In this document: piece by piece, positions 1 through 64,000 of the stretch
How positions within the stretch are numbered: the stretch's first letter is position 1
Layout of the letters: the number at the start of each line of letters is the position of its first letter
From: Acidimicrobiia bacterium
Lineage (GTDB): Bacteria; Actinomycetota; Acidimicrobiia; IMCC26256; JAMXLJ01
Assembly (NCBI GenBank): GCA_036558745.1
Contig: DATBEZ010000006.1
Location: 5,526 to 69,525 of the forward strand
Length of the DNA stretch: 64,000 nt
Reading direction: 5' to 3'
Notes under the pieces: model-generated
What the model saw: the letters and a program-made list of their open reading frames with translations, nothing else
Database searches by the model: none
What the model was told of the DNA's origin: nothing
Translations under genes and position numbers: made by a program

Positions 1-548
1 GATGCCCTTGTGCTTGGGCGCCTCGGGGTCGGTGCGGCACGCGAGCCAGATGTAGTCGGCCTGGTTGGCACCGCTCGTGAAGACCTTGTTGCCGTTGATC
101 ACCCACTCGTCGCCGTCGAGGACGGCGCGGGTGCGCAGCGACGCGAGGTCGGTGCCCGCCTCCGGCTCCGTGTAGCCGATGGCGAAGTTGACGTCGCCGC
201 GCAGGATGCCGGGCAGGAAGAAGTCCTTCTGGGCCTGCGACCCGAAGCGCATGATCGTCGGTCCGACGGTGTTGAGGGTGACGAAGGGGAACGGCGCGCC
301 GGCGCGCTGGACCTCGTCGAAGAAGATGAACTGCTCGAGCGCCGAGCGGCCCTGCCCGCCGTACTCCTTGGGCCATCCCACGCCGAGCCACCCGTCGGCG
401 CCCATCTGCTTCACGACGGTGCGGAAGAGCGGACTGCCCTCACCCGGCGGCCCGAGCGCGGCCCGTACTTCTGGTGTGAGGAGCGTTGCGAAGTAGTCGC
501 GCAGCGTGTCGCGCAGCGCCCGCTGTTCGGGCGTGTAGTCGAGGAACA
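1..548 (-). CDS. acyl-CoA dehydrogenase, N-terminal ~182 codons (3' end lies left of the window)
   Basis: Absent from the ORF track because it has no in-window stop. My reverse-strand translation from ATG 548..546 reads MFLDYTPEQRALRDTLRDYFATLLTPEVRAAL...MGADGWLGVGWPKEYGGQGRSALEQFIFFDEVQRAGAP...AIGYTEPEAGTDLASLRTRAVLDGDEWVINGNKVFTSGA. It is a close paralog of the ACADs at 18756..19931 and 31383..32561. Confidence 0.85.
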
Positions 549-571
549 TGCGACCTCCCGGACCGGCGAAT

Positions 572-586
572 CTAACAGCCCGTCAG
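572..586. promoter_or_regulatory. degenerate member of the CTGACG-N3-CGTCAG palindrome family (CTAACAgccCGTCAG)
   Basis: Right arm is perfect and the left arm has 2 mismatches. It lies 24-38 nt upstream of the ACAD start at 548, the same spacing as the sites at 34963 and 57355. Confidence 0.3.
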
Positions 587-659
587 AGAGGGTCGCACGT
601 CCGTGGTGCACCGGAATTTCGCCCGACGACGGGCCGGTCAGGGGCTAGAAACGGGCCCC

Positions 660-1307
660 GTGGACGAGGCGGTGCTTCGGTCGGTCAACGTCGGGACACC
701 GAGGACTGTGGCGTGGCACGGGCGGTCGGTGACGTCGGCGATCTGGAAGTCGCCCGTCGAGGGTCGCGTCCGCGTCGAGGGCGTCCAGGTCGACGGCGAT
801 GCGCAGGCGGATCTGCGGGTGCACGGTGGCACGCACAAGTCCGTGTACGCGTATGCGGTCGAGGACTACGAGTGGTGGGCCGCGCAGCTCGGGACGGCGT
901 TCTCGCCGGCGACGTTCGGCGAGAACCTCACGACGGCCGGTCTGGTCCTCGATCGGTGCGTCGTCGGCGAACGGTGGCGCGTCGGCAGCGCGTTGCTCGA
1001 GGTGTCGGAGCCGCGGATGCCGTGCTTCAAGCTCGGCATCCGCATGGGCGACGCGGACTTCGTCGACCGGTTCGAAGAAGCGCGGCGACCAGGCACGTAT
1101 CTGCGCATCGCGCGCGCCGGCGACGTGGGCGCGGGGGATGCGATCAACGTCGTGCACCGCCCTGATCACGGGCTGACGATCGGCGAGCTGATGGCCGCGC
1201 AGCTCGACGGAGACGAGAGGTTGTTGGCACGCGTCATCGACAACCCCGACGTGTCGCCGTCGTGGGCGGGGGCCGCGGCACGACGCCTCGAGCGGTCGCG
1301 TCAGTGA
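660..1307 (+). CDS. MOSC domain-containing protein (YiiM-like)
   Basis: ORF 603..1307. The family pattern LRSVNVGTPRTVAWHGRSVTSAIWKSPVEGRVRV...DGDAQADLRVHGG...LEVSEPRMPCFKLGIRMGD is typical of MOSC/3-alpha domain proteins. The likely start is the in-frame GTG at 660, but 603 is possible. Confidence 0.8.
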   Translation: MDEAVLRSVNVGTPRTVAWHGRSVTSAIWKSPVEGRVRVEGVQVDGDAQADLRVHGGTHKSVYAYAVEDYEWWAAQLGTAFSPATFGENLTTAGLVLDRCVVGERWRVGSALLEVSEPRMPCFKLGIRMGDADFVDRFEEARRPGTYLRIARAGDVGAGDAINVVHRPDHGLTIGELMAAQLDGDERLLARVIDNPDVSPSWAGAAARRLERSRQ

Positions 1308-1326
1308 CGGTGGTCGGTGGCGCGGT

Positions 1327-3900
1327 TCAGTGAGCGAGCCGGTCGCCGATGATGTGCTCGGCCTCGAGACGCCGGAGCGTGTCGTCGTCGAGTCCGAGCT
1401 CGCCGTGCAGGATCTCGCGGTTGTGCTGGCCGAGTGACGGCGGGCCGAACCGGTGCGGCCGGTCGAGGAACGAGAACTGCATCGGCCAACCCGGGTAGCG
1501 CCGGGTGCCCGTCTTCAGCGCGTCGAGCGCCTGGTAGTAGTCGCGTGCGATGAGTTGGGGCTGGTCGTAGAGGCGGTCGACGCGGACCTGGCGCGCGACG
1601 GGCACGCCGTGCACGCGGAGTCGTGCGACGACCTCGTCGGCGGGCCAGCTCGCGGTCCAACGTGCGAGGTGGTCGTCGACGGCGTCGTGGTGGGCGCGAC
1701 GGCCGTCGGCGTGCGCGAGCTCGGGCGCGCGGGCCCAGTCGGGTTCGTCGAGCGCCCGCACGAGCCCGTCCCAGTCGGCGTCGTCACGCACCGAGATCGC
1801 GACCCAGTCGCCCGGGGGCGGGAGATCGGCCGCGCCCGATCCGCCGGTGCCGGGCGCGCACGGGTAGACGCCCTGGGGCGCGCAACGACGGTCGCGGTTG
1901 CCCTCGCGGTGCGCGAGACGCCGGTTGAGGGACCAGTCGATCACCTGCTCGACGGTGAGGTTGGCGCCGACCTCGAGCTGCGCGATCTCGATCATCTGCC
2001 CCTCGCCGGTGCGGCGGCGGTGCTCGAGCGCCGCCTGGATCGCGACGGCGGCGTGCATGCCGATGACGGGGTCGAGGAAGCCGCCCGGGTTCATCGGACG
2101 GTCGGGCTCGCCCGTCACCGCGCACATGCCGGACGCCTGCTCGATGCCCATGGCCCAACCGACGTAGTCGCGCCACGGCCCTTCGAGACCGAAGCCGGGC
2201 ATGCGCACCATGACGATGTCGGGTCGCAGCGCGCGGAGGCGCTCGTAGCCGAGGCCGAATTGGTCGACCACGCGAGCCGAGAAGTTCTCGATCACGACGT
2301 CGGCGCGCGGCACGAGGCGTTCGAGCAGCTCGCGCCCTTCGGGGCGGGTGAGATCGAGCGTGAGGTCGCGCTTGTCGAGGTTGGTGGCCTGCCAGATGCC
2401 GCTGCGGTCGTAGTAGTCGTCACCCTCCTGGGGGAACGCGCCGGAGAAGCGGAAGCCGTCGGGGCGCTGGACCGACTCGAGCTTGATGACGTCGGCGCCG
2501 AGCGCGCCGAGGTACATGCCTGCGTAGGGACCGGCCCAGAACGTGCCCAGGTCGAGGACCCGGAGCCCGGCGAAGGGCAGGTACCCCTCACCGCGTGCAC
2601 CTCGCGCCGAATCGCCCGCCGATTCGGCGGGACGCGCGGCGAGTTCGGCGCCGAACGCGCCGACTTCGGCGCGAGGTGTTCGCTGACCTGCGGTTGCTCG
2701 CGCCGAATCGCTCGCCGATTCGGCGCGAGTCGCGGGGAAGGAGGGGTGGGTGGTGACGTCGAGCGGGGGCGGGGGGCCGTGCCGATGCGCCGGCGTCCGA
2801 CCCAACCGCCACGGCGGGCCGGGCAGCGGGGACCCGCCCTCGGCCTCGGCCCCCGCCTCGGCCTCGAAGAACTCGCGCTGCGAGAACTGCGCGCACGACA
2901 GCAGCGACCGCCCGTCACCGACCGGGGCGGCCGGGATGCGGAACGCCTGGCTCAGCTCGACGATCTCCTCGCCCGTGTGCTCGTCCAGCCACGGCTGCAG
3001 ACGGGCGTAGAACTTCTCGAGCTCCGGGCCGCCCCAGCCGAGCTCGGTCTGGCGTCCCGCGAACTCGTCGAGGCCGGCCATCGCGCACACGTCCTGCCAG
3101 TGTTGGCCGGTCAGGCAGTTGATGCCGACCCATCCGTCGCGACAGCGGACGATGCCCGGCAGCGTCGCGTGCCGTTGATCCGGAGGAGGCAGCCCGAGCG
3201 CGCGCAGGCTCTCGTTGAACAGCATCGGGTACGCGAGCGTGCCGACCAGGCATTCCAGCATCGACAGGTCGACGGTCACCGCAGCCGCGGTGTCGCGTGC
3301 GGCCCAGATCGCGGTGAGGGTGGCCGCGGCGGCGAACGCGGCGACCGTGTACTCGCTCAGCCGTCCACCGAACTGCACCGGACGCCGGCCGGGCAGACCG
3401 TGGGCCGAGACCCACCCACCCATCGCCTGCAGGGTGAGATCGGTGACCGGGACCTCGCGTGCCGGTCCCACCTGCCCGAACGGCGCGATCCGCACGAGCG
3501 CGAGCTCCCGGTTGCGCGCGACGAGCTGCTCAGGTGCCAGCCCTCGGTCTTCGAGCCCGCCGGGACCGAGGCTCTCGACCACGGCGTCCGCAGCCTCGAG
3601 GAGCTCCCACACGGCCGACGAATCCGCGTCGACGGCGACGATGCTGCGTTTTCCCGCGTTCAGGGCGCGAAAGAGTCCCGAGCGTTCCCCGTCGACGACG
3701 TCACCCGGGAACGGACCCCACGCGCGCAGCGGGTCACCCGTCGGCGGCTCCACCTTGATGACGTCGGCGCCCAGGTCGGCGAGCAATTTCGTGGCGTAGC
3801 CCGCGGCGATCTCGCCGCCGAGCTCGACGATGCGTACACCGTGCAACGCGCGTGGCGCTCCGGACCGGCCGGTGTCGTCCCGCTCTCGACCCCGCGCCAC
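1327..3900 (-). CDS. fused double CoA-transferase (two family III CaiB/BaiF domains in one ORF)
   Basis: ORF 1327..4017. Two copies of the family III N-terminal signature are present: GVRIVELGGEIAAGYATKLLADLGADVIKVEPPTGDPLR and GLRVLDLGTFWAGPYAGMYLGALGADVIKLESVQRPDGFR. A low-complexity linker joins them. The start is probably GTG 3900 (VARGRE...). Confidence 0.85.
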   Translation of the reverse strand: MARGRERDDTGRSGAPRALHGVRIVELGGEIAAGYATKLLADLGADVIKVEPPTGDPLRAWGPFPGDVVDGERSGLFRALNAGKRSIVAVDADSSAVWELLEAADAVVESLGPGGLEDRGLAPEQLVARNRELALVRIAPFGQVGPAREVPVTDLTLQAMGGWVSAHGLPGRRPVQFGGRLSEYTVAAFAAAATLTAIWAARDTAAAVTVDLSMLECLVGTLAYPMLFNESLRALGLPPPDQRHATLPGIVRCRDGWVGINCLTGQHWQDVCAMAGLDEFAGRQTELGWGGPELEKFYARLQPWLDEHTGEEIVELSQAFRIPAAPVGDGRSLLSCAQFSQREFFEAEAGAEAEGGSPLPGPPWRLGRTPAHRHGPPPPLDVTTHPSFPATRAESASDSARATAGQRTPRAEVGAFGAELAARPAESAGDSARGARGEGYLPFAGLRVLDLGTFWAGPYAGMYLGALGADVIKLESVQRPDGFRFSGAFPQEGDDYYDRSGIWQATNLDKRDLTLDLTRPEGRELLERLVPRADVVIENFSARVVDQFGLGYERLRALRPDIVMVRMPGFGLEGPWRDYVGWAMGIEQASGMCAVTGEPDRPMNPGGFLDPVIGMHAAVAIQAALEHRRRTGEGQMIEIAQLEVGANLTVEQVIDWSLNRRLAHREGNRDRRCAPQGVYPCAPGTGGSGAADLPPPGDWVAISVRDDADWDGLVRALDEPDWARAPELAHADGRRAHHDAVDDHLARWTASWPADEVVARLRVHGVPVARQVRVDRLYDQPQLIARDYYQALDALKTGTRRYPGWPMQFSFLDRPHRFGPPSLGQHNREILHGELGLDDDTLRRLEAEHIIGDRLAH
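2602..2725. repeat. cluster of four hairpin-capable palindromes on a GCCGAA/TTCGGC core, including a 28-nt direct repeat (2602..2629 and 2698..2725, 1 mismatch)
   Basis: TCGCGCCGAATCGC(C/T)CGCCGATTCGGCG occurs twice, 96 nt apart, and each copy is a 10-bp-stem hairpin. GTTCGGCGCCGAAC (2643..2656) and GCGCCGACTTCGGCGC (2657..2672) lie between them. All of this is inside the inter-domain linker of the CoA-transferase ORF. Confidence 0.85.
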
Positions 3901-4040
3901 GCGTGACAGCTTAGAGCAGCACAATTGTTCGGCGGTCCGCTTGCGAACCCTCGACGCATCCGCGATCGTCGCACCGGAGTGGGCGAGCGGGGAAGAGGGC
4001 ACAACGGAGCAGCGCACGATCTCTGGAGGTCAGGAACCGA

Positions 4041-4832
4041 ATGCCCGTGGTCATCGCGGTGCTCGTGGCCCTGCTGTGGGTCTTCGCATTGCGACGTTGG
4101 TACCGCCAAGCCCCGACACCGCTCGAGTCGGTCGAGCATCAACAGCGCGCGCTCGACGCGTTGCAGCACGCCGCGTCACGGGCGCGCATCCCGACATCGC
4201 CCGGACCGACGAGCCGACCCGCTCCCATGCCCCCGCTCCACGGAGGACGCCCCCAACGTTCGTGGGCGCCGCTCGTCGTCGCGATGGCGGGCACGCTGCT
4301 CCTCGTCGGCGTCGGCGCGATCTGGTGGGTCGGACGCAGCTCCACCAACGACCAGTCCGCGATCTCGGCGACCTCACCCACCACGCGCGCTCGACGGCCG
4401 GCCTCGACGACCACCACGACCACGGCACCGCCGACGACCACGACGACGGCACCGATCGCGCACGCGACCATCACGAACCAGACGTCGAGCTCGATCGTCT
4501 TCGCTGTCGACAAGCCGACGTTCACCGTGACGATCGCGGCCACGGCCCCGTGCTGGGTGCGCGCGACCGCGCCGACCGCGACCGCGAGCAGCACGTCGAC
4601 GTCGACATCGGGCTCCAACTCGAGCTCGGGCTCGTCGTCACAGACAACCGTCTTCGAGAAGACACTCCAGTCGGGCGACACACAGCCGATCCCCGCCGTC
4701 GGCGCGTTGCAGCTTCGCCTGGGTGCAGCCAACAACGTGACGATCGCGCTCGACGGTCAACCGGTCACGCTGCCGACACCGGTCCGCAACACGCTCAGCT
4801 TGACGTTCAACGGGAGCACCAATGGAGCATGA
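4041..4832 (+). CDS. membrane protein with Thr/Pro-rich spacer and RodZ C-terminal (DUF4115)-like domain
   Basis: Two hydrophobic segments (VVIAVLVALLWVFAL, LVVAMAGTLLLVGVGAIWWV) and a TTTTTAPPTTTTTAP spacer. The C-terminus CWVRA...VFEKTLQSGDTQPIPAVGALQLRLGAANNVTIALDGQPV fits the DUF4115 pattern. Confidence 0.55.
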   Translation: MPVVIAVLVALLWVFALRRWYRQAPTPLESVEHQQRALDALQHAASRARIPTSPGPTSRPAPMPPLHGGRPQRSWAPLVVAMAGTLLLVGVGAIWWVGRSSTNDQSAISATSPTTRARRPASTTTTTTAPPTTTTTAPIAHATITNQTSSSIVFAVDKPTFTVTIAATAPCWVRATAPTATASSTSTSTSGSNSSSGSSSQTTVFEKTLQSGDTQPIPAVGALQLRLGAANNVTIALDGQPVTLPTPVRNTLSLTFNGSTNGA

Positions 4833-5403
4833 CGACGCGGTCACGGACCACGCCGGCTCGCCGACGGACGATGCGTCCGACGCGTCCGACGCGACGGTCG
4901 ACATCAGCGCGCAAGCACCCGACGAGGTGTACGACGACATCGTCGAGATCGCGACCCTGCCCCACTCGCCGCGCACGGTCGTGCCACCCCGCCGCTCGGG
5001 CAACCGGCACGGCGTGAACGAGGCCCAACGCTGGACCGACTTCGGGCGCTTCGTCACCGAGCGCCGCGACGAGATCGGTCTGAGCCGGCGCGCCGCAGCG
5101 AAGAAGGCCAAGCTCCCCGAGGCGACGTTGCGGGCGCTCGAGTCGGGATACCAGACCGCATACGGGGGCGTGCGGGTCCTGCCCAACCTGACGACCGACG
5201 AGCTCGGCCGCCTCGCCGACGCGCTCGAGATGGACCCGGTCGAGCTGCGCACCCGCCTCGGCCGTCCCGCACCCCGCCTGATCAGCGGCAACGAGCACCC
5301 GGACTCCCGCGCCACGTCGCTCGCCCGGCGCATCGCCCGCCTCGACGAGACCGACCGCCAGCTCGTCGAGCTGCTCGTCGAACGACTCTCGCAGCGCGAC
5401 TGA
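4822..5403 (+). CDS. XRE-family helix-turn-helix protein
   Basis: FGRFVTERRDEIGLSRRAAAKKAKLPEATLRALESG is a typical HTH_XRE segment. The N-terminus is acidic. The gene overlaps the upstream gene by 11 nt. Confidence 0.6.
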   Translation: MEHDDAVTDHAGSPTDDASDASDATVDISAQAPDEVYDDIVEIATLPHSPRTVVPPRRSGNRHGVNEAQRWTDFGRFVTERRDEIGLSRRAAAKKAKLPEATLRALESGYQTAYGGVRVLPNLTTDELGRLADALEMDPVELRTRLGRPAPRLISGNEHPDSRATSLARRIARLDETDRQLVELLVERLSQRD

Positions 5404-5435
5404 CACGGCCCCGCGCGCCGGCGCCGCCGAACTCC

Positions 5436-6695
5436 TCAGCTCGTCGGCAGCTCGCGGAACGGCGCGGTCTTGTCGGGACGCGCCTCACCCGGAAGGCCGA
5501 GCACCCGCTCCCCGATCACGTTGCGCTGGATCTGCTCCGTGCCACCGCCGATGCGGATCCCCCACTGACCGAGGAACTGCTGCTGCCACAGCCCGTTCTG
5601 CCTCGCGTCCTCGCCGATCAACATCCCGGACGCGCCCTGCAGCGCGAGCCCGAGGTCGCCGTTCTTCGCGACGTGCTGCGACATCGCGAGCTTCAGCACC
5701 GAGCTCTCCGGTCCCGGCATCTTGCCCTGCTTGATCGCGGCCTGTGCGCGTGCACCGAGGTACTTGATGAGCTCGAAGCGGACGAACGCGTCGACGAGCG
5801 ACTGCCGCAGGACCGGGTCGGTGTTCACGCCACACGCGCGCGCGAGACGCTTGAAGTCGCCGAAGCCGAGCCCCGATCCGCCGCCACCGATCAGTGTCCG
5901 CTCGTTCGCGAGCGTTGTCTGCGTGACGCCCCAGCCACCGTTCACCGCGCCGACCACGTTCTCGGCTGGGATGCGCACCTCGCTCAGGAACACCTCGTTG
6001 AAGTGCGCGACACCGTTGATCTGACGGAGCGGTCGCACCTCGATCCCGGGCGTGTGCATGTCGACGAGGAAGTACGTGATCCCCTTGTGCTTGGGAACGT
6101 CGACGTCGCTGCGCGCGAGCAGGATGCCCATGTCACTGTGGTGCGCGCCCGAGTTCCACACCTTCTGCCCGTCGACGATCCACTCGTCGCCGTCGCGCAC
6201 TGCCCGCGTGCGCAGACCGGCAAGGTCGGAGCCCGCGCCCGGCTCGCTGAAGAGCTGGCACCACACCTCGTCGCCTCGCAGCAGAGCAGGCACGTAACGC
6301 TGCTTCTGCTCCTCGGTGCCGTGCACGAGCAGCGTCGGCACGACCATGCCGAGCCCGACCGCGAACACACCCGCGTCGACGTCGAAGCGCGCCTGCTCCT
6401 GGGCGAAGATGCGAGCCTGCTTCGCGGTCCCGCCCCGTCCGCCGTACTCGGTCGGCACGTTGATCCCGGCCCAACCGCCCTCGAAGAGGGTTCGCTGCCA
6501 TCCCTGGCAGCGTCGCACGTGCTCGGCGTCCGCCTCGGGCGAGTTGTCGGCCGACGCGTAGCGCCGGGTGAACTCGTTCTCGACCTCACGGGGCTTCGCG
6601 TGGCGCTGCAGCCAGGCGCGCGCCTCGGCCCGGAACGCCGCGTCCTCCGGCGACTCGTCGTCGAGGGCGCGCGGCGGCGCGCCGGCCGTGCTCAC
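5436..6695 (-). CDS. acyl-CoA dehydrogenase
   Basis: 419 aa with WAGINVPTEYGGRGG, CQLFSEPGAGSDLAGLRTRAVRDGDEWIVDGQKVWNSGA and a C-terminal GGGTEQIQRNVIGERVLGLP. The GTG start overlaps the stop of the upstream SDR (GTGA). Confidence 0.9.
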   Translation of the reverse strand: MSTAGAPPRALDDESPEDAAFRAEARAWLQRHAKPREVENEFTRRYASADNSPEADAEHVRRCQGWQRTLFEGGWAGINVPTEYGGRGGTAKQARIFAQEQARFDVDAGVFAVGLGMVVPTLLVHGTEEQKQRYVPALLRGDEVWCQLFSEPGAGSDLAGLRTRAVRDGDEWIVDGQKVWNSGAHHSDMGILLARSDVDVPKHKGITYFLVDMHTPGIEVRPLRQINGVAHFNEVFLSEVRIPAENVVGAVNGGWGVTQTTLANERTLIGGGGSGLGFGDFKRLARACGVNTDPVLRQSLVDAFVRFELIKYLGARAQAAIKQGKMPGPESSVLKLAMSQHVAKNGDLGLALQGASGMLIGEDARQNGLWQQQFLGQWGIRIGGGTEQIQRNVIGERVLGLPGEARPDKTAPFRELPTS

Positions 6696-7600
6696 TGCGC
6701 GCCGATGACCCGGACCGGCTCGATCTTCGCTACGAGGTCACGCACGACCGGACCGAGCTCGGCGGGCTCCCAGCGCTCGCCCTTGTCGACGCCGGGCAGA
6801 GGCCGCCAGTTGTCGGCGATCGACACCTTGCCGCCCTGCACCTCGAACACGTGGCCGCTCACGCCGGCCGAGTCGTGGCTGCCGAGCCACACGACGAGCG
6901 GCGAGATGTTGCCCGGGTCCATCGCGTCGAACCCGTCGGTGGGCACGGCCATGTTGTCGGCGAAGAGGTTCTCGGTCATGCGGGTACGGGCGACCGGCGC
7001 GATCGCGTTGACCCCGACGCCGTAACGGCCCAGCTCCGCGCCGGCCACACGCGCGAACGACGCGATGCCCGACTTCGCGGCCGCGTAGTTGGCCTGGCCG
7101 ATGTTGCCGTAGAGGCCGGCGGCCGAGCTGGTGCACACGACACGGGCGTCGACCTGCTCGCCCGCCTTCGTCTGCTCGCGCCAATACGCGGCGGCGTGAC
7201 GGGTCGGGCAGAAGTGCCCCCGCAGGTGCACGCGCATGACCGCGTCCCAGTCGTCCTCGGTCATGTTGACGAGCATCCGGTCGCGCAGGATGCCGGCGTT
7301 GTTCACAACCGTGTCGAGCCGGCCGAACGTCTCGACCGCGCTGTCGATCAGTCGCTTCGCACCGTTCCAGTCCGCGACGTCGTCGCCGTTCGCGACCGCT
7401 TCGCCGCCCATCCCCCGGATGGTGTCGACGACCTCGCCCGCGGGCCCCGTGGAGCCACCGCTGCCGTCGACCTCCGCACCGAGGTCGTTGACGACGACCT
7501 TCGCGCCCTGACGCGCGAACTCCAACGCGTGACCGCGCCCGATGCCCCGTCCCGCGCCGGTAACGATGACGACGCGGCCCTCACAGATCTTCTCGCTCAT
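6692..7600 (-). CDS. SDR, MFE-2/Hsd4A-like 3-hydroxyacyl-CoA dehydrogenase type
   Basis: Internal ATG of ORF 6692..7885 gives MSEKICEGRVVIVTGAGRGIGRGHALEFARQGAKVVVNDLG..., then NNAGILRD and YAAAKSG (YxxxK). The 95 codons upstream of this ATG are Arg/Cys-rich junk. Confidence 0.85.
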   Translation of the reverse strand: MSEKICEGRVVIVTGAGRGIGRGHALEFARQGAKVVVNDLGAEVDGSGGSTGPAGEVVDTIRGMGGEAVANGDDVADWNGAKRLIDSAVETFGRLDTVVNNAGILRDRMLVNMTEDDWDAVMRVHLRGHFCPTRHAAAYWREQTKAGEQVDARVVCTSSAAGLYGNIGQANYAAAKSGIASFARVAGAELGRYGVGVNAIAPVARTRMTENLFADNMAVPTDGFDAMDPGNISPLVVWLGSHDSAGVSGHVFEVQGGKVSIADNWRPLPGVDKGERWEPAELGPVVRDLVAKIEPVRVIGAQ

Positions 7601-7691
7601 GACTCCCTCAGCTCCGCCCTCCCGGCCTCCGGCCAGGGCTCCGCTTCGTCCGCACCCTTCGGCATGATCCCTCGGTGTACGAAAGGTTGGG

Positions 7692-8858
7692 TCACGACAG
7701 GTTCGGCTGGAGCTCGGACGACACGACCCACATGGCGAAGTACTGCGCCGCGCCGCCGTAGGCCTGGGCCAGCGCGACCTTCGCGCCCGGCACCTGGTGC
7801 TCGCCCGCGAGCCCGCGCACCTGCTGCGCGGCCTCACCGAAGCGCAACATGCCCGACGCGCCGATCGGGTTCGACGACAGCACACCGCCCGACGGGTTCA
7901 CCGGGAACGCGCCATCGATCTCCGTCTCGCCGGAGTCGACCATCTTCCAGCCCTCACCGGGACCGGCGATGTCGTGACCCTCGAGCCACATCGGCTCATA
8001 CCACGAGAAGGGCACGTACAGCTCGGCGACGTCGATCTGCGCACGCGGGTTCGTGATGCCGACCTCTTGGTACAGCATCTTCGAGCACTCCACGCCGGCC
8101 TGCGGCCGCACCGTGTCGCGACCGGGGAACGAGCCGAGCTCGCTGCGCATCGCCGTGCCGAGCACCCACGCGGGCGGCCTCGACGCGGCGCGCCCGCCTT
8201 CCTCGTCGGTCAGCACCATCGCGGCCGCGCCGTCGGAGCTCGGGCACGACTCGAGGAAGTGGATGGGGTCCCACAGCATGGGGGACTCCTTCACCTTCTC
8301 GATCGTGATGTCGGGGAGCTGCAGGTGCGCATAGGGGTTCTTGGTCGCGTTGAGACGGTCCTTCACCGCGACCTTCCACCCGATGTGCTCCGGCGCGCCG
8401 GAGCCACGGATGTAGGACTTCATCCACGGAGCGAAGATGCCGCCCGCGCCCATGCCGCCGCTGCGCCCTCCCGCCAGGCCCCACTGCGCGTTGCCCTCGG
8501 ACTGCTTCTCGTACGCGACCGTGAGGACGCGCTTGTGACGCCGGGCCATGATCAGCGACGAAGCGACGATCGACGTCGAGCCGCCGACGCTGCCCGCGGT
8601 GTGCACGCGCATCATCGGCTTGCCCGCGGCGCCGAGCGCGTCCGCGAGCGACAGCTCCGGCATCATCACACCCTCGAACGGGTCGGGGGCCTTGCCGATG
8701 ACGACGGCCTCGATGTCACTCCACGTCATATCGGCGTCGTCGAGCGCGCGCTGCGCGGCCTCGCGGACGAGGCCCGGCAGCGACAGGTCGTCACGACGCT
8801 TCTTGTGCTTCGTCTGCCCGAAGCCGACGATCGCGCAGGGCTCGTGTGAGCTCGCCAT
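7692..8858 (-). CDS. thiolase-fold protein, SCP-x / lipid-transfer (Ltp) type
   Basis: Internal ATG 8858 of ORF 7692..9251 gives MASSHEPCAIVGFGQTKHKKRRDDLSLPGLVREAAQRALDDA... The C-terminus NPSGGVLSSNPIGASGMLRFGEAAQQVRG is typical of SCP-x thiolases. Confidence 0.85.
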   Translation of the reverse strand: MASSHEPCAIVGFGQTKHKKRRDDLSLPGLVREAAQRALDDADMTWSDIEAVVIGKAPDPFEGVMMPELSLADALGAAGKPMMRVHTAGSVGGSTSIVASSLIMARRHKRVLTVAYEKQSEGNAQWGLAGGRSGGMGAGGIFAPWMKSYIRGSGAPEHIGWKVAVKDRLNATKNPYAHLQLPDITIEKVKESPMLWDPIHFLESCPSSDGAAAMVLTDEEGGRAASRPPAWVLGTAMRSELGSFPGRDTVRPQAGVECSKMLYQEVGITNPRAQIDVAELYVPFSWYEPMWLEGHDIAGPGEGWKMVDSGETEIDGAFPVNPSGGVLSSNPIGASGMLRFGEAAQQVRGLAGEHQVPGAKVALAQAYGGAAQYFAMWVVSSELQPNLS

Positions 8859-8863
8859 GAGAC

Positions 8864-9934
8864 TCAGTCCCCTTCCAGCACGCAAACGAGGTTCTGCTGC
8901 AGGCACATGCCCGACGTCGCGTGGCCAACGGTGCGTGTGTGACCGCCTTCGACGATCTGCTTCGCGGCCTCCGCGATGCGCGCCAACCCGACCGCCATCA
9001 CGGGGTTCCCCGCAAGCGGACCGCCCGATGGGTTGATCGCGACGTCGTCGCCCAAGCCGAGCGCCTCCTTGAGCACCGGCTCCTGGTGCGAGAAGGTTGC
9101 GCTCAGCTCCGCGACCTCGATCGGCGCGTCGCCGACGCCCGCGGCCTGACCCGCGAGCTTCGTGGACGTCGACACGGTGAGATCGCGCATGCCCGGCTGG
9201 TGGGCCTCGATGCGGTGGTCGAGGCCGCGGATCCACGCCGGCCGCTCGCACACCTGGCGCGCCTTCTCGGCCGTCGCGAGGATCACCGCGGTCGCGCCGT
9301 CGGAGATCGGCGGCAGGTCGTGCGTGCGCAGCGGCGCGTTGACGTAGGGCTGCGCGAGCAGCTCGTCGACGTCGAACTCGCCCGTCACCTGCGCGTGCGG
9401 GTTCTTCATCGCGTCACGCCGGCTGCGCGCCGCGATCTCGGCCATCTGGCGCTCGGTGACCTTGCCCGCGTCGAGCAGCGCGCGGGCCTGGATCGCGGCC
9501 ATCGACACGGGATCGATCCCGAGCGGCGTCAACGTGTACGGGTCCATCTGCAGCGGATAGATCTCCGCGGGCTTCCCCGGTGACGACTTGCCCGAGCCGA
9601 ACACGAGCGCCGTCTCGATGTCCTCGTGCTGCAGGCGGACCCACGCCTCGTAGAGGGCCCACGCGCCGTCCATCTCGACGTGGCTCTCGCTGATCGGAGG
9701 CCACGCACCAACGGCTTCGAGGTTCATCACGAACGCGAACGTCTGCCCCGACAGGTAGTCGCAGCTTCCGGCGCACGTGAACCCGAGCTCGCGACGCGGG
9801 ATCTTCGACATCTCCAGCGCCTCGTTGATCACCGGGAACAGGAACTGCACCTCGGTGGCCTGCGCCTGACGCTCGTTGCGCGCCTGCGCGTACCCGATGA
9901 TCGCGATGTCCTTGAGCGGCTTCACTGCGGCCAT
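8864..9934 (-). CDS. thiolase-fold protein (second Ltp-like subunit)
   Basis: ORF 8864..9940 with KDIAIIGYAQARNE...INPSGGPLAGNPVMAVGLARIAEAAKQI. ATG 9934 overlaps the stop of the upstream DUF35 gene (ATGA). GTG 9940 is an alternative start. Confidence 0.8.
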   Translation of the reverse strand: MAAVKPLKDIAIIGYAQARNERQAQATEVQFLFPVINEALEMSKIPRRELGFTCAGSCDYLSGQTFAFVMNLEAVGAWPPISESHVEMDGAWALYEAWVRLQHEDIETALVFGSGKSSPGKPAEIYPLQMDPYTLTPLGIDPVSMAAIQARALLDAGKVTERQMAEIAARSRRDAMKNPHAQVTGEFDVDELLAQPYVNAPLRTHDLPPISDGATAVILATAEKARQVCERPAWIRGLDHRIEAHQPGMRDLTVSTSTKLAGQAAGVGDAPIEVAELSATFSHQEPVLKEALGLGDDVAINPSGGPLAGNPVMAVGLARIAEAAKQIVEGGHTRTVGHATSGMCLQQNLVCVLEGD

Positions 9935-10494
9935 CACCACACCTTGTCGCTGAAGCTCTCGGCCGGCGTGTCGGGCTCACCCGTCGGCTTGAACCCGAGC
10001 AGCGAGCCCTCGAGCGCGCTGCCCGAACGGTTGCCGATCTCGTCGACGTTGCGCTTGCCCTTCTTGGCCCAGACCGCCTTCACCCGCATGCCCGGGCGCA
10101 CCTCGTCGATGGGCGTGTCGAGGATGTCCTGGAGGATGAGCATGCCGCCCGGCGGGTCCAGCAGGATCGACGCCCGGACGAACGGCTCGGTCTCCTTCTG
10201 GCCGTAGTACTGGACCGGCGTGACGACGGTGTAGTTGGTGACCGTGCCCGCGTCGGCCAGCTGGATCTCGTTGCGCTCGTCGAGCTCGATCGTGTCAATC
10301 GGGCAGTACCCCTTCGGGGGGACGTAGACGAGCTTGCACTTCGGGCACTGCTGCGCGATGAGGCGGCCGTCCATCAGCGCGTCCCGGAAGCGCATGACCG
10401 GCGCGCTCACGATGTCGGAGTACGCCAGCGACATGAAGTACTCCATCATCGTGACCGGCTCGTTCGGGTCGGTCGACGTCGTGGTGTCGGTCAC
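9934..10494 (-). CDS. DUF35 (zinc-ribbon + OB-fold) protein
   Basis: C-terminal part of ORF 9934..11100 with GRLIAQQCPKCKLVYVPPKGYCPIDT (rubredoxin-like ribbon), then the OB-fold GTVTNYTVV...RPGMRVKAVW. The GTG start at 10494 overlaps the upstream stop (GTGA). Confidence 0.75.
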   Translation of the reverse strand: MTDTTTSTDPNEPVTMMEYFMSLAYSDIVSAPVMRFRDALMDGRLIAQQCPKCKLVYVPPKGYCPIDTIELDERNEIQLADAGTVTNYTVVTPVQYYGQKETEPFVRASILLDPPGGMLILQDILDTPIDEVRPGMRVKAVWAKKGKRNVDEIGNRSGSALEGSLLGFKPTGEPDTPAESFSDKVW

Positions 10495-10961
10495 GCGGCA
10501 CCTCCCTCGGGCACGAAGCACTCGATGTCGTCGATGCGGCCCTTGCGCTCGTCGCGAAAGCGCGCCGTGACCCGCATCCCGGTCTTCATCGCGTCGATGG
10601 AGCCCGCGTCGACCGCGTGGACCATCGCGGTGTCGGCGCCGTCGAGCTTGACCAGCGCGAACGCGAACGGCCGGTCGAGCGGGTGCTTGCGCGTCGGCTC
10701 CGTCACCCACGACCACGCGGTCACCGTGCCACCCGGCCCGACCTCGACGAAGTCGGGTTTGAGCGCGTTCCCGGTATCGGGGTCGTACTCGAGCGGCGGG
10801 ACGATCACGCGCTTCCCGTCGCGGATGCCGAGGATCTTCCCGTCGCGCAAGCCGGTGAAGAACGGCCCGATGACCGGCCCCAACGTGCGCGTGTACGGGA
10901 ACTCGATCGTGTGGGTGGTGGCCCGTAGCTCCGTCACGTCCCCGAGTAGAACACATTCCAT
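10491..10961 (-). CDS. DUF35-family OB-fold protein (first gene of the DUF35-DUF35-Ltp-Ltp operon)
   Basis: 156 aa with GTVTAWSWVTEP...FAFALVKLDGADTAMVHAVD...MKTGMRVTARF, typical of the DUF35 OB-fold. The true start may be a downstream GTG. Confidence 0.7.
   Translation of the reverse strand: MECVLLGDVTELRATTHTIEFPYTRTLGPVIGPFFTGLRDGKILGIRDGKRVIVPPLEYDPDTGNALKPDFVEVGPGGTVTAWSWVTEPTRKHPLDRPFAFALVKLDGADTAMVHAVDAGSIDAMKTGMRVTARFRDERKGRIDDIECFVPEGGAA
10947..10960. promoter_or_regulatory. near-consensus KstR operator (TAGAACACATTCCA; 1 mismatch to TnnAACnnGTTnnA)
   Basis: Read directly. It lies between the kstR stop (11001) and the DUF35 operon, overlapping the first candidate start codon. Confidence 0.4.
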
Positions 10962-11000
10962 TTCTGAGCGGCAACCGGAGCGGGCGAGTCGGAAACGGCC

Positions 11001-11588
11001 TCAGGTCGGGAGGAGGAGGCGGGCGGCGGACTCGAGCTCGTCGCCGACGTCGCCGACGTTGGACCAGTCGTTGACCCAGCCGAGCAACGACGAGAACCAC
11101 ACGTGCGAGAGCACGGTCACGACGTCCCTCGCGCGCGCGGGGTCGACGTCGTCGCCCATCGGTCCCGACAACAACTGCATCATGAGCACCGTCATCTGCG
11201 CCTGGCAGTCGGCCACCGCGGGATCCGGTGACGAGATGGCCGTCACCATCGCCTTGCCGAGCCGGGGCTGACGCTCGATCGCCCGCATCGCGCGACGCAC
11301 CACGTCGACGACGCGGTCGGCCGCGGTCGCACCCCGCGGCGGTTGCCGCTCGATCCGGCCCTGGATGTCGCTCGAGAACTCGACGAGCGTCGCCGCGAGC
11401 AGATGATCCTTCGACGCGAAGTAGCGGTAGATCGTGCCCAGCGCGACGTGCGCCCGCGAGGCGACATCACGCATCTGCACCGCGTCGTACCCGCCCTCGG
11501 CCGCCAGCTCCATCGCGGCCTTGATCACCCGCTCGCGCCGGGCCGCCTGGTTCCTGGTGAGGGCCTCACCGTTCGCGTCGACGACCAC
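11001..11588 (-). CDS. kstR: TetR-family repressor, KstR orthologue
   Basis: RERVIKAAMELAAEGGYDAVQMRDVASRAHVALGTIYRYFASKDHLLAATL and VLSHVWFSSLLGWV...AARLLL line up closely with my recollection of M. tuberculosis KstR (RKRILDATMAIASKGGYEAVQMRAVADRADVAVGTLYRYFPSKVHLLVSAL ... VISDVWLSNLLAWL...AVRLLI). Confidence 0.8.
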   Translation of the reverse strand: MVVDANGEALTRNQAARRERVIKAAMELAAEGGYDAVQMRDVASRAHVALGTIYRYFASKDHLLAATLVEFSSDIQGRIERQPPRGATAADRVVDVVRRAMRAIERQPRLGKAMVTAISSPDPAVADCQAQMTVLMMQLLSGPMGDDVDPARARDVVTVLSHVWFSSLLGWVNDWSNVGDVGDELESAARLLLPT

Positions 11589-11606
11589 GTCGCCACGCTA
11601 ACGCGA

Positions 11607-13136
11607 CTACGTCTGTGGGCAACTCTCCCGGGGCGGCTTCGGCGCGACGACACCCGTGGTCGTGGTGGTCGTCGACGACGAGCTCGTCGCGGCTTGTTGC
11701 GCCGCCTGTGCCTCGGCGACGTACAGGATCACCGGGGAGACGACCTGCTTGAAGTCCGCGCCGAGGAGGATGACGACCGCGTCGTCGGGAAGGTTCGGAT
11801 CGTCGACGAGCCGACCGGCGCCACCGAGATAGGTCTGGACCGCGCGCGCCGCATCGAGCTGCTGCGGGCGGTAGTGGACCTCGGTGATAGCCGCCGGAGC
11901 GCTTGCGTCGCCGGCACCCGCGCTCACGAAGTGGTACTGCGTGACGAGCGTCTGCAATACCGAGTTGGCCTGGTTGGCGACGCCGGTGCCGTTGAGCACG
12001 TGCACCTTGATCTGGTCGGGCGGGATGTTCTTGGGCGGAGCGGGCGTGCCGCCGAACGTGTTCAACCGCTGGAACAGGTCGTCGGCGTCGGGCTGCTTGA
12101 GCACGAGGTTCACGTTGTCGCCCGCACCCTGCACGGGCAGCGTCATCGTCTGGAGCCCGTTCGGGTCGGACGGATCGACGTCGCGGAACGCACGAACGAG
12201 CGCGAGCAGCTCGCTGTGCTTGTTCGCGAGCGCGTCGTCGACCTTGAGCTTGCCGACGACGCTGTTCGCGATGTCGTTCGCCGCGAACACGTCGCTCTCC
12301 GACTTCTTGAACGCCAGTGTCGCGAGCTGCCGGATGAAGTCCTGCTGACGCGCGACGCGGTCCAGGTCGCCGCGCGGGCTGGCATCACGCCACCTCCCGT
12401 CCCGGTAGAAGAGAAGATGCCGCGCGCGCACGTATTGGAGCGCCTGTTGCCCGTTCAGCTTGAACGTTCCGGCCGACGGCTCGTAGAGACCGGTGCAGAG
12501 GTCGTAGGCCGGCGCCGGGAACGAGACCGGAACGCTGCCGATGGCGTCGACGATGCCCGCGAACGAGTCGAACCCGACCTCGACGTAGTGACTGATCTTG
12601 ATGCCGAAGTCGCTCTGGATCGTGTCGATGAGAAGCTGGGGCCCACCGTTGAACGCGGCGTTGATCTTCTGACGGCCCTTGCCCGGGATGTTCACGAGTG
12701 TGTCGCGGGGCAGCGACACCACGAGCATCCGCTTCTGCGAGGGGTCGACGTGCACGATCATCATCGTGTCGGAGCGTTGGCCGCCTTCCTGTTGCGCGCT
12801 CCCGAAGGCCTGGTTCTGCTGCGCGGTCTGGTCGAGCGTGCGCGCGTCCGACCCGATGACGAGGAAGTTGCCCGCGTTCGCCGCGGGTTCCTTGGCGAGC
12901 TCCAGGTTGTGCACGTGGCCGATGCGCGACAGCTTCTGGTTGACTCCGGCCCTCACACCGACGAGCCCGCCGACGATCACGATGCAACAGAGACCGAGCG
13001 CGATCAGGTACCGGCGGGCGAAGCGGTCCCATGCCACCGCTGGCATCTTCATGCGAGGCTTCGCGCTCGCCGCGCGCCGCTCCGCCCTGGTGGGTGGCCG
13101 CGCGTCGTCGGCGGACTCGGACGCTTCGCGCCGCAT
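11607..13136 (-). CDS. LCP (LytR-CpsA-Psr) family cell-envelope glycopolymer transferase with LytR_C domain
   Basis: Internal ATG 13136 of ORF 11607..13379. A TM segment (YLIALGLCCIVIVGGLVGV) is followed by FLVIGSDAR...RSDTMMIVHVDPSQKRMLVVSLPRDT...INAAF. The C-terminus is IKVHVLNGTGVANQA. Confidence 0.85.
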   Translation of the reverse strand: MRREASESADDARPPTRAERRAASAKPRMKMPAVAWDRFARRYLIALGLCCIVIVGGLVGVRAGVNQKLSRIGHVHNLELAKEPAANAGNFLVIGSDARTLDQTAQQNQAFGSAQQEGGQRSDTMMIVHVDPSQKRMLVVSLPRDTLVNIPGKGRQKINAAFNGGPQLLIDTIQSDFGIKISHYVEVGFDSFAGIVDAIGSVPVSFPAPAYDLCTGLYEPSAGTFKLNGQQALQYVRARHLLFYRDGRWRDASPRGDLDRVARQQDFIRQLATLAFKKSESDVFAANDIANSVVGKLKVDDALANKHSELLALVRAFRDVDPSDPNGLQTMTLPVQGAGDNVNLVLKQPDADDLFQRLNTFGGTPAPPKNIPPDQIKVHVLNGTGVANQANSVLQTLVTQYHFVSAGAGDASAPAAITEVHYRPQQLDAARAVQTYLGGAGRLVDDPNLPDDAVVILLGADFKQVVSPVILYVAEAQAAQQAATSSSSTTTTTTGVVAPKPPRESCPQT

Positions 13137-13170
13137 CGGTGCGTCCGGCTCGTCGGGCGTATCGCGCGTG

Positions 13171-13689
13171 TCAGGCACCGCACGCCTCGCCCGCCGTGCC
13201 GGCGAGGTTCCCCGCGATGCGCGCCATGGCGTCGTCGAGGATCGCGGCGGTCCGCAAGTAGGTCTCGAGCGGTTCGCCGACCGGGTCCGAGACCTCGTCC
13301 TGCGGGTGCCCGATGGGCCGTCCGGGCTCGCGCAGCGCGGCGACACGGGCAAGCCAGTCGCGCACGGGCTCGTCCGCACCGCGCGGCCCGGTCCGCACGC
13401 CGAGGCGGGCCAGCTCGCGCACCATGAACACCCGGTCGCGCGCGTCAGGAGCGCGCAGCGCGACGAAGTCGACGTGTGCTCGGGTCATGGCGAGGACCAG
13501 GTCGGCGTGGGCGATGAGCTCCGGCGTGAGGGGTCGGCTGCGGTGCTGGGTCACGTCCAGCCCGTGCTGGCGCATGGCCGTGATCGCCTCGTCGGTCGCC
13601 CGTCCACGCCAGCGCATCGTGCCCGCGGAGTGCACACGCGCGTCGACGCCCTGCGCCTCGAGGTGGTGGCGGAGCAGGGCCTCGCCCAT
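13171..13689 (-). CDS. low-molecular-weight protein tyrosine phosphatase / ArsC-type. The catalytic P-loop is encoded upstream of the listed ATG (see finding).
   Basis: ORF 13171..13689 begins at MGEALLRHHLE. The in-frame upstream codons read IDILVICTGNICRSP, which is the CX5R(S) P-loop. Confidence 0.75.
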   Translation of the reverse strand: MGEALLRHHLEAQGVDARVHSAGTMRWRGRATDEAITAMRQHGLDVTQHRSRPLTPELIAHADLVLAMTRAHVDFVALRAPDARDRVFMVRELARLGVRTGPRGADEPVRDWLARVAALREPGRPIGHPQDEVSDPVGEPLETYLRTAAILDDAMARIAGNLAGTAGEACGA

Positions 13690-13828
13690 GGGGGAGCGGC
13701 AGATGTTGCCGGTGCAGATGACGAGGATGTCGATGCCGCCGGAGTGTAGGAGGAGAGGTTGTCTGGACGGTCGCGCTCACCGTGGTGACAAGCTCGGGGG
13801 CCCGAAACGAAGCGACGAGGAGGACCAG

Positions 13829-15025
13829 ATGGGACCGCTCGATGGGGTGCGGGTCGTCGAGCTCGGCGTGTGGGTCGCAGGGCCGGGGGCCGGGGGCGTC
13901 CTCGCCGACTGGGGCGCCGACGTGGTCAAGATCGAGCCGCCGACGGGTGACCCGGCCCGGTCGTTCGCCTCGATGCTCGGCGGCGACCTCCCGTTCAACC
14001 CGCCCTTCGAGCTCGACAATCGCTCGAAGCGCAGCATCGTCATCGATCTCACGACCGACGACGGCCGGGACCTCGCGTACCGCCTCCTCGACGACGCCGA
14101 CGTGTTCGTCACCAATGTGCGTCTCGCCGCGCTCGCCCGCCTCGGCCTCGACCACGACACGCTCACCGGTCGCTTCCCCCGCCTCGTGTACGCCGCGATC
14201 ACCGGGTACGGGCTCGACGGTCCCGACAGGGACCGCGCCGCATATGACATCGGCGCGTTCTGGGCGCGCTCCGGACTCGCGAGCCTGCTCACGTCACCGG
14301 GCGCGCACCCGCCGTTCCAGCGCGGCGGCATGGGTGACCACTCCGCGGGCATGAGCCTCGCCGCGGGTGTGTGCGCCGCGCTCGTCGCGCGCGAGCGCAC
14401 GGGTCGCGGCCAGCTCGTCTCGACGTCGCTGCTGCGCCAGGGCATGTACACGATCGGGTTCGACGTCAACACAACGTTGCGGTTCGGCGTGTCGATCGGC
14501 GTGGCCACGCGCGAGTCGATGGGCAACCCGGTCATCAACAGCTACCGCGACCGCGACGGACGATGGTTCTGGCTGATCGGCCTCGAGGGCGAGCGCCACT
14601 GGCCCGACCTCTGCCGCGCGGTCGGTCACCCCGAGTGGATCGAGGACGAACGCTTCGGTGACGCACGCGGCCGGCGCAAGAACAGCGCCCAGCTGTGTGG
14701 CCTGCTCGACGAGATCTTCGCGACCCGTGGTCGCGACGAGTGGGGTGAGGTCTTCGACCGCGAGAACGTGTGGTGGGCACCCGTGCAGAGCGTCGACGAG
14801 GTGGTCGACGACCCGCAGGCCCGCGCCGCCGGTGCGTTGGTGGAGGTCCCCGACGACGGGGGCACGGCGACGATGGTCGCGACACCGGTCGACTTCGCGG
14901 ACACGCCGTGGCAGCCGCGCTCGATGCCGCCGGAGCTCGGCCAGCACACGGACGCGATCCTCGACGAGTTGGGGATGCGCGACGACGAGATCACATCGCT
15001 GCGCGAGCGCGGCATCGTCGCGTGA
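13829..15025 (+). CDS. CoA-transferase family III (CaiB/BaiF)
   Basis: Internal ATG of ORF 13313..15025, preceded by GAGGAGGA. It reads MGPLDGVRVVELGVWVAGPGAGGVLADWGADVVKIEPPTGDPAR. Confidence 0.9.
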   Translation: MGPLDGVRVVELGVWVAGPGAGGVLADWGADVVKIEPPTGDPARSFASMLGGDLPFNPPFELDNRSKRSIVIDLTTDDGRDLAYRLLDDADVFVTNVRLAALARLGLDHDTLTGRFPRLVYAAITGYGLDGPDRDRAAYDIGAFWARSGLASLLTSPGAHPPFQRGGMGDHSAGMSLAAGVCAALVARERTGRGQLVSTSLLRQGMYTIGFDVNTTLRFGVSIGVATRESMGNPVINSYRDRDGRWFWLIGLEGERHWPDLCRAVGHPEWIEDERFGDARGRRKNSAQLCGLLDEIFATRGRDEWGEVFDRENVWWAPVQSVDEVVDDPQARAAGALVEVPDDGGTATMVATPVDFADTPWQPRSMPPELGQHTDAILDELGMRDDEITSLRERGIVA

Positions 15026-15118
15026 GCGAGCGGAGCACGACGTCGACGTCGCCCGGCGACAGCACAGCGCGGAGCGAGCGCGCAGAGGTCGTCGCTTGAT
15101 TCCTGCCCGGGACCCGAG

Positions 15119-16744
15119 GTGATCCACGAGTCGTACGCGACGGTGTGGGAGGCCGTCGCCGACGCGGTTCCCGACGCCTCCGCGCTCGTCCAGGGGGACC
15201 GGCGCATCCGCTGGCGCGACTTCGAGCAGCGCGCAGCACGGCTGGCAGGCGCCCTGACCGAGCGCGGCGTCGCCCGCGACAGCAAGATCGCGCTGTACCT
15301 GTTCAACGCCCCCGAACACCTCGAAGCAGAGTTCGCCGCGTTCAAGCTGCGCGCGATCCCCGTCAACGTGAACTTCCGCTATCGGGAGCACGAGCTCGCG
15401 TCGCTGCTCGACAACGCCGACGCGGAGGTGCTGCTGTACCACCGCAGCCTCGCCGATCGCGTGGAGGGGGTGCGCGCGCACCTCGAACGGCTGCGGGTGC
15501 TCGTCGAGCTCCACGACGAGGGTGCCTCGACACCGCCCGTGCTCGACGGCGCCGTCGCGTACGACGAGCTCGTCGCGCACGGGCCGGTCGCGCCGCGCAT
15601 CGAGCGCTCCGGTGACGACCTGCTGTTCTGGTACACGGGCGGGACCACCGGGCTCCCCAAGGGCGTCATGTGGCACCAGGGCACGCTTCTCGCGTACGGG
15701 CTTCGCGGCGCCTACACGCTGCAGGACGCGACGCCGCCAGAGACGGCCGTGGGCGTGGCCGACGACGCGGTGCGCTTTCGCTCGCGCGGCACCGCACCCG
15801 TCCAGCTCCCGGGATCGCCACTCGTGCACGCGACCGCGGTGAACGCCGCGAACCAGGCGCTGTCGCTCGGCGGCACGGTCGTGCTGCTCCCGTCGCGCCG
15901 CTTCGACGCCGAGGAGCTCTGGCGCGCCGTCGAACGGGAACGAGTCACGAACGTCACGATCGTCGGCGACGCCATGGGACGGCGCATGGTCGCCGCCCTG
16001 GAAGCGGCCGAAGCGCGAGGCGAGCCGTACGACCTGTCGTCGGTGCGTCGCATCCTCAGTTCGGGCGCGATGTGGAGCGCGCCCGTGAAGGATGCCTTGC
16101 TCGCGTGCGGCGCGGCGCTCGACCTCTACGACGCGCTCGGCTCCAGCGAGGGCGTGGGCTACGCGCTCACGATCGTCGACCGCGTCGGCGACGCGGCAAC
16201 CGCGCGCTTCCGGCTCGGCGAGCTCGCGGCGGTGCTCGACGACGACGGCCGTCGGCTCGCGCCCGGCGACGGAGTCGGCGTGCTCGCGGCCCGGACCTTC
16301 GTCGCGACCGGCTACTACAAGGACCCGGCCGCGAGCGCGCGGGTGTTCCGCGAGGTCGACGGCGAGCGATGGGCGGTGCCCGGCGACTTCGCGCGGCTCG
16401 AGCCCGACGGGACGGTCACCCTGCTCGGCCGTGGCTCCGGCTGCATCAGCACCGGCGGCGAGAAGGTGTATCCGGAGGAGGTCGAGGAGGTGCTCAAGGA
16501 GCACCCGGCCGTCGCGGACTGCGTCGTGGTCGGGATCCCGCACCCCGAATGGGGCGAGTGCGTCGCTGCAGTCGTCGCGGCACGAGAGCGCACGACGGTC
16601 ACGGCGGACGAGCTCGCGAGCTGGGTCGGCGCGCGCCTCGCGTCCTACAAGCGGCCGCGCCACATCACGGTCGTCGACGAGGTGCGCCGCACGTCGGTGG
16701 GCAAGGCCGACTACGCGTGGGCCCGCGACGCGCTCACCCGCTGA
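15119..16744 (+). CDS. acyl-CoA synthetase / AMP-dependent ligase
   Basis: 541 aa with the adenylate-forming motifs WYTGGTTGLPKGVMW, GDFARLEPDGTVTLLGR and ISTGGEKVYPEEVE...YKRPR. Confidence 0.85.
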   Translation: MIHESYATVWEAVADAVPDASALVQGDRRIRWRDFEQRAARLAGALTERGVARDSKIALYLFNAPEHLEAEFAAFKLRAIPVNVNFRYREHELASLLDNADAEVLLYHRSLADRVEGVRAHLERLRVLVELHDEGASTPPVLDGAVAYDELVAHGPVAPRIERSGDDLLFWYTGGTTGLPKGVMWHQGTLLAYGLRGAYTLQDATPPETAVGVADDAVRFRSRGTAPVQLPGSPLVHATAVNAANQALSLGGTVVLLPSRRFDAEELWRAVERERVTNVTIVGDAMGRRMVAALEAAEARGEPYDLSSVRRILSSGAMWSAPVKDALLACGAALDLYDALGSSEGVGYALTIVDRVGDAATARFRLGELAAVLDDDGRRLAPGDGVGVLAARTFVATGYYKDPAASARVFREVDGERWAVPGDFARLEPDGTVTLLGRGSGCISTGGEKVYPEEVEEVLKEHPAVADCVVVGIPHPEWGECVAAVVAARERTTVTADELASWVGARLASYKRPRHITVVDEVRRTSVGKADYAWARDALTR

Positions 16745-17612
16745 GCCGCTCGCGCACGAGCGCGTCGGCGCGGGCGGTGTCCTCCTGCAGGAAGAAGTGG
16801 CCACCGTCGAGCTGCACGAACGGGGAGCCGGCGCGCTCGGCCTGAGCCGCGAACCACTCCGCCGGCAGGTTCGAGCGGGTCCCCGCGGCCACGGTCGCGG
16901 TCGCGCGCAGCGACGCGAGGTGCCCCCACGCCTCACGTGCGCCGCGCTCGTCGCCCGACACCTCGAACACCGTCGCCTCGGCCTCGGGCCGGCACGCGAG
17001 CTCGACCTGACCGTCGGAGCGCTCGACCGTCCCCCACAGCACGTACGCGTCGAGCGACTCGCGTGCGAGCTCGTTCAACGGGGGACGGCTGCCGTACGAC
17101 GCGATCATCGTCGCCCGGTCGGGCCAGACCGCGCGACGCTTGCGCGCGATCGTCGCCATGTAGTTGCTGTTCTCGCCGGGCACTGCGGCGGCGCCGGGAA
17201 CGATGTCGCCGATCGAGAATGCGATCGCCTCGCACAGCAGCACGCGCCGTATCGTGCCGGGACGGACGCGGTCGATCACGACCGCGACGCCGCCTCCGAG
17301 CGACTCGCCGAGCGCCACGCACTCGCTCACGTCGAGCGCGTCCAGCACCGCGAGCACGTCGCGGGCCATGTGCTCGTACGCGTACCCGTCCACCGTCGCG
17401 GGCTCGTCGGTGCCGCCGTGGCCACGCAGGTCGACGCCGATGGGCCGGAACGCGTCGCGCAGACGCCGTGCGAGCGGGTCGAACAGCCCCGCGCAAAAGC
17501 CGTTGGGGTGCAGCAGCAACAAAGGCGGACCGTCGCCACCCCAGTCAAGCGCGGCGATGCGTAGGCCGTCGTTGCCGACGACGACCGGTCGAGGTTCCGG
17601 GTCGGCCGGCAA
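16734..17612 (-). CDS. alpha/beta hydrolase
   Basis: PPLLLLHPNGF plus the nucleophile elbow GESLGG. TTG start. Its 3' end overlaps the convergent ligase gene by 11 nt. Confidence 0.75.
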   Translation of the reverse strand: MPADPEPRPVVVGNDGLRIAALDWGGDGPPLLLLHPNGFCAGLFDPLARRLRDAFRPIGVDLRGHGGTDEPATVDGYAYEHMARDVLAVLDALDVSECVALGESLGGGVAVVIDRVRPGTIRRVLLCEAIAFSIGDIVPGAAAVPGENSNYMATIARKRRAVWPDRATMIASYGSRPPLNELARESLDAYVLWGTVERSDGQVELACRPEAEATVFEVSGDERGAREAWGHLASLRATATVAAGTRSNLPAEWFAAQAERAGSPFVQLDGGHFFLQEDTARADALVRERLSG

Positions 17613-17624
17613 GCGCGAGGTGGG

Positions 17625-18746
17625 CTAGGCGGGCTCGGCCGCGAGCATCGCCCCGAGGGCGCGGAGCTGCGGCGTCTCGCTGCCGAGCGTGAGCTCGATC
17701 TGCTTCGCCCAGAGGAAGTAGCGGTGGAGCGGGTAGTCGCGGTCGACACCCATGCCGCCGTGCAGGTGCTGCGCCGCGTGCACGACGCGCTGGCCACCTT
17801 CGGACGCCCAGAACTTCGCCACCGCGACCTCGGAGGCGGCGGGCAGCCCCGCGTCGAGACGCCACACCGCCTGCCACGCGGTGAGCCGCACGGCCTCGGT
17901 GTCGATGTACGCGTCCGCGGCGCGCTGGCCGACGGCCTGGAACGTCGCGATGGGCCGCTCGAACTGCTCGCGCGTCTTCGTGTACTCGGCGGTCATGTGC
18001 AACGCCTGCTCGCACACGCCGATCGCGGTCGCGCAGAGACCCGCAGTCGCGCGCTGCACGATCCAGTCGAGGACGGCCGAACCGCTGGCGGGGTCGCCGA
18101 GCACCGCGTCGCCGCCGACCTTCACACCCGACAGCTCGAGGCGGGCCTCGGGAATGCCGCTGGTGGTGTCCTGGCGCTCGAGCGTCACGCCCTTCGTCTT
18201 GGCGTCGACGATGAACACGCCGACATTCCCGTCGCCCGTCGAGGCGGGGACGAGGATCGCGTCGGCGACGAGCCCGGCCGCCACCTCCTCCTTCACGCCG
18301 TCGAGCACCCACCCGTCGCCGTCACGCCGCGCCGTCGTCGTCGGGTGCAGCGCGTCGGTGCCGAACTCGGTGAGCGCGGCGGTGAGGACGGTCGAGCCGG
18401 ACGCGACGCCGGGCAGCCATTGCTTCTGCTGTGCGGCCGTCCCGAACTCGGCGATCGGCATCGCGCCCATCACGAGCGTCGCGAGGACGGGCACCATCGC
18501 GACGGTGCGGCCGACCTGCTCGAGCAGCAGCGCGGCGGCGAGGAAGCTCTGCCCCCCGCCGCCGATCGACTCGGGCAGCGTGATGCCGAGGAGCCCCGCG
18601 TTCGCGAGCTCCTGCCAGAGCTTGCGGTCGAAGCGCTCGTCGCCGGCCTCGAGCTCCTTCAGGCGCTCGTGGGTGACCTGCCCCTCGAGGATCTGCTTCG
18701 CCAGATCGCGAACGGCCTCTTGCTCTTCGGAGAACGAGAAGTCCAT
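17625..18746 (-). CDS. acyl-CoA dehydrogenase (second gene of an adjacent ACAD pair)
   Basis: 373 aa with MDFSFSEEQEAVRDLAKQILE...EQFERPIATFQAVGQRAADAYIDTEA...HGGMGVDRDYPLHRYF. Confidence 0.9.
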   Translation of the reverse strand: MDFSFSEEQEAVRDLAKQILEGQVTHERLKELEAGDERFDRKLWQELANAGLLGITLPESIGGGGQSFLAAALLLEQVGRTVAMVPVLATLVMGAMPIAEFGTAAQQKQWLPGVASGSTVLTAALTEFGTDALHPTTTARRDGDGWVLDGVKEEVAAGLVADAILVPASTGDGNVGVFIVDAKTKGVTLERQDTTSGIPEARLELSGVKVGGDAVLGDPASGSAVLDWIVQRATAGLCATAIGVCEQALHMTAEYTKTREQFERPIATFQAVGQRAADAYIDTEAVRLTAWQAVWRLDAGLPAASEVAVAKFWASEGGQRVVHAAQHLHGGMGVDRDYPLHRYFLWAKQIELTLGSETPQLRALGAMLAAEPA

Positions 18747-18755
18747 GCCTACTCC

Positions 18756-19931
18756 CTACCGCGCGGCCATCGGCATGCCGAGGCCGAACACCGAGATGAG
18801 GTCGCGCTGGACCTCGTTCACACCGCCGCCGAACGTCAGGATGATCAGGCTCCGGTAGTTGCGTTCCAGGCGGCTCTTCAACGTCGAGCCCGTCGCGCCC
18901 TCCGTGAGGTACGAGCGCGGCCCGATGATCTCCATGAGGAGCCGGAACGCCTCCAGGTAGAACTCGGTACCGAACACCTTGATCGACGAGGCGGCCGCGA
19001 CGTCGAGCTCACCGCGCGTCGCCTGCCACGCGACCTGCCAGTTGGCCAGGCGCAGGAACTCGAGCTTCGCGTGCACACGTGCGAGGTGGATCTGCACCCA
19101 CTCCTGGTCGATGACACGCCGTCCGTCGGCCAGCTTCGTGTTCTGCGCCCACTCGCGCACGTCGTCGAGGGAGCGCTCGATGATCCCCGACGAGCACAGG
19201 GTCACCCGCTCGCGGTTGAGCTGGCTCGTGATGAGGCCCCACCCGTTGTTCTCGCCGCCGACCAGCGCGGTCGCCGGTACGCGCACGTCCTCGTAGAACA
19301 CCTGGTTGATGTCGTGGTCGCCGAGCAGCTTCATCGGCGTGATCTTGATGCCGGGCGTGTCCATCGGGACGACGAACAGCGAGATGCCCTTGTGCTTCTT
19401 CACCTCGGGGTTGGTACGCACCGCGAGCCACACGTAGTCGGCGTCGCTCGCGAGGCTGGTGAAGATCTTCTGCCCGTTGATGATGTACTCGTCGCCGTCG
19501 CGCACGGCCTTGGTCTTGAGCGCAGCCAGGTCGGTGCCCGCGCCGGGCTCGGTGTAGCCGATGCAGAAGTGGATCTCGCCCTTCACGATCTTGGGCAGGA
19601 AGAAGTCCTTCTGCTCATCGGTGCCGAAGTGCATGAGCGTGGGCCCGACGGTGTTGATCGTGAGCATCGGGACGGGCGCGCCCGCGCGCATCGACTCGTC
19701 GAAGAACACGAACTGCTCGATCGCCGAGAAGCCGCGCCCGCCGTACTCCTTGGGCCAGCCGACACCGAGCCAGCCGTCCTCGCCCATCTGGCGGACGACC
19801 TTGCGCATCTCGGGCCCGACGCCGCCCGCGTGCGAGAGCTTCTCCTGCACCTCGGGCGTGAGGAGGTTCTGGTAGTAGGCGCGCAGCTCGTCACGCAGCG
19901 CCCGCTGGTCGTCGGTGTAGCCGATCTGCAT
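18756..19931 (-). CDS. acyl-CoA dehydrogenase (first gene of the pair)
   Basis: 391 aa with GWLGVGWPKEYGGRGFSAIEQFVFFDE and CIGYTEPGAGTDLAALKTKAVRDGDEYIINGQKIFTS. The C-terminus is FGGGVNEVQRDLI. Confidence 0.9.
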   Translation of the reverse strand: MQIGYTDDQRALRDELRAYYQNLLTPEVQEKLSHAGGVGPEMRKVVRQMGEDGWLGVGWPKEYGGRGFSAIEQFVFFDESMRAGAPVPMLTINTVGPTLMHFGTDEQKDFFLPKIVKGEIHFCIGYTEPGAGTDLAALKTKAVRDGDEYIINGQKIFTSLASDADYVWLAVRTNPEVKKHKGISLFVVPMDTPGIKITPMKLLGDHDINQVFYEDVRVPATALVGGENNGWGLITSQLNRERVTLCSSGIIERSLDDVREWAQNTKLADGRRVIDQEWVQIHLARVHAKLEFLRLANWQVAWQATRGELDVAAASSIKVFGTEFYLEAFRLLMEIIGPRSYLTEGATGSTLKSRLERNYRSLIILTFGGGVNEVQRDLISVFGLGMPMAAR

Positions 19932-20006
19932 GTCTCTCCTCCTCGGCGCACCGGTGGGTTGGTCATGTTAGGGACGGGCCGCTCGAAACGGCCAGTCTCG
20001 AGGGAA

Positions 20007-20771
20007 TCAGAGGCCGAGGCCCTCCAACACACCGGCGCGCATGCCGGCGGTGAAGCCGCCGTCGACGACGAGCGCGTGACCGGTCACGAAGCTCGAGTCG
20101 TCGGAGACGAGGAACAGTGCCGCGCCCGCGATCTCCTCGGGCCGGCCGAACCGGCCGAGCTTGTGCTCCTCGCGGTAGCGCTCGCGCACGGTGGTCATGC
20201 CGGGTGAGTCCATGACCGACCGGAAGAGCGGCGTGTCGATGAAGCCGGGGCAGATGCAGTTCACACGCACGCCGCGGCGGCCGTAGTCGATGGCCATGTT
20301 CTTGGTGAAGATCACGACCGCGCCCTTCGACGCGTTGTAGGAGCTGCCGCCCTCCGTCCCCTCGATCCCCTCGATGCTCGCGACGTTCACGATGCTGCCC
20401 GAGCCCTGCTCCATCATCGGGACGACCGCGTGCTTGCAGACGAGGAACGTCCCCGTGAGGTTCACGCGCAGCACGCGCTCCCAGTCGTCGAGCGGGACGA
20501 GGTGCGCCGGACCTCCGCCGGCGACGCCGGCCGAGTTCACCACCGCGTCGAGCCGGCCGTGGTCGCGCACGATCGAGGGGACGAGCGCGGAGACGCCGTC
20601 CTCGTCGGTGACGTCGAGGCGGTCGAAGCGGGCTCCGGGCCAGTCGCTCGGATCCTGCAGGTCGACGCCGACGACCGTCGCGCCCTCGTCTGCGAAGCGC
20701 TGGACGCATGCGAGTCCCAACCCGGACGCCGCCCCGGTGACGAGCACGACCCGACCGTCGATCCGGCCCAT
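20007..20771 (-). CDS. SDR family oxidoreductase
   Basis: GRVVLVTGAASGLGLA, NSAGV, YNASKGAV (YxxxK). Confidence 0.9.
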   Translation of the reverse strand: MGRIDGRVVLVTGAASGLGLACVQRFADEGATVVGVDLQDPSDWPGARFDRLDVTDEDGVSALVPSIVRDHGRLDAVVNSAGVAGGGPAHLVPLDDWERVLRVNLTGTFLVCKHAVVPMMEQGSGSIVNVASIEGIEGTEGGSSYNASKGAVVIFTKNMAIDYGRRGVRVNCICPGFIDTPLFRSVMDSPGMTTVRERYREEHKLGRFGRPEEIAGAALFLVSDDSSFVTGHALVVDGGFTAGMRAGVLEGLGL

Positions 20772-20818
20772 GGACTACCCCCTGGTGCGACACCGTCGTT
20801 GGGCCGCGTATGCTGGAT

Positions 20819-20832
20819 TGAAACGTGTTCTA
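20819..20832. promoter_or_regulatory. perfect KstR-type operator TGAAACGTGTTCTA (TnnAACnnGTTnnA)
   Basis: Read directly. It is centred in the 107-bp divergent region between SDR 20007..20771(-) and LLM 20879..21985(+), about 47 nt from each start codon. Confidence 0.6.
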
Positions 20833-20878
20833 GCGTCAAGGGTCCGGGCCACCGGGCCGGATCAGGGGGCCGCCCGCG

Positions 20879-21985
20879 ATGGCCATGAAGTTCGCGCTCT
20901 TCTACGAGATCCCGGTCGCCCGCCCCTGGGACGAGGAGAGCGAGCACCGGGCGTACAAGGACACGCTCGAGCAGGCGATCCTGGGCGACAAGGTCGGGTT
21001 CCACTCCTTCTGGACCGTCGAGCACCACTTCCTCGAGGAGTACTCGCACTGCTCGAACCCGGAGGTGCTCTACGGCGCGATCGCGGCCCGCACCGAGCGC
21101 ATCCGCCTCGGCTACGGCGTGCGCCTGCTGCCGAAGCCCTACAACCACCCGATCCGCAGCGCGGAGTCGGTCGCGGTGCTGGACCTGATCTCCGACGGAC
21201 GGGTGGAGTTCGGGACCGGTCGCTCCTCGACGCGCGCGGAGCTCGAGGGCTTCGACGTGTCGCCGCACGAGACACGCGCGATGTGGAGTGAGGCGCTGCG
21301 TCACATCGTGAGCGCGTGGACCGAGGAGGAGTACCAGGCCGACGGGAAGTACTGGCGCATGGGCGGACCGCGCCGCGTGCAGCCCAAGCCGCTGCAGAAG
21401 CCGCACCCGCCGATGTGGGGCGCGACGAGCAGCCCCGACGGGCATCGCGAGATCGGCAGGCACGGCCTCGGCCTGTGCTCGTTCACGGTCGGCGTGCCGC
21501 CCGAAGAGCTGACGGAACGCATCGCGCTGTACCGCCAGGGTCTGTCCGAGTGCACCGAGCCGGTCGGCAAGTTCGTCAACGACCAGGCCGCGACCTTCAC
21601 GATGGTGCACTGCGCGCCGACGAAGGAGGAGGCGTACGAGGACGCGGCCGAGAGCTTCGTCTGGTACGTGCGGCGCGGCTCGTGGCTCATCGGGTCGGTC
21701 GCCGAATGGCTCGAAGGCACCGACCTCGGCACCTACAGCTACGCCGCCGCGCCGCTGGAGCACCACCGCGCCGGCGCGCTCGACCACCTCAACTTCGACT
21801 ACATCCACGAGTCGGGCGCGTCCGTCGTCGGCGACCCCGACGAGTGCATCGAGACGGCCAAGCGCTACGAGGCCGCGGGCTGCGACCTGCTGCTCTGCCT
21901 CGTCAACCCGTACAAGATCCCGCACGAGAAGGTGATGCAGTCCATCGAGCTCATGGGGAACCACGTCATCCCCGCGTTCTCGTAG
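20879..21985 (+). CDS. LLM-class (luciferase-like) flavin/F420-dependent oxidoreductase
   Basis: MAMKFALFYEIP...GFHSFWTVEHHFLEEYSHCSNPEVLYGAIAARTERIRLGYGV...DLISDGRVEFGTGRS. Confidence 0.85.
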   Translation: MAMKFALFYEIPVARPWDEESEHRAYKDTLEQAILGDKVGFHSFWTVEHHFLEEYSHCSNPEVLYGAIAARTERIRLGYGVRLLPKPYNHPIRSAESVAVLDLISDGRVEFGTGRSSTRAELEGFDVSPHETRAMWSEALRHIVSAWTEEEYQADGKYWRMGGPRRVQPKPLQKPHPPMWGATSSPDGHREIGRHGLGLCSFTVGVPPEELTERIALYRQGLSECTEPVGKFVNDQAATFTMVHCAPTKEEAYEDAAESFVWYVRRGSWLIGSVAEWLEGTDLGTYSYAAAPLEHHRAGALDHLNFDYIHESGASVVGDPDECIETAKRYEAAGCDLLLCLVNPYKIPHEKVMQSIELMGNHVIPAFS

Positions 21986-22035
21986 CGACACACGCGACCG
22001 TCCCCCCGGCCGCCGAACCGAGGAGTTCTCCCCAC

Positions 22036-23250
22036 ATGCAGCTCAGCGACGTCAACCTCATCGACCGCGACCGCTACGTCTCGTCGGTGCCCTACGAGAT
22101 GTTCGACACCTTGCGGCACGAGTCGCCGATCTTCTGGCACGAGGAGGACGAGCCGGGCGGTCACGGGTTCTGGGCCGTCACGCGCTATCCCGACGTGGTC
22201 GAGGTGAACCGCGACATCGACCGCTTCTCGTCGGCCCGCCGCTCCGCGCTCATCACCGAGCTCGCCGACGTCGACCTCGAGCAGCAGCGGATGATGATGC
22301 TCAACATGGACCCGCCGATGCACACGCGCTACCGGCTGCTGGTCAACAAGGGGTTCACGCCGCGCATGGTCGCGAAGCTCGAGGAGCAGATGCGCGAGCG
22401 CACGGCACGGCTCATCGACGACGTGGCCGCAAAGGGCCGATGCGACTTCGTCACCGACGTCGCGGCCGAGCTCCCGCTGCAGGTCATCGCCGACATCATG
22501 GGCGTCCCGCAAGAGGACCGCCACAAGATGTTCGACTGGAGCAACCGGATGGTCGGCTCCGAGGACCCCGAGTACCAGATCTCCGAGGAAGCGCCGCAGA
22601 TGGCGGCCATGGAGCTCTTCACGTACGCACACGGCCTGCTCGACCAGAAGCGGGCGAACCCGCACGACGACATCATGACCGTGCTGACCCAGGTCGAGGT
22701 CAACGGCGACCGACTCAGCGAGCTCGAGCTCGACATGTTCTTCATGTTGCTCGCGGTCGCGGGCAACGAGACGACGCGCAACCTGATCGCGCACGGCATG
22801 CTCGCGCTCATCGAGCACCCGGATCAGATGAAGAAGCTGCGCGCGGACCGCTCGCTCATGCCGAGCGCGGTCGACGAGATGCTGCGCTGGGGTACGCCGG
22901 TCATGCACTTCCGCCGTACCGCGACGTGCGACACGACGATCGGCAACCACCCGGTCAAGGAGAATGACAAGGTCGTCATCTGGTACATCTCCGCGAACCG
23001 CGACGAGGCGATCTTCGACGATCCCTACACGTTCGACATCACCCGCAGCCCGAACGAGCACGTCGCCTTCGGCGGTGGCGGGCCGCACTTCTGCCTCGGC
23101 GCGAACCTCGCCCGTCTGGAGATCCGCGTGATGTTCGACGCGATCCTCGACCGCCTGGACGACATCGAGCTCGACGGCGACCCGAAGCGGCTGCGCTCGA
23201 ACTTCATCAACGGGATCAAGCACCTCCCGATCAGCTTCGCCGCGAAGTAG
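22036..23250 (+). CDS. cytochrome P450, CYP124/CYP125-like (terminal sterol/lipid hydroxylase type)
   Basis: ATG 22036 follows AGGAG. I-helix LLAVAGNETTRN, ExxR (EMLRW), heme loop FGGGGPHFCLGANLARLE and C-terminal RSNFINGIKHLPISF. Confidence 0.9.
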   Translation: MQLSDVNLIDRDRYVSSVPYEMFDTLRHESPIFWHEEDEPGGHGFWAVTRYPDVVEVNRDIDRFSSARRSALITELADVDLEQQRMMMLNMDPPMHTRYRLLVNKGFTPRMVAKLEEQMRERTARLIDDVAAKGRCDFVTDVAAELPLQVIADIMGVPQEDRHKMFDWSNRMVGSEDPEYQISEEAPQMAAMELFTYAHGLLDQKRANPHDDIMTVLTQVEVNGDRLSELELDMFFMLLAVAGNETTRNLIAHGMLALIEHPDQMKKLRADRSLMPSAVDEMLRWGTPVMHFRRTATCDTTIGNHPVKENDKVVIWYISANRDEAIFDDPYTFDITRSPNEHVAFGGGGPHFCLGANLARLEIRVMFDAILDRLDDIELDGDPKRLRSNFINGIKHLPISFAAK

Positions 23251-23255
23251 CCGCC

Positions 23256-24167
23256 ATGGACACGCAACCGCGGCTCGGCAATTGGGGGCGGTGGGGCGAC
23301 GAGGACGAGCGCGGGACGCTGAACCTCATCACGCCCGACGTCGTGCGCGCCGCCACGCAGACGGTCACGACCGGGAAGACCTACAGCCTCGCCCTGCCGA
23401 TCCAGCGCCAGGGCGTGCCGATCCTGGATTACCGCGGCGCGCCGATGCGGCTCGCGCTGACACACCAGAGCGATGTCGGGATGTTCGAGGCGTACGGCGC
23501 GCCCGACCACGTCGGCGCCAACGAGGACGTCATCGTCCTCGCGTCGCACAACGAGACCCACATGGACGCGCTGTGCCACGTGTTCTCCGAGCGCCGCCTC
23601 TACAACGGCTTCCCGGCCGAGTCGGTGAGCGCGGCAGCGGGGGCGACGAAGCTCGGGATCGACAAGGTCCGCTCGATCGTCGGGCGTGCGGTGCTGCTCG
23701 ACATGCCCGGCTTCCTGGGCGTGGAGCGGATCGAAGCCCCGCACATCTTCACGGGCGAGGAGCTCCTCGCGTGCGCGCGTGACGAAGGCGTCGAGATCCG
23801 CGCCGGCGACATCCTGCTCGTGCGGACGGGTTGGATCGACGCGTTCCTGGAGGCGGCCGGCGCCGGCGGTGACGACGCGCTGCTCATGCAGCCGGGCATC
23901 GGTCTCGACGCGGCCCGGACCATCGCAGAGCTCGACGTCGCCGCGATCGGGTGCGACAACAGCGCGGTCGAGGCGATCCCCTTCGACGAGAACCGCTTCC
24001 TCTGCGTGCACATCGAGCTGCTCGTGAAGCTCGGCCTTCCGCTGATCGAGCACCTGATGCTGGCCGAGATGGCCGCCGACCGGTGCTACGAGTCGCTCTT
24101 CGTCGCCGCCCCACTGCCGGTCGTCGGGGGTACCGGGAGCCCGGTCAATCCCACTGCGATCGGCTGA
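23256..24167 (+). CDS. cyclase-family protein (PF04199, kynurenine-formamidase fold)
   Basis: NWGRWGDEDERGTLNLIT...HNETHMDALCH...GDILLVRTGW. Paralog of 46326..47252. Confidence 0.8.
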   Translation: MDTQPRLGNWGRWGDEDERGTLNLITPDVVRAATQTVTTGKTYSLALPIQRQGVPILDYRGAPMRLALTHQSDVGMFEAYGAPDHVGANEDVIVLASHNETHMDALCHVFSERRLYNGFPAESVSAAAGATKLGIDKVRSIVGRAVLLDMPGFLGVERIEAPHIFTGEELLACARDEGVEIRAGDILLVRTGWIDAFLEAAGAGGDDALLMQPGIGLDAARTIAELDVAAIGCDNSAVEAIPFDENRFLCVHIELLVKLGLPLIEHLMLAEMAADRCYESLFVAAPLPVVGGTGSPVNPTAIG

Positions 24168-24180
24168 GCGCGCCCGACGC

Positions 24181-24669
24181 GTCACCCTCGGCGCGGACGA
24201 CCTCCAGTTCACCCAAGTCGTGGTCTCGTGCGTCGAGGCGGCGTTCCAGCATCCGGGCGAGTACGTCGCGAGCAACCCGGGCCCGGTGGTCCAGCAGGAC
24301 GTGCTCGTCACAAGACGCCGTTCATCGTGTTCACGAACTCCTACGACCCGTTGCCCGCCGCGCGGTGCCGACACGTCGTTGCCGGCCTGTCCCGACGCGG
24401 CCGGTCTCTCGAGCGCGCAGCTCGCGTTCCTGCGGGGCCTGCTCGACCAGCTCGACGCGACCATCCAGCACGCGCTGCGCACGGAGCCGGGCGTCCGGGT
24501 CGCCGAGCTGCGCCACGCGTTCGACGGCCACCAGTGGTGCAGCCCCGACCCGTGGGCGTACGGACCGTCGGTGCTGCTCCAGAACCGCGCGAGTCGGGCA
24601 CCTTTCCACCCCACGGTCCGCGGCCAGCAGGTCATCGCCGCCGACGTCCTGAGGAAGTTCAACGACTGA
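24181..24669 (+). pseudogene. SGNH/GDSL hydrolase remnant (lacks block I, apparently frameshifted)
   Basis: VTLGADDLQF (block II-like) starts right after the cyclase stop with no GDS block before it. The plausible continuation KTPFIVFTNSYDPLPAA is in a different frame (ORF 24228..). The C-terminus DGHQWCSPDPWAYG...FHPTVRGQQVIA (block V-like) is back in the first frame. Confidence 0.45.
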
Positions 24670-24689
24670 GCTCGCCGACGGGCCGCGCG

Positions 24690-25214
24690 TCAGGCCGCGC
24701 CCGAGCGCTGCGCGAGCCGCTCGAGCGCGCGGCGACGCGAACGGCGCCGACGCGCGCGGCGGCGCGGCCCGCGCGTGCCGTACGCGGCCGCGGCCGCGAT
24801 CAGCGCGGCACCCGCGGCCCCGAGCGCCCACGTCGCGTCGTCTCCGCTCCCGCCGCCCGCTCCTCCCGTCGATCCCGCACCCCCGGACGCGCGGCCCGAC
24901 GGGCCGGCGGCCGCGCGACCGGGCGGGGACGACGGCCCGCGCGCGGGCCCGGTGGTCGCCGACCCGACCGGTCCCGCCGCGGGACCGCTCGCGCCCGTGA
25001 CCGCGGCCGACGTCGTGCCCGTGGCCCGTGACGACGCGACCCGCCCGCCCTGCGGGGCCGCGAGCGCGGTCACGACGGTCGGCTGCGGGGAGCCGTCGGG
25101 ATAGATCGCCCGTCGCGTGATCAGCGTGCACCCCGACGCGCTCGACGTCGCCAACACGCAGCACAGCAGCGCCACCCGCCGCCAGAACCGCCGGACCGTT
25201 GGAGCCCCGTGCAT
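24690..25214 (-). CDS. putative lipoprotein with Gly/Ala/Ser/Pro-rich region, C-terminal TM helix and poly-Arg tail
   Basis: Signal peptide plus lipobox (RRVALLCCVLATSSASGC). C-terminus WALGAAGAALIAAAAAY followed by RGPRRRARRRRSRRR. Confidence 0.5.
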   Translation of the reverse strand: MHGAPTVRRFWRRVALLCCVLATSSASGCTLITRRAIYPDGSPQPTVVTALAAPQGGRVASSRATGTTSAAVTGASGPAAGPVGSATTGPARGPSSPPGRAAAGPSGRASGGAGSTGGAGGGSGDDATWALGAAGAALIAAAAAYGTRGPRRRARRRRSRRRALERLAQRSGAA

Positions 25215-25373
25215 CCCCGCCCCCGCACACCGCTCCCGTGCCCGCCGCGTTCGCCCGCGAGCATCGGAAGACGACCTGTTGGAGAGGGTAGGGAGCTTTG
25301 GTCCGCTTTAGCTACCGATCGCGGCAATTTTGCGGGGCAACTGCCGGACCTGGCGCCGTGACGGCCTCCGCCC

Positions 25374-25634
25374 TCATGCCGGCCAGGTGCCGGTCGCCCG
25401 CTCGAACCCCTTGGCCCCGGCCCGGTCGACCGCGGCCTTCACGAGGCCGAAGACCGCGCCCTGCAGCGCCGCAGCCGGGAGGACCTCGCCCCAGCTGCGT
25501 TCCCGATCCGTCGGATCCGGCGCGTCGTCACTGTGCGCCACGAGCTTCCACACCTGCTTGAACGCGACGCCCGCGAGCGTCGCACCGAGCAGGCTCACGA
25601 GCAGCCCCAGCGGCTTGTACAGGACCTTGGCCAT
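25374..25634 (-). CDS. DUF4235 domain protein
   Basis: Internal ATG 25634 gives MAKVLYKPLGLLVSLLGATLAGVAFKQVWKLV. It has an ATGA overlap with the upstream gene stop. Confidence 0.7.
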   Translation of the reverse strand: MAKVLYKPLGLLVSLLGATLAGVAFKQVWKLVAHSDDAPDPTDRERSWGEVLPAAALQGAVFGLVKAAVDRAGAKGFERATGTWPA

Positions 25635-25948
25635 CAGCGTCGCCGTCCCAGCCGCCGTCCGATGAGCAGACCGAGCAGGAACACGCCCGCGACCACCAGC
25701 GGCAGCGGCCGTTCCTGCACCCGGTGCGCGACCGCAGCAGCCCGCGATTGGGCCTGCTCGGGCGTGACGTCGCGCAACGTGTCGCGCACCTCGCCCGCCT
25801 TCTGCTGGATCTGCTCCGCGTTTCTCGACACGGTCTCCTTGACGCGGCCCTTGACGTCCGCCTTGTGGGCGAGCGCCTCCACCGTGTCCGCGAGCTCGTC
25901 GCGGTCGCGGGCTATCGCGTCGTGGACGTCGCGTGTGTCTTGATCCAC
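25634..25948 (-). CDS. DUF3618 domain protein (C-terminal TM anchor)
   Basis: GTG 25948 is preceded by GGAGGA. It reads VDQDTRDVHDAIARDRDELADTVEALAHKADVKGRVKE...PLPLVVAGVFLLGLLIGRRL. These are the last 104 codons of the spurious long ORF 25634..27946. Confidence 0.65.
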   Translation of the reverse strand: MDQDTRDVHDAIARDRDELADTVEALAHKADVKGRVKETVSRNAEQIQQKAGEVRDTLRDVTPEQAQSRAAAVAHRVQERPLPLVVAGVFLLGLLIGRRLGRRR

Positions 25949-26376
25949 TCGACATCCTCCTTCGTGCTCTCGACGGCCTCGGTCGGGACCGGCGGCGTCG
26001 CGCGTGCGACCTCGGCCCGCCCCATCGCCGCGGCGATCCCGGCCGCCAGCAGATATGCGACTCCGACGATCAACGCCGCGACCCAAACCGGTGTCGCGAC
26101 CGCGATCGCCGCGATCACGCACGCGGTCAGACACCCGACCGCGAACAGCGCGAGCACACCGGCCGCGCCGAAGATGCCGGCGCCCAAGCCCGCGCGCTTC
26201 CCCTTCTCGGTCATCTCCGCCTTTGCCAGCGCGAGCTCGTCGTGCATGAGCGCGCTGATCTGACGCACGAGATCGCTCGTCAGCTCGGCGGTGCTCTTGT
26301 CGGGCGCCGCCGTGCTGTTCGTCGCGTCGGCCTGCCCGCCAGCCGTCGCGTCGTGACGGATGTCCGCGGTCGCCAT
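25912..26376 (-). CDS. phage-holin-family / Holin-X type small membrane protein
   Basis: ATG 26376 is preceded by GGGAGG. It reads LVRQISALMHDELALAKAEMTEKGKRAGLGAGIFGAAGVLALFAVGCL, then a second TM segment. Confidence 0.65.
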   Translation of the reverse strand: MATADIRHDATAGGQADATNSTAAPDKSTAELTSDLVRQISALMHDELALAKAEMTEKGKRAGLGAGIFGAAGVLALFAVGCLTACVIAAIAVATPVWVAALIVGVAYLLAAGIAAAMGRAEVARATPPVPTEAVESTKEDVEWIKTHATSTTR

Positions 26377-26532
26377 GTTCACCTCCCGGCACTCGGTCCG
26401 ACAGAGCCCGTGCCGCACCAGCGGCCTCCCGAACCGGATACCCGAATCGGCGGAGCAGGAAACGACGGCGCCACGTGACCAGCCACGCCACGCGTTGACC
26501 GAAACGTGCGGCGGCGAGGCCACTCGCACGCG

Positions 26533-28071
26533 TCAGGGAGCGAACGCGCGGCAGTCGTTCCAGTTGCAGCCGATGAGCATCCCGTCGACCCAGACGGGCG
26601 TCGCGAAGCCCGCCCAGTTGCTGGCGTCGTTCAGCTCGCGCAGCCGGCGGCCGTTCGTGGCGTCGGTGAGCACCAGGGTGTTGAACGTGTCGGTCCAGTC
26701 CATCGTCTGGCAGGCGATGATCGTCGCCTTGCCGTTCGTGGAGCACGCCGCGAGCAGCGGGCTCGGCAGCGCGCTCTCCCACGGCGGCTTCGGTGTCGCG
26801 CCGAGGGCCAAACCCGTCGCGGGGTCGAGCGCGCGCAGCGATGCCGCCGCGGCGGTTCCGCCGGACGACGTCCAGTGGGGCCACGAGTATCCCGACGGCG
26901 ACGACACGGTGGAGACGCTCCACGTCGCGCCGAGGCTGGTCACGTTGGCGGCGACGTAGAGCCGGCCGTTCGCGAACGTCGCGGCCGGGAGGCAACCGTG
27001 CTGTCCGGCGGACGTGCCCGCCTGGACCTGTACCTCCCAGACCGGTCGCATGGTGTCGCGGCGCAGTGCGTAGAAGTTGCCGTCCTTGTTGCACGCTCCG
27101 ACCATGGGGACGGAGCTTCCACCGATCGTCGCGGTGAACAGCGTCGGCGTCGAGCCCCAGTCGGGGTCGACGATCGACTGCGGCTGCGGCACCGCGAACT
27201 TCCCGACCGTGGCCAAGGTGTGCGCGTCGAGCTTCAGCAACGAGTACTGGTCGAACGCGTCGTCGTCGCGGGGCGGGTGCGCGCTGTCGGTGTCGCCATA
27301 GGTGCTGCCGGTCGTGACGTACACGTACTGGCCGTCGGTGACCGGAGAGGTCCAGATCGCGGCGCCGGCGTACAGGTTCGACGGCGGTGGTGGACCGACG
27401 CCGCTCGTGTCCGTCGTATACGTGCGGGTGGCGGCGTTCGGGTCGGTCGTCGCCGGCAGCGTGTGGTGGACGGCGACGAGCGCACCGGTGCGGACGTCGA
27501 ACGCGAGCAGCCCGCTCGGCACGAACGGCTTGTCGCAGTCGGAGCTGACGCCCACGTACACGAGGCCGTTCGCGACGAGCGGAGTCGCCCACGAGTAGTA
27601 GTCGTCCTGGTTGTCGTTCGGGATCGCGTAGACCGTCGACTGCCACAGGACGTTGCCGGTCCCGCCGTCGAGCTCCTGCAGGGTTCCCTGCGGCGTGTAC
27701 AGGAGAACTCGCGGGTTGCCCGACGCGTCGTCGGTGACCGTCGGTGACGACACGAAGCCCTGTGGCGAGCCGCAGTAGTGCTCCGTCTTCAGCCCGTACG
27801 CCCGTGACCACCTCACGACCGGCGCGCCGCCGCTGATCGTACGCATGTCGAGCGCGTACAACGTCCCGTTCCCGGCCGCGAGGAACATCGTGCCGCCGCG
27901 CGTGACGGGCGTGGCGTAGATCGAGTAGCCCGGGTGGAAGCCCCACAGCTTGTGCAGGCTCGCGACCTGCGAGGCGTCTGGCCCGGGATCGGGCGCGACG
28001 CCGGTGCCGCTGACGTTGCCGTGGAAGAACGTCCAGTCACAGCCGCTCAGCGCGAGCACCGCCGCAGTCAC
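26533..28071 (-). CDS. PQQ-like beta-propeller repeat lipoprotein
   Basis: Lipobox VLALSGC. Repeated ...G.LYALD.. / ..GLVYVGV.. / ..GQYVYVTTG.. / NGRLYVAAN blades. The signal-peptide n-region appears to lie upstream of the first canonical start (see finding). Confidence 0.7.
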   Translation of the reverse strand: MTAAVLALSGCDWTFFHGNVSGTGVAPDPGPDASQVASLHKLWGFHPGYSIYATPVTRGGTMFLAAGNGTLYALDMRTISGGAPVVRWSRAYGLKTEHYCGSPQGFVSSPTVTDDASGNPRVLLYTPQGTLQELDGGTGNVLWQSTVYAIPNDNQDDYYSWATPLVANGLVYVGVSSDCDKPFVPSGLLAFDVRTGALVAVHHTLPATTDPNAATRTYTTDTSGVGPPPPSNLYAGAAIWTSPVTDGQYVYVTTGSTYGDTDSAHPPRDDDAFDQYSLLKLDAHTLATVGKFAVPQPQSIVDPDWGSTPTLFTATIGGSSVPMVGACNKDGNFYALRRDTMRPVWEVQVQAGTSAGQHGCLPAATFANGRLYVAANVTSLGATWSVSTVSSPSGYSWPHWTSSGGTAAAASLRALDPATGLALGATPKPPWESALPSPLLAACSTNGKATIIACQTMDWTDTFNTLVLTDATNGRRLRELNDASNWAGFATPVWVDGMLIGCNWNDCRAFAP

Positions 28072-28235
28072 GGCGACGACCGCGCGCCAGCGCGCGCGTC
28101 GGATGTGTGTGGTCGTAGATCCGTCCAGGAGGTGACCCCCCGCCGCGAGGACGGTGTGATGCGCGGCAGTGTGTCAGACGATGGTGGTCGGTTCATGAAC
28201 CTCGCGCGCCCCGTGTGCAGCGCGACGCGCCACGC

Positions 28236-29078
28236 TCAGGGCAGGAGGCCGCGGAGCGCGTCCGCGCCGTAGACCGGTTCCGCGAACGGGGTGTAGTCGG
28301 GTCCGCGACGCAGCGCGTGACCGCCGTCCACTCCGAGGAGCTGACCCGTCACCCACGACGATTCCGGGCCCGCGAGGTAGCGGACCGCGTTGGCAATGTC
28401 GTCGGGGGTGCCGACGCGTCGGAGCGGCATCTGGTCGAGGTAGTCGTCGAGCACCGGCCCGCCCATCGTGATGCCGGCGACCATCTCGGTGTCGACGAGC
28501 CCGGGGAGGACCGCGTTCACACGCACACGCGACGCGCCGAGCTCGTCGGCAGCGACACGCACGAGCATGTCGATGCCGGCCTTGCCCACGCAGTACGCGC
28601 CCAGGTAGCGGTGCGTGACCGGCCCGGCGATGGAGGAGATCGCGACGAAGGACCCTCCCCCGCCTCGCGCCATCACCGGCGCGGTGTGCTTGAGGGTCAG
28701 GAACGTCCCGGTGACGTTGACATCGACGGTCGCGCGGAACGCCTCGACGTCTGCAAGGACGAGCGGCCCCATGTGCTGGGACCCTCCGGCGCACGCGACG
28801 ACGACGTTGAGCCCGCCCGTGATCGCGGTCGAGCGCTCAGCCGCCGCGCGCACCTGCTCCTCGTCGGTGACGTCGGCCCCGACGCGCTGCACGACCGCGC
28901 CCGAGGCGGCGACCTCTTCGATTGCTGCGGCACCGGCGCTCAGACGGTCCTCGCTGCGTCCGCAGATCGTGACCGACGCGCCGTCGGCCGCGAGGCGCTT
29001 CGCCGCCGCGAGCCCGATACCGCTGCCGCCTCCCGTGACCAGCGCCGCGTACCCCGCCAGGCTTCCCATCATGCGCAC
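28236..29078 (-). CDS. SDR family oxidoreductase
   Basis: AALVTGGGSGIGLAAA, YCVGKAG (YxxxK), PGLVDT. Confidence 0.9.
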   Translation of the reverse strand: MRMMGSLAGYAALVTGGGSGIGLAAAKRLAADGASVTICGRSEDRLSAGAAAIEEVAASGAVVQRVGADVTDEEQVRAAAERSTAITGGLNVVVACAGGSQHMGPLVLADVEAFRATVDVNVTGTFLTLKHTAPVMARGGGGSFVAISSIAGPVTHRYLGAYCVGKAGIDMLVRVAADELGASRVRVNAVLPGLVDTEMVAGITMGGPVLDDYLDQMPLRRVGTPDDIANAVRYLAGPESSWVTGQLLGVDGGHALRRGPDYTPFAEPVYGADALRGLLP

Positions 29079-29143
29079 CTCGACCTCGAAATCCCAGCAC
29101 CGAAGTGTGGTTGAATGCGCGCCCGGTCAACGCTGCGGTGACC

Positions 29144-29246
29144 GCAGCGAGGGACGAGCGGAGGTCGCTCGCCGGCGAACGAACGACGCGGGCGGCGGTA
29201 GCCGAACCCCGGGGCCGTGCAGCGAGAGAGTGAGCGAGAAGACATG
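29144..29246 (+). repeat. copy 1 of a ~100-nt start-codon-abutting structured repeat
   Basis: GCAGCGAGGGACGAGCGGAGGTCGCTCGCCGGCGAACGAACGACGCGGGCGGCGGTAGCCGAACCCCGGGGCCGTGCAGCGAGAGAGTGAGCGAGAAGACATG aligns with 57408.., 33690..(rc) and 36814... Confidence 0.85.
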
Positions 29247-30275
29247 AAACTGGGTTACCACATCGGGTATTGGGGTCGGCAACCGCCGCCGCACGCGCTC
29301 GAGACGATCCAGGAGGTCGAGCGTCTCGGCTTCGACTCGATCTGGACCGCGGAGTCGTGGGGTTCCGATGCGCTCACACCGCTCGCGTGGTGGGGCTCGC
29401 AGACCACGAAGCTGCGCCTCGGCACCGACCTCATCCAGATGTCGGCCCGGACGCCGACCGCGACCGCGATGGCCGCGATCACGATGGATCACCTCTCGGG
29501 CGGCCGCTTCGCGCTCGGCCTCGGTCTGTCGGGACCGCAGGTGGTCGAGGGCTGGTACGGACGTCCGTTCGCGAAGCCGCTCGCGCGCACACGTGAATAC
29601 GTGTCGATCATCCGCAAGGTCCTCGCGCGCAACGATCGGGTCACCAACGACGGTCCGCAGTACCCACTGCCCTACACCGGCGAGGGCGCGCTCGGACTCG
29701 GCAAGCCGCTCAACGTGATGACGCACCCGTTGCGCGAGGACATCCCGATCATCATCGGTGCGGAAGGGCCGAAGAACGTCGCCCTCGTCGCCGAGATCGC
29801 CGACGGCTGGTTCCCGATCTTCTACTCACCCCGTCACGAGCACCTGTACAGCGATTCGCTCGACGAGGGCTTCGGGCGTCCCGGCGCGCGCCGCAGGCCC
29901 GACGAGTTCGAGGTCATGCCCACGGTCACCGTCGTGATCGACGACGACGTCGAGCGCGCCGCCGACGCGTTGCGTCCGATGCTCGCGCTGTACGTCGGCG
30001 GCATGGGTGCGCGCGAGATGAACTTCCACTACGACGTGTTCTGCCGGCTCGGCTACGAGGCCGAGGCGAGCCGTATCCAGCAGTTGTTCCTCGACGGGCA
30101 GAAGGACGAGGCCATCGCGTCGGTGCCGACGAAGATGGTCGAGGAGATCTGCCTCATCGGGCCGAAGGAGAAGATCCGCGACGAGCTCGACGTCTGGAAG
30201 GAGTCGCGGGTGACGACGATGCTCCTGGGCGGATCGATCGAGACCCTCCGAACCATGGCCGAGCTCACGCTCTGA
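29244..30275 (+). CDS. LLM-class F420-dependent oxidoreductase
   Basis: MKLGYHIGYWG...GFDSIWTAESWGSDALTPLAWWGSQTTKLRLGTDLIQMSARTP...GGRFALGLGLSGPQVVEGWYG. Confidence 0.85.
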   Translation: MKLGYHIGYWGRQPPPHALETIQEVERLGFDSIWTAESWGSDALTPLAWWGSQTTKLRLGTDLIQMSARTPTATAMAAITMDHLSGGRFALGLGLSGPQVVEGWYGRPFAKPLARTREYVSIIRKVLARNDRVTNDGPQYPLPYTGEGALGLGKPLNVMTHPLREDIPIIIGAEGPKNVALVAEIADGWFPIFYSPRHEHLYSDSLDEGFGRPGARRRPDEFEVMPTVTVVIDDDVERAADALRPMLALYVGGMGAREMNFHYDVFCRLGYEAEASRIQQLFLDGQKDEAIASVPTKMVEEICLIGPKEKIRDELDVWKESRVTTMLLGGSIETLRTMAELTL

Positions 30276-30605
30276 GAGAATCGGTCGTCGCCGCGGCCAC
30301 GCGCCGCCGTACGATCCAACGTGCGCACCGCGATCGCCGCCGGCCTCGAGGTCGAGGAGTGCCGGGAGGCGCCGGTCCCCGAGAGCGCCACCGTCTCGAA
30401 CCCTGCGCACGCGGTCGTGCCCGACGCGGTGCGGGGCACGTTCGACGGCCTGCCGTTCATCCTTGCGTGGACCCTCGTGCGGCGCGAGACGGCCTGAGAG
30501 CACCCACGCCACCGAGCGTGGCCGGCGGCGCGTCGACCTTCGGTGCCCGCTTGCCCTCGAATCGCTCAGGGTACGGACCTGGCGCGCCGATCGAACGGGT
30601 CAGCG

Positions 30606-31382
30606 ATGAGAACCGGACGGGAGCTCTCGATCGCGGCCCACCGGCGGGCTCTGTGCGCGGCGGTGATGGCCGGCTTCTTGGTCTCGGTGGCCGCGGCATG
30701 CAACCGCTCGGCCGGCGCCGCGGCTCCGTTCTCGTCGGCGCGGATCACCCGGGACGGCAGGGACGCGTTCACGGTGATCGATCAAACGGCCGGGGCGCGC
30801 GCGTCCACGCCGTCGGATCCGGGCAGCGCCTCCGTCACCGGACTGCGGACGAACGTCGGTCAGAACTCGCGCTTCGTGTTCGGCAACACGTGGACGACGT
30901 CGCGCGACCAGCAGTCGTGCGCGACGGTCGCCTCTGACAGCGGCCCGATCGATCAGGAGGGGCTCGCGCTGCGGATCACGACCAGGTCCGACGGAAGCGC
31001 GCGGGCGGTCGTCTTCGGGAAGAACGTGTTTCTCGGCGTCACCGCCGCCTTCAACGTGTACGGCATGGACGGCAGCAACGCGCGGACCCCCTTCGTCGAG
31101 CTCGGCTTCCACGACTACAGGAATCTCGACGGCGGCCGGATCCAGATCCGCGTCCCCTACACGATGTGCGCGCGCGTCGTCGGCAACGTCTTCACGGCGA
31201 AGGTATGGCATCCGGACCGGACGCGCGAGCCGGCCTGGAACGACCGCAACTCCGTCTTCTCGCTGACGCTCCCGGCCGCGTGGGTCGGCACCGGCTCCGC
31301 CGGCTACTACTTCGGCCACCTCCGCGCCGACGACACGATCACGTACACGAACATGCGGTCGCTGACGGCGACGTTCGGCTGA
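30606..31382 (+). CDS. hypothetical secreted lipoprotein
   Basis: Internal ATG of ORF 30543.. gives MRTGRELSIAAHRRALCAAVMAGFLVSVAAAC (lipobox VAAAC). No domain recognised. Confidence 0.5.
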   Translation: MRTGRELSIAAHRRALCAAVMAGFLVSVAAACNRSAGAAAPFSSARITRDGRDAFTVIDQTAGARASTPSDPGSASVTGLRTNVGQNSRFVFGNTWTTSRDQQSCATVASDSGPIDQEGLALRITTRSDGSARAVVFGKNVFLGVTAAFNVYGMDGSNARTPFVELGFHDYRNLDGGRIQIRVPYTMCARVVGNVFTAKVWHPDRTREPAWNDRNSVFSLTLPAAWVGTGSAGYYFGHLRADDTITYTNMRSLTATFG

Positions 31383-32561
31383 TCAGCGCGGTGCGCGGGG
31401 CAGGCCGAGGCCGGCCATGCCGATGATCTCTCGCTGCACCTCGTTCACGCCGCCGCCGAAGGTCCCGACCGGCGCATGCCGGTACGCGGCCTCGAGCTCG
31501 CCTCGCAGCACGGCACCCGGTGTGTCGCGCTTGAGGTAACCGGCGCTGCCGAGCACCTCGAGCAGCAAGCGGCACGCCTCCACCCGCAGCTCGGTCCCGA
31601 ACACCTTCATCGCGGACGCATCGGCCGGATTGAGCGCGCCCGTCGCGAGGCTGGTCGCGACGCGCCAGTTCGCGAGCTTCAGCACCTCGACCTTCGCGTG
31701 CACGCGAGCCAGCGTGAGCCGAACCCATTCCTGGTCGATGACGCGCGTTCCGTCGACCAGACGGGTGTCCTGGGCCCACCGGCGGACCTCCTGCAGATGA
31801 CGGTCGGTCTGGCCCGCTGGTGCGAGCGCCACCCGCTCGTGATTGAGCTGGGTCGTGATCATCTTCCAGCCCTCGTTCTCGTTGCCGACGAGGTTCGACG
31901 CCGGCACACGCACGTCCTCGTAGTAGGTCGCGTTGGTGTGACCACCGCCGAGCAACCAGATGGGCGAGTGCTTGAAGCCAACCAGTGACGTCGGGACGAG
32001 CAGGATCGAGATGCCCTTGTGCTTCGGGGCGTCCGGGTCGGTGCGGCACGCGAGCCAGATCCAGTCCGCATCGTGCGCGCCGGTCGTGAACACCTTGTTG
32101 CCGTTCACCACGTACTCGTCGCCGTCGCGCACCGCACGTGTCCGCAGCGACGCGAGGTCGGTTCCCGCTCCGGGCTCGCTGTAGCCGATGGCGAAGTGCA
32201 GCTCACCGGCGAGGATACGAGGGAGGAAGTAGGCCCTCTGCTCGTCGTTGCCGAAGCGCATGAGCGTCGGGCCGACCGTGTTGAGCGTGACCAGCGGGAT
32301 CGGCGCACCGGCGCGCTGCGCCTCGTCGAAGAAGATGTACTGCTCGAGCGGGGAACGGCCTTGACCGCCGTACTCCGTCGGCCAGCCGACGCCGAGCCAG
32401 CCGTCGACACCCATCTGCCGCACGACGTCGCGGTACGCGGGTCCCGCGGCCTCGGCACCCGAACCGAGGCGGGCCCGCCGCTCTGGAGTCATGAGCCCTT
32501 CGAAGTATCCGCGCAGCTCCTGCTGCAGCGCGCGTTGCTCGGCCGACAGCTCCAGCTCCAT
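31383..32561 (-). CDS. acyl-CoA dehydrogenase (third gene of an ACAD triplet)
   Basis: 392 aa with GWLGVGWPTEYGGQGRSPLEQYIFFDE, AIGYSEPGAGTDLASLRTRAVRDGDEYVVNGNKVFTT and FGGGVNEVQREII. Confidence 0.9.
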   Translation of the reverse strand: MELELSAEQRALQQELRGYFEGLMTPERRARLGSGAEAAGPAYRDVVRQMGVDGWLGVGWPTEYGGQGRSPLEQYIFFDEAQRAGAPIPLVTLNTVGPTLMRFGNDEQRAYFLPRILAGELHFAIGYSEPGAGTDLASLRTRAVRDGDEYVVNGNKVFTTGAHDADWIWLACRTDPDAPKHKGISILLVPTSLVGFKHSPIWLLGGGHTNATYYEDVRVPASNLVGNENEGWKMITTQLNHERVALAPAGQTDRHLQEVRRWAQDTRLVDGTRVIDQEWVRLTLARVHAKVEVLKLANWRVATSLATGALNPADASAMKVFGTELRVEACRLLLEVLGSAGYLKRDTPGAVLRGELEAAYRHAPVGTFGGGVNEVQREIIGMAGLGLPRAPR

Positions 32562-32624
32562 CGCGGCACGCTACGTCGACCGCTTCTCGCGCGGCAACAT
32601 TCGGGCGCGGGCGCGTCGGCGTCG

Positions 32625-33590
32625 CTACAACGCGGCCGCGAGCGCCTCGGAGTGCTCCTCGACCGAGCCCAACACGGTGTCGAGCCACCAGGCACGCTTC
32701 AGGTAGAGGTGCGCGTCGACCTCCCACGTGAAGCCCATGCCTCCGTGCACCTGGATCGCGGCCTTGCCGTTGCGCACCGCGGCGTCGCCCGCGGTCACCT
32801 TCGCCGCGTGGACCGCGCGCTCGGGATCGCCGACCGTCGGATCATCGAGGGTGACACCTGCGGCGTAGACGGCCGCGCGCGCGACCTCGGCCCGGACGAG
32901 CATGTCCGCACAGAGGTGCTTCACGGCCTGGAACGAGCCGATCGGCCGGTCGAACTGCTGACGTTCCTTCGCGTAGGCAACCGCGACGTCGGTCGTCGCC
33001 TCCGCGATCCCGAGCAGGAGCGCGGCCGCGAGCGCGGCGCCCTCCGTGCGCCAGCGCATCACGACGTCCACACCCGCGACCGCGTCACCGTCGGGCAGCG
33101 TGCCCTTGACGCGGTGGAGCGGTGTCAACGGATCGAGCGGCCGGTCGACGGGCGACGCCTCGACCGACGACGGGTCGACGGCGCGGATCCCGCGCTCGCC
33201 GACCACCAGGAGAACATCCAACGTGTCGCGGTTCTCGATCAGAAGCGGGGTCCGGCGCTCGTCGACCACGCCGGCCACCCGTGACCCGTCGGCGGCGCCG
33301 TCGACCAGACCGGCCGCCAGATGGGTCCCGATCAGCGGACCGGGCACGAGCGCGCGCCCGAGCTCCTCGAAGACCAGCACCGCCGCGGCCATCCCGAGCC
33401 CCACACCACCATCGGCTTCGGGAAGACGCAGCGCGAACACGCCGGCGTCGGCGAGGTCCCGCCAGCCGTCACGGTCGAGCCCACCGGTGGCTTCGGTCGC
33501 GCGCACGCGCTCCATGGGGAACCGGCCCGCGCACAGGCTCCGCACACCGTCCTGCAGCGCCACCTCGTCGTCGGAGAGCTCGAAATCCAT
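32625..33590 (-). CDS. acyl-CoA dehydrogenase-fold protein, short beta-subunit-like form
   Basis: MDFELSDDEVALQDGVRSL...ERQQFDRPIGSFQAVKHLCADM...HGGMGFTWEVDAHLYLKRA. About 320 aa, resembling the N-terminal half of the fusion at 59307... An alternative in-frame GTG start is at 33608. Confidence 0.8.
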   Translation of the reverse strand: MDFELSDDEVALQDGVRSLCAGRFPMERVRATEATGGLDRDGWRDLADAGVFALRLPEADGGVGLGMAAAVLVFEELGRALVPGPLIGTHLAAGLVDGAADGSRVAGVVDERRTPLLIENRDTLDVLLVVGERGIRAVDPSSVEASPVDRPLDPLTPLHRVKGTLPDGDAVAGVDVVMRWRTEGAALAAALLLGIAEATTDVAVAYAKERQQFDRPIGSFQAVKHLCADMLVRAEVARAAVYAAGVTLDDPTVGDPERAVHAAKVTAGDAAVRNGKAAIQVHGGMGFTWEVDAHLYLKRAWWLDTVLGSVEEHSEALAAAL

Positions 33591-33690
33591 GTCTTTTCGC
33601 TCGCTCACTTCCTGCAGGGCTCCGGTGTTCGCCCTGCTTCACAGTGTCGTTCGCTCGCTTACGAGCGCCTCCGCTCGTCCCTCGCTCCGG
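33588..33690 (-). repeat. copy 3 of the start-codon-abutting repeat
   Basis: The reverse complement reads GGAGCGAGGGACGAGCGGAGGCGCTCGTAAGCGAGCGAACGACACTGTGAAGCAGGGCGAACACCGGAGCCCTGCAGGAAGTGAGCGAGCGAAAAGACATG. Confidence 0.85.
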
Positions 33691-33711
33691 CGCCGCACGT
33701 CGTATCGCTGA

Positions 33712-33754
33712 GTTGGGACGCTGATGGGTCTCTCACGCCGGTGAGCGTCCCAAC
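33712..33754. repeat. conserved-stem hairpin GTTGGGACGCT-N21-AGCGTCCCAAC (possible terminator / REP-like)
   Basis: Read directly. It lies 17 nt downstream of the stop of ACAD 33771..34940(-). Confidence 0.7.
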
Positions 33755-33770
33755 CGAGCGGGGTTGGGGG

Positions 33771-34940
33771 CTAGCGGTCCTTGGGGAGGCCGAGGACGCG
33801 CTCGCCGACGATGTTGCGCTGGATCTGCGACGTGCCTGCGGCGATCGTCAACGACAGCGCGTGGATCTGGCCGTAGACGAGCGCGCCGTTCGCGATCCCG
33901 TCGATGTCGGCGATCGACAGGCCCGCCCGCTCCAGCACCCGCATCGACAGCTCACCGAGACGTTGACGCACCTCCGAGTAGTGCAGCTTGAACACGGAGC
34001 CGCCGACCCCCGGCACGCCCGTGCGCGCGGCCTGCGACACGTTGCGCTTCGTCAGCGCCCACAACGCGTCGAGGTCGGCCGCGAGATGACCGAGCTCACG
34101 CCGGACGCCCACGTCGTCGCGGCCCGTCTCGGTCGCGAACTTCGCGAGAGCACGCAGCAGCTCCATCGACTGGAGCATCTCGCTGACAAACGCGGTGCCG
34201 CGCTCGAAGCTGAAGGTGACCATCGCGACGCGCCAGCCGTCGTTCTCGGCACCGACCCGGTTCGCAACGGGGATGCGCACGTCGTCGAGGAAGAGCTCCG
34301 CGAACTCGGTGCTCCCGTGGATCGTCCGCAACGGGCGCACCTCGATGCCCGGTGTGTCCATCGGCATGATGAGCCACGTGATCCCGCGGTGCTTCGGCGC
34401 GTCGGGATCGGTGCGCACGAGCAGCTCGCAGAAGTCGGCCACCTCGGCGTGCGACGTCCAGATCTTCTGGCCGCTGACGACGTAGTCGTCGCCGTCGCGC
34501 ACCGCACGCGTGCGCAGTGACGCGAGGTCGGAGCCCGCGCCGGGCTCGGAGAAGCCCTGGCACCACACCTCGTCACCCCGCAGGATCGCGGGCAGGTGCC
34601 GGGCGCGCTGCTCGTCGCTCGCCTCGGCGATCAGCGTCGGGCCCGCGTGCAGGAGCCCGACGAAGTTGGCCCCGACGTAGGGCGCGTGGAGGCGCTCGGT
34701 CTCCTCCAGGAAGATGAGATGCTGGGCGGGTGACGCGCCGCGGCCGCCGTACTCGACGGGCCAGTTGATCCCCGCGTAGCCGGCGTCGAACAGCATTCGC
34801 TGCCACGCGGTGTCGTAGCTCCGGCGCGCGGGCCAGTCGTTGCGGTCCGGCTCGGGCGGCAGCGTGGGCAGGACGTCGTCGAGCCAGGCCCTGAGCTCGG
34901 CGCGGAAGCGCTCCTCGTCCTCCGTGTAGCGCAGGTCCAC
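33771..34940 (-). CDS. acyl-CoA dehydrogenase (first gene of the triplet)
   Basis: 389 aa with YAGINWPVEYGGRGASPAQHLIFLEE, CQGFSEPGAGSDLASLRTRAVRDGDDYVVSGQKIWTS and AAGTSQIQRNIVGERVLGLP. Confidence 0.9.
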   Translation of the reverse strand: MDLRYTEDEERFRAELRAWLDDVLPTLPPEPDRNDWPARRSYDTAWQRMLFDAGYAGINWPVEYGGRGASPAQHLIFLEETERLHAPYVGANFVGLLHAGPTLIAEASDEQRARHLPAILRGDEVWCQGFSEPGAGSDLASLRTRAVRDGDDYVVSGQKIWTSHAEVADFCELLVRTDPDAPKHRGITWLIMPMDTPGIEVRPLRTIHGSTEFAELFLDDVRIPVANRVGAENDGWRVAMVTFSFERGTAFVSEMLQSMELLRALAKFATETGRDDVGVRRELGHLAADLDALWALTKRNVSQAARTGVPGVGGSVFKLHYSEVRQRLGELSMRVLERAGLSIADIDGIANGALVYGQIHALSLTIAAGTSQIQRNIVGERVLGLPKDR

Positions 34941-34962
34941 GCCGGGGCAGTGTACGAGTGCG

Positions 34963-34977
34963 CTGACGGCGTGTCAG
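34963..34977. promoter_or_regulatory. palindrome CTGACGgcgTGTCAG (CTGACG-N3-CGTCAG family, 1 mismatch)
   Basis: 23-37 nt upstream of the GTG start of ACAD 33771..34940(-). Confidence 0.45.
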
Positions 34978-35045
34978 ATTCGGAATCCGCCCGTCCGTCA
35001 CGCGCGGCCCGTGGGCCTGCACGCACGCGATCGCGCGGCACTACC

Positions 35046-35061
35046 CTGACGTGCACGTCAG
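35046..35061. promoter_or_regulatory. perfect 16-bp palindrome CTGACGTGCACGTCAG
   Basis: 14-29 nt upstream of ATG 35075. The 18-mer CCTGACGTGCACGTCA recurs at 39545..39561. Confidence 0.55.
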
Positions 35062-35074
35062 AGGGGGGTGCAGG

Positions 35075-36802
35075 ATGCTCGACTGTCTCGTGTCCGGTGG
35101 CGACCTGATCGACGGGACCGGCGGACCGCGCCGGCGTGCCGACGTCGGCATCCGCGACGGTCGCGTCGTCGCCATCGCGGAGCCCGGCTCGATCGCGGAG
35201 CCCGCGAGTCGCACGATCGACGCCGACGGGCTGGCGGTCGCGCCCGGGTTCGTCGACATCCACACCCACTACGACGCGCAGCTGTTCTGGGACTCGGCGG
35301 CGACGCCTTCGCCGCTGCACGGTGTCACGACGATCGTGGGCGGGAACTGCGGGTTCACGATCGCGCCGCTCGAGCCGTCGGAAGCCGACTACATGATGCG
35401 GATGCTGGCGCGCGTCGAGGGGATGCCGCTCGAGTCGCTCGCGGCCGGCGTGCCGTGGGACTGGCGGACGTTCGGTGAGTACCTCGACCGGCTCGAGGGC
35501 CGCATCGGCGTGAACGCGGGTTTCCTGGTCGGGCACTCGGCGATCCGGCGTGCGGTCATGCGCGACGCGGCCGTCGGCGAGGAGGCGTCCGCGGAGCAGG
35601 TGGAGCAGATGGCCCGGCTGCTCGACGAATCGCTCGCCGCGGGAGGCCTCGGGTTCTCGTCGTCGCAGGCTGCGACCCACAACGGCGGCGACGGCCAACC
35701 GGTCCCGTCACGGTTCGCGACGCGCGACGAGCTGCTCGCCATGTGCCGGGTGGTGCGCGAGCACGCGGGCACGACCCTCGAGTTCATCCCCGCGGTCGGT
35801 GGCTTCGAGCCCGAGCATCTCGACCTCATGACCGCGATGTCGCTCGCCGCGAACCGTCCCCTGAACTGGAACGTGCTCGCGGTGAACGCGGCGCGCCCAG
35901 AGAACCACGAGCGACTGTTGGAGGCCGGCGACTACGCGGCCGAGCGCGGCGCGCGCGTGCTCGCGCTGACGGTTCCCGACGCGATGGTCGTGCACCTCAA
36001 CTTCAAGACCGCGTTCATCCTCGACGCGTTTCCGGGCTGGGGCCCGACGATGGCGCTCCCGCCGGAGGAGAAGAAGCACGCGCTCGCGGATCCCGAGGTC
36101 CGCCGTCGCCTGAAGGAGTCGGCGGCGTCGCCCGAAGCCGGTGTGCTGCGGGCCATGGCGAACTGGGAGCGCATGCGCGTCGTTGACACGGTCGCGCCCG
36201 AGAACGAGGGGCTCGCGGGCGAGACGATCGGCAAGGTCGCCGCGACGCGTGGACAGGAGCCGTTCGACACGCTGCTCGACATCGTCCTTGCCGACGACCT
36301 GGGCACGGTGCTCTCGCCCCCGACCGGTGCCGACGACGACGCGAGCTGGAAGATGCGGGCCGCCGTGTGGCGCGATCCGCGCGCCGTCGTCGGCGCGTCG
36401 GACGCTGGCGCGCACCTCGACATGCTCTCGACGTTCACCTACTCGACGTCGATGCTCCGCGGGGTTCGCGAGCACCACCTCATGCCCATGGAGGAGGCGG
36501 TCCATCTCCTCACGGACGCGCAGTCCCGCCTCTACGGCATTCGCGACCGCGGACGCGTGGAGGAGGGTTGGCACGCGGATCTCGTCGTCTTCGACGAGGC
36601 GCGGATCGGTCCGGGACCGGTGCACACGCGACACGACCTACCCGCCGGCGCGGGACGCCTCTACGCAGAGGCGGAGGGGATCGAGCACGTGCTCGTGAAC
36701 GGTGTCGAGGTCGCGGCCGGCAACCGCCTCACCGGCGACCTGCCCGGCACGCTGCTGCGGTCGGGACGCGACACCGACACCGTCGAGGTCCCCGGCGGAT
36801 AA
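35075..36802 (+). CDS. amidohydrolase, N-acyl-D-amino-acid deacylase (D-aminoacylase) family
   Basis: MLDCLVSGGDLIDGTGGPRRRADVGIRDGRVVAI...DADGLAVAPGFVDIHTHYDAQ...GVTTIVGGNCGF. Confidence 0.85.
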   Translation: MLDCLVSGGDLIDGTGGPRRRADVGIRDGRVVAIAEPGSIAEPASRTIDADGLAVAPGFVDIHTHYDAQLFWDSAATPSPLHGVTTIVGGNCGFTIAPLEPSEADYMMRMLARVEGMPLESLAAGVPWDWRTFGEYLDRLEGRIGVNAGFLVGHSAIRRAVMRDAAVGEEASAEQVEQMARLLDESLAAGGLGFSSSQAATHNGGDGQPVPSRFATRDELLAMCRVVREHAGTTLEFIPAVGGFEPEHLDLMTAMSLAANRPLNWNVLAVNAARPENHERLLEAGDYAAERGARVLALTVPDAMVVHLNFKTAFILDAFPGWGPTMALPPEEKKHALADPEVRRRLKESAASPEAGVLRAMANWERMRVVDTVAPENEGLAGETIGKVAATRGQEPFDTLLDIVLADDLGTVLSPPTGADDDASWKMRAAVWRDPRAVVGASDAGAHLDMLSTFTYSTSMLRGVREHHLMPMEEAVHLLTDAQSRLYGIRDRGRVEEGWHADLVVFDEARIGPGPVHTRHDLPAGAGRLYAEAEGIEHVLVNGVEVAAGNRLTGDLPGTLLRSGRDTDTVEVPGG

Positions 36803-36813
36803 TGAGCCGCACC

Positions 36814-36906
36814 GGAGCCTGCGGAGGTGCTTGCCAGCGAACGAGCGACACGGGCGACGGCAGGCCGACACCGGAGCCGTGCAGCGAGTGAGTGAGCGAA
36901 TCGACA
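36814..36906 (+). repeat. copy 4 (5'-truncated) of the start-codon-abutting repeat
   Basis: GGAGCCTGCGGAGGTGCTTGCCAGCGAACGAGCGACACGGGCGACGGCAGGCCGACACCGGAGCCGTGCAGCGAGTGAGTGAGCGAATCGACATC. Confidence 0.8.
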
Positions 36907-37994
36907 TCGCTGAGCTCGAGTCCCACGGGTTGTACGACCCGGCCGCGCCCGACGCCGATGAGCAACGCGCGCTCCTGCAGTACCTCGTGTCGGAAGGTGT
37001 CGCCCTCGACGACATGGTGGAGGCACACCGGATCGGACGGCTGCCGTTCGTCGCCGGTGACATCCACATCCGACCCGGCGTACCGGTGTACACCATCAAC
37101 GAGGTCGCGACGAAGACCGGGGTCGACGCGGGGCTCCTCATGCGCGTGTGGCGCGCGTCCGGGTTCGCGATCGCGCCGCCGGACAAGCCCATGTTCTCCG
37201 ACGCCGACGTACAGGCGCTCGCCATGTTCACGCTCGCGGTGCAGCGCTTCGGCGAGGAGCCGACGCTGCAGCTCGCCCGGGTCTTCGGCGCATCGCTCGC
37301 TCGCATGGCGGCAGCCGCGTTCCACACCGCGCTCGCGTACGCGCAGGACGCCTTCGCGCCGCGCGCCCCGAGCGTCCTGGCGGCGGCCCGCGCCTCGACC
37401 GAGATGGGTCTGATGGCGGAGATGTCGGGGACGGCACTCGACTCCTTGTTCCGGCATCACATCGCAGCCACGGCACAGTGGTTCGACCGCGTGCCGAGCC
37501 CGGACCCGGAGACCGCACCACTCGCAATCGGCTTCGCCGACCTCGTCGGCTTCACCTCCCTCTCCCAGCGCCGCGACGTCCACGAGCTGGCCCGCACGGT
37601 CGGAGAGTTCGACGCCCTGACGTCGGAGATCGCGAGCGACGGTGGCGGGCGGGTCGTGAAGCTCATCGGTGACGAAGTGATGTTCGCGACGGCGGATCCG
37701 CGCCAGGCCGTCGCAATCGCGTTGGAGCTCGCCGACGCGCTCGCGGACCACCCGATCCTCCCGACGATGCGCGCGGCGGTCGCGTGCGGCACGGTGCTCG
37801 TCCGTGACGGCGACTGCTTCGGCCCGGTGGTCAACCTCGCGGCCCGGCTCGTCCATCTGGCCGAGCCCGGTCACGTGGTCGTGCCGGTCGGGACGGTGGT
37901 CTCCGACGATGCGTTCCTCGTCGAACCGACGGGCACCTGCGACGTGCGCGGCTTCGACGAGCCGGTCGCCGTCGCGCGCGTCGACCGCGCCTGA
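36888..37994 (+). CDS. class III adenylate/guanylate cyclase with uncharacterised N-terminal domain
   Basis: Catalytic-domain motifs IGFADLVGFTSL, VKLIGDEVMF and GPVVNLAARL. The start is taken as GTG 36888 (VSERIDIAELESHGLYDP) inside ORF 36702..37994. GTG 36879 is also possible. Confidence 0.75.
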   Translation: MSERIDIAELESHGLYDPAAPDADEQRALLQYLVSEGVALDDMVEAHRIGRLPFVAGDIHIRPGVPVYTINEVATKTGVDAGLLMRVWRASGFAIAPPDKPMFSDADVQALAMFTLAVQRFGEEPTLQLARVFGASLARMAAAAFHTALAYAQDAFAPRAPSVLAAARASTEMGLMAEMSGTALDSLFRHHIAATAQWFDRVPSPDPETAPLAIGFADLVGFTSLSQRRDVHELARTVGEFDALTSEIASDGGGRVVKLIGDEVMFATADPRQAVAIALELADALADHPILPTMRAAVACGTVLVRDGDCFGPVVNLAARLVHLAEPGHVVVPVGTVVSDDAFLVEPTGTCDVRGFDEPVAVARVDRA

Positions 37995-37995
37995 G

Positions 37996-38691
37996 TCAGG
38001 ACGCGCGCTCCCAGGCGGCGCGGTACTCGATGAGGCGCGCCGCGAGCTCCTCCGGACGGGCGAGCGCGGGGAGGTGCCCGCCGTCCATCTCGTCCGGGAC
38101 GATGCCCAGACGCTCGCGTACGACCCGGCGTTGGAACTCGGCCGGGAAGAACCGGTCGTCACGGCAGAGAAGGAACGCGGTCGCCACGTCGGGCCACGCC
38201 GGGAGCGGCCACGGCTTCTCGAACGGCGCGCCCGACTGGGGCCGGACGTGGTGCTCCGACTCTGCCGTCACCTCGGGCGCGACATCGTGCAGAAAGAGGG
38301 TGACGGGATCGTCGTCGTCGGGCGACCGTCCTTCGCGCTCGGTTTGGGCCCGGCGCGCCTCCTCCCACCCGGTGTTGGCCCACCAATCAGCGCCCGATTC
38401 ACCGGGCGCGGGCACCATCGCGGCGACCAGCACGATCTGGTCGACGTGCATCCGATCGCACACGAGCGGCGCGGTGAACCCGCCCAGCGACTGCGCGACG
38501 AGCACGACCTCATGACGGTCGCCGATCGCGTCGACGACCGTGTCGGTGTAGACGCCAAGGTCGGCGCGGTCGTCGTCGCAGGGCAGGTCCACCGCGACCA
38601 CGTCGTGGCCGCGCGCCCGGAGCTCGGGCGCGACCAGGTGCCAGTACCAGGAGTCGGAACCGGCTCCGGGGATCAGGACGAACGTGGCCAT
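37996..38691 (-). CDS. alpha/beta hydrolase (small esterase type)
   Basis: MATFVLIPGAGSDSWYW... plus the nucleophile elbow AQSLGG. Confidence 0.8.
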   Translation of the reverse strand: MATFVLIPGAGSDSWYWHLVAPELRARGHDVVAVDLPCDDDRADLGVYTDTVVDAIGDRHEVVLVAQSLGGFTAPLVCDRMHVDQIVLVAAMVPAPGESGADWWANTGWEEARRAQTEREGRSPDDDDPVTLFLHDVAPEVTAESEHHVRPQSGAPFEKPWPLPAWPDVATAFLLCRDDRFFPAEFQRRVVRERLGIVPDEMDGGHLPALARPEELAARLIEYRAAWERAS

Positions 38692-38702
38692 CGTTCGCGA
38701 CC

Positions 38703-39473
38703 TCAGCGGTTCCCGCGCAGCTTGAACATCGCACCGGTCGGATCGGCGGCCTGGGCCAGCCGGCCGTATGGCGTGTCCTCCGCGGGCAGGACGATCGCGC
38801 CGCCGAGGTCGACGACCTGGGCCAGCGCGGCGTCGGTGTCCAACACAGCGAAGTAGACGTCCCAGTGCGCCGGAACTCCGTCGGGAAGGAACTGCGACGC
38901 GTCCATGATCCCCGCGAGCGCGCGCTCACCCTCGCCCAGCGTCGTGTAGCGCAGCTCGGGCTCGTCGCTCATCGTGCGCGTGTCCCAGCCGAACACGTCG
39001 CGATAGAACGCGACCGACGCGTCGTAGTGGCGCGTGTGCAGCTCGAACCAAGACGGCGCGCCGGGCTCGTCGTAGACGCCGAAGCCCTGGTGCAGCTTCG
39101 GCTGCCAGATGCCGACCGCCGCGCCGCCCGCGTCGATCAGGACGCCCATGCGACCCAGCTCCAGGACGTCCGTCGCGGGAGCGACGACCTGCGCGCCGTT
39201 CGCGACGGCAGCGTCCACGGTCGCCTTCGCGTTCTGCACGGCCAGATACACCGACCAGCTGTCCGGTTGGCCGGACTGGCCGTCGTTGCGCATCGAGCCG
39301 GCGACGCGTACGCCGTCGTGGAGGAAGTTGACGTAGCCGCCGTACTCGGGGCCGGGATCCTCCGAGGTCCAGCCGAAGAGCCGCTCGTAGAAGGCGCGAC
39401 TCGCGTCGGGATCGGACGTGAAGAGGTCCACCCAACAGGGCGCGCCGACGGGGGCGGTGTCTCGCTTCGGCAT
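38703..39473 (-). CDS. VOC (glyoxalase/bleomycin-resistance/dioxygenase) family protein, two-module
   Basis: Internal ATG 39473 is preceded by GGAG. Two repeats of the pattern ...FYERLFGW... / ...FYRDVFGW... occur with G.A.FKL-type ends. Confidence 0.8.
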   Translation of the reverse strand: MPKRDTAPVGAPCWVDLFTSDPDASRAFYERLFGWTSEDPGPEYGGYVNFLHDGVRVAGSMRNDGQSGQPDSWSVYLAVQNAKATVDAAVANGAQVVAPATDVLELGRMGVLIDAGGAAVGIWQPKLHQGFGVYDEPGAPSWFELHTRHYDASVAFYRDVFGWDTRTMSDEPELRYTTLGEGERALAGIMDASQFLPDGVPAHWDVYFAVLDTDAALAQVVDLGGAIVLPAEDTPYGRLAQAADPTGAMFKLRGNR

Positions 39474-39546
39474 CGGAGCTCCTCCACGCTCGTGGTGTCG
39501 GGTGTGGAGACGGCAGCGGGCCCCGGAACTCATCGGCGGCGCACGC

Positions 39547-39562
39547 CTGACGTGCACGTCAA
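39547..39562. promoter_or_regulatory. palindrome CTGACGTGCACGTCAa (14-bp perfect core TGACGTGCACGTCA)
   Basis: In the 242-bp divergent region between VOC (start 39473) and thiolase (start 39716). Confidence 0.55.
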
Positions 39563-39715
39563 CATGCCTGGACAGGGGGTCACGGGGTAGACAGGAAGCC
39601 GCGAACTGCCGGAGGGCGCTGAGCAGCTGTCGCCCCGTTGGCAGCGGCCGCCTTGCCACCAACAAGCCCGACCCGCTCCGACCCCGGGGGCGGCCAAGAA
39701 GATTTGGAGTCGGTC

Positions 39716-40918
39716 ATGCCCGAAGCCGTCATCGTCGCCACCGCCCGCACACCCATCGGCCGGGCCAACAAGGGCTCGCTCGTCGACATCCGCCCCGACG
39801 ACATGTCGGCCTTCATCATCGACGCACTGCTCGACAAGCTCCCCCAGCTCGACCGCGGGCTCATCGAGGACGTCATCTGGGGATGCGGCCAGCCCGCCGG
39901 CGAGGCGGGCACGAACGTCGCCCGGGTCGCGTCGATCCTCGCCGGGCTCGACGCACCGGGGACGACGGTGAACCGCTACTGCTCGTCGTCGCTGCAGACC
40001 ATCCGCATGGCCGCGCACGCGATCAAGGCGGGCGAGGGCGACGTGTTCGTCGCTGGCGGCGTCGAGACGGTGAGCCGGTTCGCGAGCGGCGTCGCCGACA
40101 GCGGGCCGAAGAACGAGCGCTTCGCCGACGCGGTGACGCGCACGAAGAAGCGCACCGAGGGCGGTCAGGACCCGTGGACGCCGCCGACCGGCCTGCCCGA
40201 CGTGTACATCGCGATGGGCCAGACCGCCGAGAACGTGCGCGAGCTCGAGAAGGTGACGCGCGAGGAGATGGACGAGTTCGCCGCGCTCTCGCAGCAGCGC
40301 GCGGTGCGCTCTCAGGAGAACGGGTTCTTCGACCGCGAGATCACGCCCATCACGACGCCCGACGGCACGGTCGTCGGCAAGGACGACGGCCCGCGGGCGG
40401 GGACGACGGTCGAGAAGCTCGCGACGCTCAAGCCGGTGTTCCGTCCCGACGGCGAGGTCACCGCGGGGAACAGCTGCCCGCTCAACGACGGCGCGGCGGC
40501 CGTCGTCGTGATGAGCGACACGAAGGCGCGCGAGCTCGGCGTCAAGCCGCTCGCGCGCATCGTCGCGAGCGGCGTCTCCGCGCTCGACCCGGAGATCATG
40601 GGCCTCGGCCCGGTGGAGGCGTGCCGGCAGACCCTGAAGCGCGCGGGGATGACCATCGACGACATCGACCTGGTCGAGATCAACGAGGCGTTCGCGGCGC
40701 AGATCGTCCCCTCCGCGAAGCAGCTCGGCATTCCGTGGGACAAGCTCAACGTGAACGGCGGCGCGATCGCGCTTGGCCACCCGTTCGGCATGACCGGTGC
40801 CCGCATCATGACCACGCTGCTCAACGGGCTCGAGGACGCGGACAAGACGTTCGGCCTCGAGAGCATGTGCGTGGGCGGCGGTCAGGGCATGGCCATGATC
40901 GTCGAGCGCCTCCCGTAA
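39716..40918 (+). CDS. acetyl-CoA C-acyltransferase (degradative thiolase)
   Basis: ATG 39716 follows GGAG. MPEAVIVATARTPIGRANKGSL, the active-site region NRYCSSSLQ, then NEAFAAQ, NVNGGAIALGHPFGMTGAR and CVGGGQG. Confidence 0.9.
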   Translation: MPEAVIVATARTPIGRANKGSLVDIRPDDMSAFIIDALLDKLPQLDRGLIEDVIWGCGQPAGEAGTNVARVASILAGLDAPGTTVNRYCSSSLQTIRMAAHAIKAGEGDVFVAGGVETVSRFASGVADSGPKNERFADAVTRTKKRTEGGQDPWTPPTGLPDVYIAMGQTAENVRELEKVTREEMDEFAALSQQRAVRSQENGFFDREITPITTPDGTVVGKDDGPRAGTTVEKLATLKPVFRPDGEVTAGNSCPLNDGAAAVVVMSDTKARELGVKPLARIVASGVSALDPEIMGLGPVEACRQTLKRAGMTIDDIDLVEINEAFAAQIVPSAKQLGIPWDKLNVNGGAIALGHPFGMTGARIMTTLLNGLEDADKTFGLESMCVGGGQGMAMIVERLP

Positions 40919-40924
40919 GCACGA

Positions 40925-40969
40925 AGATGCGGCACTGAGCGTCGGATTCCGACGCTCAGTGCCGCATCT
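40925..40969. terminator. perfect 21-bp-stem / 3-nt-loop hairpin between convergent genes (bidirectional terminator candidate)
   Basis: AGATGCGGCACTGAGCGTCGG-ATT-CCGACGCTCAGTGCCGCATCT. It begins 7 nt after the thiolase TAA and ends 12 nt before the ACAD stop. No U-tract. Confidence 0.65.
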
Positions 40970-40980
40970 CGCGTTGGGGA

Positions 40981-42162
40981 TCAGACCGGGAGCTCGTCGA
41001 AGGGGACGTCGCGGTCGACACGCACGTCGCCCGGGAGACCGAGCACGCGCTCGCCCACGATGTTGCGCTGGATCTCGTCGGTGCCGCCCCGGATCGACAT
41101 CGACGGCGCGGTGAGGAACAGCGTCGACCACTCCCCCGCCGACGACACCGCCTCGGGGCCGAGGATGCGCATCGCGGTGTCGGTGTAGCGCCGGAACGTC
41201 TCGGTGAAGCGCAGCTTCATCCCCGAGCCCTCCGCGCCGGGCCGGCCCGCCTGAGCGAGGTCGCGTGCGCGCCGCGCCGCGAGTCGCGCCACCTCGAGGT
41301 CCACGTAGGTGCGCGCCAGCGCGTCGCGGACCAACATGTCGTCGAGGCGACCGCGGCTGCGGGCGAGCTCGACGAGACGCTCGAACGTCAGCGTGGGACC
41401 ACCACCACCCAGCGCGCCGCGCTCGTGTGCGAGGCAGGTGAGCGCGACGGCCCACCCGGCACCCACCTCGTCGATCCGGTCCGCGTCGTCGACGACGGCG
41501 TCGTCGAGGAACACCTCGTTGAAGTGCGCGTCGCCGTTCATCTGCCGGAGTGGCCGCACGTCGACACCGGGCTGATCCATCCGGAGCGCGAACGCGGTGA
41601 TGCCCGCGTGCTTCGGCACGGTCGGGTCGGTCCGTGCGAGCAGCAGCCCCCAGGCCGAGTAGTGGGCCCGGCTCGACCACACCTTCTGACCGCTCACGCG
41701 CCACTCGTCGCCGTCGCGGACGGCTCGGCAGCGCAGGCCGGCGAGGTCGGAGCCCGCGCCGGGCTCGCTGAACAACTGGCACCAGATCTCCTCGCCCGTG
41801 CGGATCGCGGGCAGCCAGCGCCGGCGCTGCTCCGGTGCGGCGTGGGCAAGGACCGTCGGACCCACGAGCGCGAGGCCCACCATGAACGGGTAGAGGTCGG
41901 GCACGCGGAAGCCGGCCAGGACGCGGTTCACCACCGCCGCACCCTTGACGTCGAGCCCCAGCCCCCCGTGCTCGACCGGCCACGTCGGAACCGCCCAGCC
42001 GCCGTCGGCGAGCGCCCGCAGGTAACCGCGACCCGGCTCCAGGTCCTCGTTGCCTGCACCGAGAACGACGACCGGCTCGTCGGGATCGCGGGGGTCGAGG
42101 CGCGCCCGCAGCGCCTCCCGTACGTCGGCCTCCAGGGATGACGGAGGTTCAGGCGTGGGCAC
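40981..42162 (-). CDS. acyl-CoA dehydrogenase
   Basis: 393 aa with CQLFSEPGAGSDLAGLRCRAVRDGDEWRVSGQKVWSS and the C-terminal RGGTDEIQRNIVGERVLGLP. Confidence 0.9.
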   Translation of the reverse strand: MPTPEPPSSLEADVREALRARLDPRDPDEPVVVLGAGNEDLEPGRGYLRALADGGWAVPTWPVEHGGLGLDVKGAAVVNRVLAGFRVPDLYPFMVGLALVGPTVLAHAAPEQRRRWLPAIRTGEEIWCQLFSEPGAGSDLAGLRCRAVRDGDEWRVSGQKVWSSRAHYSAWGLLLARTDPTVPKHAGITAFALRMDQPGVDVRPLRQMNGDAHFNEVFLDDAVVDDADRIDEVGAGWAVALTCLAHERGALGGGGPTLTFERLVELARSRGRLDDMLVRDALARTYVDLEVARLAARRARDLAQAGRPGAEGSGMKLRFTETFRRYTDTAMRILGPEAVSSAGEWSTLFLTAPSMSIRGGTDEIQRNIVGERVLGLPGDVRVDRDVPFDELPV

Positions 42163-42931
42163 GGCGGTCGCGGACGACCTGTTCGAGCGCCTCCGCGACG
42201 ACGGGGGTCGCGGCGTCGGCCCAGATCGCGTGCCCGGCGCGGCTCGGGTGGAACCAGTCGGCCGAGAAGAGATGCGGATCGCGGCTGAAGCCCGAGTTCA
42301 TCGCGCCGACGGGCAGCTTCTCGACGTCGTCGAAGCGGCTCGCGACGCGCGCGTGCACGGCGTCGACGGCGCGGGACCGTGCGCGAGCGACGAGCGCCAG
42401 CGGGAACGGCACCCGCGGCACGTTGCCCAGGTCGCCGACGCCGGTGAGGATCACGAGCGGGACGATGGTGAGCAGCTGCTCGACGATCTCGGTGAGATCC
42501 CGCTCGACCTGCTTGAGCGGCGTCACGTGCATCACATCGTTCGCGCCGGTCGAGACGATCGCGAGGTCGGCGTCGACCTCGAGGGCGCGCGGCACCTGGT
42601 CGTGCAGCACCTCCGTGGTGCGCGCGCCACCCGTCGCGACGCTCACGAGCCGGACGCGCCACCGGTCGCGCAGCCGTTCCGCCATCTGATGGACCCAGAT
42701 GTCGTCGGGCGACTCGAGGCCCGACCCGGTCAGCGTGCTGTCGCCGAGGAGCAACACGGTGACCTCCGGTCGCGACGGGTCGCCCACGACGCCCGACGGA
42801 TCGTGTCCGGTCACCGTGGGGAGGCCGCGGTGCACGGCGTACATCGCCTCGCCCCAGAGCGTCGCCACACCAGCCGCCACGACGGCGGGGAGCGCGAGCA
42901 AGGGCGCGAGCGGCGGCCGGCGTCGGATCAT
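42149..42931 (-). CDS. SGNH/GDSL hydrolase with N-terminal TM/signal segment
   Basis: Internal ATG 42931 (ATGA overlap with the PPOX stop). VTVLLLGDSTLTG (block I), STGANDV and WFHPSRAGH (block V). Confidence 0.75.
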   Translation of the reverse strand: MIRRRPPLAPLLALPAVVAAGVATLWGEAMYAVHRGLPTVTGHDPSGVVGDPSRPEVTVLLLGDSTLTGSGLESPDDIWVHQMAERLRDRWRVRLVSVATGGARTTEVLHDQVPRALEVDADLAIVSTGANDVMHVTPLKQVERDLTEIVEQLLTIVPLVILTGVGDLGNVPRVPFPLALVARARSRAVDAVHARVASRFDDVEKLPVGAMNSGFSRDPHLFSADWFHPSRAGHAIWADAATPVVAEALEQVVRDRRAHA

Positions 42932-43419
42932 GCAGTACCGCCCTGCTGTCCGGTCGTCTGCATGCCGAGCTTGCGGTGGTCCCACGACACGGTCCGGTCG
43001 ACGTGCAGCTTCACGACGACACGCTTGTTCAGCATCACCTCGACGAAGGGTCGCATCTCTTCCGTGTATTTCCCGCCCTGGTACCGCTCGAACACGCTGA
43101 CCCCCAGCTCGAACATCCGCTCCGGGTCGTCGACGATCTCGCCGCGCCCGACGAGCTCCACACCCCGCAGCTCGTCGTAGGTCTCTCCGTCTTCAACCAG
43201 CACGGTCATCTGGGGATTCCGGCGCAGGTTGAGGACCTTCTGGCTCTTCGCCTTGGTCTCGATCGCGATCGCCCCTTCGAGGAAGCCGTACCACATCGCC
43301 ACGAGGTGGATGCTGCCGTCGTGGTTGACCGTCGCGATCGACATCGTGTGACGACCTTGGAGGAACTCGTCCACCTCCTCGTCGGTCATCTTGATCAGGT
43401 CACGCTGCTTGACACCCAT
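42928..43419 (-). CDS. PPOX-class (pyridoxamine 5'-phosphate oxidase-like) probable F420-dependent enzyme
   Basis: MTDEEVDEFLQGRHTMSIATVNHDGSIHLVAMWYGF...LRRNPQMTVLVEDG. Confidence 0.7.
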   Translation of the reverse strand: MGVKQRDLIKMTDEEVDEFLQGRHTMSIATVNHDGSIHLVAMWYGFLEGAIAIETKAKSQKVLNLRRNPQMTVLVEDGETYDELRGVELVGRGEIVDDPERMFELGVSVFERYQGGKYTEEMRPFVEVMLNKRVVVKLHVDRTVSWDHRKLGMQTTGQQGGTA

Positions 43420-43441
43420 GTCGCTCCCTCGCTGGTGATGG

Positions 43442-44191
43442 TCAGGCGGACACGGCCGCGTCGACGGGGATGATGGCGCCGCTCACGTAGCGCGCCTCGT
43501 CGGAGCCGAGGAACGCGATGACGGCCGCGCAGTCGTCGGGCCTGCCCATCGCGCGGTACGGCATGATGCGCGTCAGCAGCGCCATCGACGCGCCCTCGGG
43601 GAACGCGAAGCTCTCGGTGATCGCAGTGTCGATGCCGCCCGGCGCGAGCGCGTTCACGCGCAGACCGGCCTCGGCGTACTCGACCGCGAGCGCCCGGGTG
43701 AACAAGGCCACGCCGCCCTTCGACGCGGAGTACGCCGCGCTGTACGGCTGGCCCTTGATGCCGGCCGTGGATGCGATGTTGACGATGCTGCCGCCCGTCT
43801 CGAGGAGCATCGGGATGCAGGCCCGGCTCATGAGGAACGTGCCGCTCAGGTTGATCGAGATGATGCGGTCCCACTCGGCCAGCGACAGCTCGTGGGTGTG
43901 GGCGAACCGTCCGACGCCGGCGATGTTGCACAGGACGAAGGGACGGCCGAGCTCCGCGACGATCGCCTCGACCGCGTGCGTGACCGCGGCTTCGTCGCTC
44001 ACGTCGCAGCTGAGCGCGCACGTCTTCGCGCCGGCGGCCGACGCGTCCGCCGCGGTCACGTCGTTGGCGGCGGTGACCACGTCGAGGCACGCCACCGCGG
44101 CGCCTTCCTCGGCCAGGCGCAACGCGGTCGCCCGGCCGATCCCGGAACCGGCACCGGTGACGATGGCGACCCGTCCGTCGTACCGACCCAC
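43442..44191 (-). CDS. SDR family oxidoreductase
   Basis: GTG 44191 is preceded by GGACAGGAG. GRVAIVTGAGSGIGRATA, YSASKGGV. Confidence 0.85.
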   Translation of the reverse strand: MGRYDGRVAIVTGAGSGIGRATALRLAEEGAAVACLDVVTAANDVTAADASAAGAKTCALSCDVSDEAAVTHAVEAIVAELGRPFVLCNIAGVGRFAHTHELSLAEWDRIISINLSGTFLMSRACIPMLLETGGSIVNIASTAGIKGQPYSAAYSASKGGVALFTRALAVEYAEAGLRVNALAPGGIDTAITESFAFPEGASMALLTRIMPYRAMGRPDDCAAVIAFLGSDEARYVSGAIIPVDAAVSA

Positions 44192-44420
44192 AGGCTGCTC
44201 CTGTCCTTCAGGGAACGGCAACCCTACGACGGCGCTCTGTGGCCGGGCCAGACCGCGCGCGCGGTCCGTCGGGCAGAATGGGCGCCGTGCCGATCGTGCT
44301 CCGCAAGGCCCAACGAGGGGGCCCGTGACGACTTCAGCGGCGAAGACCTCCACGGTGCTGACCTGCGCGGTGCCGACCTCCGGGCCGCGCATCTCGTCGG
44401 TGCGGGACTGACGACCGCGG

Positions 44421-45041
44421 TCACGACTGCGTACGGAGCGCGTCGATCACGCGCACGTAGTCGTCGACCTCGACCGCGCCCTGCACGAGCCGGCGACCGT
44501 CGATCACGACCGCGGGGACGGCGTAGATCCCGAGCTCGATCGCTTCGTGGTACTCGGCGAACACGGCGGCCTGCGCGTCCTGACCGTGATCGGTCAACGC
44601 GGCGTCGAACCCGGCCGGGTCGAGACCGATGTCGGCGGCGATCTCGACGAGCACCCGCCGATCGGAGACCGTGCGGTTCTCGACGAAGTACGCCTGGAAC
44701 ACGGCCCGCTCGTAGCGAGCGGCCGCGTCGGTCCCGAGCTGGCGCGCCACCCGGGCCGCGACGGCAGGTCCGACGCTGGAGGTCGGCGGCGCCGCGTCGC
44801 CGCTCCACACGTGGAAGCCGCACGCGGGCTCCATCGCCGCCGGCCGCCGCCACGACTCCGTGTAGCGGCGGAACTGGTCGAGGGTGCGAGCCTCCGGTTC
44901 GGGACGCAGGAGGAACGCCTTCCACTCGAGCGTGATGCCGTCACCGAGGCGCTCCTGCAACCGGTCGAGGCGCACGGCCGCGACGTAGCACCACGGTCAG
45001 AGGAAGTCGGACCACACGGTGAGGGCGACGGCCTTGGCCAT
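44421..45041 (-). CDS. DsbA/FrnE-family thiol oxidoreductase with in-frame TGA at the first active-site Cys position (selenocysteine candidate, or a Cys-to-stop pseudogene)
   Basis: ATG 45041 gives MAKAVALTVWSDFL-TGA(44999..44997)-PWCYVAAVRLDRLQERLGDGITLEWKAFLLRPEPE... This is continuous in frame with ORF 44421..44975. The track splits it into 44997..45281 and 44421..44975. Confidence 0.6.
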
Positions 45042-45090
45042 TGGGCCAGCATGGCAGCTGACCGCAGCGCGAGACATCCGGGAGAGCGAC

Positions 45091-45492
45091 GTGGACGAGC
45101 AGCATGCCGACGAGCAGAACCCGCCGCAGGGGGCCATCGCCCGCACGCTCGACGCGGTGCCCCGCGTGCTCGCGAGCAAGACGCACATCGCGTGGTTGTT
45201 CGTCTTGTTCGTGTGGATCGTGCTCCTGGCCGCGGTCGCACCGGACCTCGTGAGCGCACGCACCGAGCTCATCCTCGGCAACTACACGAACGTGACGAGC
45301 GCCATCGGCGCCTGCATCGCCGCCGGAGGCACCGTCACCGCGGTGCACCACCTGCGCCGTCAGTCACGCATCTCGGAGCAGCGCCTCAAGCTCGAGGAGG
45401 AGCGCCATGCCATGGCGACGCAGACCCACCAGCTGCTGCGCGAGCTGCACGCGTCCCAACTGGGCGGGACGACCGGCGCTCAGGACGCGTGA
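45091..45492 (+). CDS. hypothetical membrane protein
   Basis: In-frame GTG 45091 follows GGGAGAG. TM segment HIAWLFVLFVWIVLLAAVAP. The C-terminus is coiled-coil-like (RISEQRLKLEEERHAMATQTHQLLREL). Confidence 0.45.
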   Translation: MDEQHADEQNPPQGAIARTLDAVPRVLASKTHIAWLFVLFVWIVLLAAVAPDLVSARTELILGNYTNVTSAIGACIAAGGTVTAVHHLRRQSRISEQRLKLEEERHAMATQTHQLLRELHASQLGGTTGAQDA

Positions 45493-45512
45493 GCGTCCCG
45501 CACAGCGAGGCG

Positions 45513-46310
45513 CTACAAGCCCGTCATCGGGTAGGGGAACTTCGCGCCGACACCGCCGTCGACGACGAGGGTCTGGCCGGTGACGTACGCGGCGAGATCC
45601 GACGCGAGGAACAGGATCGCGGAGGCGATGTCTGCGGGGAGCGCGACCCGGCGCAGCGGCGCATTCTCGGTGTTCCGTGACCGTCCCTCGTCGCCGAGAT
45701 ACGCGGACACGCGCGGCGTCCACACCACACCGGGCGCGACGGCGTTGACCCGGATGCCCAGCGGACCGAGCTCGACCGCCCCGGAGCGCACGAGGGCCAT
45801 GAGCCCGGCCTTCGCCGCGCCGTAGGCGGCGTGGCGCGGCGCCGACGTGATGCCCGACACCGACGCGACGAACACCATTGCGCCACCGTCGCCGCGCATG
45901 ACGCGGCCGCCGAGCTGCATCGCGAGGTACGCGTGCCGCAGGACGATGTCGAAGTGCCAGTTCCAGTCGTCGTCGCTCACGTCGAGCAGGTCCGCGTAGC
46001 GGGCCATGCCGATGATGTCGACGAGGCCGTCGACCCGGCCGAACGCCGCCTGCGCGCTCCCGAACATGCTCTCGGCGTCGTCACGCTTGGTCGCGTCGCC
46101 CGACCACGCAATTCCGTCGACCTCCTTGGCGACATCGTCGGCGAGGTCGGCGTCGAGGTCGACGCAGAACGTCCTCGCTCCGGCGGACGCGAGCGCGTGC
46201 GTGGCCTGGCGGCCGATGCCCTGCCCGGCGCCGATCACCACGAAGTTGCGGCCGTCGAGGCGCAGCTTGCCCGGATAGTCGGGCACCTCGGTGTCGTCGG
46301 AACGTGTCAT
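45513..46310 (-). CDS. SDR family oxidoreductase
   Basis: FVVIGAGQGIGRQ, YGAAKAGL, PGVVWTP. Confidence 0.85.
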   Translation of the reverse strand: MTRSDDTEVPDYPGKLRLDGRNFVVIGAGQGIGRQATHALASAGARTFCVDLDADLADDVAKEVDGIAWSGDATKRDDAESMFGSAQAAFGRVDGLVDIIGMARYADLLDVSDDDWNWHFDIVLRHAYLAMQLGGRVMRGDGGAMVFVASVSGITSAPRHAAYGAAKAGLMALVRSGAVELGPLGIRVNAVAPGVVWTPRVSAYLGDEGRSRNTENAPLRRVALPADIASAILFLASDLAAYVTGQTLVVDGGVGAKFPYPMTGL

Positions 46311-46325
46311 CGCTTCCTCCCGCGC

Positions 46326-47252
46326 CTACTTCACCGCGACGGGTTGCACGGGTGCGCCCACCGCGTTGGTGAACGGCAGGGGTGACGCGTCGAGGAAGCA
46401 GGTGTAACGACCGTCGTCGGCGCAGTCGGCCGCCAGGGCTTCGAAGTTCCAGTTCTGGCCCTGCGTCATCCCCATGTCGACCAGGTGCAGGAGGTGCACC
46501 GGAAGGAGCGCGTCGTCGCGCTCGCACGGGAACACCTCGAACGTGACGTTGTCGGTCGCGACCGCGGCGACGTCGTGGTCACGGAACCACTGCACGGTCT
46601 GCAGCGACGGACCCGGCGCGGGCGCGCCGTACCCCATCTTGTCGCCGGCGAGGAACAGCTGGATCTGACCGGTGCGGAGCAGGATCACGTCGCCGGGTCG
46701 GACCTCCATGTCGCCGAGCGCGGCCGCGGCGTCGAGATCGTCGGCAGTGATCGCGTAGCCGCCGTCGAGCCGCTCCACACCCTTGGCGCGGGGAACGTCG
46801 AGCAGCACACCGCGCGACACGAGCGTTGTGATGTTGTGGATCCCGAGCTGCAGCGCACCGAGCTCGGTGATGGTCGACGCCGGGACACCGTTGTAGAGGT
46901 TGCCCTCGTAACTGACGTGGCCGAGCCCGTCCCAGTGCGTGCACGCTTGGATGCCCATGTGCACGGTGTCGTCGCTCGTGCAGAAGTCCGACGGGTCGCC
47001 GGTCATCGACGCGTTGATGGCGAGCATCGTGCGCAGCGGATTGGTACGTCCCGGGATGATCCCCGTCTGGGGTCCGTTCTGGTCGAGCGGGATGCCGAGC
47101 CCGAACCGCTTGCCGGTCTGCACGTTCGCCGCCGCCTCGCGCACGACGTCGTCGGTGATCAGGTTGACCGTGCCGATCCGGTCGTCGCCGCCCCAGCGAC
47201 CCCAGTTGCGGACCTTCGCCGCCAGCTCCTTCACTTCGTCAGGCAGAGCCAC
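46326..47252 (-). CDS. cyclase-family protein (PF04199)
   Basis: NWGRWGGDDRIGTVNLIT...THWDGLGH...GDVILLRTGQ. Paralog of 23256..24167. Confidence 0.8.
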   Translation of the reverse strand: MALPDEVKELAAKVRNWGRWGGDDRIGTVNLITDDVVREAAANVQTGKRFGLGIPLDQNGPQTGIIPGRTNPLRTMLAINASMTGDPSDFCTSDDTVHMGIQACTHWDGLGHVSYEGNLYNGVPASTITELGALQLGIHNITTLVSRGVLLDVPRAKGVERLDGGYAITADDLDAAAALGDMEVRPGDVILLRTGQIQLFLAGDKMGYGAPAPGPSLQTVQWFRDHDVAAVATDNVTFEVFPCERDDALLPVHLLHLVDMGMTQGQNWNFEALAADCADDGRYTCFLDASPLPFTNAVGAPVQPVAVK

Positions 47253-47362
47253 GGTTCAGCCTCCCGCGGTCGAGCTGTCAGTCCGCCGTGCCGCTGCGGT
47301 CGATCGCGTCCCCCGGCGTGCGAGCTGTTGGCAGGTGAGCGGCGAGCTCGCGAGCGCGACCA

Positions 47363-48469
47363 TCAAATCGTGAGCACGCCGCGTGCGAGCTTGCCGTCGT
47401 GCAGGTCGTGCACCGCGCGCTCCCAGTCCTCGATCGGGTACTTCGCGGTGACGAGCTCGTCGAGCTTGAAGGTCCCCTTGCGGTACATGTCGATGATGAG
47501 GGCGACGTCGTGGTGGGGCCTGTGCGACCCGGCGCGACAGCCCATGACGCCCCGCTCGACGTGGGTCATGTGCGTGACCCGCGCGGTGAACTCGGCCGTC
47601 GGTGCGGGCACGCCGACGATCACGACGTTGCCGCCCCAGTCGAGCATGTCGAGGCCCTGACGGATCGTCGCCGGTGCGCCGACGCAGTCGAACACCCAGT
47701 CGGTGCCGCCGGCCTCGAACGGCCCGGTGACCGCTTCGTCGCTGAACGGCAGCAGCGTGCGCACCTCGGCGACGGTGTCGACTCCGGGACCGGCGAGGAC
47801 GAAGTCGGTCGCGCCGAACTCGCGCGCCCACTGCTCCTTCTCGGGGAGCGTGTCGACCGCGATGATCCGGCTCGCACCGGCGATCTTCGCGGCCTGGATC
47901 GAGTTCAGACCCACACCGCCGACCCCGAACACGACCGCGGTCTGTCCCCGTTGCAGGTCGGCGCGGTTCCACACCGCGCCGGCGCCCGTGAGCACGCCGC
48001 AGCCGACGAGCGCGGCCGACTCGAGCGGCACGTCGTCGGGGATCTTCACGCACTGCTTGCCCTCGACCACGCTGTACTCGGTGAAGAACGACGCGGCCGC
48101 GAAGTTCCACGCGGGCTCGCCGTCGAGGGTGAACGGCTGGGTTCGGTTGCCCATGCTCGAACGGCAGTACGCGGGCCGGCCGGTGATGCAGAACCGGCAC
48201 ACACCGCAGTAGGCCAGCGTGTGCAGCACGACGTGGTCGCCCGGCTTCACGTTCGTCACCGCGTCGCCGACCTCGGCGACGATGCCCGCGCCCTCGTGGC
48301 CGAGCACCGACGGCGCGGGCCACGGGATCGTCCCGTCGATGACGCTGAGGTCGCTGTGACACAGCCCGGCCGCCACGATCTGGACCTTGACCTCGGTCGG
48401 GCCGGGCGCGCGAACCTCGATGCCCTCGAGCAGCTCCGCCTTCTCCCCCGTGTAGACGAGGCCCTTCAT
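47363..48469 (-). CDS. zinc-dependent alcohol dehydrogenase (MDR, class III-like)
   Basis: [24 protein letters not shown], structural-zinc cluster [15 protein letters not shown] and GVGGVG. Confidence 0.9.
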
Positions 48470-48524
48470 CGCTTCCCCCTATGTGCCGCCGATCGCGCTG
48501 GCAAGCTCGCCGCTCCCGGCGTGC

Positions 48525-50000
48525 TCAGGCCGGCCAGATGATGCTCTGCAGCTCCGTGTACGCGTGCATGCCGAAGTCGCCGCCGTCGCGACCGATGCCG
48601 CTCATCTTGAACCCGCCGAACGGCGCCTCGTGATGGCGTTGGGCGGTGTTGACGCCGACGTGTCCGCAGCGAAGCTCCTTGGCGACCCGGAACGCCCTGG
48701 TGGTGTCGGACGAGTACACGTAGTCGTAGAGACCGAAGTCGCTGTCATTGGCGATCGCGATGCCTTCCTCCTCGGTGTCGAAGGGCACCGCGACGATCAC
48801 CGGTCCGAAGATCTCCTCGCGCACCGACGTCATCTCGTTGTGGCAGCCGGCGATGAGCGTCGGGCCGACGTAGTAGCCCTTGTCGACGCCGGAGGGGTTC
48901 GTCCCGTCGACGACGAGCTCGCCGCCCTCCTCCTTGCCGAGGTTGATGTAGTGCTCGACGCGCGAACGGTGCGCACCGGTGATGAGCGGTCCGACCACCG
49001 TGTCGGCCCGCATCGGGTCGCCGACCTTCAGCGACGGCGCCGCGGCGGCGAGCGCCTCGACCAGCTGGTCGTAGATACCGCGCTGCACGACCGCGCGCGT
49101 CGGCGCGGTGCAGATCTGACCGGAGTGGAAGCCCCACACGCTCACGAGCGCGGTGACGGCGGCCTTGATGTCGGCGTCGTCGAAGACGACGCACGCACCC
49201 TTTCCGCCGAGCTCCATGAGGAGACGCTTCATCGTCCTCGCGCCGGCCTCGTAGATCTTCACACCGACCGCGGTGCTGCCGGTGAACGAGATCATGTCGA
49301 TGTCGCGCGCGTCGACCATCGCGGCACCGACCTCCGGACGGGACCCCGTCACGACGTTGACGACACCCTTCGGGAAGCCGACCTCCTCGCACAGCGCGGC
49401 GAACTCGATGATCGTCAGGGGATCCTGCGGCGCGGGCTTCATCACGATGGTGTTGCCCGTCGCGAGCGCAGGCGCGACCTTCCCCGCCATGTTGACGAGC
49501 GGGAAGTTGTAGGACGTGATGCACCCGACGACGCCGACGGGCTGGCGGTACGCGGCCGCGTTCATGAGCGCGCCGGGCGCGAGCGGTGTCGCGGGCATGA
49601 CCGACGGTTGGAACGCGATGTCGATGTTGGTGACCGCACCCTTGGCGTAGCGCTCGAAGCGCGCCGCGGCCTGGGGCACCTGGAGCTGCGACCCGACGGA
49701 GAGGGTCGCGCCCGTCTCCGCGATCACGAGCGGGAGGAGGTCCTGCATGCGCTCGCGCAGCTTGTCGGCCAGGGCCTGCAACAGCCGGGCCCGCTCCTCC
49801 GGTGGCGTGTGCGACCAGGCAGGGAACGCGGCCTTGGCCGCGGCGGCGGCCGCGCGCACGTCGTCCACCGACGCCTCGGGTGCCGGTGCGACGAGGGCCT
49901 CCGTGGCCGGGTTCACGATGTCGTAGGTGCCGGCCGAGCCGTCGACCCATTCCCCTCCGATGAGCAGCCGGTACTGCTTGTCGGTGAGCGTGGCGGACAT
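48525..50000 (-). CDS. NAD(P)-dependent aldehyde dehydrogenase
   Basis: Internal ATG 50000 follows GGAGG. MSATLTDKQYRLLIGGEWVD, FTGSTAVG, ELGGKGA and catalytic-Cys region HSGQICTAPTR. Confidence 0.9.
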   Translation of the reverse strand: MSATLTDKQYRLLIGGEWVDGSAGTYDIVNPATEALVAPAPEASVDDVRAAAAAAKAAFPAWSHTPPEERARLLQALADKLRERMQDLLPLVIAETGATLSVGSQLQVPQAAARFERYAKGAVTNIDIAFQPSVMPATPLAPGALMNAAAYRQPVGVVGCITSYNFPLVNMAGKVAPALATGNTIVMKPAPQDPLTIIEFAALCEEVGFPKGVVNVVTGSRPEVGAAMVDARDIDMISFTGSTAVGVKIYEAGARTMKRLLMELGGKGACVVFDDADIKAAVTALVSVWGFHSGQICTAPTRAVVQRGIYDQLVEALAAAAPSLKVGDPMRADTVVGPLITGAHRSRVEHYINLGKEEGGELVVDGTNPSGVDKGYYVGPTLIAGCHNEMTSVREEIFGPVIVAVPFDTEEEGIAIANDSDFGLYDYVYSSDTTRAFRVAKELRCGHVGVNTAQRHHEAPFGGFKMSGIGRDGGDFGMHAYTELQSIIWPA

Positions 50001-50109
50001 CGGCGTGCCTCCAGAGGCGGAATCTGATGGAGCGTCAGCGCACTGTAACGCGTTGCACTCTCGGCGGACCCGGCGGCATCGCGCCCCCGCACGGCGGTCG
50101 CCGCGACCG

Positions 50110-50445
50110 TCAGCGGGCGCGGCGTGTGCGGGACGCGGCGAGCGCGGCCAGGCCCGCCGCGACGAGCACGACGCCCAGGTCCAGGACGTGCGCGGGCGAT
50201 CCACCCGTGAGCGGCAGCGTGTCGGACGCGCCGCGCTCGGCGGGCGCGGCGAGGCTCGCGCCCTGCACATCGACGCCGCCGGTCCCCGACCCGCCGACCG
50301 CGCCGGAAGGTGACGTCGCCGTCACGGGCGGCCCCGGCGGCGGCGCGCCGGGTGTCGTCGTGTCGCCCAGCACGCCCGTCGGCGACCCGGCGACGAAGCC
50401 GATGGGCGCGGTGAACAGGTCGTGACCATCCCATGCCGCGTACAC
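50110..50445 (-). CDS. orphan C-terminal LPXTG sorting-signal ORF (probable remnant of a surface protein)
   Basis: It ends ...DTLPLTGGSPAHVLDLGVVLVAAGLAALAASRTRRAR, i.e. LPLTG plus a hydrophobic helix plus a basic tail. No signal peptide at the N-terminus. Third-position GC is coding-like. Confidence 0.35.
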   Translation of the reverse strand: MYAAWDGHDLFTAPIGFVAGSPTGVLGDTTTPGAPPPGPPVTATSPSGAVGGSGTGGVDVQGASLAAPAERGASDTLPLTGGSPAHVLDLGVVLVAAGLAALAASRTRRAR

Positions 50446-50450
50446 CGAAC

Positions 50451-52004
50451 CTATGAGCCGTTCGGCCCATCCGTTCCGACCAGGCGTCGACGCACGTCGT
50501 CACGCAGGTCGCCCTTCGCGATCTTTCCGCCCGACGAGCGCGGCAGCTCGTCCACGACGACCAGGTACTCCGGCCACGACTCCTTCCCCACGCCGCGCGC
50601 GGCCAGGTGCTCGCGCAGCTCGTCGAGGGTCGGCGCTGCAACGCCGGCGTGCACCTCGACGTAGACGCAGACCCGTTCGCCGAACACGTCGTCGGGTGCG
50701 GCGACCGCGGCCGCGATCGCGATCGACGGGTAGGACGCGACCTCGTCCTCGACGACCGCGGCGCTGATGTTCTTACCGCCGCGGATGATGAAGTCGGACG
50801 CGCGTCCCGCGACCATGAGGTAGCCGTCGTCGTCGATCGTGCACACGTCGCCGGTGAGCATCCACCCGTCAGCGGTGGAGAGCGCTGCGTTCGCCTCGTC
50901 GTCGTCCAAATAGCCGTAGCAGGTCGCCGGTCCACGACAGCCGGCGACGCCCGGACCTCCGGACGCCGTCAGGTCAGAACCGTCGTCGCCGAAGAGACGG
51001 ACGTGCATCTCCGGGATGATGCGCCCCGCGGTGCGGAGGCGGCGGTCCCGCGAATCGTCCACGGTCGTCGCGCTGAGCGCGCCCGTCTCGTTCGACCCGT
51101 AGAACTGCAGCACCGCGCAGCCGGTGCGGTTTTCGAACTCGGCTGCTCGCTCGTAAGGAACCATCTCGCCGCCCGTGAACATCACCCGCAGCGACGACGT
51201 GTCGGTCGTCGCGAAGGCGGGCGTGTTGAGCAGCATGACGAACTGCGTCGAGACGCACGCGATCACCGACACCCGCTCGCGCTCGATCAGGTCCAGGCAT
51301 CCTTCCGGCGTGAACCGGCTCATGAGCACGCACGGACTGCCCAGCAGCGTGGGCGTGAAGTGCGCGGTCCAGAGCCCGAAGCCGAACGGGGCCGGGATCA
51401 CGCTCATGAACACGTCGTCGGGACCGAGGCGACCGTTCGTAACCGCGAGGCGGTGGAAGAAGCACCAGCGTGCCTGGGCGTGCACGACGACCTTGGGCAG
51501 GCCGGTCGTGCCCGACGTCGAGTTCACGAGGAAGACGTCGGTCGCGCCGACCGGCTCGCGATCCGGCGCCTTACCCGGCGGCGCCGCGTCGAGGTCGACG
51601 ACGGGGATACCGAGGCGCGCGGCCACGTCGCCACGCTGCGGCGTGGTCACCAACGCGACCGCGTGGGCCTTCCTGAGGACGTGCTCGGCTTCGCGGTCGC
51701 CGGCACGCGGACCGATGCCCACCACGACGAGTCCCGCCTTCTCGAGCGCGACGAACACCACGTGCACGAGCGGACCGTCGGGCAGGAGCACGCCCACGCG
51801 TGACCCGGGCGCGAACCGCGCGAACAGGCCGGCCAACGCGTCGGACCGGGCGTTGTAGTCGGCCCACGTCAGGCGCCCGTCTCCCTCGACGAACGCGGTT
51901 GCGTCGGGCCGCTCGCGCGCGTGGCGGGCGACGGTCGCCGCGATCGTCGTGTCGTCCCAGTACCCCGCGGCGCGGAACTCCGCGGCCAGCGCGTCGAAGG
52001 GCAC
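50451..52004 (-). CDS. acyl-CoA synthetase / AMP-dependent ligase
   Basis: NSTSGTTGLPKVVVH, YGSNETG, GDVCTIDDDGYLMVAGR and IRGGKNISAAVVE...SSGGKIAK. Confidence 0.85.
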   Translation of the reverse strand: MPFDALAAEFRAAGYWDDTTIAATVARHARERPDATAFVEGDGRLTWADYNARSDALAGLFARFAPGSRVGVLLPDGPLVHVVFVALEKAGLVVVGIGPRAGDREAEHVLRKAHAVALVTTPQRGDVAARLGIPVVDLDAAPPGKAPDREPVGATDVFLVNSTSGTTGLPKVVVHAQARWCFFHRLAVTNGRLGPDDVFMSVIPAPFGFGLWTAHFTPTLLGSPCVLMSRFTPEGCLDLIERERVSVIACVSTQFVMLLNTPAFATTDTSSLRVMFTGGEMVPYERAAEFENRTGCAVLQFYGSNETGALSATTVDDSRDRRLRTAGRIIPEMHVRLFGDDGSDLTASGGPGVAGCRGPATCYGYLDDDEANAALSTADGWMLTGDVCTIDDDGYLMVAGRASDFIIRGGKNISAAVVEDEVASYPSIAIAAAVAAPDDVFGERVCVYVEVHAGVAAPTLDELREHLAARGVGKESWPEYLVVVDELPRSSGGKIAKGDLRDDVRRRLVGTDGPNGS

Positions 52005-52007
52005 CGG

Positions 52008-53261
52008 CTAGGGCATCCGGAGCTGGTCGGGCACCGGATGACGGAACAGGCGCGCCGCGTTCTCCCAGCAGATGGCGCGCACCTCGTCGGCGGGGAAGCC
52101 GCGCATGTGCGCGTGCAGCTGGGCCTGGGTGTCGGGCCAGCTCGAGTCCGCGTGGGGATAGTCCGACTCCACCAAGATGTTCTCGACGCCGATGCGGTGA
52201 CGGGTCTGCAGGCCCGACTCGTCGTCGATCGCACAGAACCAGAAGTTGCGCTGCAGCACCTCGGCCGGCGAGAGGTCGACGTCGCGCCACGTCGGCAGGT
52301 AGCCGAGCTGATAGCGGTAGCAGTGGTCGAGCCGGTCGAGGAGACCCGCGACCCAGCCCACCCCGCCCTCCGACAAGCAGATGCGCAGGTCGGGGAAGCG
52401 CACCGCGACCTTCGAGTAGAGCCAGTCGACCGCGGCGTACATCGCGTACGCGAAGAACAGCACCGCGACCGTGTCGGGCGGCGCGTCGTCGGCCGTCGCG
52501 GGCGACGAGCCCGACGACCCGACGTGCAGGCACACGACGGTTCCCGTCTCCGCGCACGCGGCGAGGAACGGGTCCCAGTAGCCGGTGTGCAGCGAGGGCA
52601 GGTCGAGCTTGTCCGGCGCCTCCGAGAACGTGACCGCGGTGAACCCGCGCTCCGCGTTGCGGCGTATCTCGTCGGCCGCGACGACCGGGTCGCGCAGGTA
52701 CGGGATCTGGTTCGCGATGAACCGGTCGGGATGCGCGCCCGCCCACGCCTCGAGGTGCCAGTCGTTGTACGCGCGCATGGCCGCGAGCGCGAGCTCGTCG
52801 TCACCCGGCCACATCGTCAGACGTTGCCCGACGAACCCGGGAAGGAACGACGGGAAGCACAACGACGCGTACACGCCGTTGACGTCCATGTCGTGCACGC
52901 GCGCGTCGACGTCCCAGGCACCGCGGCGCATCTCGTCGAAGCGTGTGGGCTCGAAGCCGTACTCGCTCGACGGCCGGCCCGCGACCGCGTTGAAGCCCAC
53001 GTTGGGCAGCACCTCGCCCTGCCAGACCCACGCCTCGCCACCGTCGTCGGTCTCGATGACGCGCGGTGCGTCGTCGGCGAAACGTCGCGGAAAGCGTCCC
53101 TCGAACGCGTCCGGCGGCTCGACCACGTGGTCGTCCACGCTGATGATCGTGGCGAACCGCTCACGGGGCTCGGGCTCGGGCAGGAACGTGACCTGGCCAC
53201 GCCGGGCCTTCGAGCCGCCGAACGCCTCGGAGCGCTGCAGGTCGTCGATCGACATGCTCAT
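52008..53261 (-). CDS. amidohydrolase_2 family (ACMSD/LigW-type metal-dependent hydrolase/decarboxylase)
   Basis: IISVDDHVVEPPDAFEGRFP...VNGVYASLCFPSF...CLHVGSS...ESDYPHADSSWP. Paralog of 56119..57333. Confidence 0.85.
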   Translation of the reverse strand: MSMSIDDLQRSEAFGGSKARRGQVTFLPEPEPRERFATIISVDDHVVEPPDAFEGRFPRRFADDAPRVIETDDGGEAWVWQGEVLPNVGFNAVAGRPSSEYGFEPTRFDEMRRGAWDVDARVHDMDVNGVYASLCFPSFLPGFVGQRLTMWPGDDELALAAMRAYNDWHLEAWAGAHPDRFIANQIPYLRDPVVAADEIRRNAERGFTAVTFSEAPDKLDLPSLHTGYWDPFLAACAETGTVVCLHVGSSGSSPATADDAPPDTVAVLFFAYAMYAAVDWLYSKVAVRFPDLRICLSEGGVGWVAGLLDRLDHCYRYQLGYLPTWRDVDLSPAEVLQRNFWFCAIDDESGLQTRHRIGVENILVESDYPHADSSWPDTQAQLHAHMRGFPADEVRAICWENAARLFRHPVPDQLRMP

Positions 53262-53268
53262 GACAGCC

Positions 53269-54081
53269 TCATTGCAACACCTCGGGCTCGTCCCGCAGCA
53301 GCTGGCGGACCGCGCCCTCCCAGTGGACGCGGGGTGCGTTCCGCTTCAACAACGCCTTCATCTCGGCTCGTGCCGGCGCCGGGATCTCGACCGGCTCCCG
53401 GCCCGCGCGCAGCACGTCGTACGTCATACGGCACATGCGCTCGAACGTGACCGCCTTGTACGTCGCCTCCTGGATCGTGGGGGCCGTGACGATCACACCG
53501 TGACTCACGAGCAGCACACCGCTCGCGCTGCCGACGCGCTCGGCCAGACGCGCGCCGGAGCTCGCGTCGTCGATCGAGCCGTCGTACTCGTCGACCACAC
53601 CGAGCTCACCGTCGAAGATGCACGCGTTCTGGTGCACCAGCCGCGGCGCCTCGCCCATCGCCGCGAGCAACGTCGCGTAGTAGGGGTGGTTGTGGATCAC
53701 GACGCGCGCGTCCGGACGGACGCGGTGCAGCTCGGTGTGGAGGAAGACCGCGGGCGTGACGTCCCATTGGCCCGCCACGACGTGACCATCGGGGTCGACG
53801 GCGACGATGTCGGACGCCTGCACCTCCTCCCACCACTTCCCCCAGGGGTTGGCCCACAGGTTCGGGGTGACGTCGTCGGCCCAGGTGATGTGGCCGGCGA
53901 TGTGCTCGCCGAACCCGGTCCCCGCCAGGATGCGCAGCGCGCACGCGAGCTCCTGCTGCAGCGTGAGCTCGACGCCGATCCCCGGCCCCGGCAGCGGCCG
54001 CTCGGTGTCCTCTGGTCGCTCCCGCTCCCGCTCTGAGGGCTTCGCCCGGCGGAGCTCCGCTCCCGCTCCCGTCGTCGTCAT
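53269..54081 (-). CDS. class II aldolase/adducin-family protein
   Basis: Internal ATG 54081. GHITWADDV...DIVAVDPDGHVV...VVIHNHPYYATLLA...LVSHGVIVTAPTIQEA. Confidence 0.8.
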   Translation of the reverse strand: MTTTGAGAELRRAKPSERERERPEDTERPLPGPGIGVELTLQQELACALRILAGTGFGEHIAGHITWADDVTPNLWANPWGKWWEEVQASDIVAVDPDGHVVAGQWDVTPAVFLHTELHRVRPDARVVIHNHPYYATLLAAMGEAPRLVHQNACIFDGELGVVDEYDGSIDDASSGARLAERVGSASGVLLVSHGVIVTAPTIQEATYKAVTFERMCRMTYDVLRAGREPVEIPAPARAEMKALLKRNAPRVHWEGAVRQLLRDEPEVLQ

Positions 54082-54097
54082 CGCCCCACCCCACGCT

Positions 54098-54145
54098 GCG
54101 TTGGGACATGAACGGCACTCATACGCTGCATTGTTGTCCCAACGC
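54098..54145. repeat. conserved-stem hairpin GCGTTGGGACA-N26-TGTCCCAACGC
   Basis: Read directly. It lies between the ECH stop (54167) and the aldolase start (54081). Confidence 0.7.
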
Positions 54146-54166
54146 GCCGGTGGCGGTACCTGGTGT

Positions 54167-54991
54167 TCACCGCAGCTGCCACTCGACCCGCTTGCCGGAC
54201 GCGAACGCCTCCTGGCCCGCCTTGAGCCCTTCGGTCGTCGTGCCCATGGCGACGAACGCGTACGCCATCTCGAGCGCGGCCTTGTGCCCGGCATCGCGCG
54301 CGGTCCAGAGCGAGCGCATCGTCGCCTGCACCGCGAGGGGCGGGTACGACGCGATGGTCTCCGCGACCCAACGCGCATGCTCGGCCAACCGCTCCGCGGG
54401 CACCACCTCGGTGACGAGACCGATCTCCTTCGCACGTGCCGCCGACAACCGCTCGGCGTTGCCCATGAGCGAGAGGCGCATGATGTCGCCGAAGGGCATC
54501 TTGTGCAGCATGTGGACGGGCTCGAAGCCGGCGGGCATGCCGTAGCTCACGTGCGGGTCGAAGAAGGTCGCGTGCTCCGCCGCGATCAGGAACTCGCACT
54601 CGCCGAGCATGTAGAACGCGCCGCCGCACGCCATGCCGTTCACGGCCGCGATCACCGGCTTCCACAGATCGCACGTCTTCGGACCGATCTTCTGACCCGG
54701 GTCGTCCAGCATGAACGGGCTCGAGTAGGCCGCCGACTGACCGCCGGCCTCCAGGTCGTCGCGCCAGTCGGTATCGATGTCGGAGCGGTCGATGCCGGTG
54801 CAGAACGCCTTCTCGCCGGCCGCGGTGAGGACGACCGCGTTGACGTCCTGGTTCGCCCGCAACGAGCGCCATACGTCGTAGAGCTCGTCGGTCATCTTCG
54901 TGTTGAACGCGTTGTACACCTGTGGTCGGTTCAGCGTGACCCAGGCGACGCCGTTCTCCTCGCGGTAGTCGAGCGTCTCGTAGTCGGGCAT
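54167..54991 (-). CDS. enoyl-CoA hydratase/isomerase (crotonase) family
   Basis: Internal ATG 54991. GVAWVTLNRPQVYNAFN...VVLTAAGEKAFCTGID...KPVIAAVNGMACGGAF. Confidence 0.85.
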   Translation of the reverse strand: MPDYETLDYREENGVAWVTLNRPQVYNAFNTKMTDELYDVWRSLRANQDVNAVVLTAAGEKAFCTGIDRSDIDTDWRDDLEAGGQSAAYSSPFMLDDPGQKIGPKTCDLWKPVIAAVNGMACGGAFYMLGECEFLIAAEHATFFDPHVSYGMPAGFEPVHMLHKMPFGDIMRLSLMGNAERLSAARAKEIGLVTEVVPAERLAEHARWVAETIASYPPLAVQATMRSLWTARDAGHKAALEMAYAFVAMGTTTEGLKAGQEAFASGKRVEWQLR

Positions 54992-55023
54992 ACGGGTCGG
55001 CCTCCTCGTCGCGGTCGCCGGCG

Positions 55024-55038
55024 CTGACGCGCCGTCAG
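55024..55038. promoter_or_regulatory. perfect palindrome CTGACGcgcCGTCAG
   Basis: In the 88-bp divergent region between ECH (start 54991) and esterase (start 55080). Confidence 0.5.
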
Positions 55039-55079
55039 GTGCGGCGATACTGTGCGGCGCACCGCCGAGGGAGGTCAAC

Positions 55080-56015
55080 ATGCCGCTCGATCCGGTCACC
55101 CGCGGGATCATCGACGCGATGTCGCAGGTGTTCCCGAAGGTGCACACCATGGAGGCGGCCGACGCGCGGGCGATGGCCAAGGCGATGCCCGCCACGGCGG
55201 CCGAGCCCGAGCCGGTAGCGGTGGTCTACGACCGGGATCTCCCGGGGCCGGCGGGCGACATCCCGGTGCGGGTGTACCGGCCGCAGCCGATCGGTGGCGA
55301 CCCGCTCCCCGTCGTCGTGTACTTCCACGGCGGCGGGTGGGTGCTGTGCGATCTCGACACCCACGACACCACGTGCCGCGCGATGGCGAACGGCGTCGAC
55401 GCGGTGGTCGTCTCCGTCGACTACCGGCTCGCGCCCGAGCACAAGTTCCCCGCCGCGGCCGAGGACGCGTACGCGGCGACGCAGTGGGTGTTCGACCACG
55501 CCGACGAGCTGGGTGCCGACCCCGAGCGGCTCGCGGTCGCGGGCGACAGCGCGGGCGGGAACCTCGCGGCGGTCGTCCCGTTGATGGCCCGCGACCGCGG
55601 CGGACCGCCGATCCGCTTCCAGCTGTTGATCTATCCCGTCACCGACTACTCGTTCGACACGCCGTCGTACCGCGACAACGCCGAGGGCTACTTCCTGCTC
55701 CGGATCCACATGGAGTGGTACTGGCAGCAGTACATCGGCTCCGACGAGGAGGGCGCGAACCCGTACGCGTCACCGTTGCGGGTGAAGGACGCGTCGGGCC
55801 TCCCCCCGGGCCTGGTGATCACCGCGGAGCTCGACCCGCTCCGCGACGAGGGCGAGGCGTACGGGAAGAAGCTTGCCGACGCGGGCGTGCCGTTCACGGT
55901 GCGCCGCTACGACGGCATGTTCCACGGCTTCTTCTCGATGGGCGAGTTCCTCGACGGCGCGAAGCAGGCAACCGCCGACTCCCACGCGGCCCTCAGGACC
56001 GCGCTGAGCCCTTAG
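55080..56015 (+). CDS. alpha/beta hydrolase fold-3 esterase/lipase (HSL family)
   Basis: Oxyanion HGGGW, nucleophile GDSAGGNL and DPLRDEG. Confidence 0.85.
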   Translation: MPLDPVTRGIIDAMSQVFPKVHTMEAADARAMAKAMPATAAEPEPVAVVYDRDLPGPAGDIPVRVYRPQPIGGDPLPVVVYFHGGGWVLCDLDTHDTTCRAMANGVDAVVVSVDYRLAPEHKFPAAAEDAYAATQWVFDHADELGADPERLAVAGDSAGGNLAAVVPLMARDRGGPPIRFQLLIYPVTDYSFDTPSYRDNAEGYFLLRIHMEWYWQQYIGSDEEGANPYASPLRVKDASGLPPGLVITAELDPLRDEGEAYGKKLADAGVPFTVRRYDGMFHGFFSMGEFLDGAKQATADSHAALRTALSP

Positions 56016-56118
56016 GCCAGAACGCGTTTGCCGGCGCAAGTCGCGGTTGGCAGGGCGCCGCCCTGACGCCCGCGGTGCTTGCCCCGCTCCGACTCCGTCG
56101 GCGGCGCAGAGGATACAG

Positions 56119-57333
56119 CTACGCGTACTCGGGGAGTTCCAGGCCGAGCATCTTGATCGCGTTGCCGCGCATGATCTTGAGGATCACGTCGTCGTCGAGA
56201 CCCTTCGTCTGGGCTTCGGCGATCTCGCGGGTGCGGGGCCACGTCGAGTCGGAGTGCGGGTAGTCGCTCTCGTAGGTGACGTTCTCGACGCCGATCTCCT
56301 CGATGGAGCGCAGGCCGTGCGCGTCGTCGAAGAAGCAGCCGTACACGTGGTCGCGGAAGAGCTGGCTCGGCGGCTCGAGGACCTTGTCGGCCACGCCACC
56401 CCACGCGCGGTTCTCCTGCCACACCACGTCGGCCCGCTCGAGGACGTAGGGGATCCAGCCGATCTGGCCCTCGGAGTACGCGATCTTGAGGTCGGGGAAC
56501 CGGTTGAACGCGCCGCACATCAGCCAGTCGACGAGCGAGTAGCACGCGTTCGCGAACGTGAGCGTGGACCCCACGGCCGGTGGCGCGTCGGCCGACGTCG
56601 AGGGCATCTTCGACGACGAGCCGATGTGCATGCAGACGACGGTGTTCGTCTCCGCGCACGCTCGGAAGAGCGGGTCCCAGTAGTTGCTCGTGTCGTGGAT
56701 CGACGGCAGGCCCAGGAACGGCGGGATCTCGCTGAAGCACGTCGCCCGCACGCCGCGCGCCGCGTTGCGACGCACCTCCGCCGCCGCGAGCTCCGCGTCC
56801 CAGAGCGGGATGATGATGAGCGGGATGAGACGGCCACCCGACTCACCGCACCACTCGTCCACCATCCAGTCGTTGTAGGCCTCGACACAGAGCTTCGCGA
56901 GGTCCTTGTCGCTCGCCTCGAGGAACGTCTGACCGCAGAAGCGCGGGAACGTCGGGAAGCAGAGCGACGCCTCGATCCAGTTCGTGTCCATGTCCTCGAG
57001 GCGCGGCGCGACCTGGTACGAGCCGGGACGCATCCACTCGTACGTCGTGCCTTCGACCGTGATGTCGTCGCGGTCGTGGCCGACGGCCGCGTCGAGACGC
57101 ATGAGCGGCCGGCGGAGGTCCTCGTAGAACCACCAGTCGACGGGAGCGCCCTTGTCGCCGGGCTCGCCCGGCACGACCGTGAGCTTGCCGCCGATGAAGG
57201 TCATCTCCTTCACCGGTGCGCGCAGCACGCGCGGACCGACGTCGCGGTACTTCGCCGGGAGCCGGCTCTGCCACACCTCGGGCGGCTCCACCACGTGGTC
57301 GTCGACGGAGATGATCTTCGGGAACTCACGCAT
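56119..57333 (-). CDS. amidohydrolase_2 family protein
   Basis: IISVDDHVVEPPEVWQSRLP...NWIEASLCFPTF...CMHIGSS...ESDYPHSDSTWP. Confidence 0.85.
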   Translation of the reverse strand: MREFPKIISVDDHVVEPPEVWQSRLPAKYRDVGPRVLRAPVKEMTFIGGKLTVVPGEPGDKGAPVDWWFYEDLRRPLMRLDAAVGHDRDDITVEGTTYEWMRPGSYQVAPRLEDMDTNWIEASLCFPTFPRFCGQTFLEASDKDLAKLCVEAYNDWMVDEWCGESGGRLIPLIIIPLWDAELAAAEVRRNAARGVRATCFSEIPPFLGLPSIHDTSNYWDPLFRACAETNTVVCMHIGSSSKMPSTSADAPPAVGSTLTFANACYSLVDWLMCGAFNRFPDLKIAYSEGQIGWIPYVLERADVVWQENRAWGGVADKVLEPPSQLFRDHVYGCFFDDAHGLRSIEEIGVENVTYESDYPHSDSTWPRTREIAEAQTKGLDDDVILKIMRGNAIKMLGLELPEYA

Positions 57334-57354
57334 GGGGGCAGCCTACCCCCGGAT

Positions 57355-57369
57355 CTGACGATCCGTCAG
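57355..57369. promoter_or_regulatory. perfect palindrome CTGACGatcCGTCAG
   Basis: 22-36 nt upstream of ATG 57333 of the amidohydrolase(-), and in the same intergenic region as repeat copy 2. Confidence 0.5.
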
Positions 57370-57407
57370 CAGCGATCGACCCAACGCGCTACCGTCCCGC
57401 GGCGCAC

Positions 57408-57509
57408 GGAGCGAGGGACGAGCGAGTGCGCTCGCCAGCGAGCGAACGACGCGGGCAGCCCAGGGCCAAGGCCGGTGCCCTGCCGCGAGGGAGTGAGCGA
57501 GAAGACATG
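57408..57509 (+). repeat. copy 2 of the start-codon-abutting repeat
   Basis: GGAGCGAGGGACGAGCGAGTGCGCTCGCCAGCGAGCGAACGACGCGGGCAGCCCAGGGCCAAGGCCGGTGCCCTGCCGCGAGGGAGTGAGCGAGAAGACATG. Confidence 0.85.
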
Positions 57510-58262
57510 GAGATGAGCGGGAAGGTCGCGATCGTCACCGGGGGGTCGACCGGGATCGGGCGGGCCTCGGCACTGGCGTTCGCACGGCGAGGCGCGAACG
57601 TCGTCATCGCCGACGTCAACGACGACGCCGCGGGCGAGGCGGTCGAGCTGGTCAAGGCGGAGGGCACCGAGGCGCGCTACGTGCGCACGGACGTCACCGA
57701 ATCGGGCCAGGTGGCGGCGATGGTCGAGCAGACCGTGGGTGCGTTCGGACGCCTCGACTACGCGCACAACAACGCGGGCATGAGCGGCATGTCGGCCGGG
57801 GTCGTGGACTGCACCGAGGAGCAGTGGAACCGCACGCTCGCGCTGAACCTGACCGGCGTGTTCCTGAGCATGAAGCATGAGATCCCCAAGATGCTCGCGG
57901 CCGGCGGCGGAGCCATCGTCAACACCTCGTCCGGCGCGGGTCTCGTCGGGTTCGCCGCGCTGCCCGCCTACGTCGCGAGCAAGCACGGCGTGATCGGGCT
58001 CACGAAGTCGGCCGCGCTCGAGCTGGTGCGTGCAGGGATCCGGGTCAACGCGATCTGTCCCGGCACCACGCGCACCCCGATGATCGAGAACTACATCGGC
58101 GGCGATCCCCAGATGGAGAAGCTCATGACGATGGCGTCACCGCTGGGTCGGATGGCGAAGCCGGAGGAGATGGCCGAGGCCGCGGTCTGGCTCTGCAGCG
58201 ACGCGGCCTCGTTCGTCAACGGTGTGGCGCTGCCGGTCGACGCCGGCGCGGTCGCGCAATAA
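57507..58262 (+). CDS. SDR family oxidoreductase
   Basis: MEMSGKVAIVTGGSTGIGRASA, NNAG, YVASKHGV. Confidence 0.9.
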   Translation: MEMSGKVAIVTGGSTGIGRASALAFARRGANVVIADVNDDAAGEAVELVKAEGTEARYVRTDVTESGQVAAMVEQTVGAFGRLDYAHNNAGMSGMSAGVVDCTEEQWNRTLALNLTGVFLSMKHEIPKMLAAGGGAIVNTSSGAGLVGFAALPAYVASKHGVIGLTKSAALELVRAGIRVNAICPGTTRTPMIENYIGGDPQMEKLMTMASPLGRMAKPEEMAEAAVWLCSDAASFVNGVALPVDAGAVAQ

Positions 58263-58292
58263 CGAGCGCGCAACAACGAGGAGGACGCGCAC

Positions 58293-59237
58293 GTGGCTTC
58301 GATCGTTCCCGACGGGGAGCTCGTCTATGGCATGCAGCTGCAGATCCAGGCCCAGAGCAAGCTGTTCGTCGAGGACTGGGAAGCCACCGCGGGTCGCGAC
58401 GAGCTCCTCGCGCTCGCGAAGCACGCGGACGACGCCGGCTTCTTCTACCTCGCGGTGTGCGACCACGTCGCGGTCCCGAAGCCGGCCGACGAGCGGATGG
58501 GCACGACATGGTACGACACCATCGCGACGCTCGCGTACCTCGGTGCGATCACGGAACGCATCCGGCTGCTCTCGCACGTCTACGTCGCGCCGTACCGGCA
58601 TCCGCTCGTCACGGCGAAGTCGTTCATGACCCTCGACGAGCTGACGGGCGGCCGGGCCATCTTCGGCGTCGGCACCGGGCATCTCGAGAGCGAGTTCGGG
58701 TTGCTCGGCGTCCCGTTCGCGGAGCGCGGGCGGATGACCGACGAGGCCATCGACGTGATCCGCGCCGCGTTCGACGACGAGTACCCGTCGATCGACACAC
58801 CGCGGTGGCACGTGCGCGACGCCGGGATGCGCCCACGCCCGCGCCAGGCCCACATCCCGATCTGGGTCGGCGGCTCGTCGAAGCCCGCGCTGCGGCGTGC
58901 GGCCGAGCGCGGCGATGGCTGGCTGCCCCAGGGCACGCCCCGCGACGTGATGCCGGCGTCGATCGCGTACCTGCGCGAGCACCGCGCGCGCACGCGTGGC
59001 GACGACCCGATCGACCTCGGCGTCGTCACCGAGATGCTCTACGTCGGTGAGCCGGGCTGGGATGTCGGCGCGAACACGTTGTCGGGCGAGCCCGAGCACC
59101 TGGCCGAGAAGCTGCGGGAGTTCGGCGCCATGGGCGTGAACAGCCTCCAGGTCCGGTTCCGCAACCGGACCCTGCAGGAGCTGCTCGACCAGGTCGACGC
59201 GTTCGGCGCCGAGGTCGCTCCGCTCCTCAACCCCTGA
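58293..59237 (+). CDS. LLM-class F420-dependent oxidoreductase
   Basis: GTG start follows GAGGAGGA. GFFYLAVCDHV...ERIRLLSHVYVAPYRHPLVTAKSFMTLDELTGGRAIFGVGTGHLESEF. Confidence 0.85.
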   Translation: MASIVPDGELVYGMQLQIQAQSKLFVEDWEATAGRDELLALAKHADDAGFFYLAVCDHVAVPKPADERMGTTWYDTIATLAYLGAITERIRLLSHVYVAPYRHPLVTAKSFMTLDELTGGRAIFGVGTGHLESEFGLLGVPFAERGRMTDEAIDVIRAAFDDEYPSIDTPRWHVRDAGMRPRPRQAHIPIWVGGSSKPALRRAAERGDGWLPQGTPRDVMPASIAYLREHRARTRGDDPIDLGVVTEMLYVGEPGWDVGANTLSGEPEHLAEKLREFGAMGVNSLQVRFRNRTLQELLDQVDAFGAEVAPLLNP

Positions 59238-59249
59238 GCGCGTCGTTCA

Positions 59250-59293
59250 GTTGGGACACGATCCGGCGCGAGAGGCGCGGTTCATGTCCCAAC
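59250..59293. repeat. conserved-stem hairpin GTTGGGACA-N26-TGTCCCAAC between convergent genes
   Basis: Read directly. It starts 13 nt after the LLM stop and ends 14 nt before the fused-ACAD stop. Confidence 0.7.
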
Positions 59294-59306
59294 GCACCCT
59301 CGGGGG

Positions 59307-61466
59307 TCAGCGGGAGCGGGGGAGGCCGAGGCCGCGCTCGGCGATGATCGAGCGCTGGATCTCGCTGCTGCCCGCGTAGATCGTGGTGACGATCGCGTGG
59401 CGGAACGCGTGCTCGATCCAGCCCCCCGCGGGCGCGCCGGGATCGCCGTGACCGAGCACGCCCGCGGCCCCGAGCAGGTCGAGCAGGTCGGAGCTCGCGG
59501 CGCGGAACGCCTCGGTCGCGAACAGCTTGGCCATCGAGCCCTCGACGATCGGCAAACGTTCCTGTGACGACACCCACACCATGCGGTACGCGAGGAGGCG
59601 TCCGACCTCGTTGTCGATCGCGACGCGCGCGAGCCGGGTCCGAACGTCGGAATCGTCGAGCCGACCCGCGGCGCGCGCCCACGCAACGGCGCGGTCGAGG
59701 AGCCGGATCGCCTCGCCGTTCGCGGTCGGGTTCCGTTCGAACGCGAGCGCGACCGTCATCACGTTCCAACCGCCGTTGACATCACCGACACGGGCCGAGT
59801 CCGGCACGCGCACGTCGCTGTAGAAGGTGATGTTCGTGCGTTCACCGCCCAGCGTGTGCACCGGTCGGACCTCGATGCCGGGGCTGTCCATCGGCGCCAG
59901 GAACATGGTGAGGCCGCGGTGCTTGGGCAGCGTCGGATCGGTGCGCGTGAGCAGGAACACGTAGTCCGACTCGTGTGCGAGCGTCGTGAACATCTTCTGG
60001 CCGTTGATGATCCAGTGGTCGCCGTCACGCTCCGCCCGCGTGGTCACCGACGCGACGTCGGAGCCCGCGTCGGGCTCGCTGTAGCCGAGGCACATGAGGA
60101 TCTCGCCCCGCAGCGCGCGAGGGATCACGTCCCGACGCTGCTCGTCGTTGCCCGCGAGCAGGAGCGTTCGCGCGACGAGCTCGGTCGTGCCCCAGCCGTC
60201 CATGGGTGCGCCGGCGCGCGCGACCTCTTCGTCGAACGCGACCATCTCGAACGGATCACGCTCCTGACCGCCGAGCTCGCGTGGCCACGACGCCGCCAGC
60301 CAACCCCGATCCGCGAGCGCTCGATGCAGTCCCCAGTCGTGGATGGTGCCGGTCTCCAGCACCCGCTCGAGAACCTCGGGCGTGACCGCGGCGTCGAAGA
60401 ACGCGCGCGCCTCGGCGCGGAACGCCTCCGGCTGGGCCCCGAGGGAGAAGTCGAGTGACTCCTCGGGGCCGCTCGGGGCGGGCGCCGGGCGCGGCGCGTC
60501 CTCGTACAAGCGGTCGCCGACCAGCGCGACCGTGTCGGCCGGATCGCCGGCGGCGAGGAAGTCGGCCTTGGCGCGTCGGTAGTAGAGCTGCACGTCGTAC
60601 TCGAGCATGAACCCGTAGCCACCGTGCACGCGCAGGCTCGCGGCCGTCGTGTCGCCCGCGACCTTTCCGGCGAACGCGAACGCCATCGCCGCGAGCACGG
60701 CGAACCGCTCGGGTCGCGCCGCGAGCGCCCACGCGGCCTCCAGTACGAGCAGGCGCGCGCCCGTGAGCGCGGTCGCGACGTCGGCGAGCCGTTGCTGCAC
60801 GGCCTGGAACGACCCGATGGGCGCGTCGAACTGACGACGGGACTTCGCGTACTCCACGCCGAGATCAAGGGCTCCCTGCCCGATCCCGACGAGCGTCGCC
60901 GCGGTCAGCACCCGCCACTCGTCGCACGCGTGCTCGAACGCAGCTCGCGCTCCTGCACCGCGCGCGAGCACGACCGCGTCACCGCTGACTGCTCGATCGG
61001 CCAGTGGCGTTCCGCCGAGGTTCGAACGGGACTGCGCGCGTGGATCTCCGTGAACGAGCACGAGCTCGTCGCCGACCAGTCCGACGAGGTCGCGCGCGAC
61101 CGCGCCACCGGGCACGAGCATCCACACACCGTCGACGGCGGGTCGCAGTGCCAGCGTCGAGGGCTGGTCTCCGCACGCGACGCCGAAGCGGTCGAGGAGC
61201 CTGGTCGCGACGAGCGACTCGACGACGGGCGCGGGCGCGACGTGTGACCCGGCCTGCTCGCACACGACCGCGAGATCGACCAGCGAACCGCCGCCTTCTG
61301 CCGTGCCCATCGCCGGCACACCAACTCTGACCAGATGACGCCACAACGCAGCATCGAACCCGAGCGGTTCGGCAGCACGGACCCGCTCCGGTGAGGACTC
61401 CTTCGACAGCAGGGTCGCGAACGCGGCTCGCAGCGCGAGCTGGTCGTCGGAGAGGTCGAGGTTCAC
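59307..61466 (-). CDS. fused double acyl-CoA dehydrogenase (beta-like N-half + alpha-like C-half)
   Basis: GTG 61466 lies within ORF 59307..61658. The N-half (VNLDLSDDQLAL...RRQFDAPIGSFQAVQQRLAD...HGGYGFMLEYDVQLYYRRA) resembles 32625..33590. The C-half has CLGYSEPDAGSDVASVTTRAERDGDHWIINGQKMFTT...YAGSSEIQRSIIAERGLGLP. Confidence 0.85.
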   Translation of the reverse strand: MNLDLSDDQLALRAAFATLLSKESSPERVRAAEPLGFDAALWRHLVRVGVPAMGTAEGGGSLVDLAVVCEQAGSHVAPAPVVESLVATRLLDRFGVACGDQPSTLALRPAVDGVWMLVPGGAVARDLVGLVGDELVLVHGDPRAQSRSNLGGTPLADRAVSGDAVVLARGAGARAAFEHACDEWRVLTAATLVGIGQGALDLGVEYAKSRRQFDAPIGSFQAVQQRLADVATALTGARLLVLEAAWALAARPERFAVLAAMAFAFAGKVAGDTTAASLRVHGGYGFMLEYDVQLYYRRAKADFLAAGDPADTVALVGDRLYEDAPRPAPAPSGPEESLDFSLGAQPEAFRAEARAFFDAAVTPEVLERVLETGTIHDWGLHRALADRGWLAASWPRELGGQERDPFEMVAFDEEVARAGAPMDGWGTTELVARTLLLAGNDEQRRDVIPRALRGEILMCLGYSEPDAGSDVASVTTRAERDGDHWIINGQKMFTTLAHESDYVFLLTRTDPTLPKHRGLTMFLAPMDSPGIEVRPVHTLGGERTNITFYSDVRVPDSARVGDVNGGWNVMTVALAFERNPTANGEAIRLLDRAVAWARAAGRLDDSDVRTRLARVAIDNEVGRLLAYRMVWVSSQERLPIVEGSMAKLFATEAFRAASSDLLDLLGAAGVLGHGDPGAPAGGWIEHAFRHAIVTTIYAGSSEIQRSIIAERGLGLPRSR

Positions 61467-61479
61467 GTAGGTATCCGGG

Positions 61480-61806
61480 TCAGGTGGGGACGTCCCATTC
61501 GACGTGAGCTTGGATCGCGCCGCCGTCCTCGTCCAGCCAACCCTTGCCGCGGGCGTACTCGACCATCCCGTCGAACCGGTCCGACCATCCCCCACCGACG
61601 TGGCCCGCGGCGAGCGAGCGCAGCGTGTCGACGCGAACGAACGCATCCTCGCCGGCAAGACGACCGACGTCGCGGCCCGCGAGCACCTCGGCGAGGCGAG
61701 CCGGATCCTGTGTGCCGACCACGAGGAGATGGAAGCGCGTGCAGTCGTCCGCCTCCTCGAGCGTGATCGCGGGTGGCGCCGCCGCGAGATGGATCTGCAC
61801 GTACAC
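61480..61806 (-). CDS. hypothetical protein (108 aa)
   Basis: Strong third-position GC bias, and tightly packed between an SDR and the fused ACAD. No domain recognised. Confidence 0.5.
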   Translation of the reverse strand: MYVQIHLAAAPPAITLEEADDCTRFHLLVVGTQDPARLAEVLAGRDVGRLAGEDAFVRVDTLRSLAAGHVGGGWSDRFDGMVEYARGKGWLDEDGGAIQAHVEWDVPT

Positions 61807-61821
61807 GTGTCGCCCCTTTAC

Positions 61822-62622
61822 CTACGGGATCGACAGCCCGCCGTTCGGACGGAGGATCTGCCCGGTCACGAAGCTGGACGCGTCGGACGCGAGGTACAGG
61901 ACCGCGTACGCGATGTCGTCCGGTTCACCGATCCGGCCGAGCGGTGCCGCGTTGCGCATCGGGGCCGACGCGGCCGCGAGCTTGTCCTCGTCGATGGTGC
62001 CGTCGGGGTTCATGAAGTGGCGCCCGGTCATACCGGTGACGATCCACCCGGGAGCGATCGCGTTCACGCGCACGCCACTCGGCCCGGCCTCCACGGCCAA
62101 CGTCTTCGTCATCTGCGCAACCGCGGCCTTGGCCATCGCGTAGCAGACGATCGTGGGCGCCGGCGTGTCGATCGCGCCCGACGACATGTTGATGATGCTG
62201 CCCGACCCCTGCTTCGTCATGACGCGCGCCGCGGCTCGGCACCCGTAGAACACGCCCTTGAGGTTGACGCCGAGGATGCGGTCGAGGTCGGCGTCCTCGG
62301 TCTCGACGACGAGGCTGTTGTGCATGATCCCGGCGATGTTGCACATGACGTCGAGCCGTCCGTGCTCTCGCGCGGCACCGTCGACGAGCGCGTCGACGGC
62401 TGAGGACTTCGACACGTCGACCTGCGCCGCCGACGCGCTGCCACCCTCGCCGACGATCTGCTTCGCCGTCGTCTCGGCGGCGTCACCATTCACGTCGGCG
62501 CACACGACGCTCGCGCCCACCGCGGCGAGCATGGTCGCGCTGGCCCGACCGATCCCGCTCCCCGCGCCCGTGACGACCGCGACGCGACCGCCGAGATCGA
62601 ATGCCTGCCGTGGATCCTTCAT
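61822..62622 (-). CDS. SDR family oxidoreductase
   Basis: GRVAVVTGAGSGIGRASA, NIAGI, YAMAKAAV. Confidence 0.9.
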   Translation of the reverse strand: MKDPRQAFDLGGRVAVVTGAGSGIGRASATMLAAVGASVVCADVNGDAAETTAKQIVGEGGSASAAQVDVSKSSAVDALVDGAAREHGRLDVMCNIAGIMHNSLVVETEDADLDRILGVNLKGVFYGCRAAARVMTKQGSGSIINMSSGAIDTPAPTIVCYAMAKAAVAQMTKTLAVEAGPSGVRVNAIAPGWIVTGMTGRHFMNPDGTIDEDKLAAASAPMRNAAPLGRIGEPDDIAYAVLYLASDASSFVTGQILRPNGGLSIP

Positions 62623-62654
62623 CTCGCCTCTCTCCTCGAACTGTCGGCCGGAGC

Positions 62655-63524
62655 CTACGTTTCGGGCACCCGACCGTGGACCGTCTTCGTGACCGCCGCG
62701 GTCGCCTCGAGCAGCCGTTCCGCGAGCGCGGGCACCTCGCGGGCCGCCAGCGCCTCGCGGAAGCCGAACAGGGTGAGCGCGAGCGCGACCCTCCCGTCGG
62801 GCCCGAACACGGGCGCGGCCATCATGCTCAACCGGTACGACGCCGAGTGCTCCAGCTCGCCGAGGATGTACTCCTCGTGACCGAGCTCCTCGACCAGCCC
62901 CGCGACCTCACGGTCGTGTCCCAGCGCGGCGCCGAGCCGCTCTCGCGCGCCACCCTCCAATGCGAGCGAGTAGCAGCGGCGACGCACCGTCCCCACTGCG
63001 GCCCGGTACCGCCCCACCTCGCGGTCGGTCGCGCCCGGCCCGAGCCGCCGCAGCCACGTCTCGATCGCGTCGTCGCCCGACCAGGCCATGAACACGGTGC
63101 CGAGCGGCGGAACGAGCGGCAACCGGTGACCCACCTGCACGCTGGGTGCGAACGGTCCGAGGTCGCCACGCCGGGCGAGGATGACGATCTCGTCGCCGAT
63201 CGCGGCACTGGCCACGCAGAGCACGCGCAGGTCCTCGGCCAGACGGCGCATCTCGTCGCGCGCGTAGTCGACGACCTCGAACTGGCGCGACGCGGCCGCG
63301 TTCCCGACCGATACCAGCGCGGGACCGAGCGAGTACGTCTTGTCGACGGGATGACGAACGAGGTAGCCGGCATCGGTGAGCGCGGCGGTGAGCGCGTGTG
63401 CGGTCGCTTTGCTCATCTCGAGGCGGCGGGCGAGCTCCGACACGCCGAAGCGTTCGTCGGCGTGGGTGGCGAGGAAGTCGAGCAGCGCCACCGTGCGCGC
63501 TGCGGAGGGGACCGGCCGGGCCAT
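62655..63524 (-). CDS. IclR-family transcriptional regulator
   Basis: Internal ATG 63524 gives ARTVALLDFLATHADERFGVSELARRLEMSKATAHALTAALTDAGYLVRH, a winged HTH followed by an effector domain. Confidence 0.85.
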   Translation of the reverse strand: MARPVPSAARTVALLDFLATHADERFGVSELARRLEMSKATAHALTAALTDAGYLVRHPVDKTYSLGPALVSVGNAAASRQFEVVDYARDEMRRLAEDLRVLCVASAAIGDEIVILARRGDLGPFAPSVQVGHRLPLVPPLGTVFMAWSGDDAIETWLRRLGPGATDREVGRYRAAVGTVRRRCYSLALEGGARERLGAALGHDREVAGLVEELGHEEYILGELEHSASYRLSMMAAPVFGPDGRVALALTLFGFREALAAREVPALAERLLEATAAVTKTVHGRVPET

Positions 63525-64000
63525 CAGGCGAGCGCTCCTGCAACCGCGGCGCCGAACTCGCGGGCGAGGATCTCGTGGCCCTCGTCGCCGGGGTGGATGC
63601 CGTCGGGGAGCAGCTCCGCGGTGAGGAGGCCGTCGCCATCGACCACGGTGAGACGGTCGTCGTCGCGACGGCGCGCCGCGCGCTCGATCGCCTCCCGGAG
63701 ATCGCGAAGGGTCGCGCCGAGCCGGTTCGGGTTCTCCTCCGCATCCGGGCGCAGGACTGGCGTGCACACGACGACCGGCGTCTCGGGGTGACCCTCGCGG
63801 ACGACGTCGAGGAACGCGGTGGTGTTGGCGAGGATCTGCTCGACGCTGTGCGGCGTCCGGGTCCAGCAGTTGGTCCCGTGGCTGATCGAGATGACGTCGG
63901 CCGGGATGCCGGCGATGTGCTCGGCCGAGACGATCTCCCCACGCGCCGACCCCGCGTACCCGAGGTTCACCACGTCGAGGCCGTGGGTCCGGGCTGCGAT
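63524..64000 (-). CDS. SGNH hydrolase, C-terminal part (5' end beyond the right edge)
   Basis: ...ISISHGTNC...DGIHPGDEGHEILA (block V). The frame stays open to position 64000. The stop overlaps the IclR start (ATGA). Confidence 0.7.
   Translation of the reverse strand: MAARTHGLDVVNLGYAGSARGEIVSAEHIAGIPADVISISHGTNCWTRTPHSVEQILANTTAFLDVVREGHPETPVVVCTPVLRPDAEENPNRLGATLRDLREAIERAARRRDDDRLTVVDGDGLLTAELLPDGIHPGDEGHEILAREFGAAVAGALA

Follow-up and report, generated by a model that had tools for sequence, protein, structure and literature searches.

The window, that is, the whole 64-kb stretch of Acidimicrobiia DNA analysed here, contains four copies (c1–c4) of a repeat of about 110–115 nt whose sense strand is purine-rich and T-poor (63% purine, 7% T, G>C). 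The copies, their paired segments and the genes around them are as follows:

29132–29246, plus strand: copy 1 (c1), scoring 114.8 bits with the covariance model and ending on ATG 29244–29246; the gene downstream is a 343-aa ORF for an LLM/F420-type oxidoreductase (Pfam Bac_luciferase)
29072, minus strand: start of the SDR gene that bounds the divergent intergenic region holding copy 1
29135–29172, plus strand: helix P1 of copy 1, in which GCGGTGACC (29135–29143) pairs with GGTCGC-T-CGC (29163–29172), the T being bulged, around the purine-rich loop GCAGCGAGGGACGAGCGGA
29226–29246, plus strand: 3' tail of copy 1, conserved GAGAGTGAGCGAGAAGAC followed by ATG
57396–57509, plus strand: copy 2 (c2), 111.5 bits, ending on ATG 57507, in a divergent intergenic region upstream of a 251-aa SDR ORF
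57390–57395: conserved TANNNT hexamer (TACCGT), copy 2 beginning 1–4 nt past it
57399–57407 and 57426–57435, plus strand: the two paired strands of P1 in copy 2
33588–33699, minus strand: copy 3 (c3), 95.7 bits, ending on ATG 33590–33588, between co-directional acyl-CoA dehydrogenase (ACAD) genes of 389 aa and 321 aa, the 321-aa ORF lying downstream
33696–33689 and 33669–33662, minus strand: the two paired strands of P1 in copy 3
33637–33631 (GCAGGGC) and 33620–33614 (GCCCTGC), minus strand: the two paired strands of P2 in copy 3 (z −3.4)
36803–36908, plus strand: copy 4 (c4), 77.5 bits, with a degenerate 5' end, between an amidohydrolase gene (stop TAA 36800–36802) and an adenylate cyclase gene

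The repeat family and its conserved helix

A covariance model run over the 64-kb window with filters off retrieved these four copies at 77–115 bits, the next-best match scoring 13.4 bits versus 77.5 bits for the weakest copy, and a family HMM built from 15 members returned only the same four at E≤10. Their MAFFT alignment displays 76% mean column identity over about 115 nt, and the tail 19-mer GAGTGAGCGAGAAGACATG occurs three times at up to three mismatches, versus 0.03 expected. Alignment, HMM and covariance model thus agree on the four places that an earlier note on this DNA had given for the repeat. The element nevertheless starts about 10–12 nt further 5' than given there, with GCGGYGNCC preceding GGAGCGA. 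The downstream genes (LLM, SDR, ACAD and adenylate cyclase) are indeed unrelated, and the in-frame readings proposed for the last bases of the copies (SEREDM, SEREDM, SERKDM and SERIDI) are correct. That the copies end exactly on start codons holds for c1–c3, which end on ATG and whose downstream ORFs have native-looking N-termini, but not for c4, which ends on ATC, so that the cyclase start must be GTG 36888 or GTG 36879, inside the element. Promoter and terminator consensus scans around c1 and c2 found nothing. Note that copy 2 is adjoined by a separate palindromic operator-like motif and that all four window copies sit in a lipid-catabolism-like gene cluster.

Some 20–25 further copies were found outside the window, in metagenome contigs and metagenome-assembled genomes (MAGs). 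The metagenome search pattern combined the linker and the tail and ended 8 nt before the start, leaving the spacer and the start codon unspecified; it yielded more than 120 matches, mostly GAGCGA microsatellite-like DNA that was removed by the HMM filter. A search of GTDB representative genomes with a 5' pattern gave ten single matches, two of which are true relatives (L007, which belongs to an Acidimicrobiia MAG, and L010). Contigs identical or near-identical to the window are present in several JGI samples, and homologues of two window proteins are labelled as coming from Acidimicrobiia, Acidimicrobiales or Ilumatobacteraceae MAGs. Plasmids gave no match by blastn, viral contigs none in a scan with the most conserved 20-mer, and the literature nothing relevant for strings of the element or of the GGGTATCCC hairpin described below. 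In conclusion, these sequences form a dispersed, intergenic family of multi-copy repeats that is lineage-restricted to uncultured Acidimicrobiia; the family is genuine and apparently undescribed.

From 5' to 3', the element consists of an optional ATG or GTG, helix P1, the linker CCAGCGARCGAACGAC, a variable hairpin region termed P2, the tail GCAGCGAGGGAGTGAGCGAGAAGAC and the downstream start codon. The P1 loop is conserved (GGAGCGAsGrAsGAGCG), each element carries three to five similar purine-rich blocks (GAGCGAG), and the two ends repeat each other in direct orientation (GCAGCGAGGGA and GCAGCGAGAGA). Two subfamilies can be distinguished, the window type and type B, the central region of the latter being a perfect 9–12-bp hairpin, often with a GGGTATCCC apex. 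An in-situ origin through local GAGCGA slippage was considered and rejected, the non-repetitive segments CCGGAGCC and GACGCGGGCG being common to different loci.

The RNAalifold consensus contains one conserved helix, P1, in which 5' GCG-GYGNNC pairs with GNNCRC-T-CGC around a purine loop of about 20 nt. Over 22 copies, P1 is paired in 91% of cells and displays double-sided changes at five of its nine pairs (CG/UA/UG; CG/AU/GC; CG/AU); when the partner strand is slid by 1–3 columns, pairing falls to 25–61%. None of 500 shuffles reached the P1 covariation score, although the copies are phylogenetically related, so that shuffle-based covariation, like the frame statistics given below, overstates their independence. 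P1 is kept by compensatory changes. Its 5' strand is made of the extra 5' bases that lie outside the coordinates first given for the repeat.

Both hairpins of the earlier note can be drawn in the sequences, and a covariance model with a covariation test had been suggested there as a check; of the pairings considered, this analysis upholds P1, finds no covariation in hairpin 1 and retains hairpin 2 within the window only in c3. More specifically, hairpin 1 (CGAGCG/CGCTCG), which was thought to be preserved, displays no double-sided change and is broken in 5–6 of the 22 copies, exactly at the sites of P1 covariation, its 3' strand being common to both helices. The arms of hairpin 2 (P2), whose differences between copies had been read as compensatory, fold no better than shuffles in c1, c2 and c4 (z +0.15, +0.56 and −0.83); within the window P2 is significant only in c3, and type B P2 hairpins range from z −2.5 to −5.6. 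Single-sequence folds of the whole element are no better than shuffles for any of the four copies (z −0.66, +0.49, −1.86 and +0.23). RNAalifold also proposed a third, long-range pairing between the linker (GC..AC) and the tail (GY..GC), which we dropped because its R/Y covariation coincides with the indel separating the short- and long-tail subfamilies and may be an alignment artefact. Rfam returned no match at gathering score over the window, none at E≤1 for six loci and none at E≤10 on c2, and for c1 only noise (E 1.2–6.4, far below gathering scores); scans at gathering and at permissive thresholds thus agree with the earlier impression that the element belongs to no Rfam family.

Start codons, reading frames and turnover

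About 18 of the 27 non-redundant copies have an ATG, GTG or TTG that opens a long ORF no more than 5 nt to either side of the canonical 3' end, a proportion that is not genome-wide since the copies outside the window were retrieved by a pattern requiring the tail. The copies that lack such docking are L067/L114, L116, L122a, L007 and L010. In the downstream products, Pfam alignments set in at positions 1–4 of the profile, so the docked starts are true N-termini. These products include two ECH proteins, an ArsR-type HTH protein, three ACADs, SdhA/FrdA, two LLM oxidoreductases, POR-gamma, a biotin carrier, a UDG, ribosomal protein L11, an SDR and the adenylate cyclase; another, of 911 aa, is NuoG-like as judged from its N-terminal Fe-S motifs rather than from Pfam. 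The element thus docks on the start codons of unrelated genes and is oriented with those genes. Some copies lie in divergent promoter regions (c1, c2 and L094), c1 and c2 being promoter-proximal with no upstream cistron, and others are intercistronic (c3, c4, L075, L086, L110, L111, L120 and L122b). Orientation tracks the gene and not the strand, as seen with c3, on the minus strand between the plus-strand copies c1 and c4; L007 and L010, two distant copies retrieved with the unbiased 5' pattern, lie antisense to the co-directional genes on either side of them. Both the position of the family and its orientation with respect to start codons are non-random, which supports the reading given in the earlier note. 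An orientation bias set by the direction of replication, of the IS200/IS605 kind, was also considered; the inversion of c3 between c1 and c4, in keeping with its own gene, makes this unlikely.

The starts linked to the element have no Shine-Dalgarno (SD) core at 4–9 nt, the best case being a GGGAG 13 nt upstream, and copy 1 conforms, with no such core 4–9 nt before its ATG. Other genes of the same genomes have GGAGG-like SD cores 4–9 nt before the start.

The 5' boundary of the element is also associated with start codons. Of 23 copies, 6 carry an ATG and 3 a GTG directly 5' of CGGYG, whereas about 0.6 would be expected from composition. In three copies the 5' ATG overlaps the upstream stop codon (TGATG in L075 and L110, TAATG in c4). 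The ORFs opened by all six 5' ATGs, referred to as relay ORFs, traverse the whole element, within which stops are rare except for a conserved TGA at −13/−17. In L075, L135 and L140, the ORF stops at this conserved tail TGA, 10–14 nt before the downstream start; in L110 (TGATG), L122b (TGATG) and c4 (GTGA), it overlaps the downstream start. In c4, explicit translation from ATG 36802 (the TAATG overlap) gives a 29-codon ORF through the element that ends at TGA 36889–36891, overlapping the in-frame cyclase start GTG 36888. Altogether, the traversing ORFs, the rarity of stops and the absence of SD cores suggest a termination–reinitiation hand-over in the intercistronic copies. The relay ORF cannot be general to the family: its start codon is missing in c2, L056 and L062, and c3 has an internal stop.

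The tail of copy 1 holds the TGA (29231–29233) as well as a mini-ORF running from GTG 29230 to TGA 29247. This five-codon ORF (GTG..ACA TGA), to which attention had been drawn earlier, does exist, but it is not a feature of the family: the ATGA overlap of a mini-ORF with the downstream start is found only in c1 and L075, i.e. at chance level, since it needs only a second codon beginning with A, and in L090 the ATGA is present without a GTG to start the mini-ORF.

Comparison with close relatives indicates how quickly the element changes. A 59-nt segment of copy 4 (36810–36868, plus strand), bounded by the 10-nt direct repeat CACCGGAGCC (36810–36819 and 36869–36878), is absent from the 99.9%-identical strain L001. 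Without this segment, ATG 36802 is directly in frame with the cyclase, so that the relay becomes a direct start. The element thereby shifts gene-start calls: in L001 the gene call for the cyclase (377 aa) begins with the ATG that overlaps the amidohydrolase stop, whereas in the window this ATG is out of frame with the cyclase and the start must be GTG 36888 or 36879.

In L143, whose SDR is 95% identical, the site of copy 2 is empty, and the coding sequence is conserved together with the upstream palindrome and the TANNNT hexamer. The filled allele lacks twelve native nucleotides, ATG GCG GGA among them, and its 5' junction is ambiguous. In the MAFFT alignment, 14 of the initial 20 bases of the element fall on native sequence. 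No clean target-site duplication is found in this filled/empty comparison; the pair is not a simple insertion with duplication. The site of copy 3 is filled in L135 (86% LLM identity) by an element with a type B P2 and about 55 extra nucleotides (168 versus 112 nt), and is empty in L138 (81%, 7-nt spacer) and in L141 (73%, TGATG overlap). Note that the TGATG junction is thus also encountered at an empty ACAD site, that of L141. The site of copy 1 is filled in L140 (LLM 94% identical), where the P2 region has been replaced. In total, the element is absent from orthologous sites of L143, L138, L141, L142 and L137. The duplications encountered are partial and modular only (L114, L120 and L027); L114, for instance, has duplicated linker and tail modules compared to L067. 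The empty sites of L138 (TGAGCGAGCC-ATG) and L143 (GGGAGAGATGAGCGGGAAGG) are both tail-like, which may reflect homology-guided copying or simply a purine-rich motif that is common before starts. The element is gained, lost and remodelled over short evolutionary times, and these indels and filled/empty sites indicate that it is dispensable, indel-prone and fast-evolving: it behaves as a dispersed repeat and not as a conserved regulator.

Interpretation and comparison with known systems

We lean towards the view that the element is an intergenic repeat of MIRU-like character, prone to indels, which shares the transcript of the downstream gene and provides that gene with its translation-initiation region. 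Within this transcript it would form a 5' UTR or an intercistronic spacer and would stand in for the native initiation region, so that its presence would cost little. In intercistronic copies, an ORF opened by a 5' ATG overlapping the upstream stop (TGATG or TAATG) would lead ribosomes through the stop-poor element; as this relay ORF either overlaps the downstream start or terminates 10–14 nt short of it, ribosomes could be passed on by termination–reinitiation, the same logic as has been proposed for MIRUs. Candidate routes for the spread of the element are a trans-acting transposase recognising the hairpins and homology-guided copying between sites resembling the purine-rich tail; the 64-kb window and the 20-kb pieces of the relatives yielded neither a transposase nor a donor copy nor a clean target-site duplication. 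A more specific proposal, which we advance tentatively and regard as possible rather than probable, is that the family represents an independent second class of start-codon-homing, non-autonomous repeats. These would integrate at or after a start codon, often at a TGATG junction, the insertion being neutralised by the stop-free relay ORF and the new initiation site, and P1 together with the GGGTATCCC-tipped hairpin of type B would be the recognition structure for a mobilising enzyme or for homology-guided copying.

Other explanations place the function of the element in RNA folding, at the end of the upstream transcript or in DNA binding. A cis-regulatory leader RNA (a riboswitch, a thermosensor, or a platform for an RNA-binding protein or sRNA), in which CGCTCGCC would alternatively pair with the start-proximal GAGCGAG blocks, would account for the fixed position relative to the start codon and for a P1 that covaries while the sequence of its loop and of the linker is conserved; moreover, the CGCTCG strand has an alternative partner in the adjacent CGAGCG (paired in 84% of cells) and, by inspection of the sequence, could pair with the tail GTGAGCG. 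This alternative hairpin is, however, devoid of covariation, folding energies are ordinary and no Rfam family matches. Besides, the downstream genes share no common pathway and include housekeeping genes, a diversity that speaks against a riboswitch specific to one ligand. Relatives with 81–95% identity lack the element at orthologous sites, and it is remodelled within a population; the spacer is identical as far as the ATG, which would be unusual for riboswitch copies that evolve independently. We therefore hold a leader RNA to be unlikely. The element is not a riboswitch, and the switch envisaged in the earlier note, whether sequestering the start and RBS or responding to a ligand, finds no support, given the unrelated genes and the absence of the element from close relatives.

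Many intercistronic copies would suit a REP/BIME- or terminator-like hairpin at the 3' end of the upstream transcript, the proposed roles of which include mRNA stabilisation, partial termination and differential operon expression, or a DNA substrate of the RAYT/IS200 type, the adjacency to start codons then being incidental. The perfect 9–12-bp G+C hairpin of type B (z −2.5 to −5.6), in which the GGGTATCCC apex is conserved and the outer stem covaries, and the two copies in opposite orientation (L007 and L010) are in line with this idea. Yet the hairpin is eroded in the window subfamily, where the tail and the start-codon docking are nevertheless kept, c1 and c2 have no upstream co-directional gene, and neither a U-tract, nor a GTAG-type REP signature, nor inverted pairs are present; nor would a 3'-end element be expected to meet the start codon at a nucleotide-exact 3' junction in about 18 of 27 copies, which makes this explanation improbable. 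Finally, the three to five similar purine-rich blocks of each element and the location of all window copies in a lipid-catabolism-like cluster could evoke an array of direct repeats (GAGCGAG blocks) bound, at the DNA level, by the transcription factor of a catabolic regulon. We give this reading very little credence: about 110 nt at 75–85% identity, including non-repeat parts and covarying strands, would be superfluous for operators, intercistronic copies lie inside housekeeping operons, and copy 2 already has a separate palindromic operator-like motif.

Compared with the classes of elements already described, the family resembles translational riboswitches and other leader RNAs in its length of about 100 nt before starts, its covarying helix, its conserved loop and the presence of several copies per genome, but differs from them by its functionally unrelated genes, its lack of conservation at orthologous loci and a spacer that is identical up to the ATG. 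REP and BIME sequences, in which a 20–40-nt imperfect palindrome with a conserved head is the whole unit, often arranged in inverted pairs, are likewise dispersed, G+C-rich, hairpin-forming, lineage-specific and often intercistronic; REP and BIME sequences are often co-transcribed as well, and the type B hairpin is of REP size. The present element is instead a composite of about 112 nt with two separate helices and long purine-rich single strands, a strict 3' start-codon junction and no GTAG-type head, and no inverted (BIME-like) pairs of units are found in the window. With MITEs such as the Correia elements of Neisseria, ERIC/IRU and RUP, it shares the status of a gene-proximal, non-autonomous repeat of about 100–150 nt with presence/absence polymorphism; Correia, ERIC/IRU and RUP elements are co-transcribed and can alter the expression of neighbouring genes. 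Unlike MITEs, the element has ends that are direct repeats, with no terminal inverted repeats and no pairing that joins the two ends, and it sits at start codons, not at a short target motif.

For decades, MIRUs have served in the typing of M. tuberculosis; how they arrive at start codons and what they do there is, to our knowledge, unsettled. The elements described here will mislead annotation pipelines and RBS models in Acidimicrobiia MAGs, where their SD-less initiation regions will be misread. MIRUs insert at start codons and carry a coupled ORF (PMC12548453; PMC3184786), and an earlier review covers their size and copy number together with the tetranucleotide direct repeats and the ORFs overlapping the flanking genes (PMC3184786). 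The senX3-regX3 region of M. tuberculosis contains three 77-nt MIRUs, each of the form ATGA...CTGATGA; the family HMM does not match them (nhmmer --max), and local alignments to them score no better than shuffles. In the absence of sequence similarity, the family is an analogue of the MIRUs and not a member of them. The differences are several: (i) the element occurs as single copies and not as tandem VNTR arrays (TRF, HMM and covariance model, for the four window copies); (ii) the −4 (ATGA) overlap does not characterise the family, the ORF usually ending 10–14 nt early or being absent; (iii) copies also occur in promoter-proximal 5' regions and contain the covarying helix P1; (iv) the hosts are Acidimicrobiia, not Mycobacterium. 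The resemblance to MIRUs suggested in the earlier note thus does not extend to sequence homology or tandem arrays, but it does hold for docking and, in part, for bridging ORFs, which some copies have, and for filled/empty sites. Like MIRUs (Supply et al. 1997, via PMC12548453 and PMC3184786), the element is a short (40–115 nt), G+C-rich, multi-copy, intergenic actinobacterial repeat that is oriented with genes and placed at start codons, has internal inverted repeats, occurs as filled and empty orthologous sites and, in some copies, contains an ORF able to bridge the upstream stop and the downstream start; a flanking ATG...ATG arrangement is found in 6 of 23 copies. Unrelated to MIRUs yet sharing their habit in a different actinobacterial class, the family offers an independent test of targeting versus selection. 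With its population-level indels, its filled and empty sites and a helix under compensatory change, it is useful as a system in its own right, one that could show whether relay ORFs preserve translational coupling.

Palindrome and hexamer at the SDR site

The palindrome CTGACG-N3-4-CGTCAG has three intergenic occurrences in the window, against 0.12 expected:

35046-35061, palindrome
55024-55038, palindrome
57355-57369, palindrome adjoining c2, the copy of the element that precedes the SDR gene

The c2-adjacent palindrome is kept in L143, a contig with a 95% identical SDR ortholog and an empty c2 site, and a variant form is present in L145; a site resembling it also lies 3' of the amidohydrolase gene in the relative L135. 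These palindromes probably serve as operator sites for a regulator of the cluster; they bear no relation to the repeat.

The empty allele displays a conserved TANNNT hexamer 8 nt upstream of the native ATG, and in the window c2 begins 1-4 nt 3' of this hexamer:

57390-57395, TANNNT hexamer, TACCGT in the window and TACGGT in L143 and L145

The hexamer's position points to an ancestral SDR transcript with no leader or only a very short one.

Strain variation and element-like sequences

Copy 1, which precedes the LLM gene, contains two of the few SNPs found among co-occurring strains (positions 29174 and 29199; window versus L001-L004). Position 29199 is T in the window and C in all other strains of this comparison, the T resulting in a TAG in the reading frame of the downstream gene, 5' of its ATG.

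A degenerate element-like sequence lies about 50 nt 5' of the ATG in the amidohydrolase-thiolase gap of L135 (17056-17207), with the layout GCGGC-purine loop-GCCGC followed by GAGAGCGAAGAC. It falls under the detection level of the family HMM and may be a decayed copy in a position corresponding to c4, the copy before the cyclase gene. In a Geodermatophilaceae MAG (L008, 2040-2160), a purine-rich GAGCGAG-type leader stands directly 5' of a plausible start codon (MVDWDLAAATG...). It matches the element's 5' block AGCGAGGGACGAGCG exactly, and the remainder of the element is missing. In Actinomycetota, GAGCGAG-type motifs 5' of start codons may have a wider distribution.

Other repeats

A repeat of about 110 nt, unrelated to the element, is embedded in GAGCGA microsatellite-like DNA, with two or three occurrences per contig:

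L032, L038, L045, L064, L079, L087, L113 and others (metagenome contigs Ga0209491, Ga0209390, Ga0335398), repeat CCTTTAGCGACGGGAACGGCGCGA...GCGAGCGAGCGACTAGCGAGCGAGCAAGCGAGCGTAACCGTCCGTCGGCCCGAGCGAGTGAGCGA

The largest 'repeats' of the window are paralogous coding sequences, comprising at least seven acyl-CoA dehydrogenase (ACAD) genes and several SDR and LLM genes, for example:

1-300, paralogous coding repeat
19383-19682, paralogous coding repeat
32010-32309, paralogous coding repeat
34380-34679, paralogous coding repeat
59910-60209, paralogous coding repeat

As a whole, the window forms a catabolic island of the lipid or steroid type, heteromeric ACAD pairs included.

Start calls next to c4 and at regX3

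In strain L001, the gene call for the cyclase adjacent to c4 begins with the ATG located at the stop codon of the upstream gene. An ambiguity of this kind in start calls is also encountered at M. tuberculosis regX3, next to mycobacterial interspersed repetitive units (MIRUs): public RegX3 gene calls (P0121-P0124) comprise 245-277 aa with N-terminal extensions, versus 227 aa for the protein, and these extensions likely result from callers reading through the upstream MIRU ORFs.

Follow-up and report, generated by a model that had tools for sequence, protein, structure and literature searches.

Seven palindromes with the core CTGAC-N5/6-GTCAG lie in intergenic regions of the window, the 64-kb stretch of Acidimicrobiia DNA analysed here, and we consider them to be probable operators of a homodimeric repressor that is encoded away from the window and away from the other sites examined. 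The genes that they precede appear, from their predicted products, to be fat- or steroid-breakdown genes of uncultured soil actinobacteria. The regulon that they define is apparently distinct from the operon of the IclR-family regulator and from the KstR regulon on the left of the window. Soil is rich in Acidimicrobiia, few of which have been cultured, and to our knowledge no transcriptional regulon has been defined for this lineage, for which there is no genetic model.

Sequence, spacing and location of the palindromes

The recognised sequence appears to be A-n-CTGAC(G)-N3/4-(C)GTCAG-n-T, 15 bp long with the N5 spacing and 16 bp long with N6. Conservation centres on the core CTGAC-N5/6-GTCAG, which opens with C in 48 of 52 sites, and is weaker at the sixth base of each arm; position 6 is G in 39 of these sites and A in 8. 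Six window sites had been reported in a first-pass annotation of this DNA, and on re-reading all six coordinates hold the sequences given for them; a seventh site, at 50024, had been missed. All seven are intergenic. The earlier claim that every site lies in a divergent intergenic region holds for the six original sites and fails for the added one, which is flanked by co-directional genes. The candidate operators are listed below, with scores from a position weight matrix (PWM) where these apply.

572..586, degenerate N5 operator CTAACAGCCCGTCAG, 18.1 bits, 22 nt upstream of the ACAD start codon (ATG 549)
34963..34977, N5 operator CTGACGGCGTGTCAG, 20.3 bits
35046..35061, N6 operator CTGACGTGCACGTCAG, a perfect 16-bp palindrome that ends 13 nt upstream of the amidohydrolase start codon (ATG 35075)
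39547..39562, N6 operator CTGACGTGCACGTCAA, identical to the 35046 site at 15 of 16 positions, between a glyoxalase-fold dioxygenase gene (minus strand) and a thiolase gene (plus strand)
50024..50038, N5 operator CTGATGGAGCGTCAG, 16.7 bits, 23 nt upstream of the aldehyde dehydrogenase start codon (ATG 50000)
55024..55038, N5 operator CTGACGCGCCGTCAG, 19.3 bits, between an enoyl-CoA hydratase gene (54167-54991, minus strand) and an Abhydrolase_3 gene (55080-56015, plus strand)
57355..57369, N5 operator CTGACGATCCGTCAG, 26.9 bits, between an Amidohydro_2 gene (56119-57333, minus strand) and a short-chain dehydrogenase (SDR) gene (57507-58262, plus strand)

The distance from box to minus-strand start codon is 21-23 nt at four sites (572, 34963, 50024 and 57355) and 32 nt at 55024; at 39547 the likely minus-strand start (ATG 39473) is 73 nt off. 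The exact sequence CTGACG-N3/4-CGTCAG occurs three times in the window against 0.02 expected, a count reached in 0 of 100 shuffles. When up to two mismatches are allowed, the observed counts are not above chance (11 against 11.5 and 9 against 10.5), so the degenerate sites needed separate support. For these we used a weight matrix that was trained solely on unrelated Acidimicrobiia loci and then scored on the window. Five window sites reach at least 16.7 bits by this independent matrix, all of them intergenic, where 0.4 sites are expected under the null at 14 bits or more; the next-best match in the window scores 8.6 bits and lies inside coding sequence.

The same bias is found in 1.8 Mb of related loci. 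CTGAC-N5-GTCAG was detected 35 times between genes and once within a coding sequence, and CTGAC-N6-GTCAG 15 times between genes and never within one, while each of the control spacings (N0-N4 and N7-N10) was found at most twice, which is the background level. Pooled over N5 and N6, 50 sites are outside genes and one is inside, the comparison that had been proposed as a check on the motif; gene calls were made with a GC3 heuristic that overestimates the non-coding fraction (25%), an error far exceeded by the enrichment. Outside the window, every one of the 14 exact N6 sites lies between genes, as do the window sites at 35046 and 39547. In eight Acidimicrobiaceae loci, 19 CTGAC boxes are intergenic and none is coding. 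The N5 and N6 forms coexist in one genome and even in one intergenic region, which is unusual for a single rigid dimer.

Phylogenetic footprinting, also proposed earlier, shows that the box is kept at the orthologous promoters of Amidohydro_3, Amidohydro_2, aldehyde dehydrogenase and ACAD genes in Acidimicrobiia genomes with 50-90% protein identity. Amidohydro_3 orthologues have an upstream box in at least 16 loci, and in the Amidohydro_2 orthologues of L038, L052, L057, L062, L066, L078 and L085 the distance between box and start codon is always 21-22 nt. The promoters of the aldehyde dehydrogenase orthologues carry TACACT-g-CTGACG, and the close relatives L084 and L085 retain the sites. In the cultured relatives Embleya and M. 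branderi (plasmids or linear replicons), homologous genes are present and the motif is absent. By lineage, the motif occurs in the L038-type and L023-type loci and in the lineage of the window, and it is missing from the Mycobacterium, Embleya and L116-L119 lineages.

Placement of the boxes on core promoters

We tabulated the position of the -10 element for about 50 sites, with consensus-based assignment of promoters and transcription starts. By this assignment the boxes overlap predicted core promoter elements in three registers. In register 1, the box begins 0-4 nt after a TAnnnT -10 element, or shares its first two bases (CT) with it, and covers the predicted transcription start. In register 2, the promoter-proximal arm forms a -35-like hexamer that is followed by a spacer of 17-18 nt and a TAnnnT -10 element; the start codon is often 6-8 nt past this -10, which implies a leaderless mRNA. 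In register 3, the box abuts the -10 element. The predicted elements in the window are as follows.

34977..34949, minus strand, ACAD promoter from the promoter scan: CTGACA (-35, an arm of the 34963 site), 17 nt, TACACT
34949..34954, minus strand, -10 element TACACT of the ACAD promoter, 8 nt upstream of GTG 34940
35042..35047, plus strand, -10-like element TACCCT of the amidohydrolase promoter, overlapping the first two bases (CT) of the 35046 palindrome
50042..50047, minus strand, -10 element TACAGT, 3 nt upstream of the 50024 palindrome and overlapping a KstR-pattern match at 50044-50057
55048..55053, plus strand, -10 element TACTGT of the Abhydrolase_3 promoter, 18 nt downstream of the left arm (the -35)
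57340..57345, minus strand, -10 element TAGGCT, 18 nt from the arm acting as -35 and 6 nt upstream of ATG 57333

The short distances to GTG 34940 and ATG 57333 imply a leaderless or near-leaderless ACAD transcript and a leaderless Amidohydro_2 transcript. At 35046 and 50024 the predicted transcription start falls within the box. At orthologous promoters in more than 15 loci, TAAACT, TAAGCT or TACGCT overlaps the CT of the box, in the same register as at 35046, and L085 has the same TACAGT-gcg-CTGACG arrangement as the 50024 site. No -10 element is recognisable in any of the three registers at 572 and 39547.

Since the boxes overlap core promoter elements, a bound dimer would exclude RNA polymerase, and this placement points to repression. 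The mechanism that we propose is that a repressor dimer binds the box on the core promoter of a catabolic gene and that an intermediate of the pathway, plausibly an acyl-CoA, would release it.

The resemblance of CTGACG to TTGACA suggests another reading, in which each palindrome is a pair of back-to-back -35-like hexamers that drive divergent transcription without a dedicated regulator. The arm in register 2 is exactly 17-18 nt from a TAnnnT -10 element, and divergent genes flank six of the seven window sites, as this reading would have it. We nevertheless regard it as very improbable: the palindrome is also found downstream of the -10 (register 1) or abutting it (register 3) and therefore has no fixed promoter position, many sites across related loci have a gene on one side only, nearly every site begins with C in place of the T of the -35 consensus, and sigma binding does not depend on the strict N5/N6 spacing.

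It is equally hard to credit that the element acts as RNA, as a 5'-UTR stem-loop, with a stem of 6 bp and a loop of 3-4 nt, that makes the mRNA more stable or hides translation signals. The palindrome would indeed fold as a GC-rich hairpin, and several sites are 13-35 nt upstream of start codons, beside the ribosome-binding site. However, the arms are conserved as sequence and not as pairing, with no compensatory change among 21 distinct sites; where position 6 or 10 deviates, it does so on one side only, and six of nine deviant position-6/10 pairs are non-pairing. In register 2 the element is upstream of the -10 of the leaderless gene and is thus predicted not to be transcribed on that strand, and in register 1 the predicted start falls inside the left arm of the palindrome. 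The enrichment of only two spacings, N5 and N6, and the lack of any match in Rfam also argue against an RNA element.

Target genes and the KstR and IclR regulators

If the boxes are operators of a repressor, the genes and operons that they control in the window would be the following, with products assigned by Pfam for the first three.

31383..34940, minus strand, target operon of three ACAD genes (33771-34940, 32625-33608 and 31383-32561)
35075..37994, plus strand, target operon of an Amidohydro_3 gene (35075-36802) and an adenylate-cyclase-like gene (36879-37994)
45513..50000, minus strand, probable target operon of aldehyde dehydrogenase, Zn-dependent alcohol dehydrogenase, cyclase and SDR genes
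50451..54991, minus strand, possible target operon of enoyl-CoA hydratase, class II aldolase, Amidohydro_2 and AMP-dependent ligase genes
56119..57333, minus strand, target gene Amidohydro_2 (404 aa)

Co-transcription of the genes in 45513..50000 is suggested by their common direction and tight spacing. In L038-type loci, the orthologues of the three ACAD genes are downstream of an Amidohydro_2 gene that is apparently controlled by a box. Together, the window and L081, its 10-kb continuation past the right end, hold at least nine promoters and about 25 genes of the putative regulon. These comprise ACADs, three Amidohydro_2 and one Amidohydro_3, aldehyde dehydrogenase, the hydratase and the aldolase, as well as an esterase, SDRs and luciferase-like monooxygenases. 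As co-regulated genes, the amidohydrolases, ACAD pairs, luciferase-like oxygenases and aldehyde dehydrogenase would outline one pathway. By its sequence, the motif marks out a large set of catabolic genes in Acidimicrobiia, and the weight matrix allows complete metagenome-assembled genomes to be scanned for the whole regulon and its regulator. An operator with its regulon is an ordinary type of feature, and the general concepts of bacterial regulation are unchanged by it.

The first-pass annotation had proposed a second regulon on the same catabolic island, and the intergenic bias, the conservation at orthologous promoters and the mismatch to KstR and KstR2 support this proposal. None of the seven sites matches the KstR pattern TnnAACnnGTTnnA (TAGAACnnGTTCTA) or the KstR2 consensus, in agreement with the earlier reading. 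Separate KstR-pattern matches are found in the window at 20819, 50044 and 54903 (the last inside coding sequence), and the KstR2 pattern AnCAAGnnCTTGnT has a single 1-mismatch match in the window, inside the thiolase gene, which is chance level. The KstR and KstR2 operators of Mycobacterium and Rhodococcus resemble the present sites in being short palindromes before lipid or steroid catabolic genes in Actinomycetota, on the same island; they differ in the half-site (TAGAAC or ACAAG rather than CTGACG) and in spacing. At one promoter, the CTGAC box (50024) adjoins a KstR-pattern match (50044).

The statement that the IclR and an XRE protein are the only other DNA-binding proteins in the window needs correction, as the window also encodes a KstR-family TetR (11001-11588). 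The box might be a lineage-specific form of the KstR operator, bound by this protein or by its relative in L038-type loci (52-54% identity). Several observations are in line with this: the amidohydrolase orthologue in L035 and L080 has a canonical TAGAACGCGTTCTA where other loci carry the CTGAC box, the L038-type loci have a KstR-like gene and 19 CTGAC boxes with no intergenic AACnnGTT box, and in L038 and L054 a box is upstream of the KstR-like gene. That last box, however, is missing in five of seven loci, and both motif types are present in the window. The helix-turn-helix is nearly identical among Mtb KstR, the window protein and the L038 type, the equivalent of the base-contacting residue being V, L or M. 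Moreover, canonical boxes lie on either side of the orthologues of the window protein and also in front of their own operon (L114). We therefore consider a KstR-family binder very unlikely. The window protein itself was rejected as a candidate because its orthologues stand among KstR-type operators and because its helix-turn-helix matches that of Mtb KstR. These orthologues (L111, L113, L114 and L115) have flanking boxes of the TAGAACnnGTTCTA type and no exact CTGAC-core box; the 1-mismatch CTGAC matches in their loci include an intergenic CTGATGATGGGTCAG (L114/L115).

The IclR-family regulator (62655-63524) is the sole regulator encoded within the box-rich part of the island, and a perfect CTGACGTTCCGTCAG is in the intergenic region before the luciferase-lipase-IclR operon (L081, position 7756) and is retained in L084, L085 and L086. 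It could thus be the cognate binder, autoregulating through a box upstream of its own operon. Against this, the operon's own -35 (TTGACG, L081, around position 7795) is about 45 nt downstream of the box, which lies toward the divergent Amidohydro_2 gene, 35 nt from the start codon of that gene. The box is found ahead of the IclR operon only at 64% identity or more and is absent at 65% or less, L116 to L119 being without it, and the box-rich Acidimicrobiaceae loci have no IclR orthologue within 10 kb. In addition, each of the 11 orthologous loci (50-100% identity) has a pair of GTTyGC-N4-GCGAAC boxes directly before the ribosome-binding site of the IclR operon. The two are usually separated by about 4 nt, an arrangement of two palindromes that is typical of IclR. 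Because the operon carries these conserved boxes of its own (GTTCGC-N4-GCGAAC), we hold the IclR to be a most doubtful binder of the CTGAC box. An assignment of the CTGAC motif as the IclR operator was rejected since the motif is not conserved in the promoter of the IclR operon across orthologues.

The island would thereby be layered with three regulators, KstR, IclR and the CTGAC-box factor, and at one promoter some lineages have a CTGAC box where others have a KstR box. More tentatively, and as a possibility that we do not favour as a whole, the boxes may define a third, hitherto unrecognised master regulon of lipid or steroid-like catabolism, found widely among uncultured Acidimicrobiia in soil and functionally analogous to those of KstR and KstR2. 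Such a regulon would be governed by an unlinked repressor that tolerates two spacings, or by a pair of paralogues that share a half-site. It would serve a pathway rich in Amidohydro_2 and Amidohydro_3 proteins and luciferase-like monooxygenases, and would have displaced KstR at the same promoters in some lineages.

The cognate regulator and known operators

No cognate regulator had been seen next to the sites, and the same is true of the related loci examined, where none is encoded adjacent to any site. In these loci, no regulator gene was found whose own promoter contains a conserved CTGAC box. An iterative TetR_N HMM search over the predicted proteins of the loci collected by that stage recovered 33 TetRs, none with an upstream CTGAC box; the TetR genes of all loci have other palindromes upstream. 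The TetR_C_38 protein of the Acidimicrobiaceae loci was considered and set aside, as a box is present between the TetR_C_38 and KstR-like genes in only two of seven loci. This very conserved and abundant family has a conserved motif of its own, CATGG-N4-CCATGGTACC, and no tie to the CTGAC motif emerged. The divergent neighbour of the amidohydrolase in L038-type loci is an MscS channel and not a regulator, and the remaining unannotated neighbours and window ORFs are enzymes, lipoproteins and membrane proteins with no DNA-binding domain.

A literature search returned no actinobacterial regulator with a CTGAC-N5/6-GTCAG motif; only the operators of PfmR and SbtR from Thermus were similar. The operator of E. 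coli RutR, a TetR-family regulator of pyrimidine catabolism that binds as a dimer, is the 16-bp palindrome TTGACCAnnTGGTCAA. It shares the TGAC-N6-GTCA core with the sites described here and differs in the first and inner bases and in the pathway; RutR has no homologue in the window. Sites of the CRP/FNR type have TGA/TCA cores exactly 6 bp apart (TGTGA-N6-TCACA or TTGAT-N4-ATCAA). We rejected this class because 7 or 8 bp separate the cores of the present sites and the N4 form, which would give 6, is at background (two intergenic, two coding). The operator of the mycobacterial TetR BkaR (GTTA-N-T-N4-A-N-TAAC; PMC3920632) was likewise rejected, since its consensus bears no resemblance to these sites.

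PfmR (TTHB023) and SbtR (TTHA0167) are TetR proteins of Thermus thermophilus; the consensus of PfmR is CTGACCGATCGGTCAG, that is CTGAC-N6-GTCAG, SbtR binds TGACYrnnyRGTCA, and the sites of both overlap core promoters of fatty-acid genes (PMC7022988). The outer half-sites and spacing of PfmR equal those of the N6 sites at 35046 and 39547, and both proteins share with the present system the overlap with core promoters and targets in fatty-acid or acyl-CoA metabolism. A 16-bp CTGAC-N6-GTCAG palindrome of the PfmR/SbtR type on a core promoter is thus found here. The differences are in the inner bases and in the spacing. PfmR needs C at position 6, where a change to G raises the KD from 2 to 279 nM (PMC7022988), while position 6 here is G or A, the centre of the window N6 sites is GTGCAC and the inner CCGATCGG of PfmR is lacking. 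The dominant form here is the 15-bp N5 palindrome, which is undescribed for either protein. No PfmR-like gene is present in the window or beside any site, and the two systems belong to different phyla (Deinococcota and Actinomycetota). As the operators of these Thermus proteins are the closest characterised ones, a TetR-family repressor is our best guess for the cognate regulator, with about an even chance by our estimate. A member of the MarR, GntR or another family is somewhat less probable, at around one chance in three, and two paralogues for the two spacings, which may overlap with either estimate, would have about one chance in four.

CTGAC boxes in the window and in related loci

The palindrome CTGAC-N5/6-GTCAG (15 bp with N5, 16 bp with N6) is a real, conserved, predicted promoter-occluding operator. 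Its regulon comprises at least nine promoters, inside the window or adjacent to it. The first-pass annotation had reported six copies and read them as the operator of a second regulon. All six are present where it placed them, and it missed a seventh, CTGATGGAGCGTCAG at 50024-50038. Genes were called by codon-position G+C and named from Pfam, NCBIfam and the annotated metagenome contig L081, which continues the window rightward. The sites face the following genes (ACAD, acyl-CoA dehydrogenase; SDR, short-chain dehydrogenase):

Site 572: ACAD, 1-549, minus strand
Site 34963: three-ACAD operon, 31383-34940, minus strand
Site 35046: Amidohydro_3 gene, then adenylate-cyclase-like gene, 35075-37994, plus strand
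Site 39547: between a glyoxalase-fold dioxygenase (minus) and a thiolase (plus)
Site 50024: aldehyde dehydrogenase, with alcohol dehydrogenase, cyclase and SDR downstream, 45513-50000, minus strand
Site 55024: between an enoyl-CoA hydratase operon (minus) and an esterase (plus)
Site 57355: between Amidohydro_2 (minus) and SDR plus luciferase-like monooxygenase (plus)

L081 matches the right end of the window (identical IclR protein, both shared box contexts) and runs 10 kb further, adding two sites, CTGACGTTCCGTCAG ahead of a second Amidohydro_2 gene and CTGACGGGCAGTCAG ahead of an ACAD pair.

In the window (70.7% G+C), exact CTGACG-N3/4-CGTCAG occurs three times against 0.02 expected. Raw counts of matches with up to two mismatches are no higher than chance, so the degenerate copies were tested independently, using a weight matrix trained only on sites from loci L001-L080, fetched for comparison. 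The sites at 57355, 34963, 55024, 572 and 50024 score 16.7-26.9 bits and all five are intergenic; the sixth-best window match, in coding sequence, reaches 8.6 bits. Simulated sequence yields 0.4 expected matches at 14 bits or more.

The nearest relatives of the window are uncultured Acidimicrobiia or unclassified Actinomycetota, and the top genome match of the amidohydrolase is 66% identical. Comparison of 80 loci containing an orthologue of the amidohydrolase found the box 38-83 nt ahead of that gene in at least 16 from Acidimicrobiia, and the neighbouring aldehyde dehydrogenase and Amidohydro_2 genes are also preceded by it in orthologous loci. Close relatives (L084, L085 and L086) retain sites at the same promoters. 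The box is absent from the Mycobacterium loci of this comparison and from the homologous clusters on replicons of cultured Embleya and Mycobacterium branderi. A near-identical sequence with one mismatch to the CTGAC core, CTGTCCTCTCGTCAG, was found outside called genes in one Mycobacterium locus (L019 14477) and three uncultured Actinomycetota loci (L007 14531, L014 13172, L018 14566); it may be unrelated to the box or lie inside an uncalled gene.

The conserved core is CTGAC-N5-GTCAG, with 32 of 33 exact copies outside genes in 1.56 Mb. The oriented matrix (52 sites) reads C-T-G-A-C-G-g-n-c-C-G-T-C-A-G-A-T, and the T at +16 is mirrored by a weak A at -2. Specificity is settled by a decisive spacing control, in which CTGAC-Nx-GTCAG was counted from N0 to N10 in 1.82 Mb of non-redundant sequence: 35 intergenic versus 1 coding copies for N5, 15 versus 0 for N6, and at most two intergenic and two coding for each other spacing. 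N5 predominates in L038-L079 and N6 in L016, L023 and L030-L037, and the window holds both. The intergenic bias and the conservation both support the second-regulon reading.

Placement of the box at core promoters

The box occupies three recurring registers relative to the -10. In register 1, the pattern of the aldehyde dehydrogenase and Amidohydro_3 promoters, TAnnnT either ends 1-4 nt 5' of the palindrome (TACACT-g, TACAGT-gcg) or runs into it by two bases, its final CT being that of the palindrome (TAAACT, TAAGCT, TACGCT, TAATCT), which would put the predicted transcription start within the box. In register 2, the gene-proximal arm forms a -35-like hexamer, followed by 17-18 nt, a TAnnnT -10 and, 6-8 nt later, the start codon; seven loci all show this arrangement at Amidohydro_2. 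In register 3, the palindrome directly adjoins the -10, for example in GTCAGATAGGGT (L081 2300, L085 1519). Assignments in the window include:

35042-35047: -10-like TACCCT, register 1, sharing CT with the palindrome
57340-57345: -10 TAGGCT, register 2, site 57355
34949-34954: -10 TACACT, register 2, site 34963
55048-55053: -10 TACTGT, register 2, site 55024

A separate promoter scan returned CTGACA-17-TACACT at 34977..34949. Since its position varies while a core element is always overlapped, the box is not itself a promoter element; its location is such that a protein bound to it would obstruct RNA polymerase, from which we infer repression.

A start codon 6-8 nt after the -10 is a signature of leaderless mRNAs. 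At 34940-34954 and 57333-57345 the TAnnnT ends 6-8 nt before the start codon and there is no Shine-Dalgarno, a layout shared by the Amidohydro_2 genes of L038, L052, L057, L062, L066, L078 and L085. This suggests that the ACAD and Amidohydro_2 mRNAs are leaderless.

The palindrome is unlikely to act as a transcribed hairpin, because both arms are invariant at the sequence level, and the 21 distinct N5 sites show nine deviations of the position-6/10 pair, each on one side only and six of them non-pairing. Moreover, an Rfam search of the window gave no match, and the element lies 5' of the -10 in register 2 and contains the predicted start in register 1. The window has no tRNA genes.

Candidate regulators and their own boxes

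Neither the KstR nor the KstR2 pattern fits the CTGAC box, in agreement with the first-pass annotation, and the BkaR operator pattern does not fit it either. The motif is not CRP/FNR-like, because its TGA and TCA cores are separated by 7-8 bp, not 6. Among characterised operators, the closest are bound by two Thermus thermophilus TetR-family repressors, PfmR (TTHB023; consensus CTGACCGATCGGTCAG, that is CTGAC-N6-GTCAG) and SbtR (TTHA0167; TGACYrnnyRGTCA), whose sites overlap the core promoters of genes for fatty-acid metabolism (PMC7022988). The box shares the outer half-site and N6 spacing with PfmR but differs in the inner bases: position 6 is most often G, which costs PfmR about 100-fold affinity (PMC7022988). 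The 15-bp form is not described for either protein. This precedent shows that TetR dimers can read such palindromes; it does not imply that the binder is kin to PfmR.

The IclR and an XRE protein had been listed as the only other DNA-binding proteins, which overlooked a KstR-family TetR. This regulator and the KstR-type matches are:

11001-11588, minus strand: KstR-family TetR (TetR_N, TetR_C_20)
20819-20832: TAGAACACATTCCA, canonical or near-canonical box ahead of a DUF35/thiolase operon
10947-10960: TGAAACGTGTTCTA, two mismatches, between an SDR and a luciferase-like gene
50044-50057: TGTAACGCGTTGCA, adjoining the CTGAC box of the aldehyde dehydrogenase promoter

The TetR matches Mtb KstR structures in the PDB (E about 1e-31) and shares a nearly identical helix-turn-helix with Mtb KstR; its top NCBIfam model is KstR, with a score below cut-off. 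The gene lies 18 nt 3' of a LytR_cpsA_psr gene, without a promoter region of its own. Orthologues (64-69% identical) have canonical TAGAACnnGTTCTA boxes on their flanks, in L114 and L115 ahead of the operon containing the regulator gene, and no exact CTGAC-core box occurs in their loci. Together with the KstR-type boxes in the window, this indicates that KstR has its own motif here, and the window TetR was rejected as the CTGAC-box binder. TGTAACGCGTTGCA is only half conserved in L085. Another pattern match, TTGAACGCGTTGTA at 54903-54916, falls within the coding sequence of the enoyl-CoA hydratase (54167-54991); the same stretch (TACAACGCGTTCGA) is also present in L003, L017, L025 and L033, probably in homologous genes, and the match probably reflects a conserved YNAF peptide motif, not an operator.

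Canonical KstR boxes lie about 30-50 nt upstream of the amidohydrolase orthologue in L035 (TAGAACACGTTTCA, 1488) and L080 (TAGAACGCGTTCTA, 9951), whereas at least 16 other loci carry the CTGAC box at this promoter. Regulators appear to have been swapped, which makes this a case of KstR and CTGAC boxes standing in for each other at a single orthologous promoter.

Seven Acidimicrobiaceae loci carry a divergent pair, a KstR-like gene and a TetR_C_38 gene, at a distance of about 5 kb from the amidohydrolase (L038 16880-16970 and the corresponding region of L052, L054, L057, L062, L066 and L071). The KstR-like protein is 52-54% identical to the window TetR, and there is a small probability that it binds the CTGAC box: AACnnGTT boxes are absent from every intergenic region of these loci, but its DNA-reading residues match those of KstR. 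Its gene has a TAGGGT -10 in all seven loci, with GAGTAGGGT 8-10 nt before the ATG. TetR_C_38 was rejected as the binder, since a CTGAC-like box separates the two genes only in L038 and L054, while CATGG-N4-CCATGGTACC (also CATGG-N4-CCATGGTACCGA) at its own start is invariant in 7/7. TetR_C_38 is unusually conserved (best-scoring 120 protein clusters all at least 78% identical).

The IclR (62655-63524), proposed earlier as a candidate, comes third in a conserved operon (luciferase-like monooxygenase, GDSL lipase, IclR, SDR, 108-aa protein, ACAD). Among 27 metagenome loci and four further contigs with orthologues, 11 include the operon promoter, and all 11 (50-100% identity) carry two GTTyGC-N4-GCGAAC palindromes, typically about 4 nt apart and just 5' of the ribosome-binding site (L081 7827-7842 and 7847-7862, about 1.7 kb past window position 64000; also L084, L085, L089, L091, L100, L102, L104, L116, L117 and L118). 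The paired layout fits an IclR tetramer, and the IclR of the window probably regulates its own operon through this pair. The CTGAC box, by comparison, lies about 45 nt 5' of the operon's -35 and 35 nt away from where the divergent Amidohydro_2 gene starts, and is missing from this intergenic region in L116-L119. In L088, L089 and L091, the two-mismatch TTGACACTCCGTCAG falls on the -35 of the operon itself. The GTTCGC boxes are therefore the best assignment for the IclR, which is an unlikely CTGAC-box binder.

The other neighbours of the sites are enzymes or an MscS channel, and the promoter of the HTH_31 protein (4822-5403) has no box. The 33 TetR genes found by an iterative TetR_N profile in the loci fetched up to that point carry other palindromes upstream. 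The remaining unannotated window ORFs encode lipoproteins or membrane proteins; one (24690-25214, minus), within a 704-nt gap of gene calls, encodes a low-complexity protein with a lipoprotein-type signal (…LATSSASGC…). This survey points to an unlinked regulator and bears out the earlier suspicion that no cognate regulator is adjacent. The regulon is new, yet ordinary in kind and of a familiar type, and offers a handle on uncharacterised catabolism of uncultured Acidimicrobiia.

The gene at 36879-37994 (plus) encodes an adenylate cyclase regulatory domain and a class III cyclase catalytic domain, and lies 76 nt 3' of the box-controlled amidohydrolase, apparently in one operon. A cAMP tie to the CTGAC-box regulon through this gene is possible.

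Follow-up and report, generated by a model that had tools for sequence, protein, structure and literature searches.

A predicted selenocysteine-containing DsbA/FrnE-like oxidoreductase, with a conserved SECIS-type hairpin, in a catabolic gene cluster of Acidimicrobiia-like actinobacteria

DsbA-like selenoproteins of the UxxC family (COG2761) were described in 2005 from the Sargasso Sea metagenome, in nine sequences with predicted SECIS elements (PMC1088965), and DsbA-like selenoproteins were reported from complete genomes in 2006 (PMC1794560) and from 41 organisms by Peng et al. in 2016 (PMC5029168); a 2026 review carries the entry “DsbA-like protein form 1, PF01323, UxxC” (PMC13188914). The same review gives the consensus for bacterial SECIS (bSECIS) elements, in the legend to its Fig. 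2, as a loop of 3-9 nt, a stem of 4-16 bp and a folding energy of -7.5 kcal/mol or below, the first two loop positions carrying a G and then G or U, and the UGA-to-loop spacing being 16-37 nt (PMC13188914). The minimal SECIS of E. coli fdhF begins 11 nt past the UGA and its loop presents G23-U24 (PMC8659212). The selenocysteine (Sec) trait is known to occur within the class Acidimicrobiia (bioRxiv 10.64898/2026.04.03.716425).

Within the 64-kb stretch of DNA analysed here (referred to as the window), a frame on the minus strand opens at ATG 45041, reads MAKAVALTVWSDFL-TGA(44999..44997)-PWCYVAAVRLDRL... (also read as PWCYVAAVRLDRLQERLG...) and ends at a stop at 44423..44421. A mechanical ORF list splits this gene into two pieces, 44997..45281 and 44421..44975; an earlier, sequence-only reading had described the frame from ATG 45041, its TGA and the two ORF pieces in this way, and the description matches the sequence. 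Read through the TGA, the coding sequence of the predicted DsbA/FrnE-like selenoprotein occupies 44421..45041 on the minus strand and has 206 codons including the Sec codon, with TGA 44423..44421 as its stop, and its start ATG is found at the same position in a 90%-identical relative (L003). The in-frame TGA (44997..44999, minus strand) is the predicted Sec codon, residue 15, at the first Cys of a CPWC motif, giving a putative U-P-W-C redox motif (TGA CCG TGG TGC; 44988..44999, minus strand) in which T1-C5 and T7-G11 are invariant over 16 distinct sequences. With the TGA read as Cys, the Pfam DSBA domain (PF01323) matched residues 7-197 (E 1.4e-26, 93.9 bits against a cut-off of 25.6), and the domain runs through the TGA. 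Only 14 residues precede the active site, forming strand beta-1 (VALTVWSD), and there is no hydrophobic leader.

The best PDB matches were FrnE of D. radiodurans and SCO1869, with FrnE (PDB 5cnw) the best solved-structure match (E 1.2e-13), and WSDIACPWCYIG of FrnE 5cnw aligns with WSDFL[TGA]PWCYVA so that the TGA stands opposite the first Cys of CPWC. The gene was also compared with the DNA of 17 TGA-type relatives of 40-90% amino-acid identity, made up of two Acidimicrobiia MAG contigs (L001, which is JAMXLJ010000157, and L002, which is JALSTE010000015), six metagenome contigs and nine contigs encoding truncated homologues; the alignments comprised 16 distinct sequences. The TGA was present at the identical codon, inside SD[FY]L-TGA-PWC, in all 17 of these relatives, and the recurrence of an in-frame TGA in 17 of 17 loci is far beyond chance. 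Database proteins near 50% identity were full-length and carried SDFLCPWCY. The placing of the TGA at the nucleophilic Cys of CPWC, as first proposed, is supported by the FrnE alignment, by Cys homologues with SDFLCPWCY against SDFL-TGA-PWCY, and by two relatives (L018 and L019) that have TGC here; alignment with homologues sets Cys opposite the TGA, as that proposal had anticipated, and purifying selection acts on either side of it.

For the 16 distinct sequences, the 66 nt from the UGA were aligned and each candidate structure was scored; the first 12 nt past the UGA were left out as ribosome-occupied and nt 13-42 were folded. A hairpin at nt +16..+36, counted from the U of the UGA (44964..44984, minus strand), in which 16-19 pair with 33-36 and 21-23 with 29-31 on either side of a C20.U32 mismatch, was the minimum free energy (MFE) structure of nt 13-42 in the window at -10.2 kcal/mol, and a near-identical hairpin was the MFE structure in all 16 distinct sequences (-8.8 to -12.6 kcal/mol). 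Evaluated alone, the hairpin had energies of -7.6 to -10.8 kcal/mol in 15 of the 16; in the remaining one, L016, it forms in a shifted register, and only there is the energy limit reached. The RNAalifold consensus was also this hairpin, and 84% of its cells were paired, compared to 38-52% when the partners were slid. Its apical loop of 5 nt, C24-G25-U26-G27-C28 in the window (44972..44976, minus strand) and S24-G25-U26-S27-C28 across the sequences, has invariant G25 and U26. Covariation between its positions 24 and 27 is perfect, eight sequences having C/G and eight G/C with nothing in between, and on a neighbour-joining tree this takes three switches or more. Compared with the bSECIS model, 15 of the 16 distinct sequences agreed on all four counts, with a 5-nt loop, G then U in the first two loop positions, 20 nt from the UGA to the loop and an energy of -7.5 kcal/mol or below.

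Synonymous-codon entropy, taken at conserved four- and six-fold degenerate codons, was 0.56 bits for codons +1..+11 against 1.22 bits elsewhere (one-sided Mann-Whitney p 0.003), and the six-codon stretch from +5 was the third lowest of 172, the two lower ones holding non-degenerate W, U, W codons. When this 70% GC sequence was shuffled with its dinucleotides preserved, the native folding energy was not better than that of the shuffles (z -0.26 for the hairpin and -0.84 for the 70-nt sequence), and as energy is non-significant in so GC-rich a context we relied on comparative evidence. Compensatory changes in the stem of the +16..+36 hairpin were not seen among the 16 distinct sequences, and it is conservation alone that supports the stem. 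We regard +16..+36 as a predicted, conserved SECIS-type element behind the TGA.

Two other stem-loops, H1 (+8..+31) and H2 (+27..+51), had been put forward as SECIS candidates by the sequence-only reading; both are present at those offsets, but neither is conserved, whereas +16..+36 is. The lower stem of H1 is invariant and its upper pairs (12-27, 16-24) are broken in 8-10 of the 16 orthologues, and its loop, which has no G at the first two positions, begins just 13 nt past the UGA and is too close to it. H2 has a 12-nt loop, and the 60% of its cells that were paired were no better than shuffled or slid controls. When RNAalifold was given the full 66 nt it returned a hairpin at +4..+22 with 92% of cells paired, which was not above shuffles (127/500) and which is not a SECIS because it would lie inside the ribosomal mRNA channel while the UGA occupies the A site, though it may form in free mRNA. 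The long-range MFE structure of the 70-nt window sequence (z -0.84) was likewise rejected, as it was not conserved. No Rfam families were matched in the 64-kb window, and Rfam covers bacterial SECIS elements poorly (Actinomarina preprint, bioRxiv 10.64898/2026.04.03.716425).

Cys-type DNA for comparison comprised two sequences, L018 and L019, which carry TGC at the TGA codon and both nest inside the TGA clade, beside L014; a tblastn search against plasmids for Cys-type control DNA gave only relatives of 35% identity or less, which were too distant. L014 (TGA) and L019 (TGC) have an EamA neighbour in common and are a direct pair of predicted Sec-type and Cys-type orthologues. The 33 nt past the codon are identical in L019, hairpin included, and the loop G25 is lost in L018, which, for just two Cys-type sequences, looks like a recent Sec-to-Cys conversion that leaves a decaying (fossil) SECIS. 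As L019 has the identical hairpin, the structure is not exclusive to TGA forms, and it could be a fossil SECIS in L019 or could in part be a by-product of the VAAVRL peptide and GC-rich codon usage. A third cysteine, Cys74 (codon 44820..44822, minus strand, within MEPaCgF), is shared without exception by the close Sec clade (the window, L001, L003-L006 and L009-L013) and is replaced by Ala or Gly in all more distant Sec- and Cys-type relatives, and may act as an extra redox partner of Sec15.

We consider it highly probable that UGA 44999..44997 encodes Sec, and the same confidence attaches to the joint reading in which the gene product is a cytoplasmic thiol-disulfide oxidoreductase of the DsbA/FrnE type, 206 residues long, that lacks a signal peptide and has a U-P-W-C active site. 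A selenoprotein candidate with Sec for the nucleophilic Cys of CxxC was what the sequence-only reading had proposed, and the conserved TGA, the purifying selection, the Cys-type orthologues and the SECIS-type hairpin all favour it. Sec insertion, SelB binding and the enzyme substrate are inferred: with the ribosome at the UGA, the first ~12 downstream nt would sit in the mRNA channel and the next 21 nt (+16..+36) would fold as the hairpin, presenting G25-U26 in the 5-nt loop, to which SelB.GTP.Sec-tRNASec would bind and deliver Sec in competition with release factor 2. In the mature enzyme Sec15 would be the nucleophile acting on substrate disulfides and Cys18 would resolve the mixed selenenylsulfide.

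The UGA might instead be recoded as a residue other than Sec, by near-cognate read-through with Trp, Cys or Arg or by insertion of Cys via a Sec-like system, yielding a full-length, selenium-free protein. The conserved UGA and its conserved flanks show that the codon is translated and not which residue is inserted, and there was no Sec machinery among the window ORFs and tRNAs scanned: ARAGORN found no tRNA, including tRNA-Sec, either in the 64-kb window or among the 17 TGA-type loci, and neither SelA, SelB nor SelD turned up when ~58 ORFs of the window, together with ten from L001 and L006, were scanned against Pfam. Against this, the UGA falls precisely on the catalytic Cys of CxxC, with TGC in its place in orthologues, and such Sec/Cys alternation is the classical signature that defines selenoprotein families (PMC13188914); a hairpin fitting the SelB-type SECIS model lies at the right distance, and the family has already been catalogued as a UxxC selenoprotein (PMC1088965). 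Recoding to another residue seems improbable to us, and decoding of the UGA as Sec is the reading that we prefer.

When the window was scanned for redox motifs around upstream TGAs, this DsbA-like gene was the only one obtained. Same-frame ORF pairs joined by a TGA were considered as further selenoproteins, and on inspection their members proved to be distinct genes. The pairs were TetR and a ChsH2-like OB protein, a CoA-transferase and an acyl-CoA ligase, and a PQQ propeller and holin-X. The last of these pairs consists of a Holin-X protein (PF07332, E 7e-36; 25912..26532, minus strand) directly downstream of a PQQ beta-propeller (26533..28173, minus strand); they are in the same frame with a single TGA between them, yet a read-through product was rejected and they are separate genes.

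If translation really ended at the UGA, the working protein would have 184 aa and start at GTG 44975, and the 14-codon upstream frame would be non-functional or a leader peptide. This is what annotation suggests, as ORF finders and all public gene calls yield the truncated product: the GTG (44973..44975, minus strand), 7 codons past the TGA, is the start that they take, opening the 184-aa ORF 44421..44975, and in a protein search the 11 closest database proteins (63-99% identity) were all N-terminally truncated at 172-184 aa and started just past the CxxC. However, a product of this kind is without strand beta-1 and the entire CxxC motif of the thioredoxin fold, and the start codons picked by the gene callers vary from orthologue to orthologue. 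Both PWCYVAA, between the TGA and the GTG, and TVWSDFL, on the 5' side of the TGA, are conserved as protein, their residues being kept while codons change synonymously, and dN/dS against L003 was 0.13 over the entire gene, with 42 synonymous and 19 non-synonymous differences, and 0.14 over the portion lying 5' of the GTG that the gene callers use. A conserved peptide with synonymous variation and low dN/dS indicates that the frame is translated through the TGA, and we find a true stop very unlikely. Nor is a reassigned genetic code the explanation, since among the ordinary stop codons of the window TGA is the most frequent. The GTG start is an annotation artefact by which strand beta-1 and the active site are lost, and the truncation of public Sec-type entries is a systematic artefact across the clade. 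Public calls of the Sec-type members (P0001-P0011, P0040, P0045, P0047 and P0059) are all N-terminally truncated, with differing downstream starts, and are without the active site.

A pseudogene arising by TGC/TGT-to-TGA mutation, or a sequencing error, which the sequence-only reading had kept as the alternative and which is conceivable in so far as TGA and TGC are one base apart, is refuted by the same TGA in 17 independently assembled relatives from different samples, by a frame with no frameshifts or additional stops and a dN/dS of 0.13, and by an identical 184-aa product in other samples (P0001), and we give it next to no credence.

The gene for the predicted selenoprotein, DsbA(U), is embedded in a conserved catabolic cluster. 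Upstream of it are a short-chain dehydrogenase (SDR; 45513..46310, minus strand; Pfam adh_short_C2, E 1e-58), also found in L001 and L012, and a co-oriented cyclase (46326..47252). Downstream, and again co-oriented on the minus strand within 42928..44392, are another SDR (43442..about 44200) and a PNPOx-like flavoprotein (42928..43419), and past the PNPOx the run continues with a GDSL lipase and then an acyl-CoA dehydrogenase. This gene order is repeated in L010 and L012, and that of the downstream SDR and PNPOx genes in L020 as well; more distant Sec forms have different neighbours. Synteny with the Acidimicrobiia MAG contig L001 extends over at least 20 kb (about 40981..57342 of the window against 1..20603 of the contig), in the order Amidohydro_2, acyl-CoA ligase, aldehyde dehydrogenase, Zn-ADH, cyclase, SDR, DsbA(U), SDR, PNPOx, GDSL lipase, ACAD, thiolase and Amidohydro_3.

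The ~470-bp gap between the upstream SDR and the DsbA gene is filled by a 157-codon ORF on the plus strand (45019..45492), which overlaps the DsbA start by 23 nt, has coding-type GC1/2/3 values of 0.70/0.48/0.90 and one hydrophobic segment, and gave no match in Pfam or NCBIfam. The upstream SDR ends 5 codons before the DsbA gene in L001, and 88-102 nt lie between the end of the upstream gene and the called (truncated) DsbA start in L009-L012; given this tight spacing, the 45019..45492 ORF looks like a lineage-specific insertion. L003 seems to have it too.

For the close clade (the window and its relatives of 63-90% identity) we would entertain, as a doubtful reading, that the Sec-DsbA is a dedicated part of the catabolic cluster and not a general disulfide isomerase, working through a Sec15/Cys18/Cys74 triad. 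If this were true, the Sec-DsbA would be a selenium-dependent metabolic isomerase or reductase, much as HCCA isomerase is a metabolic enzyme of the DsbA fold. A smaller and equally doubtful point is that positions 24 and 27 of the SECIS loop may pair with each other across it and extrude G-U.

The window as a whole is dominated by lipid-/steroid-like catabolic genes, with at least 10 acyl-CoA dehydrogenases, at least seven SDRs and three luciferase-like monooxygenases, together with family III CoA-transferases, thiolases and a ChsH2-like OB-fold protein beside a TetR regulator (10491..11597). Two unusually long frames on the minus strand appear to be tandem fusions, one of 900 codons (1327..4029) with two CoA_transf_3 stretches and the other of 836 codons (59307..61817) with two acyl-CoA dehydrogenase units. 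A further minus-strand ORF at about 13171..13776, which begins ...GGIDILVICTGNICRSPM and overlaps a plus-strand CoA-transferase frame call, carries in GGIDILVICTGNICRSPM what is presumably the motif of a low-molecular-weight phosphatase or an ArsC-type enzyme.

Soil and environmental Acidimicrobiia-like actinobacteria thus very probably use Sec in a cytoplasmic DsbA/FrnE oxidoreductase. Standard gene callers mis-annotate the whole clade, the 11 closest database entries all being without the active site, and the proper annotation of this gene would be 44421..45041 with a transl_except for Sec. The known picture of selenoprotein families is unchanged, the UxxC DsbA-like family having been established since 2005; what this locus would add is an instance of a well-conserved SECIS in a high-GC lineage, together with a clean pair of Sec and Cys orthologues and a selenoprotein linked to a lipid/acyl-CoA catabolic cluster.

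Compared with known systems, the predicted protein resembles FrnE of D. radiodurans in its WSD-x-x-C-P-W-C-Y signature and in being cytoplasmic and signal-less, and differs from it in that FrnE has Cys, not Sec, and a chain ~50 residues longer at the C-terminus. The FrnE chain is of 260 residues and the alignment stops near its residue 207-220, while the protein encoded in the window stops at residue 206, Cys74 being its last Cys. The C-terminal tail of FrnE carries a second redox motif, CX4C, and as this Cys-containing tail is absent here the protein is not a FrnE sensu stricto. Nor is it a periplasmic DsbA of the E. coli type, because it has no signal peptide; matches to the E. coli and Vibrio DsbA proteins were restricted to the C-terminal half, with E about 1e-7. 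Membership of the Rcas_1661 family of thioredoxin-like (seleno)lipoproteins (NF041057) was also rejected, with 45.5 bits against an NCBIfam cut-off of 190 and a match in the C-terminal part only.

Like the SECIS of E. coli fdhF, the predicted element is a coding-region stem-loop, starting 12 nt past the UGA, with a small loop that holds G25-U26, but it has no bulged U on the 5' arm, it has a mid-stem C.U mismatch or G.U pair, and in its 5-nt loop positions 24 and 27 covary. The loop variant GGUC(C), present in half of the orthologues, we take to be the same as the GGUC loop of E. coli.

The closest likeness is to the DsbA-like UxxC family, in the PF01323 domain, in predicted Sec for the first Cys of CxxC, in widespread Cys homologues and in a SECIS-type hairpin right behind the UGA, this likeness resting on published descriptions (published examples AACY01178397 and NIP15863.1). 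The points of difference are the high-GC, uncultured Acidimicrobiia-like hosts, Cys74 in the close clade and the acyl-CoA catabolic cluster. With the domain, the Sec/Cys pair, the conserved UGA and a consensus-type SECIS all found at the sequence level, the gene would be a further member of this established DsbA-like UxxC family.
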